Shown here in pieces: positions 1 to 64,000 of a stretch of DNA of 64,000 nt (positions are counted from its first letter, which is position 1; every line of letters starts with the position of its first letter). Both the position numbers and the translations under genes were made by a program. Location: the NCBI GenBank assembly GCA_008632985.1, contig QPGO01000076.1:186001-250000 (forward strand), in the 5' to 3' direction. The DNA comes from Psammoneis japonica. Its lineage: Eukaryota. Under the pieces are notes generated by a model, which saw nothing but the letters and a program-made list of their open reading frames with translations, did no database searches and was not told the DNA's origin.

Positions 1-382
1 AAGTGCCAAAGCAAGTGAACAAAATCAGTCTTCATTTCTGTGGGAAAACATCCCCACAGCAAGTTCACAGGCCACTCTCTGGATGCATTTGGCGAATCTA
101 CCTTCAAGAAAAGAAAAGCTATTCGAGAACGGCATCCAAAAGCCGGTGAGGAACCTATCCTACGGGGAATTGACAAGTGGCCTCCACCGTAATGTGCTAA
201 TTTATAGAATCTAGCTATTCGGTTGCTGCATGCAGCGTTTCCTGTTTCCTTCTGCCTTGAGGTATACATTTGTTGGTTCTCTAGCTTCACTCTTCAATTG
301 AAATCCCACCAGCATCCAATTGCGCCTGTCTTCTATTTGCATCATCCCCATTGTCGAGCTCATCTCCATACCTGGTAAATGA

Positions 383-883
383 TTAATCGCTGTCACCGTC
401 ACTGCTACTACTACTCTCACTTTTGTCATCGCGCTTTTTTCGTTTCTTCTTCTTTTTTCGGCTGCTCTCCTTTTTCCTCTTTTTCCTCTTGCGCTCTCGA
501 CGTTCCTCTTTATCCTCTTCATCACTACCACTACTGCTGTACTTTCGTTTTCGCTTCTTTCGTTTCTTGTCCTTCTTTTTTCGCTTCTTTTTCTTTTCAT
601 CGTCCTCGTCATCTTTTTTCGTCATGAGCGCAACAACCTGTCCACTCAGTCCTTGCGACGCCAATTCCAAGTGCTTTTCCGATACGCGCCTCTTCTTTTT
701 TGTTTTGGAATCTCGTTCTTGTTCTAATGAAGCACGATGAGCTTCCTCGTCTTGATTTGAAGTTGTTTTGGTGGAAGCAATCTTGTCGAGCTGTGATCCA
801 ATGACTCGATCAAAGGCGCGATCGAGCAGTGCTTGTTTCTGCAATTGACGCTGTAATTTCGCATCGCGTTCGCGGGGGTCCAT
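383..883 (-). CDS. Lys/Arg/Ser-rich low-complexity hypothetical (probably nuclear) protein, 166 aa
   Basis: ATG-initiated ORF with normal codon usage and poly-Lys/Arg and SSSGSD tracts; divergent from the RBR gene. Confidence 0.7.
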   Translation of the reverse strand: MDPRERDAKLQRQLQKQALLDRAFDRVIGSQLDKIASTKTTSNQDEEAHRASLEQERDSKTKKKRRVSEKHLELASQGLSGQVVALMTKKDDEDDEKKKKRKKKDKKRKKRKRKYSSSGSDEEDKEERRERKRKKRKKESSRKKKKKRKKRDDKSESSSSSDGDSD

Positions 884-2178
884 GTTGTATTATTTTATAG
901 AAAATGGTGCGGATGTAAGTGATGTGAATGCAATGGAGAGAGAATGCTTCAATAAGACTTGTGACGAGATGATAATTGCAGCAACAACGCACTGTATGGC
1001 AGATGATGGCACACAACAACAACGAAGGCCCCAAAACAAAAAAGAAACAAAAAAAATTGAGGGTGTCGCGCGGTTGTTTGTGTGCAAAGTGCATGGAGCG
1101 CGCCACACCCAACATAGACAGACCAACAAATCAATATTTTATCCAATGACAGATAATCTCGCGCACGTGTGCGCGGTTATTAGACTGTGTAGGTGTGTGT
1201 ACGTGTGTGAGGTGTAAGTAGAATATACGTAGGATTACTACTGAGTGAGTTGACATGCGGTGGATTTTCCGCCGGTACACAATCTACGTGGTCTACATGG
1301 AAGATAAATTTATGTCGGTCTCTGAGGCTTCAACATATCATTAAATTTTGTTTAGCCTTTCCAATATATATACCCCAATTCAAAAGTCTGACAGAACACC
1401 CCGAAAGAACTCTGGAATCTGTATAAAAAAAATTTCTATTTAACGGTCCGAACAGGGTCGCCCCGAAGCGCTTCTCAAAATATCCTCAGATTCTATACAA
1501 TAAAACATCTACTATGACCAAAACAGAGTCACTATCGGATAAATAGATCCGGTATTCTTCGCGCGCAAACAACACGAGAACGACCAACAACACCATGGCG
1601 AGCAAACGCGAGCGGCGTTCACTGATCTACAAGCTGGGAATACGAGATACTACTGAAGTGATTGGACAATATTTATGCACTGTATTCATGGGTCAAGTTG
1701 GGTTTCTTCTCACTGTTTGTTGTCGCGTCATTTTACAACGTTTTGACCCACGCCGTGTTTTTTGCTTTGTTGCTTCTGCTCGCAGCGTGCCACCAACAGC
1801 TTTTCCTGCAGGGTATGGCTAGTTGCGCATCACATCGAACCCAAACGTGCGCGACCAACTAGCCCTACCCCGGCTAACTCATATATATTGATTCGTTCCG
1901 ATCCGACGCACGACAGAAAAAAAAAAAAAAAAAGGCTCTTCGATCGAAATACACGCACAGCACACAACGACGCTGTTGTGACACAACATTCCCGACGGAA
2001 CGAACTTGTTGTGTGTTTGTTGCTCTTGTTGCTGCTGCTCTATAGCCTCTCAGTACAGTCTCGAAGGATACATAGCTACAAATCAGAAGCACAACGAAAC
2101 GATCGAAGCAACAACAACAGATACTCAATTTCCCTACAACATACCGCAACATACCGCTTTTTCTCAAGAATTTTTAGT

Positions 2179-3902
2179 ATGGAATATTCAGACGAAGACG
2201 ATTACGAATACGCCTATTCGGATGAAGACGACGACAATGTCAATGACAACGATGAGAAACAAAGTCAAGACGATGACGATGATGAATCGGAAATGGAATG
2301 GGAAGAGTCGCAACAACCCGAGGAAAATCCCAACGCGGCACCCTATTGCAAGCCCCGTGAGTTTTATGTGTGTTGGTACTGATTTCACGTAGAATTCTAC
2401 ACAAAAATCTCACTCGTGTTTTTCTAATTTTTAGGCTCTGGAATCACCATGCTTCCATCGGATCAACTAGTTCCCGAAATGAAGCGCCGTTTAAAAGACG
2501 TCATGGAGATTCTCGACGTACCCGAGTGTGCCGCTGTCGTGTTGCTACGAGAGCACAAGTGGTCTCAAGAAGTACTATTGGAACGGTGGTACAACAATCC
2601 CACCAAGCTTCAACAAGCCTGTGGTGTGCTGGGGAGGTGTAGTAGTAACAAAAAGTCGTCTCGAAAAAGCACAAATTTGTGTGAAATTTGTTATGAAGAC
2701 GATCAACCCATGTTGGGTATGCCGTGCGGACACGAGTTTTGTACGTCCTGTTGGAAGGACTTTTGTTCCGTCATGCTCCAGGAGGGACCCGCCTGCGTCC
2801 GTACGACGTGTCCGCAGGCGTCGTGCGTCGAAGTGGTGACCGAGGTGGAACTTCAAGCGGCATTGCCGGAAGCTCTTGGCAAATTTGAAAATTACCAATT
2901 GCGCTCCTTTGTCGAGTCCAATGCCTTGACACGGTGGTGTCCGGGACGTGGCTGTGAACAAGTGGCGTGTGCGGCCCATGCGAGTACGTTGGAAACGGAA
3001 AGCATTGCACACTGTACCAAGTGTGATACGGAGTTTTGCATTGTGTGTGGAGAAGAACCGCACGCGCCGTGTTCGTGCAAGGAATTGGCGGTGTGGAACG
3101 AAAAGTGCCGGAACGAATCGGAAACGGCCAATTGGATCTTGGCCAATACCAAGCCGTGTCCCAAGTGTTCTTCGCGTATCGAGAAGAATCAAGGATGCAA
3201 CCACATGACGTGTCAGCGTTGTCGACACGAATTCTGTTGGATCTGCAGTGGTGATTGGAAGGACCACGGTGCCAACACGGGCGGGTACTACAAGTGCAAC
3301 AAGTTTGATGCAGGAGGCAATGCCGACGATCAATCGGATGCGGCCCGGGCCAAGCGAGAGCTGGATCGGTATCTGCATTACTACAAGCGCTATCATGCGC
3401 ATGCCGAAGCGCAAGCCTTTGCCAAGAAGCAGTTGCGTGAAACGGAACAACGCATGGTGTTGTTGCAAGAATCCAATTCGGATGCCAAGTGGACCGATGT
3501 GGAATTTCTCAAGACGGCCAATGAGCAATTGGTGGAGTGTAGGCGTGTTTTGAAGTATACGTATACTTTTGCTTACTATTTGACGGATGATACCAAGAGT
3601 ATGCAAAAGGAACGCTTTGAGCATCATCAAGAAATGTTGGAACGATTCACGGAGAACTTGTCCGAGCTGTCGGAGAAACCGTTGGCCGAGATGGATCGAA
3701 CCGATGTTGTCAATCAAGTGAGTCATGTGGTTGTCTCTGCTGGTATTGTTCTTGTGTGTGTGCTTTGATTTGTACTCATTATTGTCATTTGTAACGATTG
3801 CGCTTGTAAATCACACAGACTCGAGTCGTGGACCGCTTCATGAAGAACATTCTCAAGTATGTCGAGGATGGCATGGAAGATACGCTTGGCGGGGGAGTAT
3901 AA
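2179..3902 (+). CDS. ARI: Ariadne-family RBR E3 ubiquitin ligase; exons 2179-2356, 2435-3717, 3819-3902
   Basis: Acidic N-terminus, RING1 (CEIC..CGHEFC..C), IBR (WCPGRGC..C..C..FC..C..EPH.PC), RING2 (KPCPKC..IEKNQGCNHMTC..C..EFCWIC) and Ariadne domain (YLHYYKRY); GT-AG introns join in frame. Confidence 0.93.
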
Positions 3903-4768
3903 GGCGATCCCAACCATTTGCAGTACAGTACGACAAAGGCCGAGGACGTGACGCGATGCGATGCGATTGGAGCAACGGAGCCTTGCTCCTGTGAAAGACT
4001 CGTACGGGCTTTTGACTACGCTACTTTACAGGCGTTTCACAAGAGACATGGGTAGGACATTGTTTCTTGGAGGAGCGTTATTTTAGCAATATAGCAATCA
4101 CGACATTTTAGTTACTAGGAGTACAAGTATAGCAAAAGGAGATGGTGCTGTCTTTTTAATAGAAGAGCTGGATAGAGTTAGATTGCGGCAAGGATTTGCC
4201 GGTCAAATAGCCGCGGCGTTGCAGTACAAGTATATACATACGTTGACACCAATCGCACCATGCCACAACAGTGGAAGCTATCGGCTTCCTGCTGGACTTG
4301 CAACGTCGAGGCTTTCCCAAATTCTACCCTGACGGCCCGTCCCGAGGAAAAGCGCGCATTTTGGCTGTGGCTAGTATACAACTAGACGAAGAGATTTTTC
4401 TTAAATCTTCGTCAATCGCAATCCCTTGCTACAGATGTAGAGAATCTCCACCTGGCTAGACACAGCATAAGCCACAAGATGGATCATAGTGTGGTGGGTG
4501 AAGCCATGAAATACAACAAAGAGGATGTGCGTGCACACAACGAATGATTGTTCTCTGTGAACACTCGTTTCTGAGAATGTAACCAGTGCACTTTCTCAGC
4601 CAACAATGCACACTACGACAGGAACAATCACGCCCGTCTATGCCACATGGGCCCCCAAGGCCTCACCTCTGGATGGAGGGAGCTGGAAGTTTTCTACAAT
4701 TGCCTTCTATCTCACAAATCCAAACCTCCATTTGTCTCTTGCAACTTCCACCAAAATCAATTAATCTC

Positions 4769-5345
4769 TCACATTGAAACAAACTTCCACTTTCTGCACA
4801 CGGAATCATCGTGTTCCTCAACCGCCGTGATCACAAACAAAGAACCAGGTCGAAAAAGAATTTCTGACTCACCCTTGAATTTGGATTGCTTTGTTACGTT
4901 CACACCCGATCGACTTTCAATCTTGAACAGTGCATTCTTGCTTGCACCAAATTTACAAGCAACATGCTCTTTCAGAGAGGCACTCACAAAAGCCGGGTCC
5001 ATGAAGTTGGCTCCAGGACGCAACGAACAGAAATGTGCTCTACCAATGTTTGCTTTCAATCTTGAACAGTGCATTCTTGCTTGCACCAAATTTACAAGCA
5101 ACATGCTCTTTCAGAGAGGCACTCACAAAAGCCGGGTCCATGAAGTTGGCTCCAGGATGCAACGAACAGAAATGCACTCTGCCAATGTTGGCACCCCAGT
5201 GGACTGCACCTTGAAACACTGGACAATTCCGCAACTTGCCCATTGCCTTGATGACAGCATCTACATGGGCTTTTACTTCCAAACTCAACTTTCCAGAGAG
5301 CAAAGCGGAACTCATCTGCTTGCAGCCACCACCTGTGTATCACGC
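4769..5345 (-). pseudogene. Decayed R-S-E class (ART/exoenzyme-like) ADP-ribosyltransferase domain
   Basis: Translation YTGGGCKQMSSALL..AMGKLRNCPVFQGAVHWG..FMDPAFVSASL..LFKIESRSG.NVTKQSKFKGESEILFRPGSLFVI matches ART motifs YT..Y..., VYRG, STS and ExE; frame broken by an internal duplication. Confidence 0.75.
4914..5189. repeat. 139-bp tandem duplication inside the ART pseudogene
   Basis: ctttcaatcttgaacagtgcattc...ccaatgtt begins at 4914 and again at 5053. Confidence 0.92.
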
Positions 5346-6695
5346 ATCACCTTCTTGTTGGTCTTGCAATTAAATTTCAGCTGTTTCTTGACAGTGTTCA
5401 TGAAAAGTGCAAGCACTTGCTTTCATGCCAACTTGACTGTTTTCTGCTCCATCAAGTGAGCCTTCAATTCCTCCACGGACCGATCCGTGTGAACGCGAGC
5501 TCAGCCAAAAGTGCAATTCCCAAATTTTTGAAAGCATCGTCTCCCTGCACAAGCTTCTTCACCAACATTGCATGCAACAATCTGTTGAGAGACACAAGGA
5601 GAAAACAAGTTTGTCAGTTTCTTTTGGGCAGACAGCTGGGCAAAACAAACAAAAAACATGAAGAACAGACAGGTCTCCAGACGTCCATCTCTGATGGTCT
5701 AAAAACAAAGGTTTGGGGCAATGCATCTGCTGAGCCACGAAAGTTTTGGCCGAAGCACAAGTGGCAGCAAGTCCTTTTTCAATCCAGTCCTGTCTCAAGG
5801 ATCCTGGATCAATTCTTGATTGACGTGCGAGAAGAACATGATGTTTGTGCAGGTGGGCCACACCCCCGATGAGCATCATGGGTGAATGCCCCCCTTGTCC
5901 CAATCCAACACTTTCTTTTCAGCAAGCACCAGCATTTGACCGCTGGCCCACTGCATCAGTGTCGAATGTTTGCACAGCCATTGTCTTCCCATGCAATCAC
6001 AGATGAAAGAGCAACCGGCCAGCTCTGACTTCCCTTCACAAAGCGCCTGTTGAATGAGAAGTGAGAACAAAAGTCGTGTTGTTTCCCTTGTTGATTGATG
6101 GGAGGTGAGCAATGAAAAGTGCCAGCAAGCATTGGGGCTGTTTTGTTTTTATGAGTGACACATTTGCCATCACAAGCGATTTGAGTTGATCAATTGGACT
6201 TGAATTGTCTGTCTGTCCTTGTCGGGTTCAGTGACCGCCGCACATCTCACATCTCACATCCACCATGACGAGACAACATGTGGCAGAGCTTTGCGAACAG
6301 TGATGCCAACAAGACTGCAAGAAACGAGACGACGAGAAAGAAACGAAACGTGATCAGTCACGCTGATAATCACATTGTATGGTGTGCTGGGACTTGCTAC
6401 CTAATTTTAGCATTTGACCGCCGCGGTCTCCGAGGTCGGCTTGGGAGATCTGAGATCTGGCAACAGCATTATCCGCCCAAGATTGAAGTTGGTTTTCCGG
6501 CTCTCTAATTTCGGATTTGTACTTATGCCAATGATGCTAAACGTATGACAAACAACATTATCTGGCTTGGGTGTTTTGGACATGGAAGGGTGCCTCTATA
6601 TGCTTGGTTAGACAACATCTATAAGTGAATACGTGTCGAACGTCAAGGAACCGTGGAATACGATACTATGTATCAGTCTCTGTGTAACTAAATCA

Positions 6696-7235
6696 TCAAA
6701 GCCCAAACAACAAACCTACCAAGACGGCGGTTGCAATTTCTCTCCAATATTGGCTCCGGAGATGGTTGCTAGCCTTACTGGGCGCGGACAAGGCCGGTTG
6801 CTGTAATGGTGTAGGAGGACTGGGTGTAGGATCACCAGGCGTAGGAGGACTGGGTGTGGGATCACGAGGCGTAGGACTTGGAGTCGGCGGATCACAACGT
6901 GATAGGAATGAGATGCCTATCGTTGATACACATTCACCTTCATTGCAAAGACGCAAGTCATCCATAGCGTCACTGCATCTGAAGTTCCTTCCACACGGGT
7001 GGGGCGTCCCTCCTATGGTGCCGCAAGGGTATCTATTCGCTAAGAATTCCCCATCTTTTACGCATTTGCTTTCGGTCCATGTGCTGCAACAAGAGTAGTA
7101 CGTCTCGGCGTTACATGAAGATGGGTCATTGATCTGATACGCTCTTCTGGTGCACGAAGACAACGAAGCGCTGTCTTCGCATGGAACGGAGTATGCCAGC
7201 GCTGGTAGAAGTAGGGCTGTGTAATGGAGCCTCAT
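6696..7235 (-). CDS. Secreted Cys-rich protein with Pro/Thr repeat linker and hydrophobic C-terminus (possible GPI anchor)
   Basis: Signal peptide MRLHYTALLLPALAYS, about 12 Cys, (D)PTPSP(P)TP x3, C-terminal IATAVLVGLLFGL. Confidence 0.75.
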   Translation of the reverse strand: MRLHYTALLLPALAYSVPCEDSASLSSCTRRAYQINDPSSCNAETYYSCCSTWTESKCVKDGEFLANRYPCGTIGGTPHPCGRNFRCSDAMDDLRLCNEGECVSTIGISFLSRCDPPTPSPTPRDPTPSPPTPGDPTPSPPTPLQQPALSAPSKASNHLRSQYWREIATAVLVGLLFGL

Positions 7236-7418
7236 CTCTCCTGCTGATGATGATGATGAGCTACTGCAGTATCTGACCTGCGAGTGGTCCCTGGAAAACA
7301 CGTTTCAAAACTTGTTAACAACGAATAATGAAAGCTTGCTTACAATACATCTCTCACTGCTATTGGCTGAGTCGAGTCAAGTGAACTTGCAAGGTCGTGT
7401 CGTGCATAAAAGAGCATA

Positions 7419-7554
7419 AGTGCTCCTCTCTAGCTACTGAAACATTTATATTAACAGAACGTGCATCAGAAGTTCATTCGTGCATGAGTGCTCCTCTCTA
7501 GCTACTGAAACATTTATATTAACAGAACGTGCATCAGAAGGTTCATTCGTGCAT
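7419..7554. repeat. 68-bp tandem duplication
   Basis: agtgctcctctctagctactgaaacatttatattaacagaacgtgcatcagaag(g)ttcattcgtgcat at 7419 and 7487. Confidence 0.92.
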
Positions 7555-7689
7555 CGGTGATAGAGCTACTTCCTTGGTAGGGCCTACGTCAGACTCTTCA
7601 GCACGTCGTCTGGAACACGCGCCGCATGCACCAGCATTTATCGTTTATCGTGATGGCTCGGCTGCGGGCTGCGGGCCCATTATTTTATG

Positions 7690-10600
7690 TCGCAGCCACA
7701 TGTGTGCGCAGACCAAAAAGATCTTGTGTTGGATGTTGCCAGTGTGCATCTGAGGGGATGGAAGGAGTTTCTTAAATCTCTGGCAGAAGCACATCAATCT
7801 GTCGTGACTGGGGCTTGGCACAATTGCAGGATGGGAACAAAAAAGAAGCTCTTTGAGCACGCATTGGATGAACTGCTCTTTGAAATTTGGCCACCGCATG
7901 GGCTGGCTTCCAATGACCCACAGCAAAATGAAAAGCCCTCATTGACAAGCTTGGTGAAGTCTTTGGTCAAAGACATGTTGTCACCAACAATCTTGGTTTT
8001 GTCTCATGCTGGGGGGGAATCTCAAGACGATGCTCTTCAAGACAAAACAAAAAGTCAAAGAGTGGCTCTGAGTCTGAGGCAAGTTTTTGTTTTCCATCAG
8101 TCTGGCCAGTGTTGTGATGCACTTGTCAGCATGTGCTTCAGAAGTGACTTGCTGTGCCTGTGTGGCAAGAAGTTTGTTGTGTTGGTGTGCATGGACAGCA
8201 GCTTCTTCTCATCATTTGTGTGTGTTTTGCATTGTGTGTTCCCTCCCTTGACATCTTGGACAAGACACTGCTGTCATCATCAGAAATGTGTGTCTTTTCC
8301 CAGTTGTTGTTTTCTGGACATGTTTTTGTTGATGCCACTGGTTTTGTGTTCATTGTCGAGGAAATGCTGATCACCCTCCAGGTGTTTGGTGGGTTGACAT
8401 GTCATCCACATGACTTTTTCCAGCATGTTTTCAGGCACCGTGTCACCTTTCCCACCCTTTTTGCGAGGGAAGCACTCCTCAATGGAGGGCTCTTTGCCAC
8501 CAGCTTGCAAGGGCATCACATTGTTTGCACACTTCTTCTTGTCAGAAGAGGTCTTGCCCATCTTGGGCACGCTGCTTGTCTTGGAATTTGAGGGCGCCAC
8601 ATGGTGCAGGAGATCTTGGTGTTTTTTGTTTTGCAAAAGTTGCTGAGGCAATGAAGGGCTGCTCAACCTGTCTTGCAAAGACATTTGCAATCACACCACA
8701 GTCCATGAGTTGGCACAAGCTGTCACACACAAGCCATTGTCCCTCTGTCTGTCTGTCATCCAGCACTTGCTCCATCTGACCATGACGCTGTTCACCTGCA
8801 TGCATCATGCTGACAATTCTGCTGGTGCACTGGCGCATGTGCATGTGATGGGTGTCATGTGCTGGGGCATGCCAGCACACATCATTTGTGCCAAGGCAGA
8901 CTTGTTGGAGAGAATGACTGTGCAAGAGTGCAAGAGGGCTGCAAATTGCAACAACAAGGGTGGGGGTGCAGGGATCCTCCCTTTCAAACGCATGGCACCT
9001 GCCCCTGTGAATGACCCAAAAACCCACCCATGAGTTTGAGACAGCAGTTGTCAAGCAACCCTTCTTGCCCCCAGCGACCCACTTGAGGGAAACCATTTTT
9101 CAAGTCCAGAAGTGCTGAAAACAAGTGTGGCTTTTGTTTGACATGTTGACATCGACTCCAGCAAAATTGTGCCATCAACCAAGGGCCAGAGTGTGTGAAA
9201 AAGCAGACAGAGCAACCTCAAGAGCACAGCAAGTCACATGCCCAGAGTTGCCATGCCAACATGACTTCTGCCCCCTCTCTTGTGCAGCAACCATTGCTTT
9301 GGTGTTGCACTCACATGTCACATGCTGACAATGACAAAAATCATTTCAAAATCAAGCATGGGTGCTGCGCTTCCAAGTGCTGCAGTGGCCGTGGCAATGG
9401 CAAAGCAAAAAATCAGCTGACGAGAAGGCAGCTGAAAAGATGGAGCTGAAGTGTTCAATGAGAAGGCTGCAAAATGGTTTGGCATCAGGTGCTGCTGCAA
9501 AAAGAAGAGTGAGCAAAAGCACAAGAACAGCATCCCAGGCAAGCTTGGCTGTTTCCTTGCTTGTTCTTGTTGGCATGACCACAATTCTTTGTTGATGCAG
9601 CATGAGCGTGCACCAAAAACCTTTGGCTCAATTGACCCCTGGCACATTGTTCTTTTCTGCAAGTGCAGACACTGCAAGAAAGGAGCTTGTTTGTGGGAGA
9701 CAATGACAAGGATGTGAAAGATGTGCACAGTGCTCCCATTGAATGCACCAGTGAGTGGAAGGATCCAGAGATTGCGTGCTTGCTTGTGCACAGCAGTGGC
9801 AAACATGCTCCATGAAATTCACAATGGCACAGCAAACTCCACTGTCATTGAGAGGGCTGCATGAGCAATCTGCCAGATGACCGATTCAAGGGCTGTGATG
9901 TGCATCATCTGCCTGAGGCACCCAAAGCTTTGCTGCAAAGGAACTCCCCTGTGCTCTGAGGAGGAGTGGAGCAATTGCCAGTGCACACAAAACAAGAAAG
10001 ATGGGGCAAAGAGCAAAAATGATAGACGCAAACAGCTCTTGCCTGAGAAAACACACACCTGCTCTGAAACCACCTCATCTTGAGCAACACAACACAAAGC
10101 CTCCAGTCATTTGTGACACAATGCTTGCTTTGCCACATCCATGTCTGCCTCTTCCTCCATCAAAATGTGCTCAGCAACACAGAGATGTCATCTGTCCAAC
10201 TTTCACAAAAATCTGGCCATTGTGATGGTGCTGGGTGTGTGCTCAGGTCTGTTGCTGAAACACAAAGAAAGCCAGATCCAAGCCCAGCTTGACTTGCATT
10301 GTGGGAGGAGGAAGAGTCACCTGACTTTTGCTTGCCTTGTCATTTGCAGATTTGTCTCCATGTGAGTGGCACAAAGGGTGGGCACCTGCCCCCAAGAGGA
10401 AAGAGCTGGCAAACATGCCAAAAGATGGGATGAGCAAAAACAAAGATTGAAAATTCAAAAGCAATGGGGGCAAAACTCTCCAGAAATGTCTCACGGAACA
10501 CACAGCTTTGGAAAGATGGCTTGCCTTTTCTGTGCATGGACAGGCATGCAACAATGGTGGATGCCATGAAGAGCACCCACCACAAGACCCTCAAGCACAC

Positions 10601-11690
10601 CAAACAATGCCAAATGGATGCATCATTGCCAAAGGACATGGGCGCCATTCACGTCAGTCCGGTGGAGCATGTCCCTTCAAAGTGGAGGTGTCCTGCCACA
10701 AGAGAGCAAAGAGGCAACTTGAGTCAGACAAATGCTCCTGCAGCTCTGTCACAAAAATTGATCAGACGACTCACCCATGATTTTGTTTTTCAAAAGTCAG
10801 TGGTTCCTTCACACAATCCAGGCACAGACGAGGATGTTGCTTTTTTGGTTGACCAGGTCAGGACTCATGAAGCAGTGGTGCAAGGCTGGAGCCTCCAACG
10901 CTGTGCTTGAAGATGTTCTTTCAAAACTTCTGATCAAACCAGCCTCTCTCAAGTTTGACGAGCCCAGAAAATGAAACTCAACAAAACTGCAAGTGTTGGT
11001 GAGTGTGCTGCTGTGCCTCCTGCTGCCAAAAAGGTGGGGTCTGATGGCAATGACCTTGAAGATGATGGAGGTGACAGAAAAGCTGGGCATTCTTGTCAAG
11101 ATTTGGGAGCAGTGCCATGAGCAAAGCCAGCCATCTAACAGAGGGAGCCAAAAAAAAAACCAACAACAGGCTTGACCAATTGTTGCTTTCTTCTAAAACT
11201 GCTGTGACTTTGATGTGGAGTGGATCTGGGGCTGAAAGTGGCCAACACTCCAACATGTGTCACTGAGCTCCCTTCTTACAAGGGAAAGGCCAAAACAAAC
11301 CCTGCACCAGGTTGGCTGGGTGTTGGTAAATTGTGTGTGTGGTGAGCATGACAGGTGACAAATGTTGAGCACTTTGCATGCAGAGTATGTCATGTCCACA
11401 ACTTCCTTTTCTTTTGCTGATGAGGACCTGCTGCAATGAGTGAATCAGTGGCAATGATGTTTTTGTCACAGCACCGCTGAGGCAAGTGAGCCCTTGGTGC
11501 ACAACAATTTGCACCACCAGCTGGCATGGTGCCTCCATTTTGTTCAGCTGCGTTGCTTCAATGCTGCAGCATGTTCTCGCAAAAGCTGTCTGCAGCTTGG
11601 TCGGACAGGCTCACTGCTTGTTTTGCTTCATCCTCCAGCTGAAGGATTCCATGCACATTCCTGCTTCTGCAACTTTGCAGATGATGAACT
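7690..11690. other. TpA-depleted tract 2 (decayed repeat/pseudogene DNA, family not identified)
   Basis: About 5 TA in 4 kb by eye; CpG also low; overlapping Tyr-free, Cys/His-rich ORFs in all frames. Confidence 0.9.
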
Positions 11691-12127
11691 GTACCATAAT
11701 GGCATGGGCACGAGAGCACGACCATTTCAACGTTAGAACTGCGCAATGGATTATTCAAAAAGCAGGAGCAATTGATCAACATTAGACACGATTCGCGCCG
11801 TGTAAGGACCGGTGGATTTTTTGGCGGATGCGATGTGAAACACCTTGTTCAACTGGATAGCACCAAAACAGTTCAGCAAGATACATAGACTTACATTGCT
11901 GTTACCAAGGATCAAGGAATTGGCGAAATGTCTGGGGAGAAAGAGATCCCTACTCCTAATCATCATTGTGTCAACGACGGACCGTTCAACACACAGGCTC
12001 CAGTTATCTCGGGCTGAACAAGGTGCCTAAAGGCACATACCTTTATGGCAAGGTGGACACGGTACGCGTCTACGACAGAGCTCTGGATCAAGAAGAACTT
12101 CGTTCCGAATTGTTTCGTAACTACTAG
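11630..12127 (+). pseudogene. Decayed LamG/concanavalin-like jelly-roll domain gene straddling the tract 2 border
   Basis: Fragments DSMHIPASATLQMMNCTIMAWAR, QDT*TYIAVTKDQG and LYGKVDTVRVYDRALDQEEL match LamG motifs (TIxAWV, W.hIAVT, G.IDEVRIY.RAL); stops and frameshifts present. Confidence 0.65.
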
Positions 12128-12644
12128 AGATCTCGAAATCTGCGAGAGTTTCGCAACGATTGAATTCTTCCACTCTAGTCTTCATGCTCTCCGGTTTTCT
12201 CATAAGAGCCTCATTCAGTGATATCCATTTTGAGTTTCAAAGCCGTAATCCCTGTCTGTACGATGGCAAATTGCATTCGTGCTTGTTGCACCGCAAAAAG
12301 AACGCGTGTTAGAACGCAGTTGGATCCTTGCCAGCTCTTCTTAGGACAATCAAAAGTGCGCATTTTTATCATATGGAATAGCTGGAAGTATGATTTTCTA
12401 AAGTGCGATTATTTTCTATCCATGTTGCAGAGAGAGGTGCTACCTGTAATCTTTTGGTGGACAGGACATGGCCCATCGTTTAGTGCGGATAATGCCCATA
12501 GGTCGTATGGACAACCCAGTGGGGGAAACCAGCCATATTCCGATCAACGCTCCACGCCAGTGCATTTTAATAGAAGAGCTCCAAATACATTACCGACGAC
12601 GATCTTTGTACTCGCATGATATGGAATAATGACTCGTGTACCAA

Positions 12645-13751
12645 TTATTGTTGCTTCTCGTGTTCTGCTGAAGCATTGGCAACGATTTGCCCAAACTCTT
12701 TGCGAACCACCTTTCCATAGACTGTTGTGGCCCAGTACGTGTACCGTTGACTCCCCCGATGAATGCAAACGACTGCCAATCCAGCCAAGAGTGCCAAGTG
12801 TATTCGCTTATCTACCCAACACGCTAAAGCAAGCACCGTTGTGGCAAGAAAGACCAAAAACGCATGAACCGCCATGTAAAACATAAAGGCAGAAACCTCA
12901 TAATCATCATTTTGTTCTCGCTGCAACGTTTCAGCCATGGGACGATCCGGCCAAACCCGTTGGGCAAACTTGCGATAGAGCCCTTTGCGAACGGTATTGT
13001 GAAAGACGGTATCAAATCGCGGTGGTTGGGCACGATTCTTGCGAGGCAAATCAATGCCACCCAACAGAGCCATCCAAGTGACGTAGCAAATGAACCAGAG
13101 AAAGTAAAGAATCATGCTGTTTCCCACAATCGAGCCACCACCGTTGCCTCGAGGGAAGAAATGCACGTCTTGCAAATAGTCGAGCGAAAAGACGTTGGGC
13201 CAAGCTTGTTGAATTTCCGTTCCGTGCCACATGAATGTATAGGCCAACATGGGAGGAAAGACGTGAATGAATACACCCGACATGCTGTTGATACTGTGAA
13301 AGACGGTCGCCACAAAAGGGAGTAGCCCAGCAGCACCCAAGAGACCACCGCAACTAACTCCAATAAAGCACATGTAGAGTTGTTTACGCATTTCATCCGA
13401 CACGGAGGAAGAGACCATGAGTGCAAAGAGGACCGCAGATCCAATCGAGTTCATGACCCAGCAATAATCCATAAAGTACAGGATTTTATTGAGCGGTTTC
13501 GCCGAGAATTCTAACTGCATTTTCTTGGGGATGAGCACAACGTACTCTACCAAATAAAGTAGCCAAAAGTGCTGGGGATGCACCGAAAAGACATGAGCCA
13601 CAACGAGGCAGTTTACGACACCAAGAGTAAAGTTCGTTTGATTAAAGCCTTCTGTAATAAGCTTGTTGGAAGATGCATCAATAGTTTCCAGGACCTTTTG
13701 AACCGTGACCATTTCTGCTGAACGAAACGTTTGCTTGGATCTGACAGACAT
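12645..13751 (-). CDS. GPC1: Glycerophosphocholine acyltransferase Gpc1-like (DUF2838) multi-pass membrane protein
   Basis: NFTLGVVN, YFMDYCWVMN and VFHSINSMSGVFIHVFPP motifs; several TM segments; intact 368-aa ORF. Confidence 0.75.
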   Translation of the reverse strand: MSVRSKQTFRSAEMVTVQKVLETIDASSNKLITEGFNQTNFTLGVVNCLVVAHVFSVHPQHFWLLYLVEYVVLIPKKMQLEFSAKPLNKILYFMDYCWVMNSIGSAVLFALMVSSSVSDEMRKQLYMCFIGVSCGGLLGAAGLLPFVATVFHSINSMSGVFIHVFPPMLAYTFMWHGTEIQQAWPNVFSLDYLQDVHFFPRGNGGGSIVGNSMILYFLWFICYVTWMALLGGIDLPRKNRAQPPRFDTVFHNTVRKGLYRKFAQRVWPDRPMAETLQREQNDDYEVSAFMFYMAVHAFLVFLATTVLALACWVDKRIHLALLAGLAVVCIHRGSQRYTYWATTVYGKVVRKEFGQIVANASAEHEKQQ

Positions 13752-14099
13752 GCGGCTGTATTGAACGTCGCCTGGATTGAGATTTCGCCTGGTTCGTCAA
13801 ACATGTTGATCTGTTGGCAGCTTGAAAATCAATCGCAAATCTTGAGTTGTTGGAGGTTTTGCAGCAGGGCGGTTCTTCGTGCTAGAGTCGTCTAACACTC
13901 TACCATCTACTACACTTTATGCACAAAAAAGTAAAACAATAACCGCAGCTGTCGCAGCTGAAACAACAACCAAGATGATGGATCGAGAGGGGATGTGCGC
14001 ACTGCAACCCGGAGAAAGTTTTGCAAGAAAAGGCGTCCAAGCTTTCAGCAATCTGTCTTGAAACTAACGAACGAGAAACACATGATCAAATTGAATCAT

Positions 14100-17000
14100 A
14101 ACTGAGAAGGCATGACATTGTTCATTCATCATCATCATTGCTCAAGGCAAAGAGTGCAGCAAGTGCCAGAAATTCAAACATGTCAATCGCTCAATGAATG
14201 AGAGCATGCCACAGAAACTGCCCGCTTGTCCTCTCCGGCAGGTGGCCCGTCAGGAAGAGCCCTCTGGAGAAGCCCCAGCTCAGAATTTTTGGATGACTCT
14301 GCCTTGCCATCAAATGACATGCAGGAGGAGCCAAGGCTTGGCCCAACCTTCAAGGAACTTAGATTTGCAGATGACAACCTGAGTTGCAAATCTCTCCAGC
14401 ATTGATGTTGCAAGATGCTCAAGCAAGCTCGTTGTGTGAGATCCACAACAAGAGGAAATGATGCTGTTGCGGGATGGACTCCAAAGTCAACAAGAAAGTT
14501 TGCTGTCTGTTCTTGGGTGTACAACCAACAGTGTCAGCTGAATGGTGCCATGGAGTTGTGCACCCAGCACCCCAGAAGGAGGAGGGCTTTTCAGTGTGCA
14601 ATCCCTGGCCAGAAGAATGGCTTCTTGAAATGGGCAGGATTCACCCCACTCACACAGCATTTTGACCATTTTGCAGAGGGTCAGACAGTTGTGGTGGCAC
14701 AGTCTCTTGCAGTGATTTGGAGCCAAACCCCACTCATGGACAAGTTTTTTTGCACAAGCCACAGCTTCAAAGTCAAATGGGAACGTTTTCTCATTGCTTG
14801 CTGGCTCTTTTTGTCCAGCTTGACAGTTCAACAATCTGAGGTGTTGAAAGGTGGCATGGTGTTGTTTTTGCAGATGACAACCAGCTGGCAGTTTGTTCCA
14901 ATGGAAATGGGTGTGTCCACCGGTTGGGTTTTTCATTTTGCAGAACGCACAATGTCCTGTGCCACATTGTTTTTGTCTCATTCAAACAATGTGGTGCCCT
15001 GGTGGCCACACTGGCATGTGAGGTTTGGATGTCAGCAAGGGATTTCCACCTTTCTAAAACTGGCTTTTCCACTTGTTTCAGGCTAAAGTCAGCCAGCACA
15101 AGCACAATTTGCCTCTTTTTGTCTGCAAGCAATGCGTGTTTGTGAGAAAATCATGGACAATCTCAAGGAGTTGGCCGTTGTCATTCGCTGCTTTCAAGGA
15201 ACAACACAGGGTGAGCACCATCAGCATGATGACATGTGGAGCATGATCCCTGCCTGTCTGCACCATTGGCATTTGTTTGCAAAGACATGAGGCAGATCCC
15301 AACAACATCTGTGGGAGGGGGGCTGACTCCACTCAATTGGCTGGTGGTCAAGATGGGTGCTCTGCACCAATCTCTGTTGGGCATGCTGGCTGGTTGGCCA
15401 AGCATGATGATCTTGTTGGGCTCCTCACCCCAGCAAAACAACCACTCAAGGGCATCCACTCTGGCACACCAAACAGCTTGCCTTTCATTGTGGGCATGGT
15501 GGCATGATTCTTGAATGAAGGTCAACAAGAGCATGGGGTGACACTCAGCAAAGAAAGTGGAGTGCAGCTGTGCTCTTTAGATTTGATGCAAGGGGGGTCA
15601 CAGAAAGAATCTGACCACCAGAGCTGGGTGGCAGCCCACTGGCTGGCCAGCCAGAGCAGTTTGGGTGGTGCAATGTTGTCTTTTTCTTGCTCTTTGCACA
15701 ACTTGCCCCCTGCATCTGGGACCCATGATGTCTCAGTTTCTGCATTGGGAATTGTTCTGGCTGTCAGACAGCACCGCTCACCTCATGCTGTTGGTTTGCA
15801 TGGGGTGGAAGAGAGGACTTGTTTTGCCAGCAGCTGTGCCTCTGTGGGGGCTGTTGCAATCTCCAGCAATCATGCACAACAAGCCTGAAACAGCCCACAA
15901 AACATCATCATGAGGGCAGAAAGAGGAGAACATGGAAAGGCAGAAGGGTGTGCATGCATCATTGTGGTGCATGATGGAGCACTGTGTGGCTTTAAAAGTG
16001 GCAGTTTCTCGTGGCAATTTTCACATGCCACAGCTCTTCATGATCCAGGATTTGAGCCAACTTGCATGGATCCTGGCATTTGCACTCAAGCAGGTGAGGT
16101 GGCTGAACTGTTTGAGTCAGGAAGCAAGGAGCACACACCGGCAAATGCAAATTTGGCAGATTTGCTTGCAAGCATCATCACTGGAGAGCAACATTGGATT
16201 GTCCAAGTGGGAACACATTTGACAGTGTCTTGGCAGCCAAAGCCACACACCCACACAGCCCACTGTGCTCACATGCAGTGTTTTGGCTTTGAAGAAACCT
16301 GGGTTGTGTGTGCTGTCTCTCCTGTGCAAAGGATGTGTTTGTGCTTGGCTCAGAAAGGGTTTTTGTGGAGAAGAATTTGGCATCACTTGTGTGCAAACAA
16401 CTGGGCAGCCAGTGGCAGACAAATGCTAGAGAGCTCAGAGTTGATTGGGCTGTTTGCATGACCATGGCTGCCAACAACAGCCATTTTCAAAGAAACGCTG
16501 CTCATTCTCACCAAAGAAGACTCAAGTTTGAGTGAACCCACAGGCTGCAACCACAAGTGAATGGGCAGGCTCAAAGACAGAAAAACAAGATGTTGGTTGT
16601 CAGTTTTCTGGCCACAGCCCATGGTGCATTGCAGGTGAGCACAAAGCCTTTTTTTGCTTGGATCTTGCGAATGCTTGAGGTGTCCGGCAGGCAATGTGCA
16701 GTGTTCGGAGCCAAGACCAATTTTGCAAGACTCCCTTGCACCCCCTTTTTTGATGATCCCCCCTGCAACATGATGTGATGGGCTCAACAGCACTGAAAGA
16801 ATGTTGCCAATTTGGCCAGAGGACACCAGGGCTTGCACACTCATTTGCCGCATGACAGCAGCACTCCAGCAGCAGAACCATGTGCAGGCTTTGTCAACTC
16901 CTTGCAGCAAACCAAGGGCAGCCCGCAGGTTCTGTTGACATTGCCAAGAAACCACCTGATTTGGAGCCAGGATTTGGCCTCAAGAGAAGAAGAGGCATGC

Positions 17001-17790
17001 ATTTTTGCAAAACAAATTTTTAAATGTGTGCCAGCAATTTTTTGGCACTTTGCATTGTTGTGTTGCTCAACTCTGCCCAGCTCAACACAAACACCATGAT
17101 TTGCTCATGACGCGGCTTGCTCAACTCTTGTCCCCGGCATTGTTGGTGTGGTTGTTGACATGGCAGTGCAGCACCATTTTCTGTGTTCAACTTGTGCACA
17201 AATGCAAACAATTGACTCATCTGACTTGTGCTGGTTGTGGACAAAATGCACCTGTGATTCTCTCCTGTGAGCAAGTGCTGTGTGCTGGTGGCCAAAGAGA
17301 GAGTTGGTCAGTGTGGCACAACCTCAGAGAGCATCAATTTGGGGGTCAAGCTTGTTGTGTCCATGAAAGCAAGTGCTGCAATGTGGGCAACATGTCATCA
17401 GAAATGACATGGTGAACGGATCTTTTGGCCAAAGCAAGTGTGTTGTGCTCGAGTGTCTGTCGGCCCCGCAGTGAGCTGCAACATTGGAGAGCAAAGAACC
17501 AGGCAGGAAAAGGCCCCTTTCCCACAGGTTTGCTGCCAAAGCTCTTTCGAGGAATGAGAGAAAGCAGCCGATGAAACAAAAAATGGTTCTCAATGACGCG
17601 TTCCAATGTTGCTTGATTCAGGGGAGGATGACTCTCAACGGGTGATGAGGGCGTGTCCTCTCCCCTTGTCGGTCTCTCCATCAGGAGGCGCTGCAAACCG
17701 CAACCAAGGCACGCACAGGCAGAAGGCACACAGACAGGCAGGCATCAGACACACAACACCAACAACCATGGCCGCGTCGCATCACATCAC
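14100..17790. other. TpA-depleted tract 3 containing retroelement remnants
   Basis: Under 10 TA in 3.7 kb by eye; ends just upstream of the SDR start codon. Confidence 0.9.
15910..16210 (+). mobile_element. Ty1/copia LTR-retrotransposon remnant (RT and RNase H fragments fused by deletion)
   Basis: ALCGFKSGSFSW..ALHDPGFEPTCMDPGIC resembles copia RT ALYGLKSSG..W..L...GF.P...DP; HTPANANLADLL resembles the RNase H end N.AD.LTK. Confidence 0.65.
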
Positions 17791-17817
17791 GCCGTCATTA
17801 CATCACAACAATTGCAA

Positions 17818-19028
17818 ATGTCGCTGTCAAACGTTGTAGGAATTATTTCAGGAGGTGCTTCTGGTTTGGGTGCAGCCGCTGCCAAGTGCTTGTGTAAGAA
17901 TGGAGGACGTGTGTTGGTTGCAGACTTGTCGCATCAGCGAGAAGCGTTTCAAAGCTTATTGAATGATGCCGACATGACGAAAGGAGAAATGGTATTTTGT
18001 GAAACGGATGTGACAGACGAACAACGGGTATCGAACGCTCTTGAAATGGCAAAAGAAGCTTTTGGTGAACCAGGTAAATTGTAAACGAGAATGGGGCGTT
18101 TGGTGCTGCGTTGATGAAGTTGCGTGTTCAAAATGTGGAAGTCTAACATACGCTTATGCTCGCTCTGCGGTCTTCTGTCTTTTTGTTTTCCGCTTGCGCT
18201 ACCTTAAACCGAAAGTCAATGTTGCCATAAACTGTGCTGGCATTGCCATTGCTCAGAAAACATTAAAGCGAGACAAGCAGGACAAGGCGTCTTTCATTCC
18301 GCACACATTGGATTCCTTTTCGAATACTATACATGTGAATTGTGTTGGCAGTTTCAATTTGGCGAGATTGGCATCCCAACAAATGGCAAGCCGCCCTAAA
18401 GATGAAGAAGGATTGCGTGGGTGCATTATAAACACAGCGAGCATTGCAGGTCAGAGTATTTCGCTGCTGCAGAGTTTGTATGACTTGTGTAAGCTCAAGC
18501 TGACCTTTCCCCTGTTCTTTCTCTTGTTTTAGCTTATGACGGACAAATTGGCCAGGTCGCCTACTCGGCCAGCAAGGGAGCAATTGTTGGAATGACACTT
18601 CCAATGGCTCGAGATCTCGCCCCTTTTGGTATACGAGTCATGACCATTGTGAGTTTTCGAAGTCGTAGTGGACTGCTTAATTGACGTTTCGTCTGCTAGT
18701 GCCTCGATGAATTAATTTTTCTTGTTTAACTTTGATGCTGTGCTATGTTAATAGGCTCCTGGGCTGTTTAGGACTCCATTGCTCGAGGCTCTGCCTGATG
18801 CAGTTCAACAAGAGCTGGGAAGCATGGTGCCTTGCCCAAACCGATTGGGACACCCAGAGGAGTTTGGAGGTAGGGTTGATCATACATGTCTGTCTTGGTC
18901 GTTGTTTTTCAAAAAAAAGTTCCTCACATCGTGATACTTTAGAGCTCGTGGTATCGATACTCAGAAACCCAATGTTAAACGGCGAAGTCATTCGGCTGGA
19001 CGGTGGATTGCGAATGCCGCCAAAATAG
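17818..19028 (+). CDS. HSD17B10: 3-hydroxyacyl-CoA dehydrogenase type 2-like SDR; exons 17818-18073, 18216-18449, 18533-18648, 18755-18869, 18943-19028
   Basis: [45 protein letters not shown] and [19 protein letters not shown]; all introns GT-AG and in frame. Confidence 0.92.
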
Positions 19029-19545
19029 AAGGTTGGGCGGGGCTATCGTTTCAGGGAGTGGTTCTGCGTAGGTGCTCTGACATATCCTAGTGCATTGGGG
19101 GACACGGTTGATTCTCCAGAGTTTCCCTTGAAATAAATTGAAATTTGCCAAAATGCTTGTAGCGACGGAGGGGAGTGGGTGGGAACCGGTACTTATATTA
19201 GGAACGAAAGCTCAAGGCAATGCCTGACGAAAAGACTTCAAAATCATGGTCAATGCTGGCAGCTAAGCTAGCTTTTCTTACCCTTTGTGCAAGCTGTGAA
19301 CTAAACGGGTCTTACTTTTCTACTAGAGGGAAAGCTAGCTCCAAGATTCTTCGAGCTGCGGTGAAGCCGCAGTCAGTATATCAAGCCATACGGTTTCGTG
19401 GTCGATGGTCGACCGTAAAGCTTTATCTTGCGCACCGTTCAAACAGGCTGTGCCAGCGGGAGAGCGTGAATTGGGAACCATGCGTCGCATGTTTTGAATC
19501 ATCATGCTGCAAGAAGTTCGCGGATCCAGATTCAGTCGTGTCAAG
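18915..19545. repeat. Segmental duplication copy 1: last SDR exon, intergenic DNA, and an internally deleted remnant of the 7TM gene
   Basis: 18933-19450 aligns with 21033-21550; 19470-19540 matches the 7TM start and upstream region at 23075-23210. Confidence 0.88.
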
Positions 19546-19844
19546 ATCGCGGATCGCGTCAAGATCGCGTATCGCAATACGTACCATCATACTCCATGAG
19601 ACGAGAGCTTGTCCCATAATTCTTATTGCTTCCATCTTCTACTATCATCTTTCAGCAAACGCAAGATACCGCTATTCGCGTCAGGTGCTGAACGTTTCTT
19701 AGTGATAGACTATCTATTGTCATCTCGACAGGCAGTCGATTGAAGGAACGAGTGGCACGGCTTGGCGGTAGAGAAGATATTGTTGGCACGTCTGCAGCCA
19801 AACGCACCTACCGAGGATCCGGTCACACAATACAAACATTGAAA

Positions 19845-20471
19845 ATGAAAGACTATGACCACCAATTGCCGCCAAATCTAAAATTGCTTAGCACAACAAG
19901 ATTAAACAATGGTGTGCATCTGATTGCTTCTGGAGGCTCGATTCTAGATTACAAAGGTGACTGCATGGTGAACGCTGCCAACACTGGAGGAGTCACAGGG
20001 TTTGGTCTCGACGAGCTGGTCAATCGAAAGGCTGGGAATGCCATGAAGGAAGCAAGGAGAAAATTCAATGGAATCCCAACTGGCTGCGCAAAATCAACTC
20101 CAAGTTTCAACCACACCAATGTAAAATGGGTCATTCATGCGACTGGTCCCGTCTTTCGGGATAATTCATTCTCAAAGGAGACGTCGGAAGAAAAATATCA
20201 ACTGTTGCAGAGTGCCTATAGAAATGCTCTCAAGGAAGCATCCAATCTTGGCTGCAAGGACATTGGTTGTTGTTTGCTTAGCTGTGGAGTCTTTCGCGGA
20301 TCGGAACCTTTGGAAAAGCTAATCAAGGTGGCATTGGAGGCAGTTGTTCACAGCGTGGAGGAAACTTCCTCTGAGTGTTCTATTCAAAAAGCAGTAGTTG
20401 TTGCATACACACAAGAAGAGCAAGAGACATTGAAGAGTCAAATGGATTGGTTGAAGCTACGCTTGGATTGA
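19845..20471 (+). CDS. Macrodomain protein (MacroD-like ADP-ribose-binding/hydrolase)
   Basis: GGSILDYKGDCMVNAANTGG..G.G.D, VIHATGP, AYRNALKEA and LLSCGVFRG. Confidence 0.85.
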   Translation: MKDYDHQLPPNLKLLSTTRLNNGVHLIASGGSILDYKGDCMVNAANTGGVTGFGLDELVNRKAGNAMKEARRKFNGIPTGCAKSTPSFNHTNVKWVIHATGPVFRDNSFSKETSEEKYQLLQSAYRNALKEASNLGCKDIGCCLLSCGVFRGSEPLEKLIKVALEAVVHSVEETSSECSIQKAVVVAYTQEEQETLKSQMDWLKLRLD

Positions 20472-21014
20472 ATCTACACTTGGATTGAAGCATCCGCTAA
20501 CGGGCCGCGCTTCCGAGCTACATATCAGGGGACCTTTGCTGGAGTGCCAATTTGACAGGCGAACAGTCCTCGAACAAAAGGGATGGAACGGTAAAACCGG
20601 TGGTGGACGTTTCAACAGAGAGGTTGCCGGTTTTTCTAGAGGAGGTGTGTTTCTTGATGGAAGAGAAGATTACATGCATGTTCCTTCCTCCACAAGTTTT
20701 TGCAATTGATGAACTGCACCTTGATGGCATTGTTGCTGTACGAGGATCCCCATCCAATTGGAAAGTCGCAATATATTATTCAGATCGCAGGAGCGATTGG
20801 ACTCAACATTACGCAGGATGCCCGTCGTGTAAGGACAGGTGTTTTTTTTTTTGTGGTTGCACGAGCAGGCAAGAAAACCTTGTTAAATTGGATACCGACA
20901 AAGATTCACACGGATTCGTGGACTCACGTGTGGCTACAACCGAGGATAAAGAAATATCGACTCTCCTTGCCAACGGAAAAAGTTCTGGTGAAAAGGGCCT
21001 CCAGACTCCCAACA

Positions 21015-21550
21015 CAGTTTCTCACAACGTGCTACTTTAGAGCTCGTGGCATCGATACTCAGAAACCCAATGTTGAACGGCGAAGGCATTCGGCTGGACG
21101 GTGGATTAGGAAAGTCACCAAAATAGAAAGTGGGGCGGTGGCTATTCTTTCAGGGGGGCGTTCTGCGTAGGTGCTCTGAACCAGCTTAGCGCATTGGAGG
21201 ACGCAGTTGGTTCTCCAGATTTCCCAATGAAATAAATTGAATTTTACCAAAATCCTTGTAGCGACGGCGGGGAGTGGGTGGGAACTGGTAATTATATTAG
21301 GAACGAAAGCTCACGGCTGTGCCTGACGAGAAGACTTCAAAATCATTGTAAATGCTGGCAGCTAAGCTAGCTTTTCTTACTCTTTGTTGCAAGCTGTGAA
21401 CTAAACGGGTCTTACTGCTCTACTAGAGGGAAAGCTAGCTCCAAGATTCTTCGAGCTGCGGTAAAGCCGCAGTCTGTATCAAGCTATACGGTTTCGCGGT
21501 TTGATCCGATGGTCGACCGTAAAGCTTTTTCTTGCTCACCGTTCAAACAG
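21015..21550. repeat. Segmental duplication copy 2: degenerate SDR last exon plus the true 3' end of the 7TM gene
   Basis: tactttagagctcgtgg(c/t)atcgatactcagaaacccaatg and downstream sequence shared with copy 1. Confidence 0.88.
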
Positions 21551-23084
21551 GCAGCACCAGCCGGAGGAGCGGTTGGACTTTCTGCAACGACAAGCTCCAA
21601 TTCATGATCGCTGACCTCGTTTCCACTAAGTTCCGTTGCGGACAGGTACAATCTTGCATTCGGATTCGGACGGAAGAAGAGCGCAAACATAAGAAGAAGT
21701 GCAAAGAAAACCAAGTCCCCATAATATGGAATCGCCACTGCCCAATAGCCTCGTGGCGAGGTCTGAAAGGAGAAAGAACTCGAATATTCTTTCCAATATT
21801 CTTTCCCTAGTTGAACCAATCGAACAACATTGCCAATACATTCGGGGATCGCCAAAAGGAAGGTAGCCACAACGAGCCACGTCATTCGTTTCATTCGACG
21901 CAGCTTGTGCACTTGATTCGAGAGAGACAAACGGCGCCGCGTTTGTCGCAGAGCCGAAAAGGCCCAAACAAAAAAGATAGCATCCAATGTCCAATACACC
22001 AGGATAACCCCTGCCGTGTCCGCTAGTATCTCATAAACGGTGTCCAGTAAATGAACAAATAAGTATTGATACTGAACGAGTAGGCGTGTCGCAAAAAAGA
22101 TCACTCCAAAGAGCCAAATTGCTCGTTGGTTACCCGTTTGTAGAGTATCTTGGACAACATTCCAACCCCGACATATCTGGAGAACCACGACCCGAGAGAT
22201 GGTAGCTTTGGGACTGGACTGCATAAGACAAATATGAGCAGATTAGTGAGCCTGTAAAAGGTCCAGTGCTGTTCGACAAAGTCCAAAGGTGCAAAGCCCA
22301 CTACTACAATGTGGAGAGAAGCCAGCCACCCCAAGACAATGAGCAGCCAAATGAAACGCTCCACCGGTATTCGATTTGCTGCATGGCGGTACATTTGAGC
22401 CGTGTACCAAACCAATAGTAGTGTATAACCGGTGGTTAGCCCTGCGTATATCTCCATCATTCGAAACATTTGCTGAGTGAGATTGCCATGACGAAGATGG
22501 AAACTAGAAGATGTTGCATTCACGTATATCACTGTGCTTTGGGGGTTGCAGTTCGAAACCAGCAGCCAAAAGCTTCTGCCTTTAATATGGACTTGCTTCG
22601 GCACTGCATCGCTGTCAATTACACCTGCGTTTGATATCAGAAGAGAATAGCGACGGTCATTTTCGACGTCAGCCCATTCGGTACGACCAAGATGCCCTGG
22701 CTGACAGACCTGAGATCCATCGTCGAGCGAGAACAAGTGGTCTGTGGCCTTCGGACGGTCCGCGGCCTTACGAGTAGTAGCCCTACGGCGCGTGCCCTTA
22801 CTACAGCACTGATAATCCCGAAAATCAGGCAAAAAATTGAAGTTGGTACCAATGACAATTTCAATCTCGACGGAAGTCGATGGACTTTCTTGGGCTGTAA
22901 ATTCAATTTCCGACAGATCAAGAATATAGGGCTCCTTGTCCTCAGACCAATTTGGGTAGTCAAATCCGGTTTCTTCCAACAGATTCTCGCCGGGTCTGAC
23001 ATTTGCGGAAAACTCAAACGCTGCCGCCGTTCTGGTAACAACAACAACAAGCTTCAACCAAAACTGCAACCTCAATTGAACCAT
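21484..23084 (-). CDS. GOST/lung seven-transmembrane receptor-like protein (TMEM87/GPR107-type), frameshift near 22220
   Basis: Signal peptide, luminal domain (LLVSNC), then TM region RIPVERFIWLLIVLG..KATISRVVVLQICRGW..FRPNPNA, split over two frames. Confidence 0.72.
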
Positions 23085-23628
23085 GTCGCATGTTCTGAAT
23101 TATATATTACGACAGCGATGAATCAACTCGAAAGAAGATAGTACACTGTGTGTCGCCGGTCGCCGCATAAAAGGCAACAATAGTTGCGCGGATCCAGATC
23201 CAGTCGTGGATGATACGCGGATAGCAAGTTGAAGGCCCATACCGTGCGAACTACCGTATCATATCGCGAGCGCCGCGCCGCGACGATGGACGAGCTCGGC
23301 GAAAATGTCCCAATCGCGGTGTCTACAGTATGACTTGATGTTTTTGAGAAACTGACCTTACACTCTTTGTCAACGGCGAAAATTCTGATGAAAAGGACCT
23401 TGCTACTCCTAAGTTTCATTGTGACCGTTCAACATTGGCTCTAGTTATCTGGGGTCGGACAAGGTGACACCAGGAACGAAATTTGATGGTTTGATGATGT
23501 CAGCGTCTATGACTGAGCTCTCGGTCAAACAGAGCTCCGCTCCGATATGTTTCGTCACTAACGATTCGGAAGAGCTCTGGAGTCGCGTACTGCTCCATTA
23601 CGGCAAGGTGGTAGCAAAAGACTCCTTG

Positions 23629-24276
23629 CTACTCTCGCAAATGTCGAAAGAAAGCCTCCTTGTAGAGTTCCACTCGTGGCACATAGGCTTCATCACTCGC
23701 TTCCCAAGCCATTTTCAAGTCATTCAGTGCTATCCATTTTAAAGCGGTAACCTCTGCTTGTCCAATGGCAAACTTACAGTCGTCCTTGTTGCATCGCAAA
23801 AAGAAGACGTGCTCGTACGCATTGCATCCACCCCACGGAGCCTGCTCTGCGGGACACACAAAGGCATATTCTAGTTGAGTAGGTGAAATGACAAGACCCA
23901 ACTCTTCTGCCACTTCCGAGACAGCAGTATCTCTAGCACTCTTGTCATTAGCAGCAATGTGTCCGGCTGCACTGATATCCCACCGACCCGGAAAGGTATC
24001 TTTTTTGGAGATCGCTGTTGTAGTAAAATCTCTCCACTTGTTTATCCACAACCAAACATGAACACTACAATGCCAATCCTGGTTGTCATGAACGACTTTG
24101 CGAGTCTTGAGTTTGCCCGTCGAGCACGGTTTGTCCTTGTAAATGTCAAAATCAGTAGGCGGCGCAACCATCACCTCGAAGACTTCGTCGTCCTGTTGTG
24201 CACTCTCTAATGCGTGGGGATTGCTCGTAGGCGTGGTAGTAGCAGCAGTGCTAGTAGCAAGAGCATCGGATAACAT
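23629..24276 (-). CDS. Nudix hydrolase (IDI/plant NUDT3-like), with compensating indels near 24000-24050
   Basis: VHDNQDWHCSVHVW, KDTFPGRWDISAAGH and Nudix-box-like TAVSEVAEELGL; an alternative frame restores GEILLQQRS. Confidence 0.85.
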   Translation of the reverse strand: MLSDALATSTAATTTPTSNPHALESAQQDDEVFEVMVAPPTDFDIYKDKPCSTGKLKTRKVVHDNQDWHCSVHVWLWINKWRDFTTTAISKKDTFPGRWDISAAGHIAANDKSARDTAVSEVAEELGLVISPTQLEYAFVCPAEQAPWGGCNAYEHVFFLRCNKDDCKFAIGQAEVTALKWIALNDLKMAWEASDEAYVPRVELYKEAFFRHLRE

Positions 24277-24584
24277 GGCGGCACGTGGAAAAGATCAGTC
24301 TATGATGGTGGAGAGTGGAGAGGAATAGCATGCACTTTGGCGGCGCTTCACCATGGTGATACCATAGGTGAACTGATGCGTCGGCGTCGGCGATGAGCGA
24401 TGAGCAGACGTGATCTCTCATAAGATATGGGCGCATGTACTTTTCTTGTATTTATATGTGTTTATTAGGGGATGAATATGAATTGATTGTTCCCCGCCTT
24501 CGCTCGCCGCACCTCGCCGATGACCACTTTCGAAGTTGATCCTCGTGATGTGATGTGTGATGTGTGCTCATAAAATCGATTGGC

Positions 24585-25719
24585 ATGGCATTTTTGTTGT
24601 CAAGATCACTTTTCACCACTCTCAGCCTTGCCACAACTTTTCGAAACGCATCTTGCTATAGTCTCATGAGCAGCACTAACACTGGCAAAGCTTTGGTCTC
24701 GGGTGGCGCCGGTGTCACGACGGACGATCAAACCAACGCGGAAGAACGACGCAAACGCGGTGAGTTTGTTCGTGGTGTATCGACGGCACGAAACTGGATT
24801 GGCAGCGAAACCTATCCACCCGAGTCGGGCAGGTACCACTTGTATGTTGCCTACAATTGTCCTTGGTGTCATCGTGTCTTATTGGGATTGGCCGTCATGG
24901 GATTGCAAGACGCTGTTACGGTCGATGTTTGCTTTCCCAATCGTTCATCGGATGAGGAACGCTCGGACCAAATCTTTGGAAGTTTTGTCCCGAGGGACAG
25001 ACTGGAATGAATGGGAAATTTGTTCAGTTTAACAGCTGTACTCCCGACACAATTCATGGCAAGCGCTACGTCAAGGAGATTTATGAATTGGCCGGCATTG
25101 AGGACCAAAAGTCTGTTCCTGTACTCTTTGACAAGAAAACCAACACCGTGGTAAATAATGAAAGTGCCGAGATTTTGCGCATGTTTGGAACGGAAATGAA
25201 ACATCTTGGCAAGCACTCCAGCATTGACCTGTATCCAGAAAAGCTCTCAAGCAAGATTGATGAAATTAACGATTGGGTCTACAAGGAAATTGCCAATGGT
25301 GCCTACAAGGCTGGCTTTTCGTCAAGTCAACAAGTATACGAAACAGCCTATGACGCATTCTTTGTCGCACTGGACAAGGTGGAATCCTTGTTACAAGTGC
25401 ATGATTACTTGGCGGGGGATACCGTGACGGAAGCAGACCTTCGTTTGTTCCCCACGCTCTTTCGGTTTGATCCCGTATATTACTCGCGTTTCAAACTCAA
25501 CAAGAAGTTCCTATGGGAATACCCAAGAATATGGCAGTGGATGGGTAGAATGATGGCACTGCCAGGCATGGAAAAGGTATCCAATGCCGAGTACTTGATG
25601 CATTGCAAACAAGGGTACTTTGGTCGAACGGGCAACGGCACCGTGCCAAAGGACCGGACGGATATCCCGAGTGCTACACAAGGCCTCATTGGACGCACAA
25701 ATTCTTGAGGGATAAATAG
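24585..25719 (+). CDS. Glutathionyl-hydroquinone reductase (GST Xi/omega-like, ECM4/YqjG family), frameshifts near 24960-25010 and 25650
   Basis: GEFVR, GRYHLYVAYNCPWCHR, SVPVLFDKK..VVNNESAEILR, NGAYKAGF and TEADLRLFPTLFRFDPVY. Confidence 0.88.
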
Positions 25720-25905
25720 ATATAGTAAGAGCGAACATTACTATAATGTACTCGAAGAGTTTTGAGCATCAATAATATGCGCTAAGTAAAGCTATTGTTT
25801 GTTGCACAGCACAGAACAAGGCAAACAAACACGAGCCTTCTACAAAACATTGAGGTGTGGCATGCACTATACAACCTCCAAACCCGAAACACATAGTTCT
25901 TTACA

Positions 25906-26651
25906 TCAAGCGTTCCTACCGCCATCGTCATTCACATCATCCTCATCTCCTTGCGGAGCAATGGATTTAATCGACTTTGTCAAAAAGTCCATACCCGACG
26001 CCAATCCACTCGCAGTCGTTTTGGTGATACCGCGGCTATCATCCAATTGTTGCAAATTGCGCTTGGACTTTTGCAAGACGGAATCCTCCTTTCCGAGTGG
26101 CTTGACCACCTTTTCTTGCACGACACCGAAAGTTGGGACGTCTTGTCGGAAATTTGAAACTTCTGATTGATCGAGGACACACTGGAAGAAAACCAACTTC
26201 CGGCCTTCTTGGCACCCGACCCGACACCCAAGTGCTGCTCGTCCACCGTCTTGACTTTATCGGCCACCTGAGAAACGCCCTTGGTGAAACCCACCTTTTC
26301 ATCCAGCGTAATGCTGGCACGAGAAAGGGCCTTTCCGAAATTCGATGTGGACGCTCGTAATTTCGACAGAGCCTCCTTCTTTTCCGCTTCTTCTGCAGTC
26401 ACTTCTTCTTCTTCTCCTTGAGATGCGTCCATATTGCCAGTCAACCCAACGTTATCATCTTCGTCATCCCAACTCGAATTGGCAGGGTTACTACGACTGC
26501 TTTCCGGGACTTGCACAGGTTTCGAGTAAACGGCAGAAGAGTCAGGCATTTGTATGGGCTTTTTATTACTGTCCTTGCTTGCAGTCGGACTGTTGGATAA
26601 ATTGACAGCCTCCATCATGTCGTCGTCACCGTCGTTGTTGGAAGAAGCCAT
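25906..26651 (-). CDS. Hypothetical acidic/coiled protein, frameshift near 26130
   Basis: ORF 25980-26651 continues plausibly in the 25906-26196 frame (VVQEKVVKPLGK...). Confidence 0.6.
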
Positions 26652-29209
26652 GATTGTAAATATATAGGGCTAAGAAGTGATGGTGAATAGTAGTAGAGAG
26701 TCTGGTATGAGAGTCGTCAGCGCAGAGCAAAACATTGCAGTCGTGAGAGGAGCAAGAACAAAAAAACGCATTTCGTTTCGTATTTTCGTCTCGGAGGGAG
26801 TTCTGGGTTTACATGATCTTCCTTGACGAATATCTTTAAAATGCTTTGGAGGCATTTTTGGGTGAATGACGTCATGACGTAGCGAAGGAAGGACCGTTGC
26901 TGAACGTTGACTTGCTTGCTTGCTCTCGCGCTTGCCTGTGCAATGAAAGGTGCTCCACGAAAAGTCAGCTCTGTTTTCAAATGCAAGATGTCATGAACAA
27001 CACACACACACACCCATTGCATTCTTGCAAGACATCTGTTTAAAGAGTGTGATGCCAACAATGCTCACATCTTGTGCATTTTGTGGCTCTGGCTGGGGTC
27101 AAAGTGTGTCTCCAGCAAATTCTGCCAAAAATGTCCATTCATGCGGGTCACACAGGATTCAAGACATGTGAGTCGCTGTGCGATGAAGTGAAATTGACCC
27201 ATTCCCAACACCAAGATCAGATGATGACATCATCACAAACCAATTTTATTGCAACGTTCCACTTTCTAGTTTGTCTTTGACCTCGTGACAACTGTGTGAG
27301 CGCATTTGACCTCTTTCATTCCACGACACAAGCAGGCAAAACAATCCATGAATGCTCATTGTGCAAGCCACACTCTTCTGTTTTCAGATTTGAGATTTGT
27401 GTCTTTGTGATCAATCTGTGAGCACATGCAAGCCAGGGAGAAGCTCTGTGTTCACTGTTCACTGTCATTTGTCATTCTGCGGAAAACGACAACATCAGAG
27501 CATTTTGTCAATGTTGTTTGACCACTTTTTTCTTGAACCAAGCACCAACTTTGTCATCTCTTCATTTCCACTCCCACCCACCCTGCTTTCTCTCATTCAA
27601 AAACACTTGGCTGAATGCACTGCAGTTGCTTCATCAAAGTCTTTAAAAACATTTGTCTGGTCCTCAATGCCATTGATCAAATGGCTTTGATGATGTGACA
27701 ATGACGTTGGACCCATCAATGTGCTCATGCCAGCAGGAAGGACAGTGAGAGTTGGCTGCAGCAGCAAGGAGAAAGTTGAGTGAAAGACAACAAGTGGCAA
27801 GCCTTGGACGCATTGACAACACCATTTTGATTTTTAATTTGCTTGCCTTTTTGTGAACTCGGACTTTGACTCAGTGGGTGCCAAAACCCCCCAGCAAATG
27901 GTGAGTTGATGCACAGTCTGCATGAATCATGGCATCACAAATGGGTGCAACAGCACATTTTGCACAAAAAACTCAACTCCCTGCCATTCTCTGATGGTCT
28001 CTTTGTGACCCCAAACAAAAGGTGGCGCAACACAAGCCTGCTGCAGCAATGGGGGGGGCTCCAAATGTGCCGAGATTGTTTGAAAACCTTTTTGTCTGCT
28101 GTTGGCTCCGGCAGTTTTTTGACAAGTTTTCTGTGTTGTTGCTGTGGCAATTGGTCCATGCACTCATCCGGAGTGTGCTTGCCATGCCAGTTTGAAGTTG
28201 CTTGAGGCCTGGGTCTCACAGCAGCTGCACAGGAGGTGCAGCCTGAAAAAGTGTTTTTCCTTTGTGTGTGTGTTCCAAACAGCAACAATGATGCAATGCT
28301 GCACATGATTGCTTGTGTCATCACCAGCGCGCATGCACACACACACACGCTGCATGATTGCAACCTGGCATTGAACATGTCGTAGCCAATTGGTGCTCAG
28401 GTGGTTCTGACACCCCTGGCAATGTGAGTGTCTTGACCCCAGCCAGCAATTGGGGGTCACATCCCAGTGCCATCGGGGCTCACATCCGGTGGCTGCTGTG
28501 CATGACTCTGCAAAAAAAAAACAAGCACTGGACTCTGATTTCTAAGTCATTTAACTGCCCAACAGTGGGAAACATGAAAACATGCTTTGATTCCTGCACA
28601 GGCTCTGTTCAATGGAAAATTGCATTGACTTTGCTTTGTCGCACACTTCTGCAGGATTGCAGCGCAAAACAAATGAGTGACATGGGCTGCATGGACTGCA
28701 AAGAAAGACTTTGCAGTTTGCGTGGCCAGTCTGATGCTTTGGGGCATTGTGCAGATTCCCAGTGCAAGACTTGCTCCTGCCAGCTGGCATGAATTCTGGC
28801 AGGAACTGCCAGTGGACAGAATGATGTAAGTTGAGAGCAATGACAAATTGACAGCAACCTCAACACAGCAGCAAGAAGATTTGTTGTTCAGTGCAGTTCT
28901 GTGTTGCTGTGTTTGTGAAATGTCTCCAGCGACAATGAAAAATCTGCTGTGGCACTGGTTCTCATTGAGCACATCACTGGAGGAGGGTGGCTTCTTGGAG
29001 TTGGGCCAGAGCACGCACTGCCATCCAGCACAGAGCAGAGGCAGATGCACAGTCTGGGGCAGAGCAGAGGTGTGGAACCTGTCACAATGACCAGAGTTCC
29101 CGCATTCTCTCGAATGCCACAGGGCCTGCAATTTTCAGTCAGAACCATGCCCTCAATCGCTCTCGTCGTGGCTTGCCTCATCATCCTGCCTGAAGACAGC
29201 TCAATCCTT

Positions 29210-30776
29210 GTCAGTCACTGGACCAGGCAGCAGGGGTTGGATTGGATGTGCCTCTGCCTCTTGACCAGTCATCATTCTTGAAGGCCTCCACACCAAACTT
29301 GTCGATCGTACAAAAGACAAAGCAGCAGCAGCTCCTGCAAGCAACAGCTTTGCTCGGCTGCTCAAAGCCAGTGCGTGAAAATGGCCTCAAGTCTGCCACG
29401 TCAAGAGCCTCAAGCTTGGCTCCCAAAACCACCTTTTCCTTCTCTTCCTCCTCAGACAAAGCTCTTTGTTTGTCAGCAACAAGGGACGTGTTCCAGCCGC
29501 ACGTGAACCAAATCGTGCACAAAAACGACATTTGCGCGATTTTTGCGCGGTCCCCAACTTACGATCGAACTTTCACCACCAAAAGTATAGATTTATACAA
29601 ATATATATGTTTTGCAACACTAACAAGACTCGTGTGAGTGTTGCAATATCATTGTTATTGTGCTATCTATGTTTTTCATTGCGTAAAAAGATTCGTAACA
29701 CAACGGATGATTTTCGGCGAAAATATTGCCGTTATTTGGATGTTACCTAAATATATCTTTCTACGATGCTACTTGGTAGGTTTTCTACCTACAAAAAAAT
29801 CTCAGTATAAATCTACTGACGTACAATCAGTATTGAGTCTACTGAGGAAGTTTATGATACATATCCCATGAGGATTTGAATACCCCTCAAAAAACTATTT
29901 AAATGTCCATACTCTAGAAGCCTATAAAAGTCAATCCGTCTAAGTATTTTTATTAAAATGCTATATACACTAAAATATACATAAATTATATTCCAAATCC
30001 GATTGTCGTTTTGTGCGTCACCTGGGACTGGAACACGTCAAGGGTCTCCCACCATTCATGATCATGAAATTTGTCCTCGGAGACAAACTGTCGGCAACGA
30101 TTGCCAGTGTAAATGGCAATGCCCCAATCAAGAATCCTGTCAAATTCAAGCCTCCCCATGAATCCAAGCACACATGCTCCCACCCAGGAGTGGTGACGAC
30201 ACTCTTCCGATTGATCCAAGCTGTGAACAATGAGAGGGCTTTCTTGGAGTGATCTTTCCTCTTTGTTGCATCTCAAAGAGAACTCAGCTCTTGGGATGAG
30301 CCATGTTGGCAAAGAACAGGTTTACCACATTGCGCAGATCATCGTTGCACAAGTCTGCCAAAGAGTCTGGAAAGGGAAAAGTTCTGACATCCTCAACACC
30401 GTGATTGACGCAGATCAGCTTGATCGACCCAGATTCTTGTCCGTCGACAAAAATCTTGGCCTTGTGCCTCCAGGGAAAAACATCCAACTTTGATGAGAAC
30501 TGAACCTGTCCAGAACCATTTGGTCCCTCAGCACCATCACTTGTGCCCACTTGTTCGTCAAGCGTTCCCGTCGAAAGATTCTAGAATCGAGAAGACGCTG
30601 AAAGGTCTTGCAGGAACAATGAAGCGGCCCATGCTCATCCACGTCGGTTCTCAACAAGACTTGCAACAACAAATCCTCATGTTCAAACAAGAGACTAAAA
30701 CCATGCTTTTCTTCTTCTTCCTTTTGTCGAGGACAGTCACTGTCATCAACTTCAAGACTGTTTTGTTGCTGTCCAT
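29210..30776 (-). pseudogene. Host-like gene (possible N-terminal F-box-like segment) interrupted by the MITE
   Basis: Removing 29485-30039 and one TSD gives in-frame HEWWETLVADKQRALSEEEE; N-terminal LFEHEDLLLQVLL..HGPLHCSCKTFQRLLDS resembles an F-box. Confidence 0.55.
29485..30039. mobile_element. Non-autonomous DNA transposon (MITE) copy A, 555 bp, TIR GACGTGTTCCAG..., 4-bp TSD AAGG
   Basis: Left end gacgtgttccagccgcacgtga, right end tcacctgggactggaacacgtc; AAGG on both sides; homologous to 57073-58023. Confidence 0.9.
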
Positions 30777-30852
30777 GCTTGATGCTTTTTGCAACAAAAC
30801 AACATCACTGACTGTGACACCTGAACTTCTTCTGTTGCAAGGCAGCTAGCCA

Positions 30853-30905
30853 CTCTCTACTCTAGAGCAGTAGAGAGCCATTGCTCTCTATGATAGAGTA
30901 GAGAG
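30853..30905. repeat. Nested inverted repeat (hairpin)
   Basis: Outer arms ctctctactcta / tagagtagagag; inner arms tagagag / ctctcta. Confidence 0.8.
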
Positions 30906-31334
30906 GTCAGATTTTTATTGTGAAACAGGAAACGGCAACCATCCTTTCAAAGGATTTCGACGTCACGATCATTCATCTTGCCCCAGTCAGGGGTGGTAGG
31001 AGCATTCGCTACCGTCTGGAGTCCATCCAAATACTGTAGCGACGAGCAAGATGAAAATTACCTCTAGCTAGCTAAGTACAGTAGGGCCCTATGTTACTAC
31101 AGTACAACGAACAAGACGACGAGAGCCCTACTGCTTCAATCCTTTAGAGAGAGTTGGGCTTGCTTAGCACTGTCAACTAGAAGTACCAAGATATAGAAAC
31201 TCAAGAAGATAGACAACTAGCACCGGCAAACTAATTACAACAACAACAAAACAAATTTGCGTGCTTCAAAGTCTAGTTTTGTTATCATCAAACTATTCTC
31301 AAGCAACATCACCATTCACTTGTGTTATTATTTT

Positions 31335-32042
31335 TTAATCCCACAAGAGCGGAATGGGCACAGATCCAGCAATGGCATCGTGTGCCACCCACGCCGAAAT
31401 GGCAAACATGGCAGCCCGTCCATTCTGTAGCTCAACCAAACGACGACGATCCGTGACTTTAATCTTGAGTGGGTTCCATCCCAAATCACCCGTCAACCCC
31501 CCCGGCGACAATCCGGGAGCAACCGTGGCATCCTCCACGAGCTTTCCATCCTTGTGGGTCATTTCAAAGATTTCCACAAGCGCAATGGCCCCAAACATTT
31601 GCACAATGCCTTCGGGTGGGACAGCCTTCATGGCTTCGAGTGGAGTCATGGCGGACAAGTCACTGAACTTGATGTTTTGCGTGACGGACAAGTATTCGTG
31701 CGGTGAAATGTGGTCCAGCGTCAAACCGAGCTTGTGAAAGGCAAATCCCACCGTGGCCAACATGGCCGATCGACCGTGCTTGAGTTCGGCGGCACGAAGG
31801 AACGTGCCGGTCGCTTCGGAACCATAGTCTGACGTGAGTTTGTTCCAGTAATTCTCACCAATAAAGTACTCACCACCCAAGAGAGGAGTTGCTCCAAAGC
31901 AGGGAACCTTTTCTTCAATCTCCATGAGGGGAACTTCTTCGCTCATTTTGAGAGAAGCGACATTCTTGGAAGTGGTGGTGGGTGGTGCAAACGCCGAAGC
32001 GCTGCCCAACAAGAATCCCAAAACGGCAACCGAAAGCTTCAT
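31335..32042 (-). CDS. Light-harvesting (fucoxanthin-chlorophyll a/c binding) protein
   Basis: Signal peptide plus SASAFAP bipartite targeting motif; FLRAAELKHGRSAMLA and RRLVELQNGRAAM. Confidence 0.93.
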   Translation of the reverse strand: MKLSVAVLGFLLGSASAFAPPTTTSKNVASLKMSEEVPLMEIEEKVPCFGATPLLGGEYFIGENYWNKLTSDYGSEATGTFLRAAELKHGRSAMLATVGFAFHKLGLTLDHISPHEYLSVTQNIKFSDLSAMTPLEAMKAVPPEGIVQMFGAIALVEIFEMTHKDGKLVEDATVAPGLSPGGLTGDLGWNPLKIKVTDRRRLVELQNGRAAMFAISAWVAHDAIAGSVPIPLLWD

Positions 32043-32391
32043 GGTGGATGGGTGCGAACACAAGTTGTTGCAACACAAAAAGAAAGCGGCAACGTGTGCG
32101 CGGATCCTTTTTCAAGTTGAACTCAAGATCGGGGGAATTAGAAGGGAATGTGGAATTTCAATTTTGAGAAAAGTGAATATCTCATGCGCTCGATTTCGCG
32201 CGCGTCATTTTTTTCATTCAACGGACGGAATGTCGCACCTTTTCGCATCGACGGCACGACCCAACGCGGAGTGAAGTTGTTGTTGTGTTGTTGTGTTAGT
32301 TATTGTGACTTGCAAATCAGCAGCGACAAGCTCTCTTGTGTGTATCTGACTCTCTCACTCTTACACACTTACATCTATCTAACTATCAACA

Positions 32392-33134
32392 ATGGCAGAT
32401 CAATCTCCCTCGTGGCTTACACCGGACGCTTCTTCTGGAGCAGCAGCAGCAGCAACATCGCCTACCGCGTCTGCACCTGCTCCCGCGACCTTTTCGCTCA
32501 ACGAAACAACGGAAACACCCGAACCAACCGCCGCTTCATCTCGTGCGGCACCCGCCGTCGAAGATGATCCTGATTTGCCTCGTGTCATTCTCTTGATGCG
32601 TTTGGCCAACATGGGTGTGGCGATTGCACTCATTGTCGTGTCGGTGCGTAGTTGCGTAGAATTTGTACTGATTTGTACGGCAGAAACAAAAATGACTTCT
32701 ATGATTTACTCACAATTTTTCTCTCCATAATTTTTTTTTTACAGGTCCTCGAATTGATTAGCATTCCATCCATTGCCAATGGCGTTCTAGCTGTCTATGC
32801 CATTTTGGGCGGTCTCTTGGTTTGTTGTTTGGAAACGCAACTCAAATTCCTCCGTGTGATTATCGCGGTTAATTATGGATTCCTCTTTGATGCCATTTGG
32901 CGCTTTGCCTACTACGTGCTCATGGCATCCATTTGTTGGGCCTACGACAAGTTGTTTGGAAAAATTGTTGCCGGATGTTTGGTCGGTGTGGCCGTGTACA
33001 ATACCTATGTTCTTTGTCGGTATCCGGCCTATCGTAAAGTACGAGAACGCATTGCCGAAGAAGAAGATAAGCGGATTGAAGCGCGAATCTCCAAGGAAGT
33101 CAAGAGGCAAGCTGTCAATCAATTGACAAAGTAG
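32392..33134 (+). CDS. COPI-associated/Tvp15-like membrane protein; exons 32392-32643, 32745-33134
   Basis: In-frame GT-AG intron; TM helices with LAVYAILGGLLVCCLE..NYGFLF..WRFAYY. Confidence 0.75.
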
Positions 33135-33678
33135 AGTTTGATGATGATGATGTGCTGATGGATGCGGTCGTAAAGAGTCGTATGCTTTGGTAATACAACC
33201 ATATTTTGGCCAGACGAATCCAGTAGATTCAGTATGATACGAACAATAAAAAATAGGAACAAGAGATACTATGTTGCACTGTCCTTGCCAGAGAGTCGAT
33301 ACTGCATCCAAGGCACCTATCACAGACTGCAAGACGACATAAAGTAGAAAGTTTACCTTGATGACAGAGGAATTAGCCGTGGGAAATGGTTGGCTGATGA
33401 AAAATCAATGCGCTAGAGGACCAGAGATTTATACGAGTATTGAACAACAAAGTGCCAAGGTGTATTGTGTATTGTCTTGAAAAGCTATAGGGAAAAGTTT
33501 TGATGGGTTGAGGATGGGATCGAAACAACATGGAACCCAACTATTGTTCCAGCAATTCAGGCCGATAACTAGAGTCAACTCATAATAGTCTAGCTTCCTA
33601 GCATAAGTTGCAGGGTATCCTAAAAGCCCCTAAAGGCTAACCCAACCGAGACAAAAGCAAAAGGAGCGGAGTCCTTCC

Positions 33679-34590
33679 TTAGGAATTGTCACAAAACATT
33701 GGAATGGTGGAGCTCAAACCTGCTTCTGGTAAATACTTGGTCAAAAATTTCGTCATGAAGAATCGAAAATCTGATACGCTCTTTGCCCTTCGCAGATCTC
33801 GAGGGTACTCTCTCCATTTTGTCAGCGCCGTCATGCCGTCGTTTATGATTTTCTCGTCAATCATGTCCGTGCCCTGAAAGGCCGACAAAATGTCTTTCGT
33901 GTACTTGAACGCACAATGGCTCGTGGCGGTCGTAATCCGTCGGAACCACACCTTGTCAAACGAATCATAGTACATCATCCGAATCGCAAGACTCATGGAA
34001 GCTTCAAGCTTGACAAATACGACTCGGGAAAACCCACCGTTTTGATACATGCGCCTCCTGGCAAACTTTGCCGCCCTTTTGGCAGTATTAAAGTAAACCT
34101 GGGCATCTTCAAGTGTACCTTGGGCCTCTCTCTTCTCGTACAGTCTCACCAGCCTATTCAAGCAGCTCCGCAACTCACAAGTTGCTTCACTTGTCCCTTG
34201 TGGCCACATTATTGGAATGACTGACATGGTTGTACAGTCTTGGATTGTTCGATCTTGCTCTTCCGAGTATGCCTCCAAACAAATGTTGAAGGAGAATGGC
34301 TTCTCATATGTATTGGAACAGGCATAGCGTGTGTCAAGCTTGGAATTGGACTCAATAGGACCACAGTCAAAGGGATCCAAGTCGACGGACCACTTGACAC
34401 GACTTGCTCCCGCAAAGACAGTCCCGTTGAGCTTTGGATAATCCGCAAGTTGAGCGGCATAGTCCCACGTATACGGGCCTCCAGCGTCGACGACAAGGTC
34501 ACTTTCAAGTGCCATTGTAGTAAGTAACGTTGAGGTACTTGTTAGAAGGAGGCATGCCTGTAATGTTTTACCAATTCGTAGGTTAAACAT
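33679..34590 (-). CDS. Secreted hypothetical protein with a PKD-like N-terminal segment
   Basis: Signal peptide followed by VVDAGGPY; intact 303-aa ORF. Confidence 0.65.
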   Translation of the reverse strand: MFNLRIGKTLQACLLLTSTSTLLTTMALESDLVVDAGGPYTWDYAAQLADYPKLNGTVFAGASRVKWSVDLDPFDCGPIESNSKLDTRYACSNTYEKPFSFNICLEAYSEEQDRTIQDCTTMSVIPIMWPQGTSEATCELRSCLNRLVRLYEKREAQGTLEDAQVYFNTAKRAAKFARRRMYQNGGFSRVVFVKLEASMSLAIRMMYYDSFDKVWFRRITTATSHCAFKYTKDILSAFQGTDMIDEKIINDGMTALTKWREYPRDLRRAKSVSDFRFFMTKFLTKYLPEAGLSSTIPMFCDNS

Positions 34591-35302
34591 GTTGTCAAGA
34601 TTCGTTGGTGGTTCCTGATTGATGAAGTTTGGTAGTTTCTTTCTCTTCTTTTCGTCTCTGTTCTTGACAAACGAAAAGCAAAGCTAAGGGATTTATGAGT
34701 GAATCATGACGTGGGCCGATCAAGAATTCGATTTCACGAACAAACAAGTTGAATGCGAACCCATCGCTTGTGTGCAGAACATCATGGCTCTGAAGCAATG
34801 ACCTCCACAACGAGAAACGCATATTCGTTGCAACATGTGCAATAGCTTTTCTTTCTCTCTCTCTAGAGAGAGAGAGGTTGAACGGCTTGTTAGTCATCAT
34901 TGTGATGAGAGGCGCCCTTACTTACGTCGTTGTCGATGCAAAGTGATTCGATAATAGTTTTGTGAGAGGAGCATCGAGGATGGAGAGACTTTGCGGCGCG
35001 GCGTCGGCGGCAAAGTCAACTTGAGAAGTGTTTGCTTAGTTCCGGATTAACGTCAGTCGCAGTATATTTTTTACATACATGATTCATTAGGGGGTGTCAA
35101 CGTGGAGAGGGCAATGTTGCGACGATCAAATATTTCAAATTACTTATGGGCTTTCTTTTACGTCTTGTTCGGGTCACAATTTCAAATTCTCTCTTGGGAA
35201 AAAACGAAGGATTTCATTTAACATTAATCCACAAGTGATTAGAAAGAAGTGCTAGAGACTCCGACCTCATGTATGGCGAGCAACACATTTGCCAGTGGAA
35301 GC

Positions 35303-36844
35303 CTATTTGCTGTTGTCCATGTGATCGACTGCAGCGTTGACGACACTCTGGAGTGCATCGAGTCCTTCAAATAAGAGAGAATGTTTGACATGATGATCAT
35401 CAAATTCTCCATGCGTATCGTCGTCATGGGTCGAGGGAGGCGAAATAATGTAGGCAAGAATATCCAAGATGCCAGAAACACCCTTTCTTTGCTCATTCTT
35501 GTGCTCCACAATTTTGAACACTGGATGGCCGTTTCGTATCTTCTCATCAATGTATTCATCGGATGTGATCAGTCTGTCAACTAGACCTAGTTCCTTTGCC
35601 TTGGCTCCGAGCCAATAGGAACCACTCGTAGCGTATTCATAGTCCTTAATAACGTCACCTCTCCATTTTTGCACATGAGCGCGAAAGGCTTCGTGAAAAG
35701 AATCAATATGCTCCTGCATATGTGCCGCTTCCTCTTCGGAAATATCACCAAACCTCGTCATTGGCGCCTTCCACTGTCCTCCATGGAACCGAATGGGCTT
35801 GATGCCAATTTTCTCAAGCGCGTCGTGAAAGTTCAACACTTCTGCTGATACAACACCGATCGATCCAATCGACGCAAAAGGCGCAGCAAACAGCTGACCT
35901 GGAGATGCTAGGGATGCGAGTAAGTACCCACCGCTAAGAGCGTTCTGGTCACAGAGTACCGTTAAGGTAAGGCCTGGTTCCATACGCAGGCGGCGAAGCT
36001 GCTCGGCGAGGAGTCCATATACACTTATGGGTCCTCCTGCTGACTCAAGCACAATCATGACTTCAAAGTTGGAATTCTTGTCGGCAGCACGACGATCACG
36101 AATCATTCCAACAAGAAAAGTGACGGCGTGTCGAAGAAAGGCAATGTCTTTTCGAACATTGTTGCCAGGACGAATATCTAGAACAATAGAAGTAGAATGG
36201 CTCTGCACCAGCTTCTGAGTCATTCGTATTGGTGAAATGACATCGTCAAACTCAGACGTAATCCTTGTAGCCGCGTCGCTGGCAACCGATGTATTCAAGA
36301 GGTGTGCGTTCAAGGGCGCCGCGCTTGGTTCAGCTCGTACCAATCCCTTCTTTTCAAAAGCTTCCCACATGGCAACATCTTTCATGTAATAACCATTACG
36401 CCTCTCGGTATTCAACGATGTTGTAAACCCGATAGGTTCAAGTCTGAAGTGTTGCTTTGAGTGGGAGACTGGCGAGGAGGAAGGTTTTACCTTGACGTCT
36501 TGACTTGGAAATAGCACGGGCAGAAGCATCCACAAGCACCATACCTTTGTTAGATTACTCAAAGTGATCAAGTCCATTAGACTCTGAATGGTACCAACGA
36601 ATCTTCGTATGAGAGAAGGCTTCGGTTTTTGGTTGGTATCCTCGTTTTCTGGCAACATGGCGCCGTCCTGTATAACCGGCGGGTCGGTTCCAGAACTTTC
36701 AGATTCAATCATTCTCTGCCGCTTATCGTAAAGAAAGGTTTCGATTTCGTCTCTGAAAAATTGTTGTGAGATCAAATCCACAGGTTGTAGCGACATGCAT
36801 CCGCCTTGGTGCAGTCTTGGAGATCCGCGAATGCTACGAGCCAT
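35303..36844 (-). CDS. sohB: Peptidase S49 (SohB/SppA-like)
   Basis: EVMIVLESAGG..YGLLAEQLRRLR, LTVLCD..ALSGGYLLA, AAPFASIGSIGV and AKELGLVDRLITSDEYI. Confidence 0.85.
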   Translation of the reverse strand: MARSIRGSPRLHQGGCMSLQPVDLISQQFFRDEIETFLYDKRQRMIESESSGTDPPVIQDGAMLPENEDTNQKPKPSLIRRFVGTIQSLMDLITLSNLTKVWCLWMLLPVLFPSQDVKVKPSSSPVSHSKQHFRLEPIGFTTSLNTERRNGYYMKDVAMWEAFEKKGLVRAEPSAAPLNAHLLNTSVASDAATRITSEFDDVISPIRMTQKLVQSHSTSIVLDIRPGNNVRKDIAFLRHAVTFLVGMIRDRRAADKNSNFEVMIVLESAGGPISVYGLLAEQLRRLRMEPGLTLTVLCDQNALSGGYLLASLASPGQLFAAPFASIGSIGVVSAEVLNFHDALEKIGIKPIRFHGGQWKAPMTRFGDISEEEAAHMQEHIDSFHEAFRAHVQKWRGDVIKDYEYATSGSYWLGAKAKELGLVDRLITSDEYIDEKIRNGHPVFKIVEHKNEQRKGVSGILDILAYIISPPSTHDDDTHGEFDDHHVKHSLLFEGLDALQSVVNAAVDHMDNSK

Positions 36845-37237
36845 CCGAGTCGTGGATCGACTCGTTGAATGGTGTCGCGGAAAGATTCATTCGATGGCAC
36901 GACTGACTCGCCTAAAGGTTAGTCAGTCAAGTCCACCCAATATGTTGCCATCCTGAGGCTACACGAAACAAGTCTTGTCAGGAGTGGTTACCGGGCGTTA
37001 CAATTTCTATTCTCCGTTTCTGCCTTATCGCGGAGTCCTATCGCGCATGATGGAAGGGCATAAAAGGGTGATGCGCGTAGATAGGCGTCTTGTCCCTTGG
37101 CGCTCGGTTTGGAATCTCGGTAAAGCAGTCATAATTCTGTAACAACTACTGTAATTCAACACTCCAAAGTCACTGCACTGACGGATAGAATGCACAACTT
37201 TTTCTATATCTCGTACAGAGACATCCGCAAGACCTCG

Positions 37238-38218
37238 TCAATCAAAACAAAGACAACGCTCGCCAATCAAGCATCCTTGCTCGAAAGGCTTTCGTCTGGG
37301 GATGCATCTCGTTGTCTCGACACAATCGAATAACATTTCCGGGATATGTTCGATTCGTGAGCGAAGACATTCGACAGTCTCCCCCGTTAATCGATGTTTT
37401 GCGGTAATCACCCTCTTGCGTCGAACATAATACGTACCCTCCCTCTGATGCCGTGGCAAGGGCAAGAGCGAGTGTTTTAAGAGCCATTCAAGCTTTTCGC
37501 CTGTACCCAATCTCATGGTTTCTTTTCGTCCTTTAATATTCTTGCTGTGATGTACCGCATCCGCGACTCCATTGATATGGCTATCGTAGCCTCGCCACAA
37601 AATCAACGAGACTGCCTCTTCCTTTGTGTCGTACGAGCCAACACGACAATCAAATGTAGCAAGCGAGTCGGCAGAAAAGACAATCTCATCATTATCCTTG
37701 CATAGCTTGAGTAATCCATGGTTAAAGTGAGCCGTGACTGTGGCGGCCGCCAAGGAACATAGCTTTTGGACGCGGCCGTTGTATGGGTGACACTGTTGAA
37801 CGCCATTTACGACATTGGCTGGTTTGATTAGGACTGTCAGTTCATCCGATTGCGTAAAACCATAAACGGCTGCGAACCTGTTCATGAGTGCCTGACAACA
37901 ATCCTGCATAATACTGGCAAAGTCCAGTGAGAATCCCTCCTGACCAATCACGCCTGCTCTCCGCAGTCGGGGCAAAAATTTGCTAAAGCCAGTGCCATCG
38001 CATCGCAAGGATATCCACTTGGAACCGTCAATAGCTACGGTCGTCGGTTGTTCTGCTACTTTCAAGGCATCACCCAACCGATTCCATTGTGCCTTGGCAA
38101 GAAAGGGCGGGCCCTCGTGGAGTTCTTGTGAAACTCCTTCAACGTAATGAGGTTGACGATCCTTCAAATCGGCAATCAACGCCGTAGCCAATGTCGCTAG
38201 ATTGTCTGTATCAGACAT
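37238..38218 (-). CDS. THG1: tRNA(His) guanylyltransferase Thg1-like protein (3'-5' polymerase family)
   Basis: LRCDGTGFSKF, YGFTQSDELT, GRVQKLCS and TFDCR motifs. Confidence 0.85.
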   Translation of the reverse strand: MSDTDNLATLATALIADLKDRQPHYVEGVSQELHEGPPFLAKAQWNRLGDALKVAEQPTTVAIDGSKWISLRCDGTGFSKFLPRLRRAGVIGQEGFSLDFASIMQDCCQALMNRFAAVYGFTQSDELTVLIKPANVVNGVQQCHPYNGRVQKLCSLAAATVTAHFNHGLLKLCKDNDEIVFSADSLATFDCRVGSYDTKEEAVSLILWRGYDSHINGVADAVHHSKNIKGRKETMRLGTGEKLEWLLKHSLLPLPRHQREGTYYVRRKRVITAKHRLTGETVECLRSRIEHIPEMLFDCVETTRCIPRRKPFEQGCLIGERCLCFD

Positions 38219-38695
38219 GATTTTTCAAAGATCCGTTTGTGCTGTGCTACTCTGAGTCCACAAACGCCAATGGCAGCGGTTCTTCTCTTGGGTAATAGAC
38301 ACTATCACCTCCCCTTGCAAACTTCCAAGTTCGCCAAGATGCGCGACCGCGGAGGATCTCAAATTTGCGCGGGAAATGTCGGAGGGAAGTTCACTTTTAT
38401 GCAAACATTCAATTCCGAAAAAACTCCAAATTAAAAAATATTATTAAAGACGTTATACCTACATACTGATTGGCGAGCTGACATCCCTCCTCAACGCAAC
38501 GTGAGATAGATTCAGTAGGGCCCTACATGTTCTACAGGGCGTCAAAATCGGCGAGAAGCGAACGCATTCTGACTGGATCCTGCGGTTTTCCACGATCTTG
38601 TGTTCCTCACAAACTATCACGTAAACATCTCACAACCCCACCTAAACAGCACTCTCATTTGTCATAAACGGTATTGCTATTATTGCTTTTCAACC

Positions 38696-39682
38696 ATGAT
38701 GCTTCGCACTCGCACTCTTCCCGAGACTCCAGAGCGAAAGCCTCGAAACAACAGCATGGAGATAGAAGACAAGACGACTCCCATCCTTTCGCCTGTTCCT
38801 GCTGTCGTCTCTCCTCCGGCCATTATCGAGCCATCATCACCCAGGACTCAAGGCTCCCTCGAGATGGATGACAAGAAAATGCCTGATGACAATGGCATCA
38901 AGGTACCTGTTGAGGAGAAAACCAAGGGTGTTACACCTACTCGCAAGCAAGTGCCTAGCATGGTAAAGCAACACAATGTGCTTACTCCACCCACTCCCGT
39001 AAGAGTTTCTTCTTTTCCTACGGTATTCCCCAAGATCTCGGTTGCACAAAAGAAGGCATCTACTAAAAGTAAACCAGCCAAGGTTGTACCGAAAAAGAAA
39101 AAGACGACTCGCAAGAAGAAGAAGTTCCTTGTCCTTCCTCTGGCCGTCCTGGGTGCCGGTGTGTCGACCGTGTACCTTGCCGGCAAGGTACACCACATGG
39201 TGCGTGTTGATAAAGTAAAAACTCCGACTCTTGCTCCTCGCAAACTCTCCAAGCGTAAGCGTGGTAATGAGCTGAATGTCACGAGCAGTAAACGAATCAA
39301 GACGCAAGCCGTCAATGAATCATCGGCAGCAACGGCAACGCCATCCATCATTACGCTCCTACCCCCAACGAACGACCCCAAGGTAACCGAGATGCTGGAA
39401 CACGACACCAAGTTGCAATGCCTCAAGCGAATGGCAAACATGCAACAGGGTGTCGATATGACGACGAGCTCGGACGTCAAGACGAAGAACCGTTTTGCCG
39501 GCAAGCTCAAGGCCACCACCGGCAAGCTCTTGGGTCGCTTCCAAAAGACAGACCAAGATAACAAAAAGAAGAGTAATACGAAAAAGAAATTTGTAAAGGG
39601 ACTTGAAAAAATGCTGTTGGGGGCTTCGGTTTCAAACCATGCCGATCGCAAGAACAAGATTTTGACTCTTCCAAGCAAGTAG
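38696..39682 (+). CDS. Hypothetical Lys/Pro/Thr-rich protein
   Basis: Long ORF with normal codon usage; one hydrophobic stretch FLVLPLAVLGAGVSTVYL. Confidence 0.6.
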   Translation: MMLRTRTLPETPERKPRNNSMEIEDKTTPILSPVPAVVSPPAIIEPSSPRTQGSLEMDDKKMPDDNGIKVPVEEKTKGVTPTRKQVPSMVKQHNVLTPPTPVRVSSFPTVFPKISVAQKKASTKSKPAKVVPKKKKTTRKKKKFLVLPLAVLGAGVSTVYLAGKVHHMVRVDKVKTPTLAPRKLSKRKRGNELNVTSSKRIKTQAVNESSAATATPSIITLLPPTNDPKVTEMLEHDTKLQCLKRMANMQQGVDMTTSSDVKTKNRFAGKLKATTGKLLGRFQKTDQDNKKKSNTKKKFVKGLEKMLLGASVSNHADRKNKILTLPSK

Positions 39683-40295
39683 GAGGGAATTTGGGGTGGG
39701 GGTCTGGGTTTCGGTTAGATTGTCTGATTTAGCAAGATTTGGGAGGGGATTCTGGTACGAGAGAAACAAGAAGTGTAATTGCTTCCATCATTAACGCGAA
39801 CAGGGCACTTGTTCCGTTGGAAAGATGGGGGGAAAGCTTAATCTCTCCACTCTCTACGAACAAGATATGGGACGAATGTTGGTTTTATAGTAAGGATTAT
39901 GGGGACCAGGGAAGAAGCTCAATGTTGTCCGGCTATATTATTAATAAAGACCGACTTGAGCAAGGGAACAATAATGTGTGATCAAGGTATAAGCGAACAA
40001 GGGGTACACTATACGAAAACGAAAACTTGGTTAAACCGTAAAAATGCTGCTTAACTGTTTCGTGCATTGTCATATTCTTCGAGGGAACATACTTATTACA
40101 AGTATGTGGTCTCACTTTACTCTGAAGTTTTTAGTTGAGTAGTCGTACTGTAGAGAGTATTCTTACATACTTATGCAGTACAGGTATACTATCAATAAAC
40201 TGCAAGGTACAGTACTGAAGAAAGGCTCTGCTTCGTCGGCATTGTACAGAGGAGAACGAAGTCACCCATAACTTGGAAGCACGTAGCTGCCTCCC

Positions 40296-42094
40296 CTACT
40301 TCAGACCCAGATCATCATATGCCTCGAAAGCTGCTTCCAAGTCGATGGGATCTACGTACACTTCCTCCAATCGGTCACGAGGGAGCGTAATCGGACAAAC
40401 CAGATCCAGACAGCCGGCCACAAAGTAGGAACCAATCTCAGAAGAAGAACCAAAGTCCCAGAGGAAACGCTCATCGCCGTTTTCCAAATCCAAATCAGTT
40501 GTGTACAAGTTGCCACTTGGTGAATAGACTTCTACTCCAATCAAACTTCCGACACAGTTGGCTCTCTTGATGACAATCTTCTCGACGAGATCACCACCTA
40601 CAATCTTGATTTCGAGTTTAGAGTCCTCTGGACACTCAAGAGACTGAGCAATCTCGTGACTCCCGGCATATCCGAATGTTAGACCGGGCGTCTCTCCATT
40701 ACTGATGTTTGCAGGCCTCGCATCACCACTAATGAGCTCAAATTCCCACCCATCTTCAAAGGGAGGGGAGCCATCGCACAGAATTTCAAACTCCGTAAAA
40801 CCCTCCCCCCGGGTGGTGAATTCGGCATCAAAAAAGTAGAACCCGCCCAACGGAGGAACGTCGAGTTCGCATTTCTCTGTGACACCGTCGCCCTTGTACG
40901 GATTTGCACTTTCGCTGCGACTTGTACCAGACCGTTCACCTTTGCTGACTTCGCCACTCTTGTTAGACCTTTCACTTTCAGACGTGCCTCTCTCAGCACT
41001 CTTCTTGCCAGATTTTTTATTCCCCCGACTCTTGTCAGTTGATTTGCTTTTGCTACTCTTGAAACTCTTGGTAGATTTTCCGCTTCTGCTACTCGTAGCA
41101 GACTTCACCTGCCTGCTTTTGCTAGTCATTTTGTCTTTCTTCTTCCCAAGGGCGCGCCGTCCGTTGGTATTCAAGGATGTGTGCTCGTCGAGAATCTTGA
41201 ACAATCCCGGATGAGTCTTGACAAGCTGCTGTAGGAACCACATTTCCCCTGGATTTTGCTTTGCATTCTCTTCATCCTGCTCTAGACGCTGTTGCCTTGT
41301 CACTTCAATATAGCGTTCTACCAAAGACGTAACAATATCTTGGTCAGATAACCAGCGGCCTTGTTCTTACTTCTAACTCTGGTTGCAGGAGCGTCTGGAA
41401 GGCCGGAACGCTGCAATAATCTATCGACATGTGGGCTCTGTCGCACCATCTCTGCCGCAAAACCACTTTTCACGAGACCATCTACTGTGTAATCCACAAC
41501 TGACTGGTCGGCGGGAATGTCCAAATGACTCATCATATCGAGAATGAAGGTCGCACAATTCTTCATCACTATATCGTAGTCTTCATCATATTTTCGGGGA
41601 TCAAAAGGTGTCTTCGATTTTTCGAAAGCACTGTGGATCTCCCCGAGCTCTAGACCTTTGCGCAGACTGAGCGTTACTTCCTCGGTACCGCTGTAAAACG
41701 CGCTCAAATCAGGCTGAAGAACTGCCAATTCCTTTCCGTGGTCTCCTCCGTCGTGAAAGGCAACGGAAGGGCAGCCGTTCTTCTTGTCTTTCGGCAATGC
41801 CAAAAGGTAAATATGGTGGTCAACGTAGAGTTCAAGGTTAAACGATTCCTCCTCGCACATCTTGAGCAAACCCTCCCAGTTTTTGGCGTAGAAGCTATGA
41901 CGATCATCGCCGTCATCAACTGGCAGACGATAGAACACATGGTCGGCGAGAGATGCGGAAGGGAAGGCACCAAGTTCACCTAAGTTTCTACTAATTCCTT
42001 TCCTGCGATCCCGCTTTGAGGCAGTGGCTCCAGACTCAGCTTCTGTCAGCAGGAAAGCCAAGATGAGACATAAACTGAAGATGATATTCGGCAT
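40296..42094 (-). CDS. Secreted multidomain protein with a possible permuted papain-like (PPPDE/LRAT-type) domain; frameshift near 41330
   Basis: Signal peptide MPNIIFSLCLILAFLL; DHHIYL..YDIVMKNCATFILDMM; the 41318-42226 and 40296-41324 ORFs abut. Confidence 0.6.
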
Positions 42095-42832
42095 TGTCAC
42101 TGTCGCCTTTGGCGTTTTGCGACTTTTGCGTCTTATGAAAGGATCAAGTCTATGTGAATAATCCCTTGAAAGGATAAAGCGAGGAGAACTTTTGCTTGCA
42201 TCAAAAGACATACCGGTGTACATCAAATCGTGTGAGCGAGGATGAGTCCCGTATGTACCGACACAAAAAATCTATGTCGACGCGCGCTACACCATTTCGA
42301 AACACAACGGAAAATAAACGCCACCTCAATAAACCAAAGTTAACGCTCATGACTGCGATGATGGAGATTGATCCGGATTGTATTGCTCGGATAGCGCACC
42401 ACAAGACAGCCGACGCATAACTATCAGACGGAATTGCACCCACTTATTCCCACCACCACACTATGAAAACGACGGTTTGAATAATTAAACTGTATAGATG
42501 CTGCTTTACTGTTTCGTTCATTGTCATACTGCTCGAAGGACCGTCCGTATATATACTTAGCTTATATCGATTACTATCGGCACGTTGCCTCTCTTGAACA
42601 AACAATCCTTCACTTGATGCAGCACTTGCACAGTTTACCGAAAAGAATTTTTTTTAGCAAAATGAGAATACAAGTCAAGGGGAATAACGCTTTAGGGCCC
42701 CATTGGAAGCGGTGGAGATGCTCTCTGTCTGTATTAGATTCTGGATTCCGTAACTAAATAAGCTAGCTTGTCAATTACTCAAGTGGTACAAGCATGATGT
42801 GGTCTCACTTTGTCAAGTTCCACAGTTGCCTT

Positions 42833-43769
42833 TTACAGAATCGGTTCTTGTCCACGTCGTTTGGGTCGAACCTTGAGTCCCGTCTTGGGTGCCGGCACGG
42901 CTCGAAAGGAATCCATGGTTTCTTGCACGACACTCCTAGTGTCCTTGTCCTTGTTCCACCGACTCGCATTGGCACTGGCCACCAACATGATGGCCTTGTC
43001 GGATCCTTCGGGAATGGTCGCCATGACTAGGCCTTGCGCGGAATTTCGGCATTGGTCGATTGGGACAATTGGAAAAGGCAACTTCCAACAAGCGACTGTT
43101 GTTGTTGTTTTTCATGACGGACGATTTGACCTTGATGTCGGTCGGTGGTCCATAAAAGGAAAAACGACCGGTGGGATCAAAGAGTCTCTCTAGAAAAAAC
43201 GAAGAAGGCAACGATTCAAGTGTTTTTCCCTCAGCAATGGGTTGCGTCACGGCCAAAAAGGCTCCGTCACCCGATTTGGCATCGCGACACTCGACATCAA
43301 AGACACTTCCGGTTTGCAATTTCCACGGACTCCGAAACGACACCAACACCACATTGGGGTCTTGTGTCGTGCCCGTTAGAATTTCAGCCGACACTTGACC
43401 ATTTCCATCTTGAAAGACTTCGGTTCCGTCACGAAACACCACACCGGTTTGTGGTCGGCTTTTTCCCGCTTGGCTACTGACACCCATGTTGCCACCCGCA
43501 TCAACACCGGTTCGTAGAAAACTGTCAATGTCCAACGAATCCTGAAGTGGTTCGGCGTTGGAACGTGATGGACAAGAAAGAGTAGTAGTAGTCGTTAGGA
43601 GCGCAGCTGAGGTTGACAACAAAAAGTCACGACGCTTGTGGTAGAGTGCACACAAGGCGGTGCTTTTGCACGTGTTGACGGCGGGTGTGGGTGGAGAAAA
43701 CGCCAAACTCTGATGATTGCCAAAGAGGAGTGCACATCCCACTGGGATGACAAGGAGATGTTTCATCAT
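42833..43769 (-). CDS. Plastid, probably thylakoid-lumen PsbP-like protein; frameshift near 43070
   Basis: SLAFSPP targeting motif, twin-arginine KRRDFLL and SNA-E cleavage; C-terminus continues in the 42833-43081 frame (W....V.ETMDSFRA). Confidence 0.65.
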
Positions 43770-44088
43770 GTTGTTGTAGTTGGTGCTGTCAACAAACGTT
43801 GTTGATTGTGCCTATACTGACGGATGGATGCCATTGCATCGATCTGCTTTCTTTGGTGTCATCATCACCCATCGATCACTGACTGACGCAGCGATGATGC
43901 GAGGATCAAAAAATCAAAATCCATGGATTTGTATGTTCGGGTTGGAATATATCAATACAATTATATTCAAATCATTCAGTGTTGTAGGTTTCATAAGTTT
44001 TATAACCCTAATTACTGAATAAATATTTAATTTTGCATGCCGAAACACGGCGCGATGACGACCCGATGACACAAAAAAAACCACCACC

Positions 44089-47000
44089 ATGGCTGGCAGC
44101 GGCGGTAGTAATCCCTTTTCCTCTTTTGCCGCTGGCAAACGCAATACTACTAATACTAATGGTGGTGGCGGTTGGTTAACTACCAAGAAGCGTGGTCGTG
44201 ACGATGCCAAGATTCGTCGTGATGCGAAACAAGCGGCGGATGCACGAAAAAACCAACGAGCGAAGAAAAACCTCCAACGAAAAATAACAACAAGGCAGCG
44301 GCTAAAAAGAAGAAAAAGAAAAAGCTATACTGCGACGAGAGCGAGAGCGAGGATAGCTTCATCGTGCAAGATGATGATGAGATTAGCTATGATGAGGAGT
44401 CTTTGGAAGAAGAGGAATTGATTCTGGATAAGAAAAGAAAAAAGCAGAAGAAGAAGAAACCGCAGAGTCGCCGTATCAATCATACGGTCAAGGACGTGGT
44501 GCATGTCGATTCGTCATCGGAAGAAGAATTGATTATTGAAAAGAAACAGACGAAGAAACGCAAGAGTCTCAATGAAACAGCGTCCTTAACGAGTAGCGGT
44601 AGCAGCGACGATGAAGATGCTTCGTTTTTACCAAAGTCTGCCACGCTACTCGAGCAGAAACGAACAAGCAAACCCATCCTGCCCCGACTCGGCAACAATG
44701 CCAAGAAACGTGCTATCAATCTATGCGCCTCGGAAGACGATGATGATTCTTCTTCGGATGATGATTCGCTTCTCAATCAAAGTGGAACGAGACCAAGCCA
44801 ACGAAATCAAAGTACTTTGTGGCAAAGACCACCTCATTGTCCAGAGTTGGTTGGTCGGACGAATCCGAGATTGAAGATGACGATGAAGCCAGGCTGTAGC
44901 TCTAGTGATTCAAGAAAGCCTCCAAGAGTCGTCCCCCGAAATGATAAAGAAACAACAGCACAAGCGTCTCAAAAAGAAAAGTACCAAAAAGAAAAAAAGA
45001 AGAAACGCCAACGCGTCGTGGCAGACTGTCTCCCATTGTTGCGAGTCAAGAAACAACAAGTCAAGAGGAACCGATTTCTCTACTGGACGATTCAGAAGAA
45101 GAAGAAGGTGAGGAACTGCAAGATGAAGAAGAAGTGGATGTCTATGTCGCTCAAGACGATGATGAGGGTGCCAAGGAGGCTCGATCGGTATTGGAGGCTG
45201 CCAACAAGCTGAGTGCTCAAGTGCTTGCCACCATGATGGCGTGGTGTAGTAAGGACGACAACGGATACTACTACCGGATGGCTCGTCGTCTGTAGTTCCA
45301 CAGGGAATGATTTGTGACGGTGCACTCTCGCTACAAAACGCAACCACAAGCACAGAGTCGTGGATTTCCAATGACGAAATGAAACGTGTGTGTCCCATGG
45401 TGAACTTGGCCAACTATCAATTGGTGGGTGTCAATTGGATGGCACTCTTGCACGGCATGACGTACAATACTACGAATTCAACCGAAAAGCCACTCAGTGT
45501 CAATGGTGTCTTGGCGGACGAAATGGGACTTGGAAAGGTAAGGGTTTTCTATTGAGGGAGGGTGTGTGTGTATTGTGCGTTTACGTCTAACCCTTCTTAT
45601 TGTATCATTTTCATATCGCACGTTCCAGACTGTCCAAACGATTTGCTTTTTGGCTTGGTTAAAGCAACACAATCGCTCCAAGCGTAATAGCGACAATGGC
45701 ACGGAAGAAGGCGCAGCGGATCGTCCTCACATTATTGTTGTTCCGGCTTCGGTATTGACCAATTGGCAGCGCGAGTTTGAAAAGTTTTGCCCCGACATGA
45801 CCGTCGTCAAGTGAGTCATTTCGTTTTATCGTCTACCTGCTTGTATTCACATACTCTCGCCATTGTTGTTCTTACCAATTCCCTCACGCACAATTCTTTT
45901 CCCATTCAAAACTCAGATACCACGGAAGCATGGTCGAACGTGACGAGATTCAGCAACGCCTCCGCCAATCCTTGCCTGATGCTCACAACAAGCTGCCCCT
46001 TGATGTCGTGCTGACTACATTTTCCTACTTTAGCAGTGAAAAGTCCACGGATCGAAACTTTCTTCGCCGGTTTCGCTTTGACTATTTAGTGGTTGACGAA
46101 GCTCACTGCTTGAAGAATCCAAAGGGAATGCGTTATTGCAATTTGAACAAGTTCTCCACGTCTCATCGACTCTTGCTGACTGGCACACCCGTGCAAAACT
46201 CACCCAAGGAACTCATGTCGCTCTTGTGTTTTCTCATGCCGCTCTTTTCGTCTCCCTCGTCATCGTTTGACGATTACGATGATTCCAACAAACACGACGG
46301 AGGAGAAAGCATGCTGCAGCATTTTGTCTCTCTGGAGACGGGCAGTGATGCCAAGGCGTCGGCATACAAAAAGCTCAAGCAATTGTTTGCTCCTTTTGTC
46401 TTGAGACGAAAAAAGGCAGAGGTGCTGGCTCAAATCATGCCACCCAAGGTACGTATGGAGAGAGCTTGTTTCTGTCTATGCTTTTCTCAATAGCAACCGG
46501 ATTGCTCACTTTTTTTTTTATGTATTCTTTCTGCATGATAGATTCGCAAGCTGGAAAAGCTACCGTTTGACGGAAAGACGCGGATGCTCTACGACTCAAT
46601 CCTTGAAAAGCATCTGAGTCGTAAAAATGGCGGGAATGGCTCTGACGATGCATCCGCCAAACAGCATCTCTTTACCCAGCTCCGTAAAGCCGCGAACCAC
46701 CCGCTACTACTGCGTACACGCCACTTGTCGGAGGAAGCCGTGGATGACTTGTCGCATCACTTGTACCGAATGGGGTATTTCGGAAGGGATGCCACGTTGA
46801 CCGTTAGACATGTGCGACAAGAGCTGGAGAACTTTAGCGATTTTGATATTCACGGTGCGGCTTTAACGCTCATGGAGGAAAGTCCTGGCCGCAGCTCATT
46901 TCTGAAAAGTACACGCTTGGAGTGGACGATTTGTTTTGTTCCCCCAAATTTGTGCGGTTGCGAACTCTCTTGCCAGAATTGATCAAGGAGGGTCACCGCG

Positions 47001-47638
47001 TTTTAGTTTATTCGCAGTGGACGAGATGCATGGACCTTTTGGGATGTCTCATGGATGCATTGGAGTTGAAGTACTTACGTCTAGACGGATCAACGGCCGT
47101 GAACGAACGCCAAGCCTTGATTGATGAATTCAATCAGGATGACTCTATTCCCATCTTTTTGCTGTCCACGAGGGCGGGGGGCATGGGTGAGATTGAAATT
47201 ACTGTATCATCTGTTGCAATTCATGGATTTGTTGTTGGGCTTGTATCTGACTATCTTCTTTTTTACTCTAATGCAATTGCAATGCCATGTACAGGGATCA
47301 ACTTGACGGCAGCGGACACCTGCCTCATTCATGACGTTGACTTTAATCCGTTTAACGATTTGCAGGCAGAAGATCGCTGTCATCGTCTAGGACAAACGAA
47401 AGAAGTGACAGTCATCAAGATGGTTACGGAAGGTACCGTGGATATGGATATTTACAATATGCAGCAAGAAAAAGTAAAGATGAATGCCGCAATTCTGGAG
47501 AGTAGCAGTGCGAAGACTAAGGCAACCGAGACGGAAGAAATGAATTCGATTCTGGACAATGCGTTTCATCGTTTCCTGTCCTCTCCCAAACCCAAAGGAA
47601 AGAAGAGTGAACAAAAAGAGGAAGGAACCTTAGTTTAA
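44089..47638 (+). CDS. SMARCAD1: SNF2-family chromatin remodeller, SMARCAD1/Fun30/ETL1-like; introns near 45538-45628, 45811-45916, 46449-46540, 47188-47294; several frameshifts
   Basis: YQLVGVNW, GVLADEMGLGKTVQTI, VVPASVLTNWQRE, VVDEAH, LLLTGTPVQN, LRKAANHPLL, SDFDIH, FLLSTRAGGMGINLTAAD and DLQAEDRCHRLGQ. Confidence 0.88.
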
Positions 47639-48945
47639 ATTCAGAAGAGTGATAATAGTCTGAACCTAATAGCTAGCTCTACTCTCTAGAGAGGGCTCTT
47701 TGCGATCAAGAGCCGAAGCCATGACCGAGGCCTCGCTAGAGCCTTGTCGCGTCTGTGCGCGATCGCGCGTTTGTGACTCGTATCCGTGAATCAACCATGT
47801 GGGAATGGCAAGTTCGCGTTTTTGATGACTCTTGACACCTTCGTTGCGGACAGTACCAATTCGACGTGCCTTCCAACGCTCACATTTTCACGATTGAGAT
47901 TGCCAATGAGAAGCACGTCGAATTCTCTGTGTGTCTTGTTGGAGGCACAATTCTTGAAAAACGATTTGCGATTTTGGACAAGGATCACCAATCAACAGTA
48001 TTTTTGCAACCGCATCCATCATCATGACATCGCCCCTTCACAAGGATCCCCCGGACCTGCCAAGGTCTCTCCTCACCGCATCGCCCATACCTACCGGTAC
48101 TGCCGCGAAAGCGAAAGTGGTTCCTCTCGAAGTGGACGAAAACCACCATGCATCATGTGGACGGGCCCCGGGATGTAACTGCCACATGACTCCATGTGAA
48201 TGCCTTCCGAGAGGACATGGGAGTTCGCAAGGCCCGCTGAACTTGCACACTCAAGGCGAGGACCATCATACCACCCACGTTGCCGTTGGTTTCTTGGCTC
48301 TCATGTAGGTTCAAGTGGAAGCCTCGAATTTATAATGGGCGGAAGAGAGAGAGAGAGTTAGATTTGACAGCAAGAAGGTGATGGAGTACTGTCGTTGCTG
48401 TAGTTTTGGTTTTGGCCGTGTGCCTGATGCATGACACACAATGGCTCATGACAACACTGCATTACTGCATATCTTAGAAATGATACTTCACAATTTAGAG
48501 TAAATAGTTTAGAGCTATGTTCAAAATATTTTGAATTTGCAACAGTCTCATAGAATAGCCGTGGTGATTTAGTTCGTGTGGTCGCCCAAATGATTCGAAT
48601 GACGACCTTTGACTGATATATGTACGCAAACGCGATTGAGAAACTAAACGGCAAATACAACCACATGGAGGGAGCAGAAAGAAACAGGAATCGCCATCTT
48701 TTTGTACACCTAGTACAATGTTCACCTACCGGTAACGAACCGATCGATGTTATTTGAAAGGAGACGATCCTCGTCTTGTTTTCTGTTGATCGGGACGCCC
48801 ACCACATTATCAATTGGGAGCTGGCTGCTAAAGGGCAAGGCGACCAGGCCAAGCGAGGCTTTGGTTTTGTGAGACCGAAGGTTTGTGTCTCCAAACTGTT
48901 GGTAGTTTAACAGAAGAAATCCCAAAGATACGATTTCACTCTACT

Positions 48946-49700
48946 TTATGTTGAAACGGGTATTGAAAAAACTTCTTCTCCCTTGTTGTCGGAGATATGA
49001 ATTTTGACAAAACCAGCCGCTTCGAGCTTTTGCGTGGCTTTTTGCGTCAGGCTCTTGTTGTCAAAAAATCGACCGTGCCATTCCACCAAAAAGAGTCTCG
49101 CCGGTATGCCAAATCCAGAATCCAAAAGAGTGTCAAGAACATCAAACTCGACGCCTTCCACATCCCACTTGATAATGTCTACAGCATCCAAATTGTGTAG
49201 CTTCAGCGTGGTTGGCAGCGTCACCAGTTTGATCTAAATGCTTCCCGAGCTCCCCGCCTCCCTTGAACCAACTCGTCCCGATACAAAGTCTGGGTTTTTC
49301 GGTAGATTCATGGTGACATTGTCATTATCAATCGCACCAATCCCCACATTAGTGAACACAAACCGGTCCGTTGATAAAGCTTTGTATTTTGCATTTGAGT
49401 CTCAACATAGGCAATCGACTTGGGGTGTTGGATCGTGCGCATATACCGTCGCATTATACTCTTCAATCATAGTCCTCTCCCAATCCATATTTGTGCCAAT
49501 ACCAAACGAGATGATGGAGGCGCGACGATCACGCACAACACTCTCACAAAAGGTCCATGCACCATAAACATTACGACTTGGTTTGGTCGTCAAGGTGTTG
49601 CGAAAAGCCCACAAATCAGAGTCATCGTTTTCTTTGGGCTGTTTGACCTCCGCAGCGGACGAGGCTGAGGTCTTCTTTTGTATGGAGCTATCCAGCTCAC
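48946..49700 (-). CDS. SAM-dependent methyltransferase (FkbM/Methyltransf_22-like), frameshifted; start not resolved
   Basis: YGAWTFC..IISFGIG..YAHDPTP and DIIKWDVEGVEF..LVEWHGRF in adjacent frames. Confidence 0.7.
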
Positions 49701-50042
49701 AGCGAATCTCTCTGTATCATTCCACACCCACGTTTCTGATTGCGAATCAGGCGAACCTCATCTCTTCCTATGCATTCCAGGATTGAACGACACTTTGTTG
49801 CAACACATTCGGCATTACGGCAGGCCAAACGGAGATTATTATCACATGAGATTATAAAGCGTAAAGAAGGCAAATGTCCCACAAGCGCTCTGAATCACCT
49901 CGCTTCGTCATCTGATCCTACGACCCGGTAGCCATCGCTGCTTGTTATTGACTAGACACTGACCTGGTGAGTAGACTCCCTGTGAATAAGCCAGCCCCGC
50001 CATCGCATTGTGACCTGGCTCAAACTCTGCAGTCACACCATA

Positions 50043-52514
50043 TTACAAGTCCCGGCTTTGATGAATCATTCCTGGCCACATGACTCTTCCGTTGCTCGCG
50101 TCAATCGATGGCGGTGCGCTATTCAGCACAAAGCGTTTTCTTGAAGTCGTTGTCAACGTATCGCGTGAGTATGCTGGTGGTGGCCATTCACATTTTCTTG
50201 CCGTCGTTATCCACGTATTGCTTGAGTCAGCTGTTGGTGGCCGTTCAATGATATGCGGAACAACAGTCTTACCCTGCATTTGTTCAAGTGGGGTATAGAT
50301 ACGCGGAGAGTTTCCTGGCCACGCGAATCTACCATTGTCTGCGCCAATTGATGGCTGTGAGCACAGCACAACACGCTTTCTTGAAGTAGTTGTCCCCGTA
50401 TCGCGTGAGTCTGGTGGCCATTTACGTTTTCTTGCCGTTGTTTTCCGAGAGTCTGTTGTTAGTGACCAATTACGGTTAGGCGAAATAGTATTCTTGTCCC
50501 TAAGTTGCCCAAGAGGGGTAATGACACGCGGAAAGTTTGTAGCAGTCTCATCTTTCAAGCTCATTTCCTCCTCACTGTTGATCCACGCTACCTGATCCCT
50601 TGTGGCATTCGACTCATCCTTGTCCAATAGGTGCGCTTCTAAGCGCCTCCTGTATGGTGCAACTGGTATTTCATTATTCGTCGGCTGCAGCTGTTCTTTC
50701 GACGCGCCCGTCTCAATTCGTCGCGTATATGATTTCGAAGCAGTGTTCCATCTCTGCTCTTGCGTACTTGCCTCATTGGAATTTGCGCAATCGACTGAAC
50801 GTCCAGATCCTAGGTCCAATAGGTTGTTAGCAACGAAGAGCAAGGCACTCGAATCCTTGGTACCACTTTGCGCTACTGAATTCTGCTGCGTTGTTCTACA
50901 TTGATCTTGTTCCTTCTTCGATGCAAGAGATTTCTTTCGAAAAACATTTCTGGAAGGAACCCGACCGGTTCGCTTTTCGTTTTGCAATGAAACCTCACGT
51001 CCTTGTTGTTTCTTATGTGACCAAGCAAAAGCGTCCCCTGGTGTTACTTTCTTGGTCTCTGCAGTGAAGTCACCAGACTGGATTCGTTGCCGATAAGTTT
51101 CCAGTGCGATTTCCCATCGGTATCGCAATGTGCGTTTGTTGTCCTTTGAGAAAGCGCCGTCCTTTACCAGATCGCTGCACAGATTGTAGACAACGGCATC
51201 TGCAAATCGAAAACCTCGCAGCTCCGGCACATCATTCCACATGTCTTGAATAAGCCTCCTTCCCTCGGCGGTGCTACTATCTTCATCATCCCTGAGACCG
51301 ATTTGCTCCTCTTGAGGTTCGTTTATGCCACCGTCTGTGGATTCCCTCCTGGAAACATCCTCTTCTTCGCCATCAGAATCCTTATCTTGGGGAGACGGCT
51401 TGGGATTATTGGCTTTGGAATCGTTGACTTTTTGATTAGCCGACGCAGTAGACTCATCATCTTGGGGAGGTGGCTTGGAATTTTTGGCGCTGGTCTTGCC
51501 GGCGACGAGTGGATCTGTAAACGGGGTTTCACCCTTCAAACTTGGATCTTGTTTCGTAAACTTCGTCCAAGCAAGAGCATCCTTTTGAATAATCGTTCTC
51601 GAAGGAACCCGACCGGTTCGCTCCTCGTTTGCTGCCAGCGCATATCCCCATCTCTTGCGTAGCGTTTTTTCGTCCGGAATTACGCAAGAGATCACGCTCT
51701 TGGAGGATGTCCAGTCACAGAAATTCTTGACAACCGCATCTGATAATTTCTGGTGCCAAAGCCATGGCACCTCATTCCAGAGCTTTTGAACAAGCGGCCT
51801 TGCCTCCCACCAAGATCCGAGCCTTGGTTGAGAAGCAGCTTTCTTTTCTCTTTTTATCGACTCTGAAATATTCGCCCGTCGGTTGTCTTCGGCTCCAGTC
51901 TCTGTCGGCGACCTTGCCTCTGCTCTTGGACTTTGAACATCTTTCAGGATGCCTTTCTCCTTTCTGAGAGCAGAGTCATTTTCCTGAGGTGACATATCTA
52001 GAGTATTCCTAGACCTCATTCGCCCTATCTGACCCGCTGACATACGCTGTGTGTATATTTCCACCGTGTTCTTCCATCTCTTACGTAGTGTTGCTTCGTC
52101 CGGTACTGAATAAACGACTCCGTTGGATGTTGACTCCTCGCAAAGACGCCTGACAACCGCATCTGGCAACGAATAGGGACGTAGCCACGGTACGTTATTC
52201 CAGAGAGCTTGAACACGTGGCTTTGCTTCTCTCCAAGAGCCGAGCTGTAACTGAAAACCATCTGCATTTTCTGGAAGAGCCTCGTTGTTCCTGGTTGCTG
52301 CACTTGTCGATGATGATTCCGTGTGTACTTGAAACTCACTATGAGAAATGGACGCACTTTTCGAATCATGCCAGCCCTGATTGTCTGATAAACCGCCGCC
52401 GGAGGTGTCCTTTCTTGCATAAGACTGCATCGATCTGTTCTGATCCCCTCGTTTAGAAATGTACAAGAACGTGGAATTCTGCGCAGCTGATAGATCCATC
52501 TTGGCTTCTTCCAC
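50043..52514 (-). CDS. Hypothetical protein with three copies of a ~50-aa module and a duplicated C-terminal segment
   Basis: W..VP.L.....DAVV...C......TLR.RW x3; PR..TPL.Q..TTARK..WPP..SRDT.TTTSRKR x2; intact 823-aa ORF. Confidence 0.7.
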   Translation of the reverse strand: MEEAKMDLSAAQNSTFLYISKRGDQNRSMQSYARKDTSGGGLSDNQGWHDSKSASISHSEFQVHTESSSTSAATRNNEALPENADGFQLQLGSWREAKPRVQALWNNVPWLRPYSLPDAVVRRLCEESTSNGVVYSVPDEATLRKRWKNTVEIYTQRMSAGQIGRMRSRNTLDMSPQENDSALRKEKGILKDVQSPRAEARSPTETGAEDNRRANISESIKREKKAASQPRLGSWWEARPLVQKLWNEVPWLWHQKLSDAVVKNFCDWTSSKSVISCVIPDEKTLRKRWGYALAANEERTGRVPSRTIIQKDALAWTKFTKQDPSLKGETPFTDPLVAGKTSAKNSKPPPQDDESTASANQKVNDSKANNPKPSPQDKDSDGEEEDVSRRESTDGGINEPQEEQIGLRDDEDSSTAEGRRLIQDMWNDVPELRGFRFADAVVYNLCSDLVKDGAFSKDNKRTLRYRWEIALETYRQRIQSGDFTAETKKVTPGDAFAWSHKKQQGREVSLQNEKRTGRVPSRNVFRKKSLASKKEQDQCRTTQQNSVAQSGTKDSSALLFVANNLLDLGSGRSVDCANSNEASTQEQRWNTASKSYTRRIETGASKEQLQPTNNEIPVAPYRRRLEAHLLDKDESNATRDQVAWINSEEEMSLKDETATNFPRVITPLGQLRDKNTISPNRNWSLTTDSRKTTARKRKWPPDSRDTGTTTSRKRVVLCSQPSIGADNGRFAWPGNSPRIYTPLEQMQGKTVVPHIIERPPTADSSNTWITTARKCEWPPPAYSRDTLTTTSRKRFVLNSAPPSIDASNGRVMWPGMIHQSRDL

Positions 52515-53055
52515 TTTTGCACAGTCAGGCTCCGCTTTACTCCTAGTTGATTATATATGTACCTGGTCGTTGATTCCTTTCAGTCCGCTCCAGTTGCTCG
52601 CCGCTGCTTCCCACTCAGTTTCATGGTCTTGCATTTTTGGCGGGCACAGCGAATCATCATCAAATCGAAATTTTTATCTTCTCGCAGGACCTGTGATAGT
52701 AACTACTGTACTGTACTGTAACTACAATAGAGGGCGATAGGTAGGTTCAAATGAGTAGCAAAATATCTTAATAACTTTATCTTATGGAATTAACCGTTGG
52801 CTTATTATACATAAACAAGGATTTTTTGAACATTGTTATTTTAATTGTACATTATTGTCGATACAGAAATCTGAACGGACCGTTGCGCGCGGTGACGGCT
52901 CAATAGCAATCTTTCGTCCTGTAGACCTACGAAAGTCATTGTAGAAAAAATACGTAGAAATTGTGTAGACCAGTACCAAGAGAAATATTTATTGGTCTGT
53001 CCGTCTACCCTTAGTGAATTTTAATTCTGCGAAAAATGGACTCTGCTGCTAACTG

Positions 53056-53262
53056 GGGGAAGTCTCCAGCCAGCTGCTGGCTGAAGAATTTTGTGTAGAA
53101 ATTGCACTGAAAGAGCATGTCAATCTGTGCGTTAGGGGGTTTTGGTGAACGCTGGACAGACTCATCTTCTTTGGCGTGCGCAAAAATTGCACTTGCAAAA
53201 CCCCCAAACGCGCTGACGAGCAGACTTTTTTTCAGCCAGCAGCTGGCCAGAGACTTCTCCCA
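53056..53262. repeat. Imperfect long inverted repeat at the left edge of tract 5
   Basis: ggggaagtctccagccagctgctggctgaa pairs with ttcagccagcagctggccagagacttctccc; gggggttttg pairs with caaaaccccc. Confidence 0.7.
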
Positions 53263-54165
53263 CAACTGATCAGGCACATTTTTGCATGCATTGGTGCAAA
53301 TGCGTGTAGATTCTGCAGACATCCTTGGGAAGTTTGTTGGTTTCACATCACGGGTCATTTTCAAAAGATTCCCGCTGACAACTCGTGGCAGCCTGGTTGA
53401 CCAAAACACACCAATTGTCCCTCAGCAAGGCTGTTGGTTCGTTGGATGAAGATGCTGCACATCTGTCATTTTTGACAGCTGGTTGGGCACTGTTGAATCT
53501 GGAAGAAGGAGGTGTGTGACACACAGAAAGCTGTGTTTGTGACTGTTGAGACCAGCGCCACAAAATCGTCAACTTTCTCCTCCCAACAAGAATCAAGGAT
53601 TGCAGCCATCGATTGCACACGGCAGCTTCATGGCAATCAAAAGATTGCAGTTTGCTCATGCTTGCCACATGCAACAATCAACTGCAGCCACAATCACGGT
53701 TGGCAACCAGAGGCCCATTTCCATGAATTGTCTTGTGTGGTCTGACCAACGGACATTGTTGTGGACAGTGTTTGTGAGAGCCCATGCACACATTTGTTTG
53801 TGATGAATCATGGCAATTCAACACAAATCATGACTGTTCACCACAAATGGTCATGATTGAAAATGAACAAATGTCCACACCAACCAACAAATGTTCGCTG
53901 ACTTTTACAAACAGTCATCGTTCCCAATGAGTGAGGTCCAACCCAATCAGTTTGCGGCCCCAAACCAGTTGCTTTGCCAGATTTCACCTGCTGTCTTGTC
54001 ACTGCCGACTGGGTGATGACCAAATGCAGTGTTGTGATTTGTTTTCAATCTTTGCTGTCCAAGTCAATCGGTTGGCTGGTGTGTTCAAACAATGTTTTCC
54101 ATGCTCCCATCTCCATTTGTTGCATGTCATTGCTGCAATCGATTGTCAACAAGTGCGATTGCAAC

Positions 54166-55470
54166 TCATGTCTGCCAAGTTGCTCTTGACCAAACTGCCA
54201 CCAACTCCAGTTTGTAGATTTTTTCACAGTTGACCTGGTGGTTGTCTTCATCATCCGAGCCGTCCTGTGCTTCTTCTGCCGCCCGTTGATCTTGCTCAGT
54301 TGCGACTGCTCTGCAGAGCACTTCCCACCATCTGAGGCATCCACTTGCAACATCTTGCTTGATCTCCATGACCATTTCAACAAACAACTTGTTGGCCTTT
54401 GGCAACCACCCTTTGCTCTTCCTTGGTGTCTTGCACTTCCGCGGCCCTGTGCTCCCGTCCGTGTCTTTTGTTGTTGCCGCCATGAAATGCTTGAGTGTTC
54501 TGACAAGCTTTCTCTTCTTGCTGCACGCGTCTGCATCATTTTGGATGTCAACAAGCACTTTTGCAGTCTCAGTCAGAGCTCTGACTCATGCTGCAGTCTT
54601 TGGCTTGTCTTTGATTTTCTTGACCATTGCGTCCCGTTTTGCGACCGACTCTTCCCTTGTGTCCTTGAACTTCTGTTTTGGTTCTTGTGCCGACAAACCT
54701 TCCTCCTCTGGTGGCTCTTGTGGATCTTTCCGGAGCAGCACAAACATGCTCATGTCCTGGTTGTCCTTCTCCTTGGCTGTCACGAGGTCTGGCATGATGG
54801 TCTTGCACAAGTCGTTGCATCCCTCTTGGTCCATCGGGCCTCCCTCATTGACCAACTCCACTTTGCAAAGTCCCGTCCTTGTTTTGGCTCTTGCAGTCAG
54901 CATGCCACACACCACAGTTGTTCTTGAGGAGCATGTGGGCAAACACCTTGGTGCACAATGCACCCATCCTCATGTCCTTGGCAATGCACTCTTTCCAGCA
55001 TGTGTCTCCAACCATCGGACACAACATGATGCAGTCACAGAACTCCATCTGAAAAGCCGGGTTTCTGCAGACAGCAAGATGCAATTGTTTTCATCACAGT
55101 GTTCACAAAGAGCTTCATTTGTGGCAGGGAAAGCAAGTGATGACACTGTTGGCAACTGCAATGGCTGTTCTTGTTGCACCCTCCATTTGCACTCACTGTG
55201 GAACTTGCCCTGCTGTGCATGGCACGCATTTGATCTCTCAATTGCCAGCCACTCCTGATGCATTTTTTTTGTTTCATCAACAGCCACAGGTGGCGCAGGT
55301 GTGTTGTTTGCTCTGGCTCTGGAAAATCCTGCAGCATGCCACCAGTCATCTTGGGGCTGCAATTCTGTTCACAATCTCTGCACAGCATGCCCATTTCCTC
55401 CATTTCCTTGTTGTTGAACATGAGCGTGACACTGAGGAACAATGTTTCCTTGACATGTTCTCCCACCTCT
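54166..55470 (-). pseudogene. Decayed transposon accessory ORF divergent from the Plavaka-like transposase
   Basis: Fragments TKVFAHMLLKNNCGVW and KSKGWLPKANKLFVEMVMEIKQD resemble the EAF....ENN...W / GWS..G...F..L...V..DR pattern I recall next to such transposases. Confidence 0.4.
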
Positions 55471-56499
55471 TTGCAATGTCCTGCATCACCTTGTCATGAT
55501 CTGCCATCCAATTGGTGGAGCTTGTCTGCCGCTCCACAATGACCATTGTCCTCCACTGCTGCCGCAGTGTTCTTTTCTGGTGTGTGCTGAAGTGCGCTGA
55601 AGTGAGGTGATGGATGCGGTTGAGTCTTGCAGATGACGCATGTGACTGTTGTCTTTCTCCCTTTTGTGCATGTTTTTTGCTTGCCCGAAAGGGGACTTTT
55701 CCCCACATTTTTTGTTTGGCTGGACATTGCACTCCAATTTAAACAGATCCTCCCTCCACAATTCAAAATGTTTCATCTTCAATGTCTGGACATTTGTTTG
55801 CCATGATTTCCAATGTCTGTTTGTGGCCAACTCTCTAACGGCTGCTGCTGCCATGCCCAGCAACTCCCACTCAAAAATCAACTGAGTCTTCACTCAACAA
55901 ATTGATTCAAAAATCTTCTGCCACCTTCCTTTTCCAATTGGACTCTTAGCTCGGCATGCCTTCTCACCACCGTTGCCACCAACGCCGGCAAAATGCACCC
56001 TGTTGCAGTGCATCTGCCACAACTCAATTGAGCCAGCTGTTGCAAGCCACTGTTTTTGTTCTCCAAGAACAGCAAATTGCTTGTCAGTTTTCCATTTCAA
56101 CCCCAGCACTGACTTCAATGCAGACAACAACCCAGCCTGTTTCCCAGCACCCGTGGAAGACCCGGAGTTTTTTCCCACACCCAACGAGGAAGCAGAGCAG
56201 GAACAGCAGGAGGAGGAGGAGGAGGACAAATGTGACAATGATTCCTCTCTCTTTGAAATGTTCCCTGGACATCTTGCTGCATCTTTGTCCTTCTCTCATC
56301 TGGGTGAGACATCCAAAGAATCCACCCTGCCCCTGGATCCCTCCACTGTCCCTCCCCCACCACTGCTGACTTGGATCCCTTGCACTGGGAGGAACCTGAT
56401 CCACCAACCTTTTCAGTTGCAGAGGAAGCTTTGCTGGAGCTGATTGTGCTGTGTGACAATTCCGGCACCACCCATCAATTTTGCAGTCAGTTGCTCACC

Positions 56500-59400
56500 C
56501 CGCTGCAATGATTTTGCAAGAAGCAGAAATTTGATTGCTCCAAGTGTTTTGGATGGGACTTGTTGGTGAAGAAACTCTGCAAGAAGGTTGTCCTGCCCAG
56601 CCCAACACTCACATCATTGGTGGGTGGGAAGTTGCTTGCTTCCGCATGCTGGACATGTTGAGAGATTTGCTCAACGTGAACAAGTCCATGCAGGCACGTT
56701 TCCACCACAAGTTGTTCCTGTCAACAATCACAATCATGGCAAGACCATGTCCAACAAATGGCGCTCCAACACATTCAATGACCTCAGAGAGAACTTTGAC
56801 TGTGAGAAAGACTTGCTCTTGCCAGCTGGCTCGTGCACTGATCAGAAGGGGGCTGATGCCTGTCAAAGGCATCCCCTCAAACCCTGGTTGTTTTGCGCTC
56901 TCCTTCTTGTCAAGAGGCATGTGCAGGAGCAAGATTGTGCTTGGCATCACCTTGGGTTCATGCTGAGCATGGACAAGGGTGGGGCGAGTTTCTTCTTTTG
57001 ATGAGAACGGCAATGTGAACAAAGACGGACAAGCGATTGAGTCTTCTTCGTCAAACACACAGGCTTGCCATGGATGTGTTCCAGCCGCACGTGAGTCAAA
57101 TTGTGCACAAAAATGACATTTGCGCGATTTTTGCGTGGTCCCTGACTTACAATCGAGATCTTTCACCACCAAAAGCACAGAGTCGATCCCACGTTGAGAC
57201 CCACCTGAGATCTCCAACCATTGAAATTTCTCTGTGTGCACGCAATGCAACTTTTCATGCATGGATGTGAAAGATCTCATTGAACTTGTCACAAAAAAAA
57301 TCCTCCCCTCTTTTTCAAATTTGGTTGGTTCATGAGTTTCAGCGCACCAACCAAAATGTCCGATGAGCCGATGCTGACAGGCAGGTGGTGTTTTAAGACC
57401 CACGTGGAAATGCGCGTGATTTCAGTGCTGGATGTCAGATGCACCCTGCAAGGGCCAAGGATTTTTCTGGAGGGTGAAAAGGGTGGCAATCAAATGCTCT
57501 CATTGTGCTGTTTCAAATGCGATGCCTCTCGATTTTTTTCGACCAACAGAAAATTCCATGCATTTTTGCACCACGCCCCATGCGGGTCTTAATTTGTGCC
57601 GGGTCTTGTTTTGGGATGACTCTAGATTTGTGCATTTTGCAACACTGACAAGACTCGTGTGAGTGTTGCAATGTCATTGTCATTGTGCTGTCCATGTTTT
57701 TCATTGCGCCAAAAGATTCACAACACAACGGATGATTTTCGGTGAAACCATGCCACTTGGCAGGTTTTCCACCTGCAAAGAAATCTCAGCATAAATCCAC
57801 TGAAGTGCAATCAGTGTTGAGTCTGCTGAGGAAGTTTGTGAGACACATCCCATGAGGACTTGAACACCCCACAAAAAACTGTTTAAATGTTCATGCTCTG
57901 GAAGCCCATGAAAGTCAATCCGTCTGAGCATTTCACATGAAAATGCTGCACACACTGAAAGACACACAAATTGCACTCAAAATTGATTGTCGTTTTGTGT
58001 GTCACCTGGGACTGGAACACATCCATGACATGTTGTCTTTTCTCCTGGAAGATTTGAAGGCATTCTTGCAGGCAGAGCCTCCCCTTGTGATGGCAAACCT
58101 GGGTGGTGTTTGCCAGCTCATGCGCATTGTTCTTGCACAAGGGCCGACATGTGGTGACCAGAAGTCACAAGACTTTGTCTGTGGATGAAAAGCAGCCAAT
58201 GGGGGTGGCGCCAGTCAAGTGCATTGCTTCTGTGCATGTGTTCTGCCAATGATGTTACAAACACTTCCCGCCCAACCAACGAGCTTGGCCTTTCTTGTTC
58301 TCTGATCAATGTGAAGATTGTGCCCCGTCTCAACAAGCTGGCACTCTCCACTGCATCACTCGGTGAGGACAGTCCATTGGATGGCTGCCTCAAGAGGCAA
58401 AAGAAGCTTGCGCTGGCTCTTCTTTCACGTCTGCACACAATGCGCCCACTGAGAAATGCCTTTGATGGTGTCAACTTCAGAGGCAATCCATGGGGTGTGT
58501 TTTCAGCAATGGCTGACAATCACCTTCATTCCTGGAAAGCGGGTGGTGCAGAGAATGTTGCGCAAGTCTCACACTTTGGACTCACCAAGACAGAGAAGAA
58601 AAACTTTGAGACCAAGCTGAAAGCTGTCATCAGAAGCTGCAGGTCCATGGCCTTGTCACAATGCCCAAGAGGTTGCTTGAGTTCTGGCCCCAGCAGAGTG
58701 ACTCTCCAGGCCCACTCTGAAAAAATGGGGTTGCTGTTCCACCTGAGTGTGGTGATGCAATTTCTCAAGCCATGTGAGACAATGGAAAAGGCACATGAAT
58801 GACAGAAAAAGAAGTGCAAAATGTTTCCCTCCACCACAAAACTTGCCTCTCTCTGCAAAAAGCCAAAGGAAACCAAGAACAAAAAGGCAAATGCAAGCAA
58901 CAAGCCACCTTTCAAAGTTTCTGAAGGAATCAATGACAACTCATCTTCTGACAAGAAGAGCTCCAGTGGTGGCAAAAAACCCCGCTCATCCAAGACTGCT
59001 TGTGGACGCAACAACAAGCAACAAAGAGTCAATCGGGATGCTGCCCATGCCAAGAAAAATGCGCAAAAGGCCACTGAGGAGGTGGCCCAAAAGGCTCAGG
59101 AAGCATCCTCCACGGAAGAAAATGACAAAAAAGTGCTTCCACCCACTGCTTTTCCCTGCAGAAAGGACACGTTTTTTGCCACTGACCATGGTGGCAAAGA
59201 TCCTTTTGACTGCAATTTGGAAATGATCCAGTGCATCATCAAGCACCTGAAGCCACACGGATTTGCTTTTTCTGGAGGATGAATTCAATGAGTTTCAGCC
59301 AGATCACAGTTGTTCATTGAATCTTTGAAAATTTTGACAACCATCAAAATCAAGGGGATGATTCTCACCCATCACATGATGTCCTTGGCTCCATTGCATG

Positions 59401-60450
59401 TCCCATTGTTGAGGACCGCTGTGATTGTCTTTTGCAAAGTGACCGGGGAATGCTTTCAAATGCCAAGAGATGTGTTGACTCCAGGTTGCACAAACATGCA
59501 CAAAAAAAGGTGGATCTGTCAGCCACACAGGAATCATGTGATGGGAAGGATGTGGCAGTTCAAAATCTGCACCAGCTCTCTCACCCTGTGAAGAATTGTG
59601 TTGTGAAGCATGAAGCACCATTGGAAGAAACCAATGATCAAGGGAGCTGGACACACGGGTGCAACATTGTCTGACATGAAGACCTGCTCTTCTTTCCTGG
59701 AGTGCATCATTCTTTGCCGCCATGCATTTTGTCACTGCTCACACAGACTTCTGGTGGCATTGACGCAGAAGGATCATGTCATGACTCACTTCAGGACAAA
59801 GTGAGTGGTTGGCTGCATGGACACCATCCTGCACTGTGGCGACAACTTGGTGGACTTTGACATGGGAAAGGTTGAAGCCCAGAACCACAAGGACTTTCAT
59901 CATCTGTGGCTGGCTGATGACATGCAATCACACGCATTGATGGGTGAGAGACTGTTGAAAACCAAAGCAAAGAAGATTTCCAAGATGGCACAGAAGCGCG
60001 GTGAGGCCACTTTCCTCCAACAGACATGCAAACAAATTTGCAAAGCCCTTCTGTGCCGAAGGTGCATGGATGAGATGGCCATGCAGAAGTCAGGAGACAA
60101 GGTCTCATCACACGGTCTTGCAGATGATGCATCCTCAGTTGCCAATGGTGGCAGAGAATCAAAGGTTGCACGATGCATGCCACACTTTGCATTCCAGCGC
60201 GATTGTTTCAATGACGTGTGTGCACTTGATCGACACAGCAAGGAAAGCCCGGCTGATGAGGAAATGGGCTTGCCTTGCCATGCCTTCCTGGGAGCCATCC
60301 AAGAACTGGAACCTGACCAACTGAGGTTTGACATTTGCAATGAAGCAAAACTTGCAAATGATGGTGACTGCCTCCAAGCTTGCCCACAGCCCACAGCATT
60401 GCTCATTGCTTCAAAGAGGGGCCCTGGTTTGCTGAGCGGAAGTTGATTTT
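56500..60450 (+). mobile_element. Decayed Plavaka-like DNA transposase, interrupted by MITE copy B
   Basis: Collinear fragments FRMLDMLRDLL, HPLKPWLF, AWHHLGF, QACHDMLSFLL, GDQKSQDFVCG, NAFDGVNFRGNPWGVFSAMADNHLH, RS..S.CPR and GERLLKTKAKKISKMAQKR..FLQQ. Confidence 0.65.
57073..58023. mobile_element. MITE copy B, 951 bp, TpA-erased, 4-bp TSD CATG
   Basis: Left end gatgtgttccagccgcacgtga, right end tcacctgggactggaacacatc; CATG on both sides; excision restores transposase QACHDML. Confidence 0.9.
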
Positions 60451-63400
60451 GACATGGGCGATGCATCCAGCGAACCGTGCCCTGCCCGTGTTGTTGTTGG
60501 TTTCTGCAAGGATTCTGATGGGCTCACCAAGGCAATTGTTTGCTCCATTGACTGCAAGTTGACATCAGCATGGTGGACCGAGTCCAAATTTGGTCAACAC
60601 AAGATTGTTCACTCATTGTGTGCAAGAATTTCAATCATCCAGAAGACCATTGAATCAATCTCCTGATTGCATGTGTTGCGTCCCACTCCTTCCTCATTTT
60701 GACAGAGGCCAAGTCATCTCCAAATGAAATGGGAGACAAGGCAATGGGCTGCCAATGGGGCAAACCAAAGCTGTGCAGCAGGGACCCATTGACAACTTGC
60801 TCCAGCATGCTCTTCATTGGCACAGGATCATCCATCGTGAGACTGTTGCCACCATGCTTGGCTTGCTGTCTGGCAATCTTGGCTGATGTGGCACCTCTCC
60901 AGTCTTCTCACAGCATTCTTGCAGGATTTTCTTGCCTCCCCCCCTCTTTTCCTCTGCACCTTCCACAACGAAGACACAAACTGTTGCCTCATGCCTTTTG
61001 GCAGCAGTTTGTCACCCGCCATCTTCAGAGTGCTTCCAAAAATTGCTGTGCAGGCAAATGTTGTTGTGCGACCTGTTTGTGGAAAGTGCATCTTCGATCA
61101 TGGTGAGTTGCACATCATTGGGTGGAACAAATGATGACAATCTCATGTGCGCCACAGTTTGCAATGGATGGGGCACACGCCAACGGATCGCCCAAGGCAT
61201 GACTCAATGGATTGCTCAACGCATCACATTGTCTGTCCACGAGGCCCAACTGATGGACAAAAAACACATTTGAGGGTGGTTGGTTGCCACTTTTTTTAGC
61301 TCGAATTTGGCTGAATGGCCGTGTTTTGCATGATTTTTCCTGAATTTCACCACGCTTCACCGTGGTGAAAACAGCAAACCACAAGTCTGTGACAGAGGTG
61401 GCCCGTCTGCCAACTCTCATTTGTTTTGTGTTTGTTGTGTGTCAAAGATTGCACACACATGAAAAGTTGGCAGACGGCAAACTGCATTTTTGAGAAAAAT
61501 CGATGATTGTCATCATTGTCATGCTTCGATCGCGGTGTTGATGGTTCTCGTTTTCATGTGCAATCGGGTGTGACTGTGAACAATTCTTGCATTCAAAAAC
61601 AAACACTGCAAAAAACCTTGTTCAAATGCAATGGCAATTTTAGGATGGGCATGGGGATGACCCCCCCCAACCCCGATCCGAACAAGGTGAGGATTGCACA
61701 CGCACACGCAACTGCGCAACATGCTGGGATGCTGGGGCGCCATTGTGTGGCAACACATTTTCTCCTTTTTGGACAAAACAGATGCTCAAACTCTCCCTGC
61801 ATCCCAAATTTCACACCATTTCCTTTGTCACACAGCAGCCATTGCTTGGTGGAGAATCGCGGACAGTCCTCATTGCCAAAGAGATGATTTCTGCAATGAC
61901 AGCTCAAGGAGAAAGATTTGCTGGATGACAGCAGCTGGGGAAACAATGGACAAAAATTTCTTTTGGGCAGAAATGTTTCCCGATGCAGAGGAGGAGTCAC
62001 GCTGGAGCATCGACACAAAAACAAGAGACGTTTCCATCAACACTCACAGCTCCAATGCTTCCTGTCCATGTGCAGCCATCATTGCGTGCCCACACCTGCT
62101 TGGAGACATGACATTGGAGAAACCTGTTTTCAAGATTGGGTGCCAAACAACTGCATTTCCTGTGGATGTGTGTCACTTGATGTTTTCAGTGTGGAGATTT
62201 TGTGCAGAATTCCACAGGCAAATGTCGCGCGGAGTCCCACCCAGGGCTGGAATGCACGATCATTTGCACTGGATGGTGCAGCACAGCAAATTGCTTGTGC
62301 TTGCTCTGAGTCCTTCATTGACACACACATTGTCTGTGACCACCCGGCAAAGAGGCATCCATCAAAGTGGGCATCCTGTTTCAGATGGGCTGATGTTGAG
62401 AAGAAGAATTTTGAGTTCATTGCTGTGACAGCAGAGCTGCAGTCACTCCTGATGCAACAACGCAACACAATTGAGCATGCCACCCAAATTGGTGAAGCAC
62501 AGAAGAAGATTCAGAATCTTGAGAACTGCGCAAAGCATCAGCCACCCAGCTTCTCTGTGAGGCTGGAAAAATTTGTTGAAGATGTGACTCAGCTGGAGAA
62601 AGGGGAACATCAGAATTGAACAGCCCAGACTCAAGCAGATCTGTGGATTGTAAAAATGACAGCAGACAGGGATTCGAAATTCACAGTCTTGGGCAATTCT
62701 GATTTTGTCATGATGTCAGTTCAAGCAGAAAATTGAGTGAAAACTTGCTGATGTCATGGCAAAAGACATCAAAATTGCCATGAGACTCAAGCAGCAGATT
62801 TGTTTGTTCAGAATGCACACAGGTCAAAAACCCATCACGGATCTTCTTGACAAAATCCTCTGTCTGAAATTGGGGAGGTGCCCATCTCTTCAAACAAACA
62901 AAGGACACATTCTTGATTGCCCAGTGCTCAGTGGGGTGCAACATCCAATTTGACAAAGGTCACCACCAGATGTAGAGATGCAAAAGTGACCAGTCAAATG
63001 TGCTGTCAACCCAGGTTGTGGCAGATGAAAAGCCAAGTGTGTGCTGTCAACCTGAGGCGTGGCCGATGATGAAAAGTTTGGGGTCGACAAGGCTCTTCAC
63101 AAGGGTTGTGTGGCTGTTGTCCATTCCGGCAATGAGAGAGGCACAAAATGCACCAAACTGTCTTGGTTCATTAAAAGAGGGTGCAAAAACCAACTTTGGG
63201 ACATTGATTTTCTCTGCAACATGTGGCGAGTGCTTGTGTTTCAAGCGAACTTCATGTTTGACATGTTTCAATGAACGTCGATGCTGCAATGCATTTTGCA
63301 GTGGCAACAACCGCAAATGGAATGTCACAATGATGCACCAAGAAACAGCGCAGAAATGCACAGTTACAAGCAGCACTGCAGTGTTTGCAACACAAGATGG

Positions 63401-64000
63401 CTCATGCCACTTGTGTTGACGCGGGTGAAGTGCATCTTCACTGCACGACAAAGCACGGTCGCAGACTCTACGACAAAATTTGCGCCAGAAAAATTGAGCC
63501 CCCCCTCCCCCCCCCCACCCCCAAAAATGAACCGTGAACAACTTCAATGGGCAATTTTTCACCTGGTGTGGGCAGAGCATTTTGACTGACTTGACTCAAG
63601 CACAGCAAGAGTCAACATGCCAAAGTGGCCTGGGTGTTAAAGTGTTGGAAGGAACACAAAACAGCATCAATGACCGCGGGTGGAGCCGGCAGTGGTGGCA
63701 GCAGAAAGGGCTCTGGCAGAAGAGTGGCCCACATCAAAGGACAAGGAGCTCCATTTGGGGCCAAGTGTGATGCCAAAAAAGAGCTGGAATGAAAGCAGAG
63801 TGCCCGGTCGGTCTTGGCCATTGTCGCGGAAGCACGCTCCAGACAAGAAAGCAAGCATCAGAAAACAAAAAACCGAAATCCATTTTGCCGCTGCCTTGCC
63901 ACAGCCCACACCAACACCGACCACAGCAGACCCACGTTCCCCAGCACCCACAAAGGTCAGCAGGGACAATTCAAACACTGCCAAACATTGTCAGAAAGAC

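Follow-up and report, generated by a model that had tools for sequence, protein, structure and literature searches.

Hypermutation of TpA into TpG or CpA is already documented, solely in one 2026 preprint on the unrelated alga Bigelowiella natans, the available part of which describes a hypermutation, specific to TpA, that strikes integrated viral DNA (Mettrop et al., bioRxiv 10.64898/2026.01.13.699255). Within two integrated viral regions, 230 of 231 de novo mutations are given there as A-to-G or T-to-C, all of these falling on TpA (10.64898/2026.01.13.699255). We analysed a 64-kb stretch of DNA from the diatom Psammoneis japonica (the window, meaning the whole of that stretch) in which a comparable loss of TpA is seen. 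As far as the available part of the preprint goes, the two cases have in common transitions at TpA that lead to TpG or CpA on both strands, and many affected sequences that are left without any annotation. They differ in host, which is a stramenopile here and a rhizarian chlorarachniophyte in B. natans, and in degree, TA loss being far more complete in the diatom (o/e 0.03-0.12, against a Rho of 0.45 given for the NCLDV region of B. natans). CpG is also lost in the diatom, whereas CpG is absent from the main text of the preprint, such as it is available (10.64898/2026.01.13.699255). Finally, the described targets in B. natans are integrated viral DNA, whereas the tracts in the window, known from sequence alone, contain no recognisable viral or transposon domain. 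A search of the literature, with subscription journals outside its coverage, found no report of TpA loss in diatoms and no paper on diatom ADP-ribosyltransferase (ART) genes.

Repeat-induced point mutation in fungi (RIP; Neurospora and others) is similar in logic, with dinucleotide-context transitions, sharply bounded repeated segments, and duplicated genes that are riddled with mutations and killed. RIP, however, makes TpA from CpA and thereby enriches TA, whereas TA is destroyed here and some repeats in the window are untouched. The sequence of interest in the window is a damaged ART gene. Its motif order, YTGxGY, N-x-A-L-R, VYRG, S-T-S and E-x-E, is recognisably that of the R-S-E ARTs, with ExE and both Ser retained; unlike those enzymes, it has Trp for the catalytic Arg, has lost the invariant Asn and the Arg of ALR, and is broken in frame. 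We consider it likely that this locus is a dead copy of an R-S-E ART gene, lying in a probably repeated diatom tract of 1.85 kb that bears a TA/CG-to-TG/CA hypermutation signature. The features concerned are as follows.

4513..6366, no strand: TA- and CG-poor tract containing the relic, defined by composition.
4769..5345, minus strand: relic of an R-S-E ADP-ribosyltransferase domain, the whole homology span including the duplicated segment (Pfam ART, tblastn, alignment with 24 homologues).
5055..5339, minus strand: N-terminal in-frame piece with YTGGGC, a degenerate N-x-A-L-R (S..L), VHWG and the first SAS (translation, column counts).
4772..5053, minus strand: C-terminal in-frame piece, which takes in the second half of the tandem duplication (with SAS at 4984-4976) and the intact ExE at 4870-4862 (translation, Pfam ART).
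4914-5052 and 5053-5191 (span 4914..5191): 139-bp tandem duplication (TRF, 2.0 copies, 97%; register comparison; repeat search).
5340..5342, minus strand: TGA in frame, immediately before the YTG motif (A*YTGGGC; translation).

The minus strand of 4769-5345 is an ART domain, far above chance. The original prediction had called it an ART pseudogene on the strength of three strings, all of which are present on the minus strand where they were placed, and the identification is borne out by the homology searches and the broken frame. The open reading frame 4769-5104(-) scores 37.6 bits against Pfam ART (cut-off 22.3, E 1.9e-9) and 22.5 bits against ADPrib_exo_Tox, just below the cut-off of 23.4 (E 8e-5); the N-terminal piece by itself reaches merely 14.5-15.6 bits with Pfam ART. 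When the C-terminal 94 aa were compared by phmmer with 1.84 billion representatives, 113 relatives were found at E<=1e-3, nine of them at E<=1e-10, and in tblastn these 113 homologue proteins match the 64-kb window only within 4760-5339. For the codon alignment that had been proposed at the outset, no close intact orthologue was found by phmmer or by a word-based protein search with the C-terminal piece (33 candidates, all with E above 1e-5). The closest relatives overall, at 50-56% identity, are anonymous proteins from metagenomes; among named proteins the closest is an NAD(P)(+)--arginine ADP-ribosyltransferase with five domains from the diatom Cylindrotheca closterium, with only 36% identity to each repeat. 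Viral contigs contain 12 loci with ART relatives, at 30-42% identity only, which is no pointer for or against a viral origin.

All column counts are based on a MAFFT alignment of the relic with 24 homologue domains, in which VHWG falls on VYRG, SAS on STS and YTGGGC on YTGxGY, as the original prediction had assigned them. YTGGGC starts at 5339 on the minus strand. The string NCPVFQGAVHWG (minus) includes the Trp codon at 5198-5196, in the column of the catalytic Arg, which is Arg in 24/24 homologues. VSAS is part of the tandem duplication and hence present twice, at 5123-5115 and at 4984-4976, and the relic has S-A-S in both copies at the S-T-S site; both outer columns are Ser in 24/24, and the middle column reads T15, S5, A3, C1, making Ala a natural variant. 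The catalytic E-x-E is kept as E-S-E at 4870-4862 (Glu 24/24 at both columns). In N-x-A-L-R the invariant Asn has become Ser and the conserved Arg has become Leu, both changes outside the TA/CG class. A derivation of NCPV from NYPV, also proposed, found no support in the alignment, where the six residues most often seen at that position (L10, K3, V2, I2 and others) do not include Tyr.

As read from its sequence, this copy would be unable to make the enzyme, having a frameshifting duplication, stops before the domain and Trp at the catalytic Arg; the disabling lesions would be the duplication and the stops, not point changes alone. The ART frame is shifted because 139 bp is not a multiple of three. 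Further stops lie upstream of the TGA at 5342-5340 in the same frame, and the C-terminal piece ends at a natural stop after ...KFVSM. Neither the duplication nor the stops, nor the apparent multi-copy state of the tract, figured in the original prediction. The duplication is assembly-based, since no contig bridging its junction or the whole stretch is among the same-organism contigs listed. Its halves are 96-97% identical and differ at CG/TG (5019), TG/CA (5036-5037), TA/TG (5042) and one copy-border position, one of these four being ambiguous, for TG-versus-CA can derive from TA or CG. Since the halves have diverged at TA/CG-type sites, the process continued after the duplication.

Base composition sets the relic apart. 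Its 577 bp contain 7 TA, with a TA o/e of 0.17 and a CG o/e of 0.54, compared with 0.59+-0.16 and 1.00+-0.17 in a background of 743 windows of the relic's size, among which values as low occur in 0.7% (TA) and 0.4% (CG). The surrounding tract of 1854 bp is poorer still in TA, with 16 TA in all (TA o/e 0.12, CG o/e 0.51, TG/CA o/e 1.60), and its borders are sharp, the flanks being normal at TA o/e 0.90 and 0.83. Approximately 37% of the 64-kb window lies in tracts with a TA o/e of 0.03-0.12 and a CG o/e of 0.15-0.58; in the large islands TA o/e is 0.03-0.09 and TG/CA o/e 1.45-1.84, and at 8001-11000 some 2.9 kb contain a single TA, whereas the TA-rich flanks and genes in the window have a TA o/e of 0.6-0.9. 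The tract that holds the relic shares its mutational signature with the large islands filling about a third of the window, and the dinucleotide counts indicate that nearly all TpA and much CpG have been turned by transitions into TpG/CpA. Cytosine methylation of transposable elements occurs in diatoms, and methylation-driven CpG decay resembles what is seen in the low CG o/e of the tracts against a background of 1.00, in the matching gain of TpG/CpA and in the CG-versus-TG/CA differences between copies; TpA loss is beyond its reach, however, and it accounts for the smaller component only.

An independent comparison is offered by two related segments elsewhere in the window.

29481..30045, no strand: AT-rich element (GC 36%) with 55 TA, unmutated, within a TA-free island.
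57072..58023, no strand: TA-depleted relative of 29484-30039.

The segment 29610-30039 has 47 TA, compared with 2 in 57635-58023. Across a block of 431 columns with 53 mismatches, 35 are TA in 29484-30039 against TG/CA in 57072-58023 and 5 are CG against TG/CA, with none in the reverse direction. Of the 47 TA sites, 16 have become TG and 18 CA in the depleted copy, and so both strands are hit, the two outcomes being roughly equal inside one copy. This sets the process apart from ADAR-type hyperediting, which takes A to G on the transcribed strand only, and it tells against an RNA-level origin in which ADAR-like A-to-I editing at UA was followed by reverse transcription and re-insertion of the mutated retro-copies: editing of the copied strand would be expected to yield one of the two outcomes only. 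Such an origin would fit the preference of ADARs for a 5' U, stated in the available part of the preprint (10.64898/2026.01.13.699255), and also the sharp end of the signature at the tract borders and the apparent multi-copy state of the tract, and yet neither the tract nor the islands yielded a reverse transcriptase, an LTR or a poly-A feature, the halves of a tandem duplication made at the DNA level have diverged at such sites, and the B. natans mutations occur, according to the same part of that source, in resident single-copy DNA (10.64898/2026.01.13.699255). We regard editing of RNA as very improbable, and DNA-level change on both strands as the better account.

Not every repeat is affected. 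The pair at 18918/21016 (550 bp, 88% identical) is not TA-depleted and its differences are symmetric; this pair and the untouched element at 29481-30045 imply that repetition alone is an insufficient trigger.

A comparison such as that of 29610-30039 with 57635-58023 carries no polarity itself, and it would be equally compatible with a TA-free original state, the TA-rich copies having gained TA through a RIP-like change of CpA to TpA; that classical RIP converts CpA to TpA is a point in favour of this reversal. The ART relic, being recognisable as protein-coding, supplies an outgroup-based arrow, which repeats compared in pairs are unable to give. Cys and His stand in the relic at two columns where Tyr is conserved (19/24 and 18/24), Ala at two where Thr is (14/24 and 15/24), and Val at an Ile column (13/23); the relic retains one Tyr, where the homologue domains have 4.8 on average and a minimum of 3. 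Scored at columns with at least 50% consensus among the homologues, its unique mismatches number 20 and comprise 5 of TpA class, 2 of CpG class, 3 other transitions, 7 transversions and 3 multi-step changes. The TpA class thus makes up 5/17 single-step mismatches against 4.4% expected from opportunity (p 7e-4), in a test that is small at 5 TpA-class sites and that takes consensus guesses from homologues of 38-56% identity as ancestral states. When the ART genes of the 12 viral-contig loci were classified alike as natural controls, the TpA class accounted for 5/177 (Fisher p 5e-4), and changes of TpA or CpG class made up 7/10 transitions in the relic and 12/67 in the controls (p 0.0015). Taken as a whole, the residue pattern of the relic against its intact homologues, together with Trp for Arg, points to TA as the ancestral state; the consensus residues of those homologues suggest the same for CG, with TG/CA derived. 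The original prediction that the relic polarises the mutation, with TA ancestral, is upheld by these counts. The reversed polarity, which leaves Cys, His, Ala and Trp in the relic at columns held by Tyr, Thr and Arg in its intact relatives, would also make of 2.9 kb with one TA (8001-11000) an implausible unmutated state beside flanks and genes at an ordinary TA o/e, and we consider it extremely unlikely.

The same alignment was weighed against a simpler view, that this is an ordinary pseudogene or a divergent ART in which SAS, VH and the terminal Cys reflect family variation and neutral decay without any context-specific process. SAS and VH, which had originally been offered as proof, do occur in intact homologues, the finding that the original prediction itself had named as contrary to it: three of the 24 have SAS and one has His at the VY position, and these two motifs alone are uninformative; Cys at YTGxGY likewise occurs in 1/24. 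Half of the unique mismatches (10/20) are transversions or multi-step, which indicates that the share of ordinary divergence is as large as that of the special process. The relic scores 82.5 and 98.0 bits against the family HMM, within the range of intact homologues (leave-one-out means 80.2 and 87.2), although this model is biased to the relic because the homologues were picked by similarity to it. On these figures the relic would have been only lightly hit. Set against ordinary decay are the position of the relic in the lowest 0.7% (TA) and 0.4% (CG) of the background, a ten-fold excess of TpA-class mismatches over the 12 natural ART genes, Trp in a column that is otherwise invariably Arg, and the concentration of differences at TA/CG-versus-TG/CA sites both between the duplication halves and between paralogous contigs. 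Decay of the ordinary kind alone seems to us very improbable, and a context-specific process acting on top of it is preferred.

The paralogous or allelic contigs from the same organism bear on whether the signature is real. Among the 40 differences listed, 28 are TA/CG against TG/CA, and the rest are made up of 8 other transitions and 4 transversions; at 23 sites that read TG/CA in the window, other copies keep TA or CG. Long reads are known to err systematically at modified motifs, and heavy base modification in heterochromatic repeats could in principle have misled base calling or polishing at TA and CG, leaving the gene perhaps less damaged than it appears. But k-mer contigs at ~55x from the same organism, possibly from the same sample as the assembly, differ from the window at 0-1 positions within the tract, and their length, up to 315 kb, indicates that the reads are accurate; the 23 sites, moreover, are paralogue variation and not a uniform error. 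A technical artefact is hence highly improbable, and we treat the substitutions as genuine.

Within the tract, 116 contigs of the same organism match with a summed depth of 100-885, compared with ~55 in the flanks, and the tract is probably multi-copy in the genome. The original description of the gene as "non-TE" is made doubtful by this. What kind of repeat it is was sought by domain searches. None of the 128 stop-free island ORFs of at least 90 aa has a match to a transposon or viral Pfam family, the sole matches among them being adh_short at 17632-18081 and two that are sub-threshold and at chance level; 19 long ORFs searched with Pfam gave no match inside the islands. Outside the ART part of the tract no Pfam domain was found (5340-6420 in three frames on each strand, 4300-4800 in the three minus frames), nor does the 270-aa antisense ORF at 4647-5459 have a Pfam match, and the tract borders bear neither terminal inverted repeats nor long direct ones.

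By analogy with the proposal for B. natans, the TpA component could be the result of adenine deamination of DNA on both strands, or of an equivalent T-to-C route, with repeated or foreign DNA as the target. The CpG component may reflect the usual loss of methylated CpG where repeats are silenced, and the ART copy would have been hit through belonging to a repeat family, not through its encoded product. For the wider reading we see about an even chance: a diatom genome defence with a RIP-like logic and the opposite chemistry, in which adenine deamination at TpA on both strands, together with CpG decay, would erase every TA in particular repeated or foreign segments (here some 37% of the window), with multi-copy host-type genes such as the ART family among its casualties.

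The gene relic is in itself unremarkable, and its value is that it is the only recognisable protein-coding sequence within the TA-erased tracts of the window. The much more complete version of the TpA process seen here would widen its known range to diatoms, which rank among the main primary producers of the sea. It also suggests a genome defence that deaminates adenine (or does something equivalent) in a targeted way, and in which gene families of ordinary appearance can be hit as bystanders. If the defence reading is true, its sharing with a chlorarachniophyte would mean either an old defence of the SAR lineage or a striking convergence. There is also a warning for annotation, in that tracts devoid of TAA and TAG stops yield long spurious ORFs on both strands. 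A diatom host is indicated by the neighbouring Ariadne gene, the named best matches of which are all from diatoms (Cyclophora, Nitzschia, Cylindrotheca and others), the top ones at 74-77% identity.

On the minus strand of 4769-5345, translation gives one protein domain in two pieces that overlap. Of these, the C-terminal one (ORF 4769-5104) matches Pfam ART, the NAD:arginine ADP-ribosyltransferase family, at 37.6 bits (E 1.9e-9; cut-off 22.3) and ADPrib_exo_Tox with an E-value of 8e-5, and the N-terminal piece reaches only 14.5-15.6 bits against Pfam ART. Comparison of the 94 C-terminal residues with 1.84 billion cluster representatives by phmmer returned 113 matches at E<=1e-3, nine of them at E<=1e-10, the top single-domain matches being 50-56% identical; each of 25 homologues compared with Pfam matched ART as well as ADPrib_exo_Tox. 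When all 113 homologues were searched against the window with tblastn the sole matching span was 4760-5339, in agreement with the ART span of the original prediction, and the three strings it had quoted are all present on the minus strand of 4769-5345. The top-scoring named relative lies outside the window: P0002, a 1636-aa protein of the diatom Cylindrotheca closterium, comprises five repeats, among which the segments aligning with the relic are identical, and its contig also carries one twin and two 923-aa relatives, so that ART domains are tandemly amplified in another diatom.

This relic is a dead copy, and not an old one. Tandem Repeats Finder, register comparison and a repeat search of the window sequence each place a 139-bp tandem duplication at 4914-5052 and 5053-5191 (96-97% identity); 139 is not divisible by three, hence the reading frame changes where the copies meet; this explains both the splitting of the domain into two overlapping ORFs and the second occurrence of SAS. 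The apparent junction is read from the window sequence, and among the contigs listed from a run of the same organism none crosses it. There is an in-frame TGA immediately before the YTG motif (5342-5340, minus strand), with further stops upstream in the same frame. In a MAFFT alignment with 24 intact homologue domains, the relic has Trp at the catalytic Arg column (24/24 homologues), and the N-x-A-L-R motif has Ser at the Asn column (24/24) and Leu at the Arg column (22/24). E-x-E is intact and both Ser residues of S-T-S are kept, all four columns being invariant (24/24), and the consensus residue is found at 60 of 86 conserved columns, those in the duplication being counted twice. The two pieces reach 82.5 and 98.0 bits against an HMM of the 24 homologues, scores that fall inside the range obtained for intact members by leave-one-out (means 80.2 and 87.2 bits); this comparison favours the relic since the homologues were picked by similarity to it.

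The relic is an ordinary dead gene copy, yet a valid marker of polarity for an unusual process that erases TpA. It is useful for this since copies compared in pairs give no direction, and the affected tracts contain no second protein relic that can be recognised. Scoring columns where 50% or more of the 24 homologues share a residue, we found 20 mismatches unique to the relic: five of the class expected from TpA to TpG/CpA (the TpA class), two of CpG decay, three other transitions, seven transversions and three multi-step changes. In the TpA class, two Tyr columns (Tyr in 19/24 and 18/24) have Cys and His, two Thr columns (Thr in 14/24 and 15/24) have Ala by way of a dinucleotide at the codon junction, and an Ile column (13/23) has Val. 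This class accounts for 5 of 17 single-step changes, compared with 4.4% by opportunity (p 7e-4) and with 5/177 under the same classification in natural ART genes taken from viral contigs (12 genes, of which some are near-identical to one another; Fisher p 5e-4). When transitions alone are counted, the TpA and CpG classes together make up 7/10 in the relic and 12/67 in these controls (p 0.0015). A single Tyr remains in the relic, where homologue domains have a mean of 4.8 and a minimum of 3. The central claim of the original prediction, that TA is ancestral, is borne out by the excess of the TpA class over opportunity and over the viral controls; at the ART locus the polarity TA to TG/CA is judged from few informative sites and consensus-based ancestral states. 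The motifs SAS and VH, taken as decayed forms of S-T-S and VY, are also carried by intact homologues (SAS in 3/24, His at VY in 1/24), which taken literally is the very outcome that the original prediction had named as refuting it; they therefore count only within the statistical pattern.

The relic lies within the ART tract (4513-6366), which holds 16 TA in 1854 bp (observed/expected frequency, o/e, 0.12; CG o/e 0.51) between normal flanks (TA o/e 0.90 and 0.83). Within the 577 bp of the relic there are seven TA (o/e 0.17), and CG o/e is 0.54, values as low being found in 0.7% and 0.4% respectively of 743 background windows. TA o/e is 0.40 for the whole window, and the shortfall is concentrated in tracts.

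Features of the window
2449-3768, plus strand: Ariadne-type RBR E3 ubiquitin ligase, ordinary host gene in TA-normal part
12645-13751, minus strand: DUF2838 protein, ordinary host gene in TA-normal part
35303-36844, minus strand: S49 peptidase, ordinary host gene in TA-normal part
About 7700-11700, 14000-17700, 27000-29480, 30046-30700 and 53200-64000: TA-poor islands, from dinucleotide o/e

The Ariadne-type gene neighbours the ART tract and its best matches (top matches 74-77% identity) are in the diatoms Cyclophora, Nitzschia, Cylindrotheca, Grammatophora and Pseudo-nitzschia; this identifies the window as nuclear DNA of a diatom and not of Bigelowiella. The islands show o/e values of 0.03-0.09 for TA, 0.15-0.58 for CG and 1.45-1.84 for TG/CA, with one TA only in about 2.9 kb at 8001-11000, and together with the ART tract they cover 23,493 of 64,000 bases (36.7%). 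G+C content is constant across tracts, as expected if TA to TG/CA and CG to TG/CA roughly offset one another.

Copies within the window display the same changes. A GC-poor element (36%) at 29481-30045 retains 55 TA inside a TA-free island; it has either inserted recently or escapes the process, and its relative 27 kb away (57072-58023) has lost nearly all of them. Over 431 aligned columns, 35 of the 53 mismatches are TA in the former against TG/CA in the latter and five are CG against TG/CA, with none in reverse, four other transitions and nine transversions; TA became TG in 16 cases and CA in 18. Between the halves of the duplicated 139 bp the only differences are at one CG/TG, one TG/CA and one TA/TG site and at one border position; the TG/CA site could have arisen from TA or from CG. 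Contigs from a run of the same organism reach a summed depth, which does not equal copy number, of about 55 in the flanks and 100-885 in the ART tract. The 116 contigs on 4300-6600 (22 at >=99%, 30 at 95-99% and 64 at 90-95% identity) are many and diverged on the ART tract, which indicates a repeat family. Among 40 contig differences listed, 28 are at TA/CG versus TG/CA sites, the window having the TG/CA state at 23 of these, eight are other transitions and four transversions.

Repetition alone is not the trigger, because the 565 bp at 29481-30045 are untouched and a 550-bp repeat pair with 88% identity, about 2 kb apart (18918-19466 and 21016-21571), is TA-normal (29 and 29), its differences being symmetric (4 versus 4 at TA sites, 4 versus 3 at CG sites). 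The changes are context-specific transitions with sharp borders, both TG and CA outcomes occur inside one copy, and divergence went on after tandem duplication. Editing of a single transcript before retro-copying would give one outcome only; hence the TpA component would act on DNA, on both strands, where adenine deamination and a thymine-based T-to-C route leave the same sequence because TpA is self-complementary. Repeats are methylated in diatoms, and the CpG component would most simply represent methylated-CpG decay in silenced repeats.

Pfam searches of 128 ORFs of at least 90 aa from the islands gave no match to a transposon or viral family, the borders of the ART tract have no terminal repeats, and outside the relic the tract has no further Pfam domain. 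It may be a mobile element, a fragment that was captured, or a gene family that has expanded. The tract looks multi-copy, which makes the "non-TE" label of the original prediction doubtful; its observation was confirmed and its interpretation stands for polarity, but neither for this label nor for the derivation of NCPV from NYPV, where the column (L10, K3, V2, I2 and others) has no Tyr among its six commonest residues.

Compared with fungal RIP, the process is alike in logic and opposite in direction. Full-text literature searches turned up neither a report of a TpA-erasing process in diatoms nor any paper on their ART genes. A mutation-accumulation experiment has been reported for Bigelowiella natans, in which two integrated viral regions acquired 231 mutations, 230 of them A-to-G or T-to-C and all of these 230 at TpA (bioRxiv 10.64898/2026.01.13.699255). 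By that account one alga already shows a process of this kind; the one seen here occurs in a diatom, is far more complete and is accompanied by CpG loss, and the main text of the preprint makes no mention of CpG, diatoms or ribosyltransferases.

In the islands TGA occurs at 25 per kb, TAA at 1.3 and TAG at 0.65, and the loss of TAA and TAG, leaving TGA as the near-sole stop, produces long spurious ORFs on both strands. One example, antisense to the relic (4647-5459, plus strand, 270 aa), is without a Pfam match, and gene callers may annotate such ORFs in TA-poor tracts. At the edge of the island 14000-17700 there is a fragment of adh_short, a short-chain dehydrogenase (17632-18081, plus strand, E 4.8e-10), where TA o/e is still 0.2; it could represent a host gene that lies on the border of an affected tract or extends partly into it.
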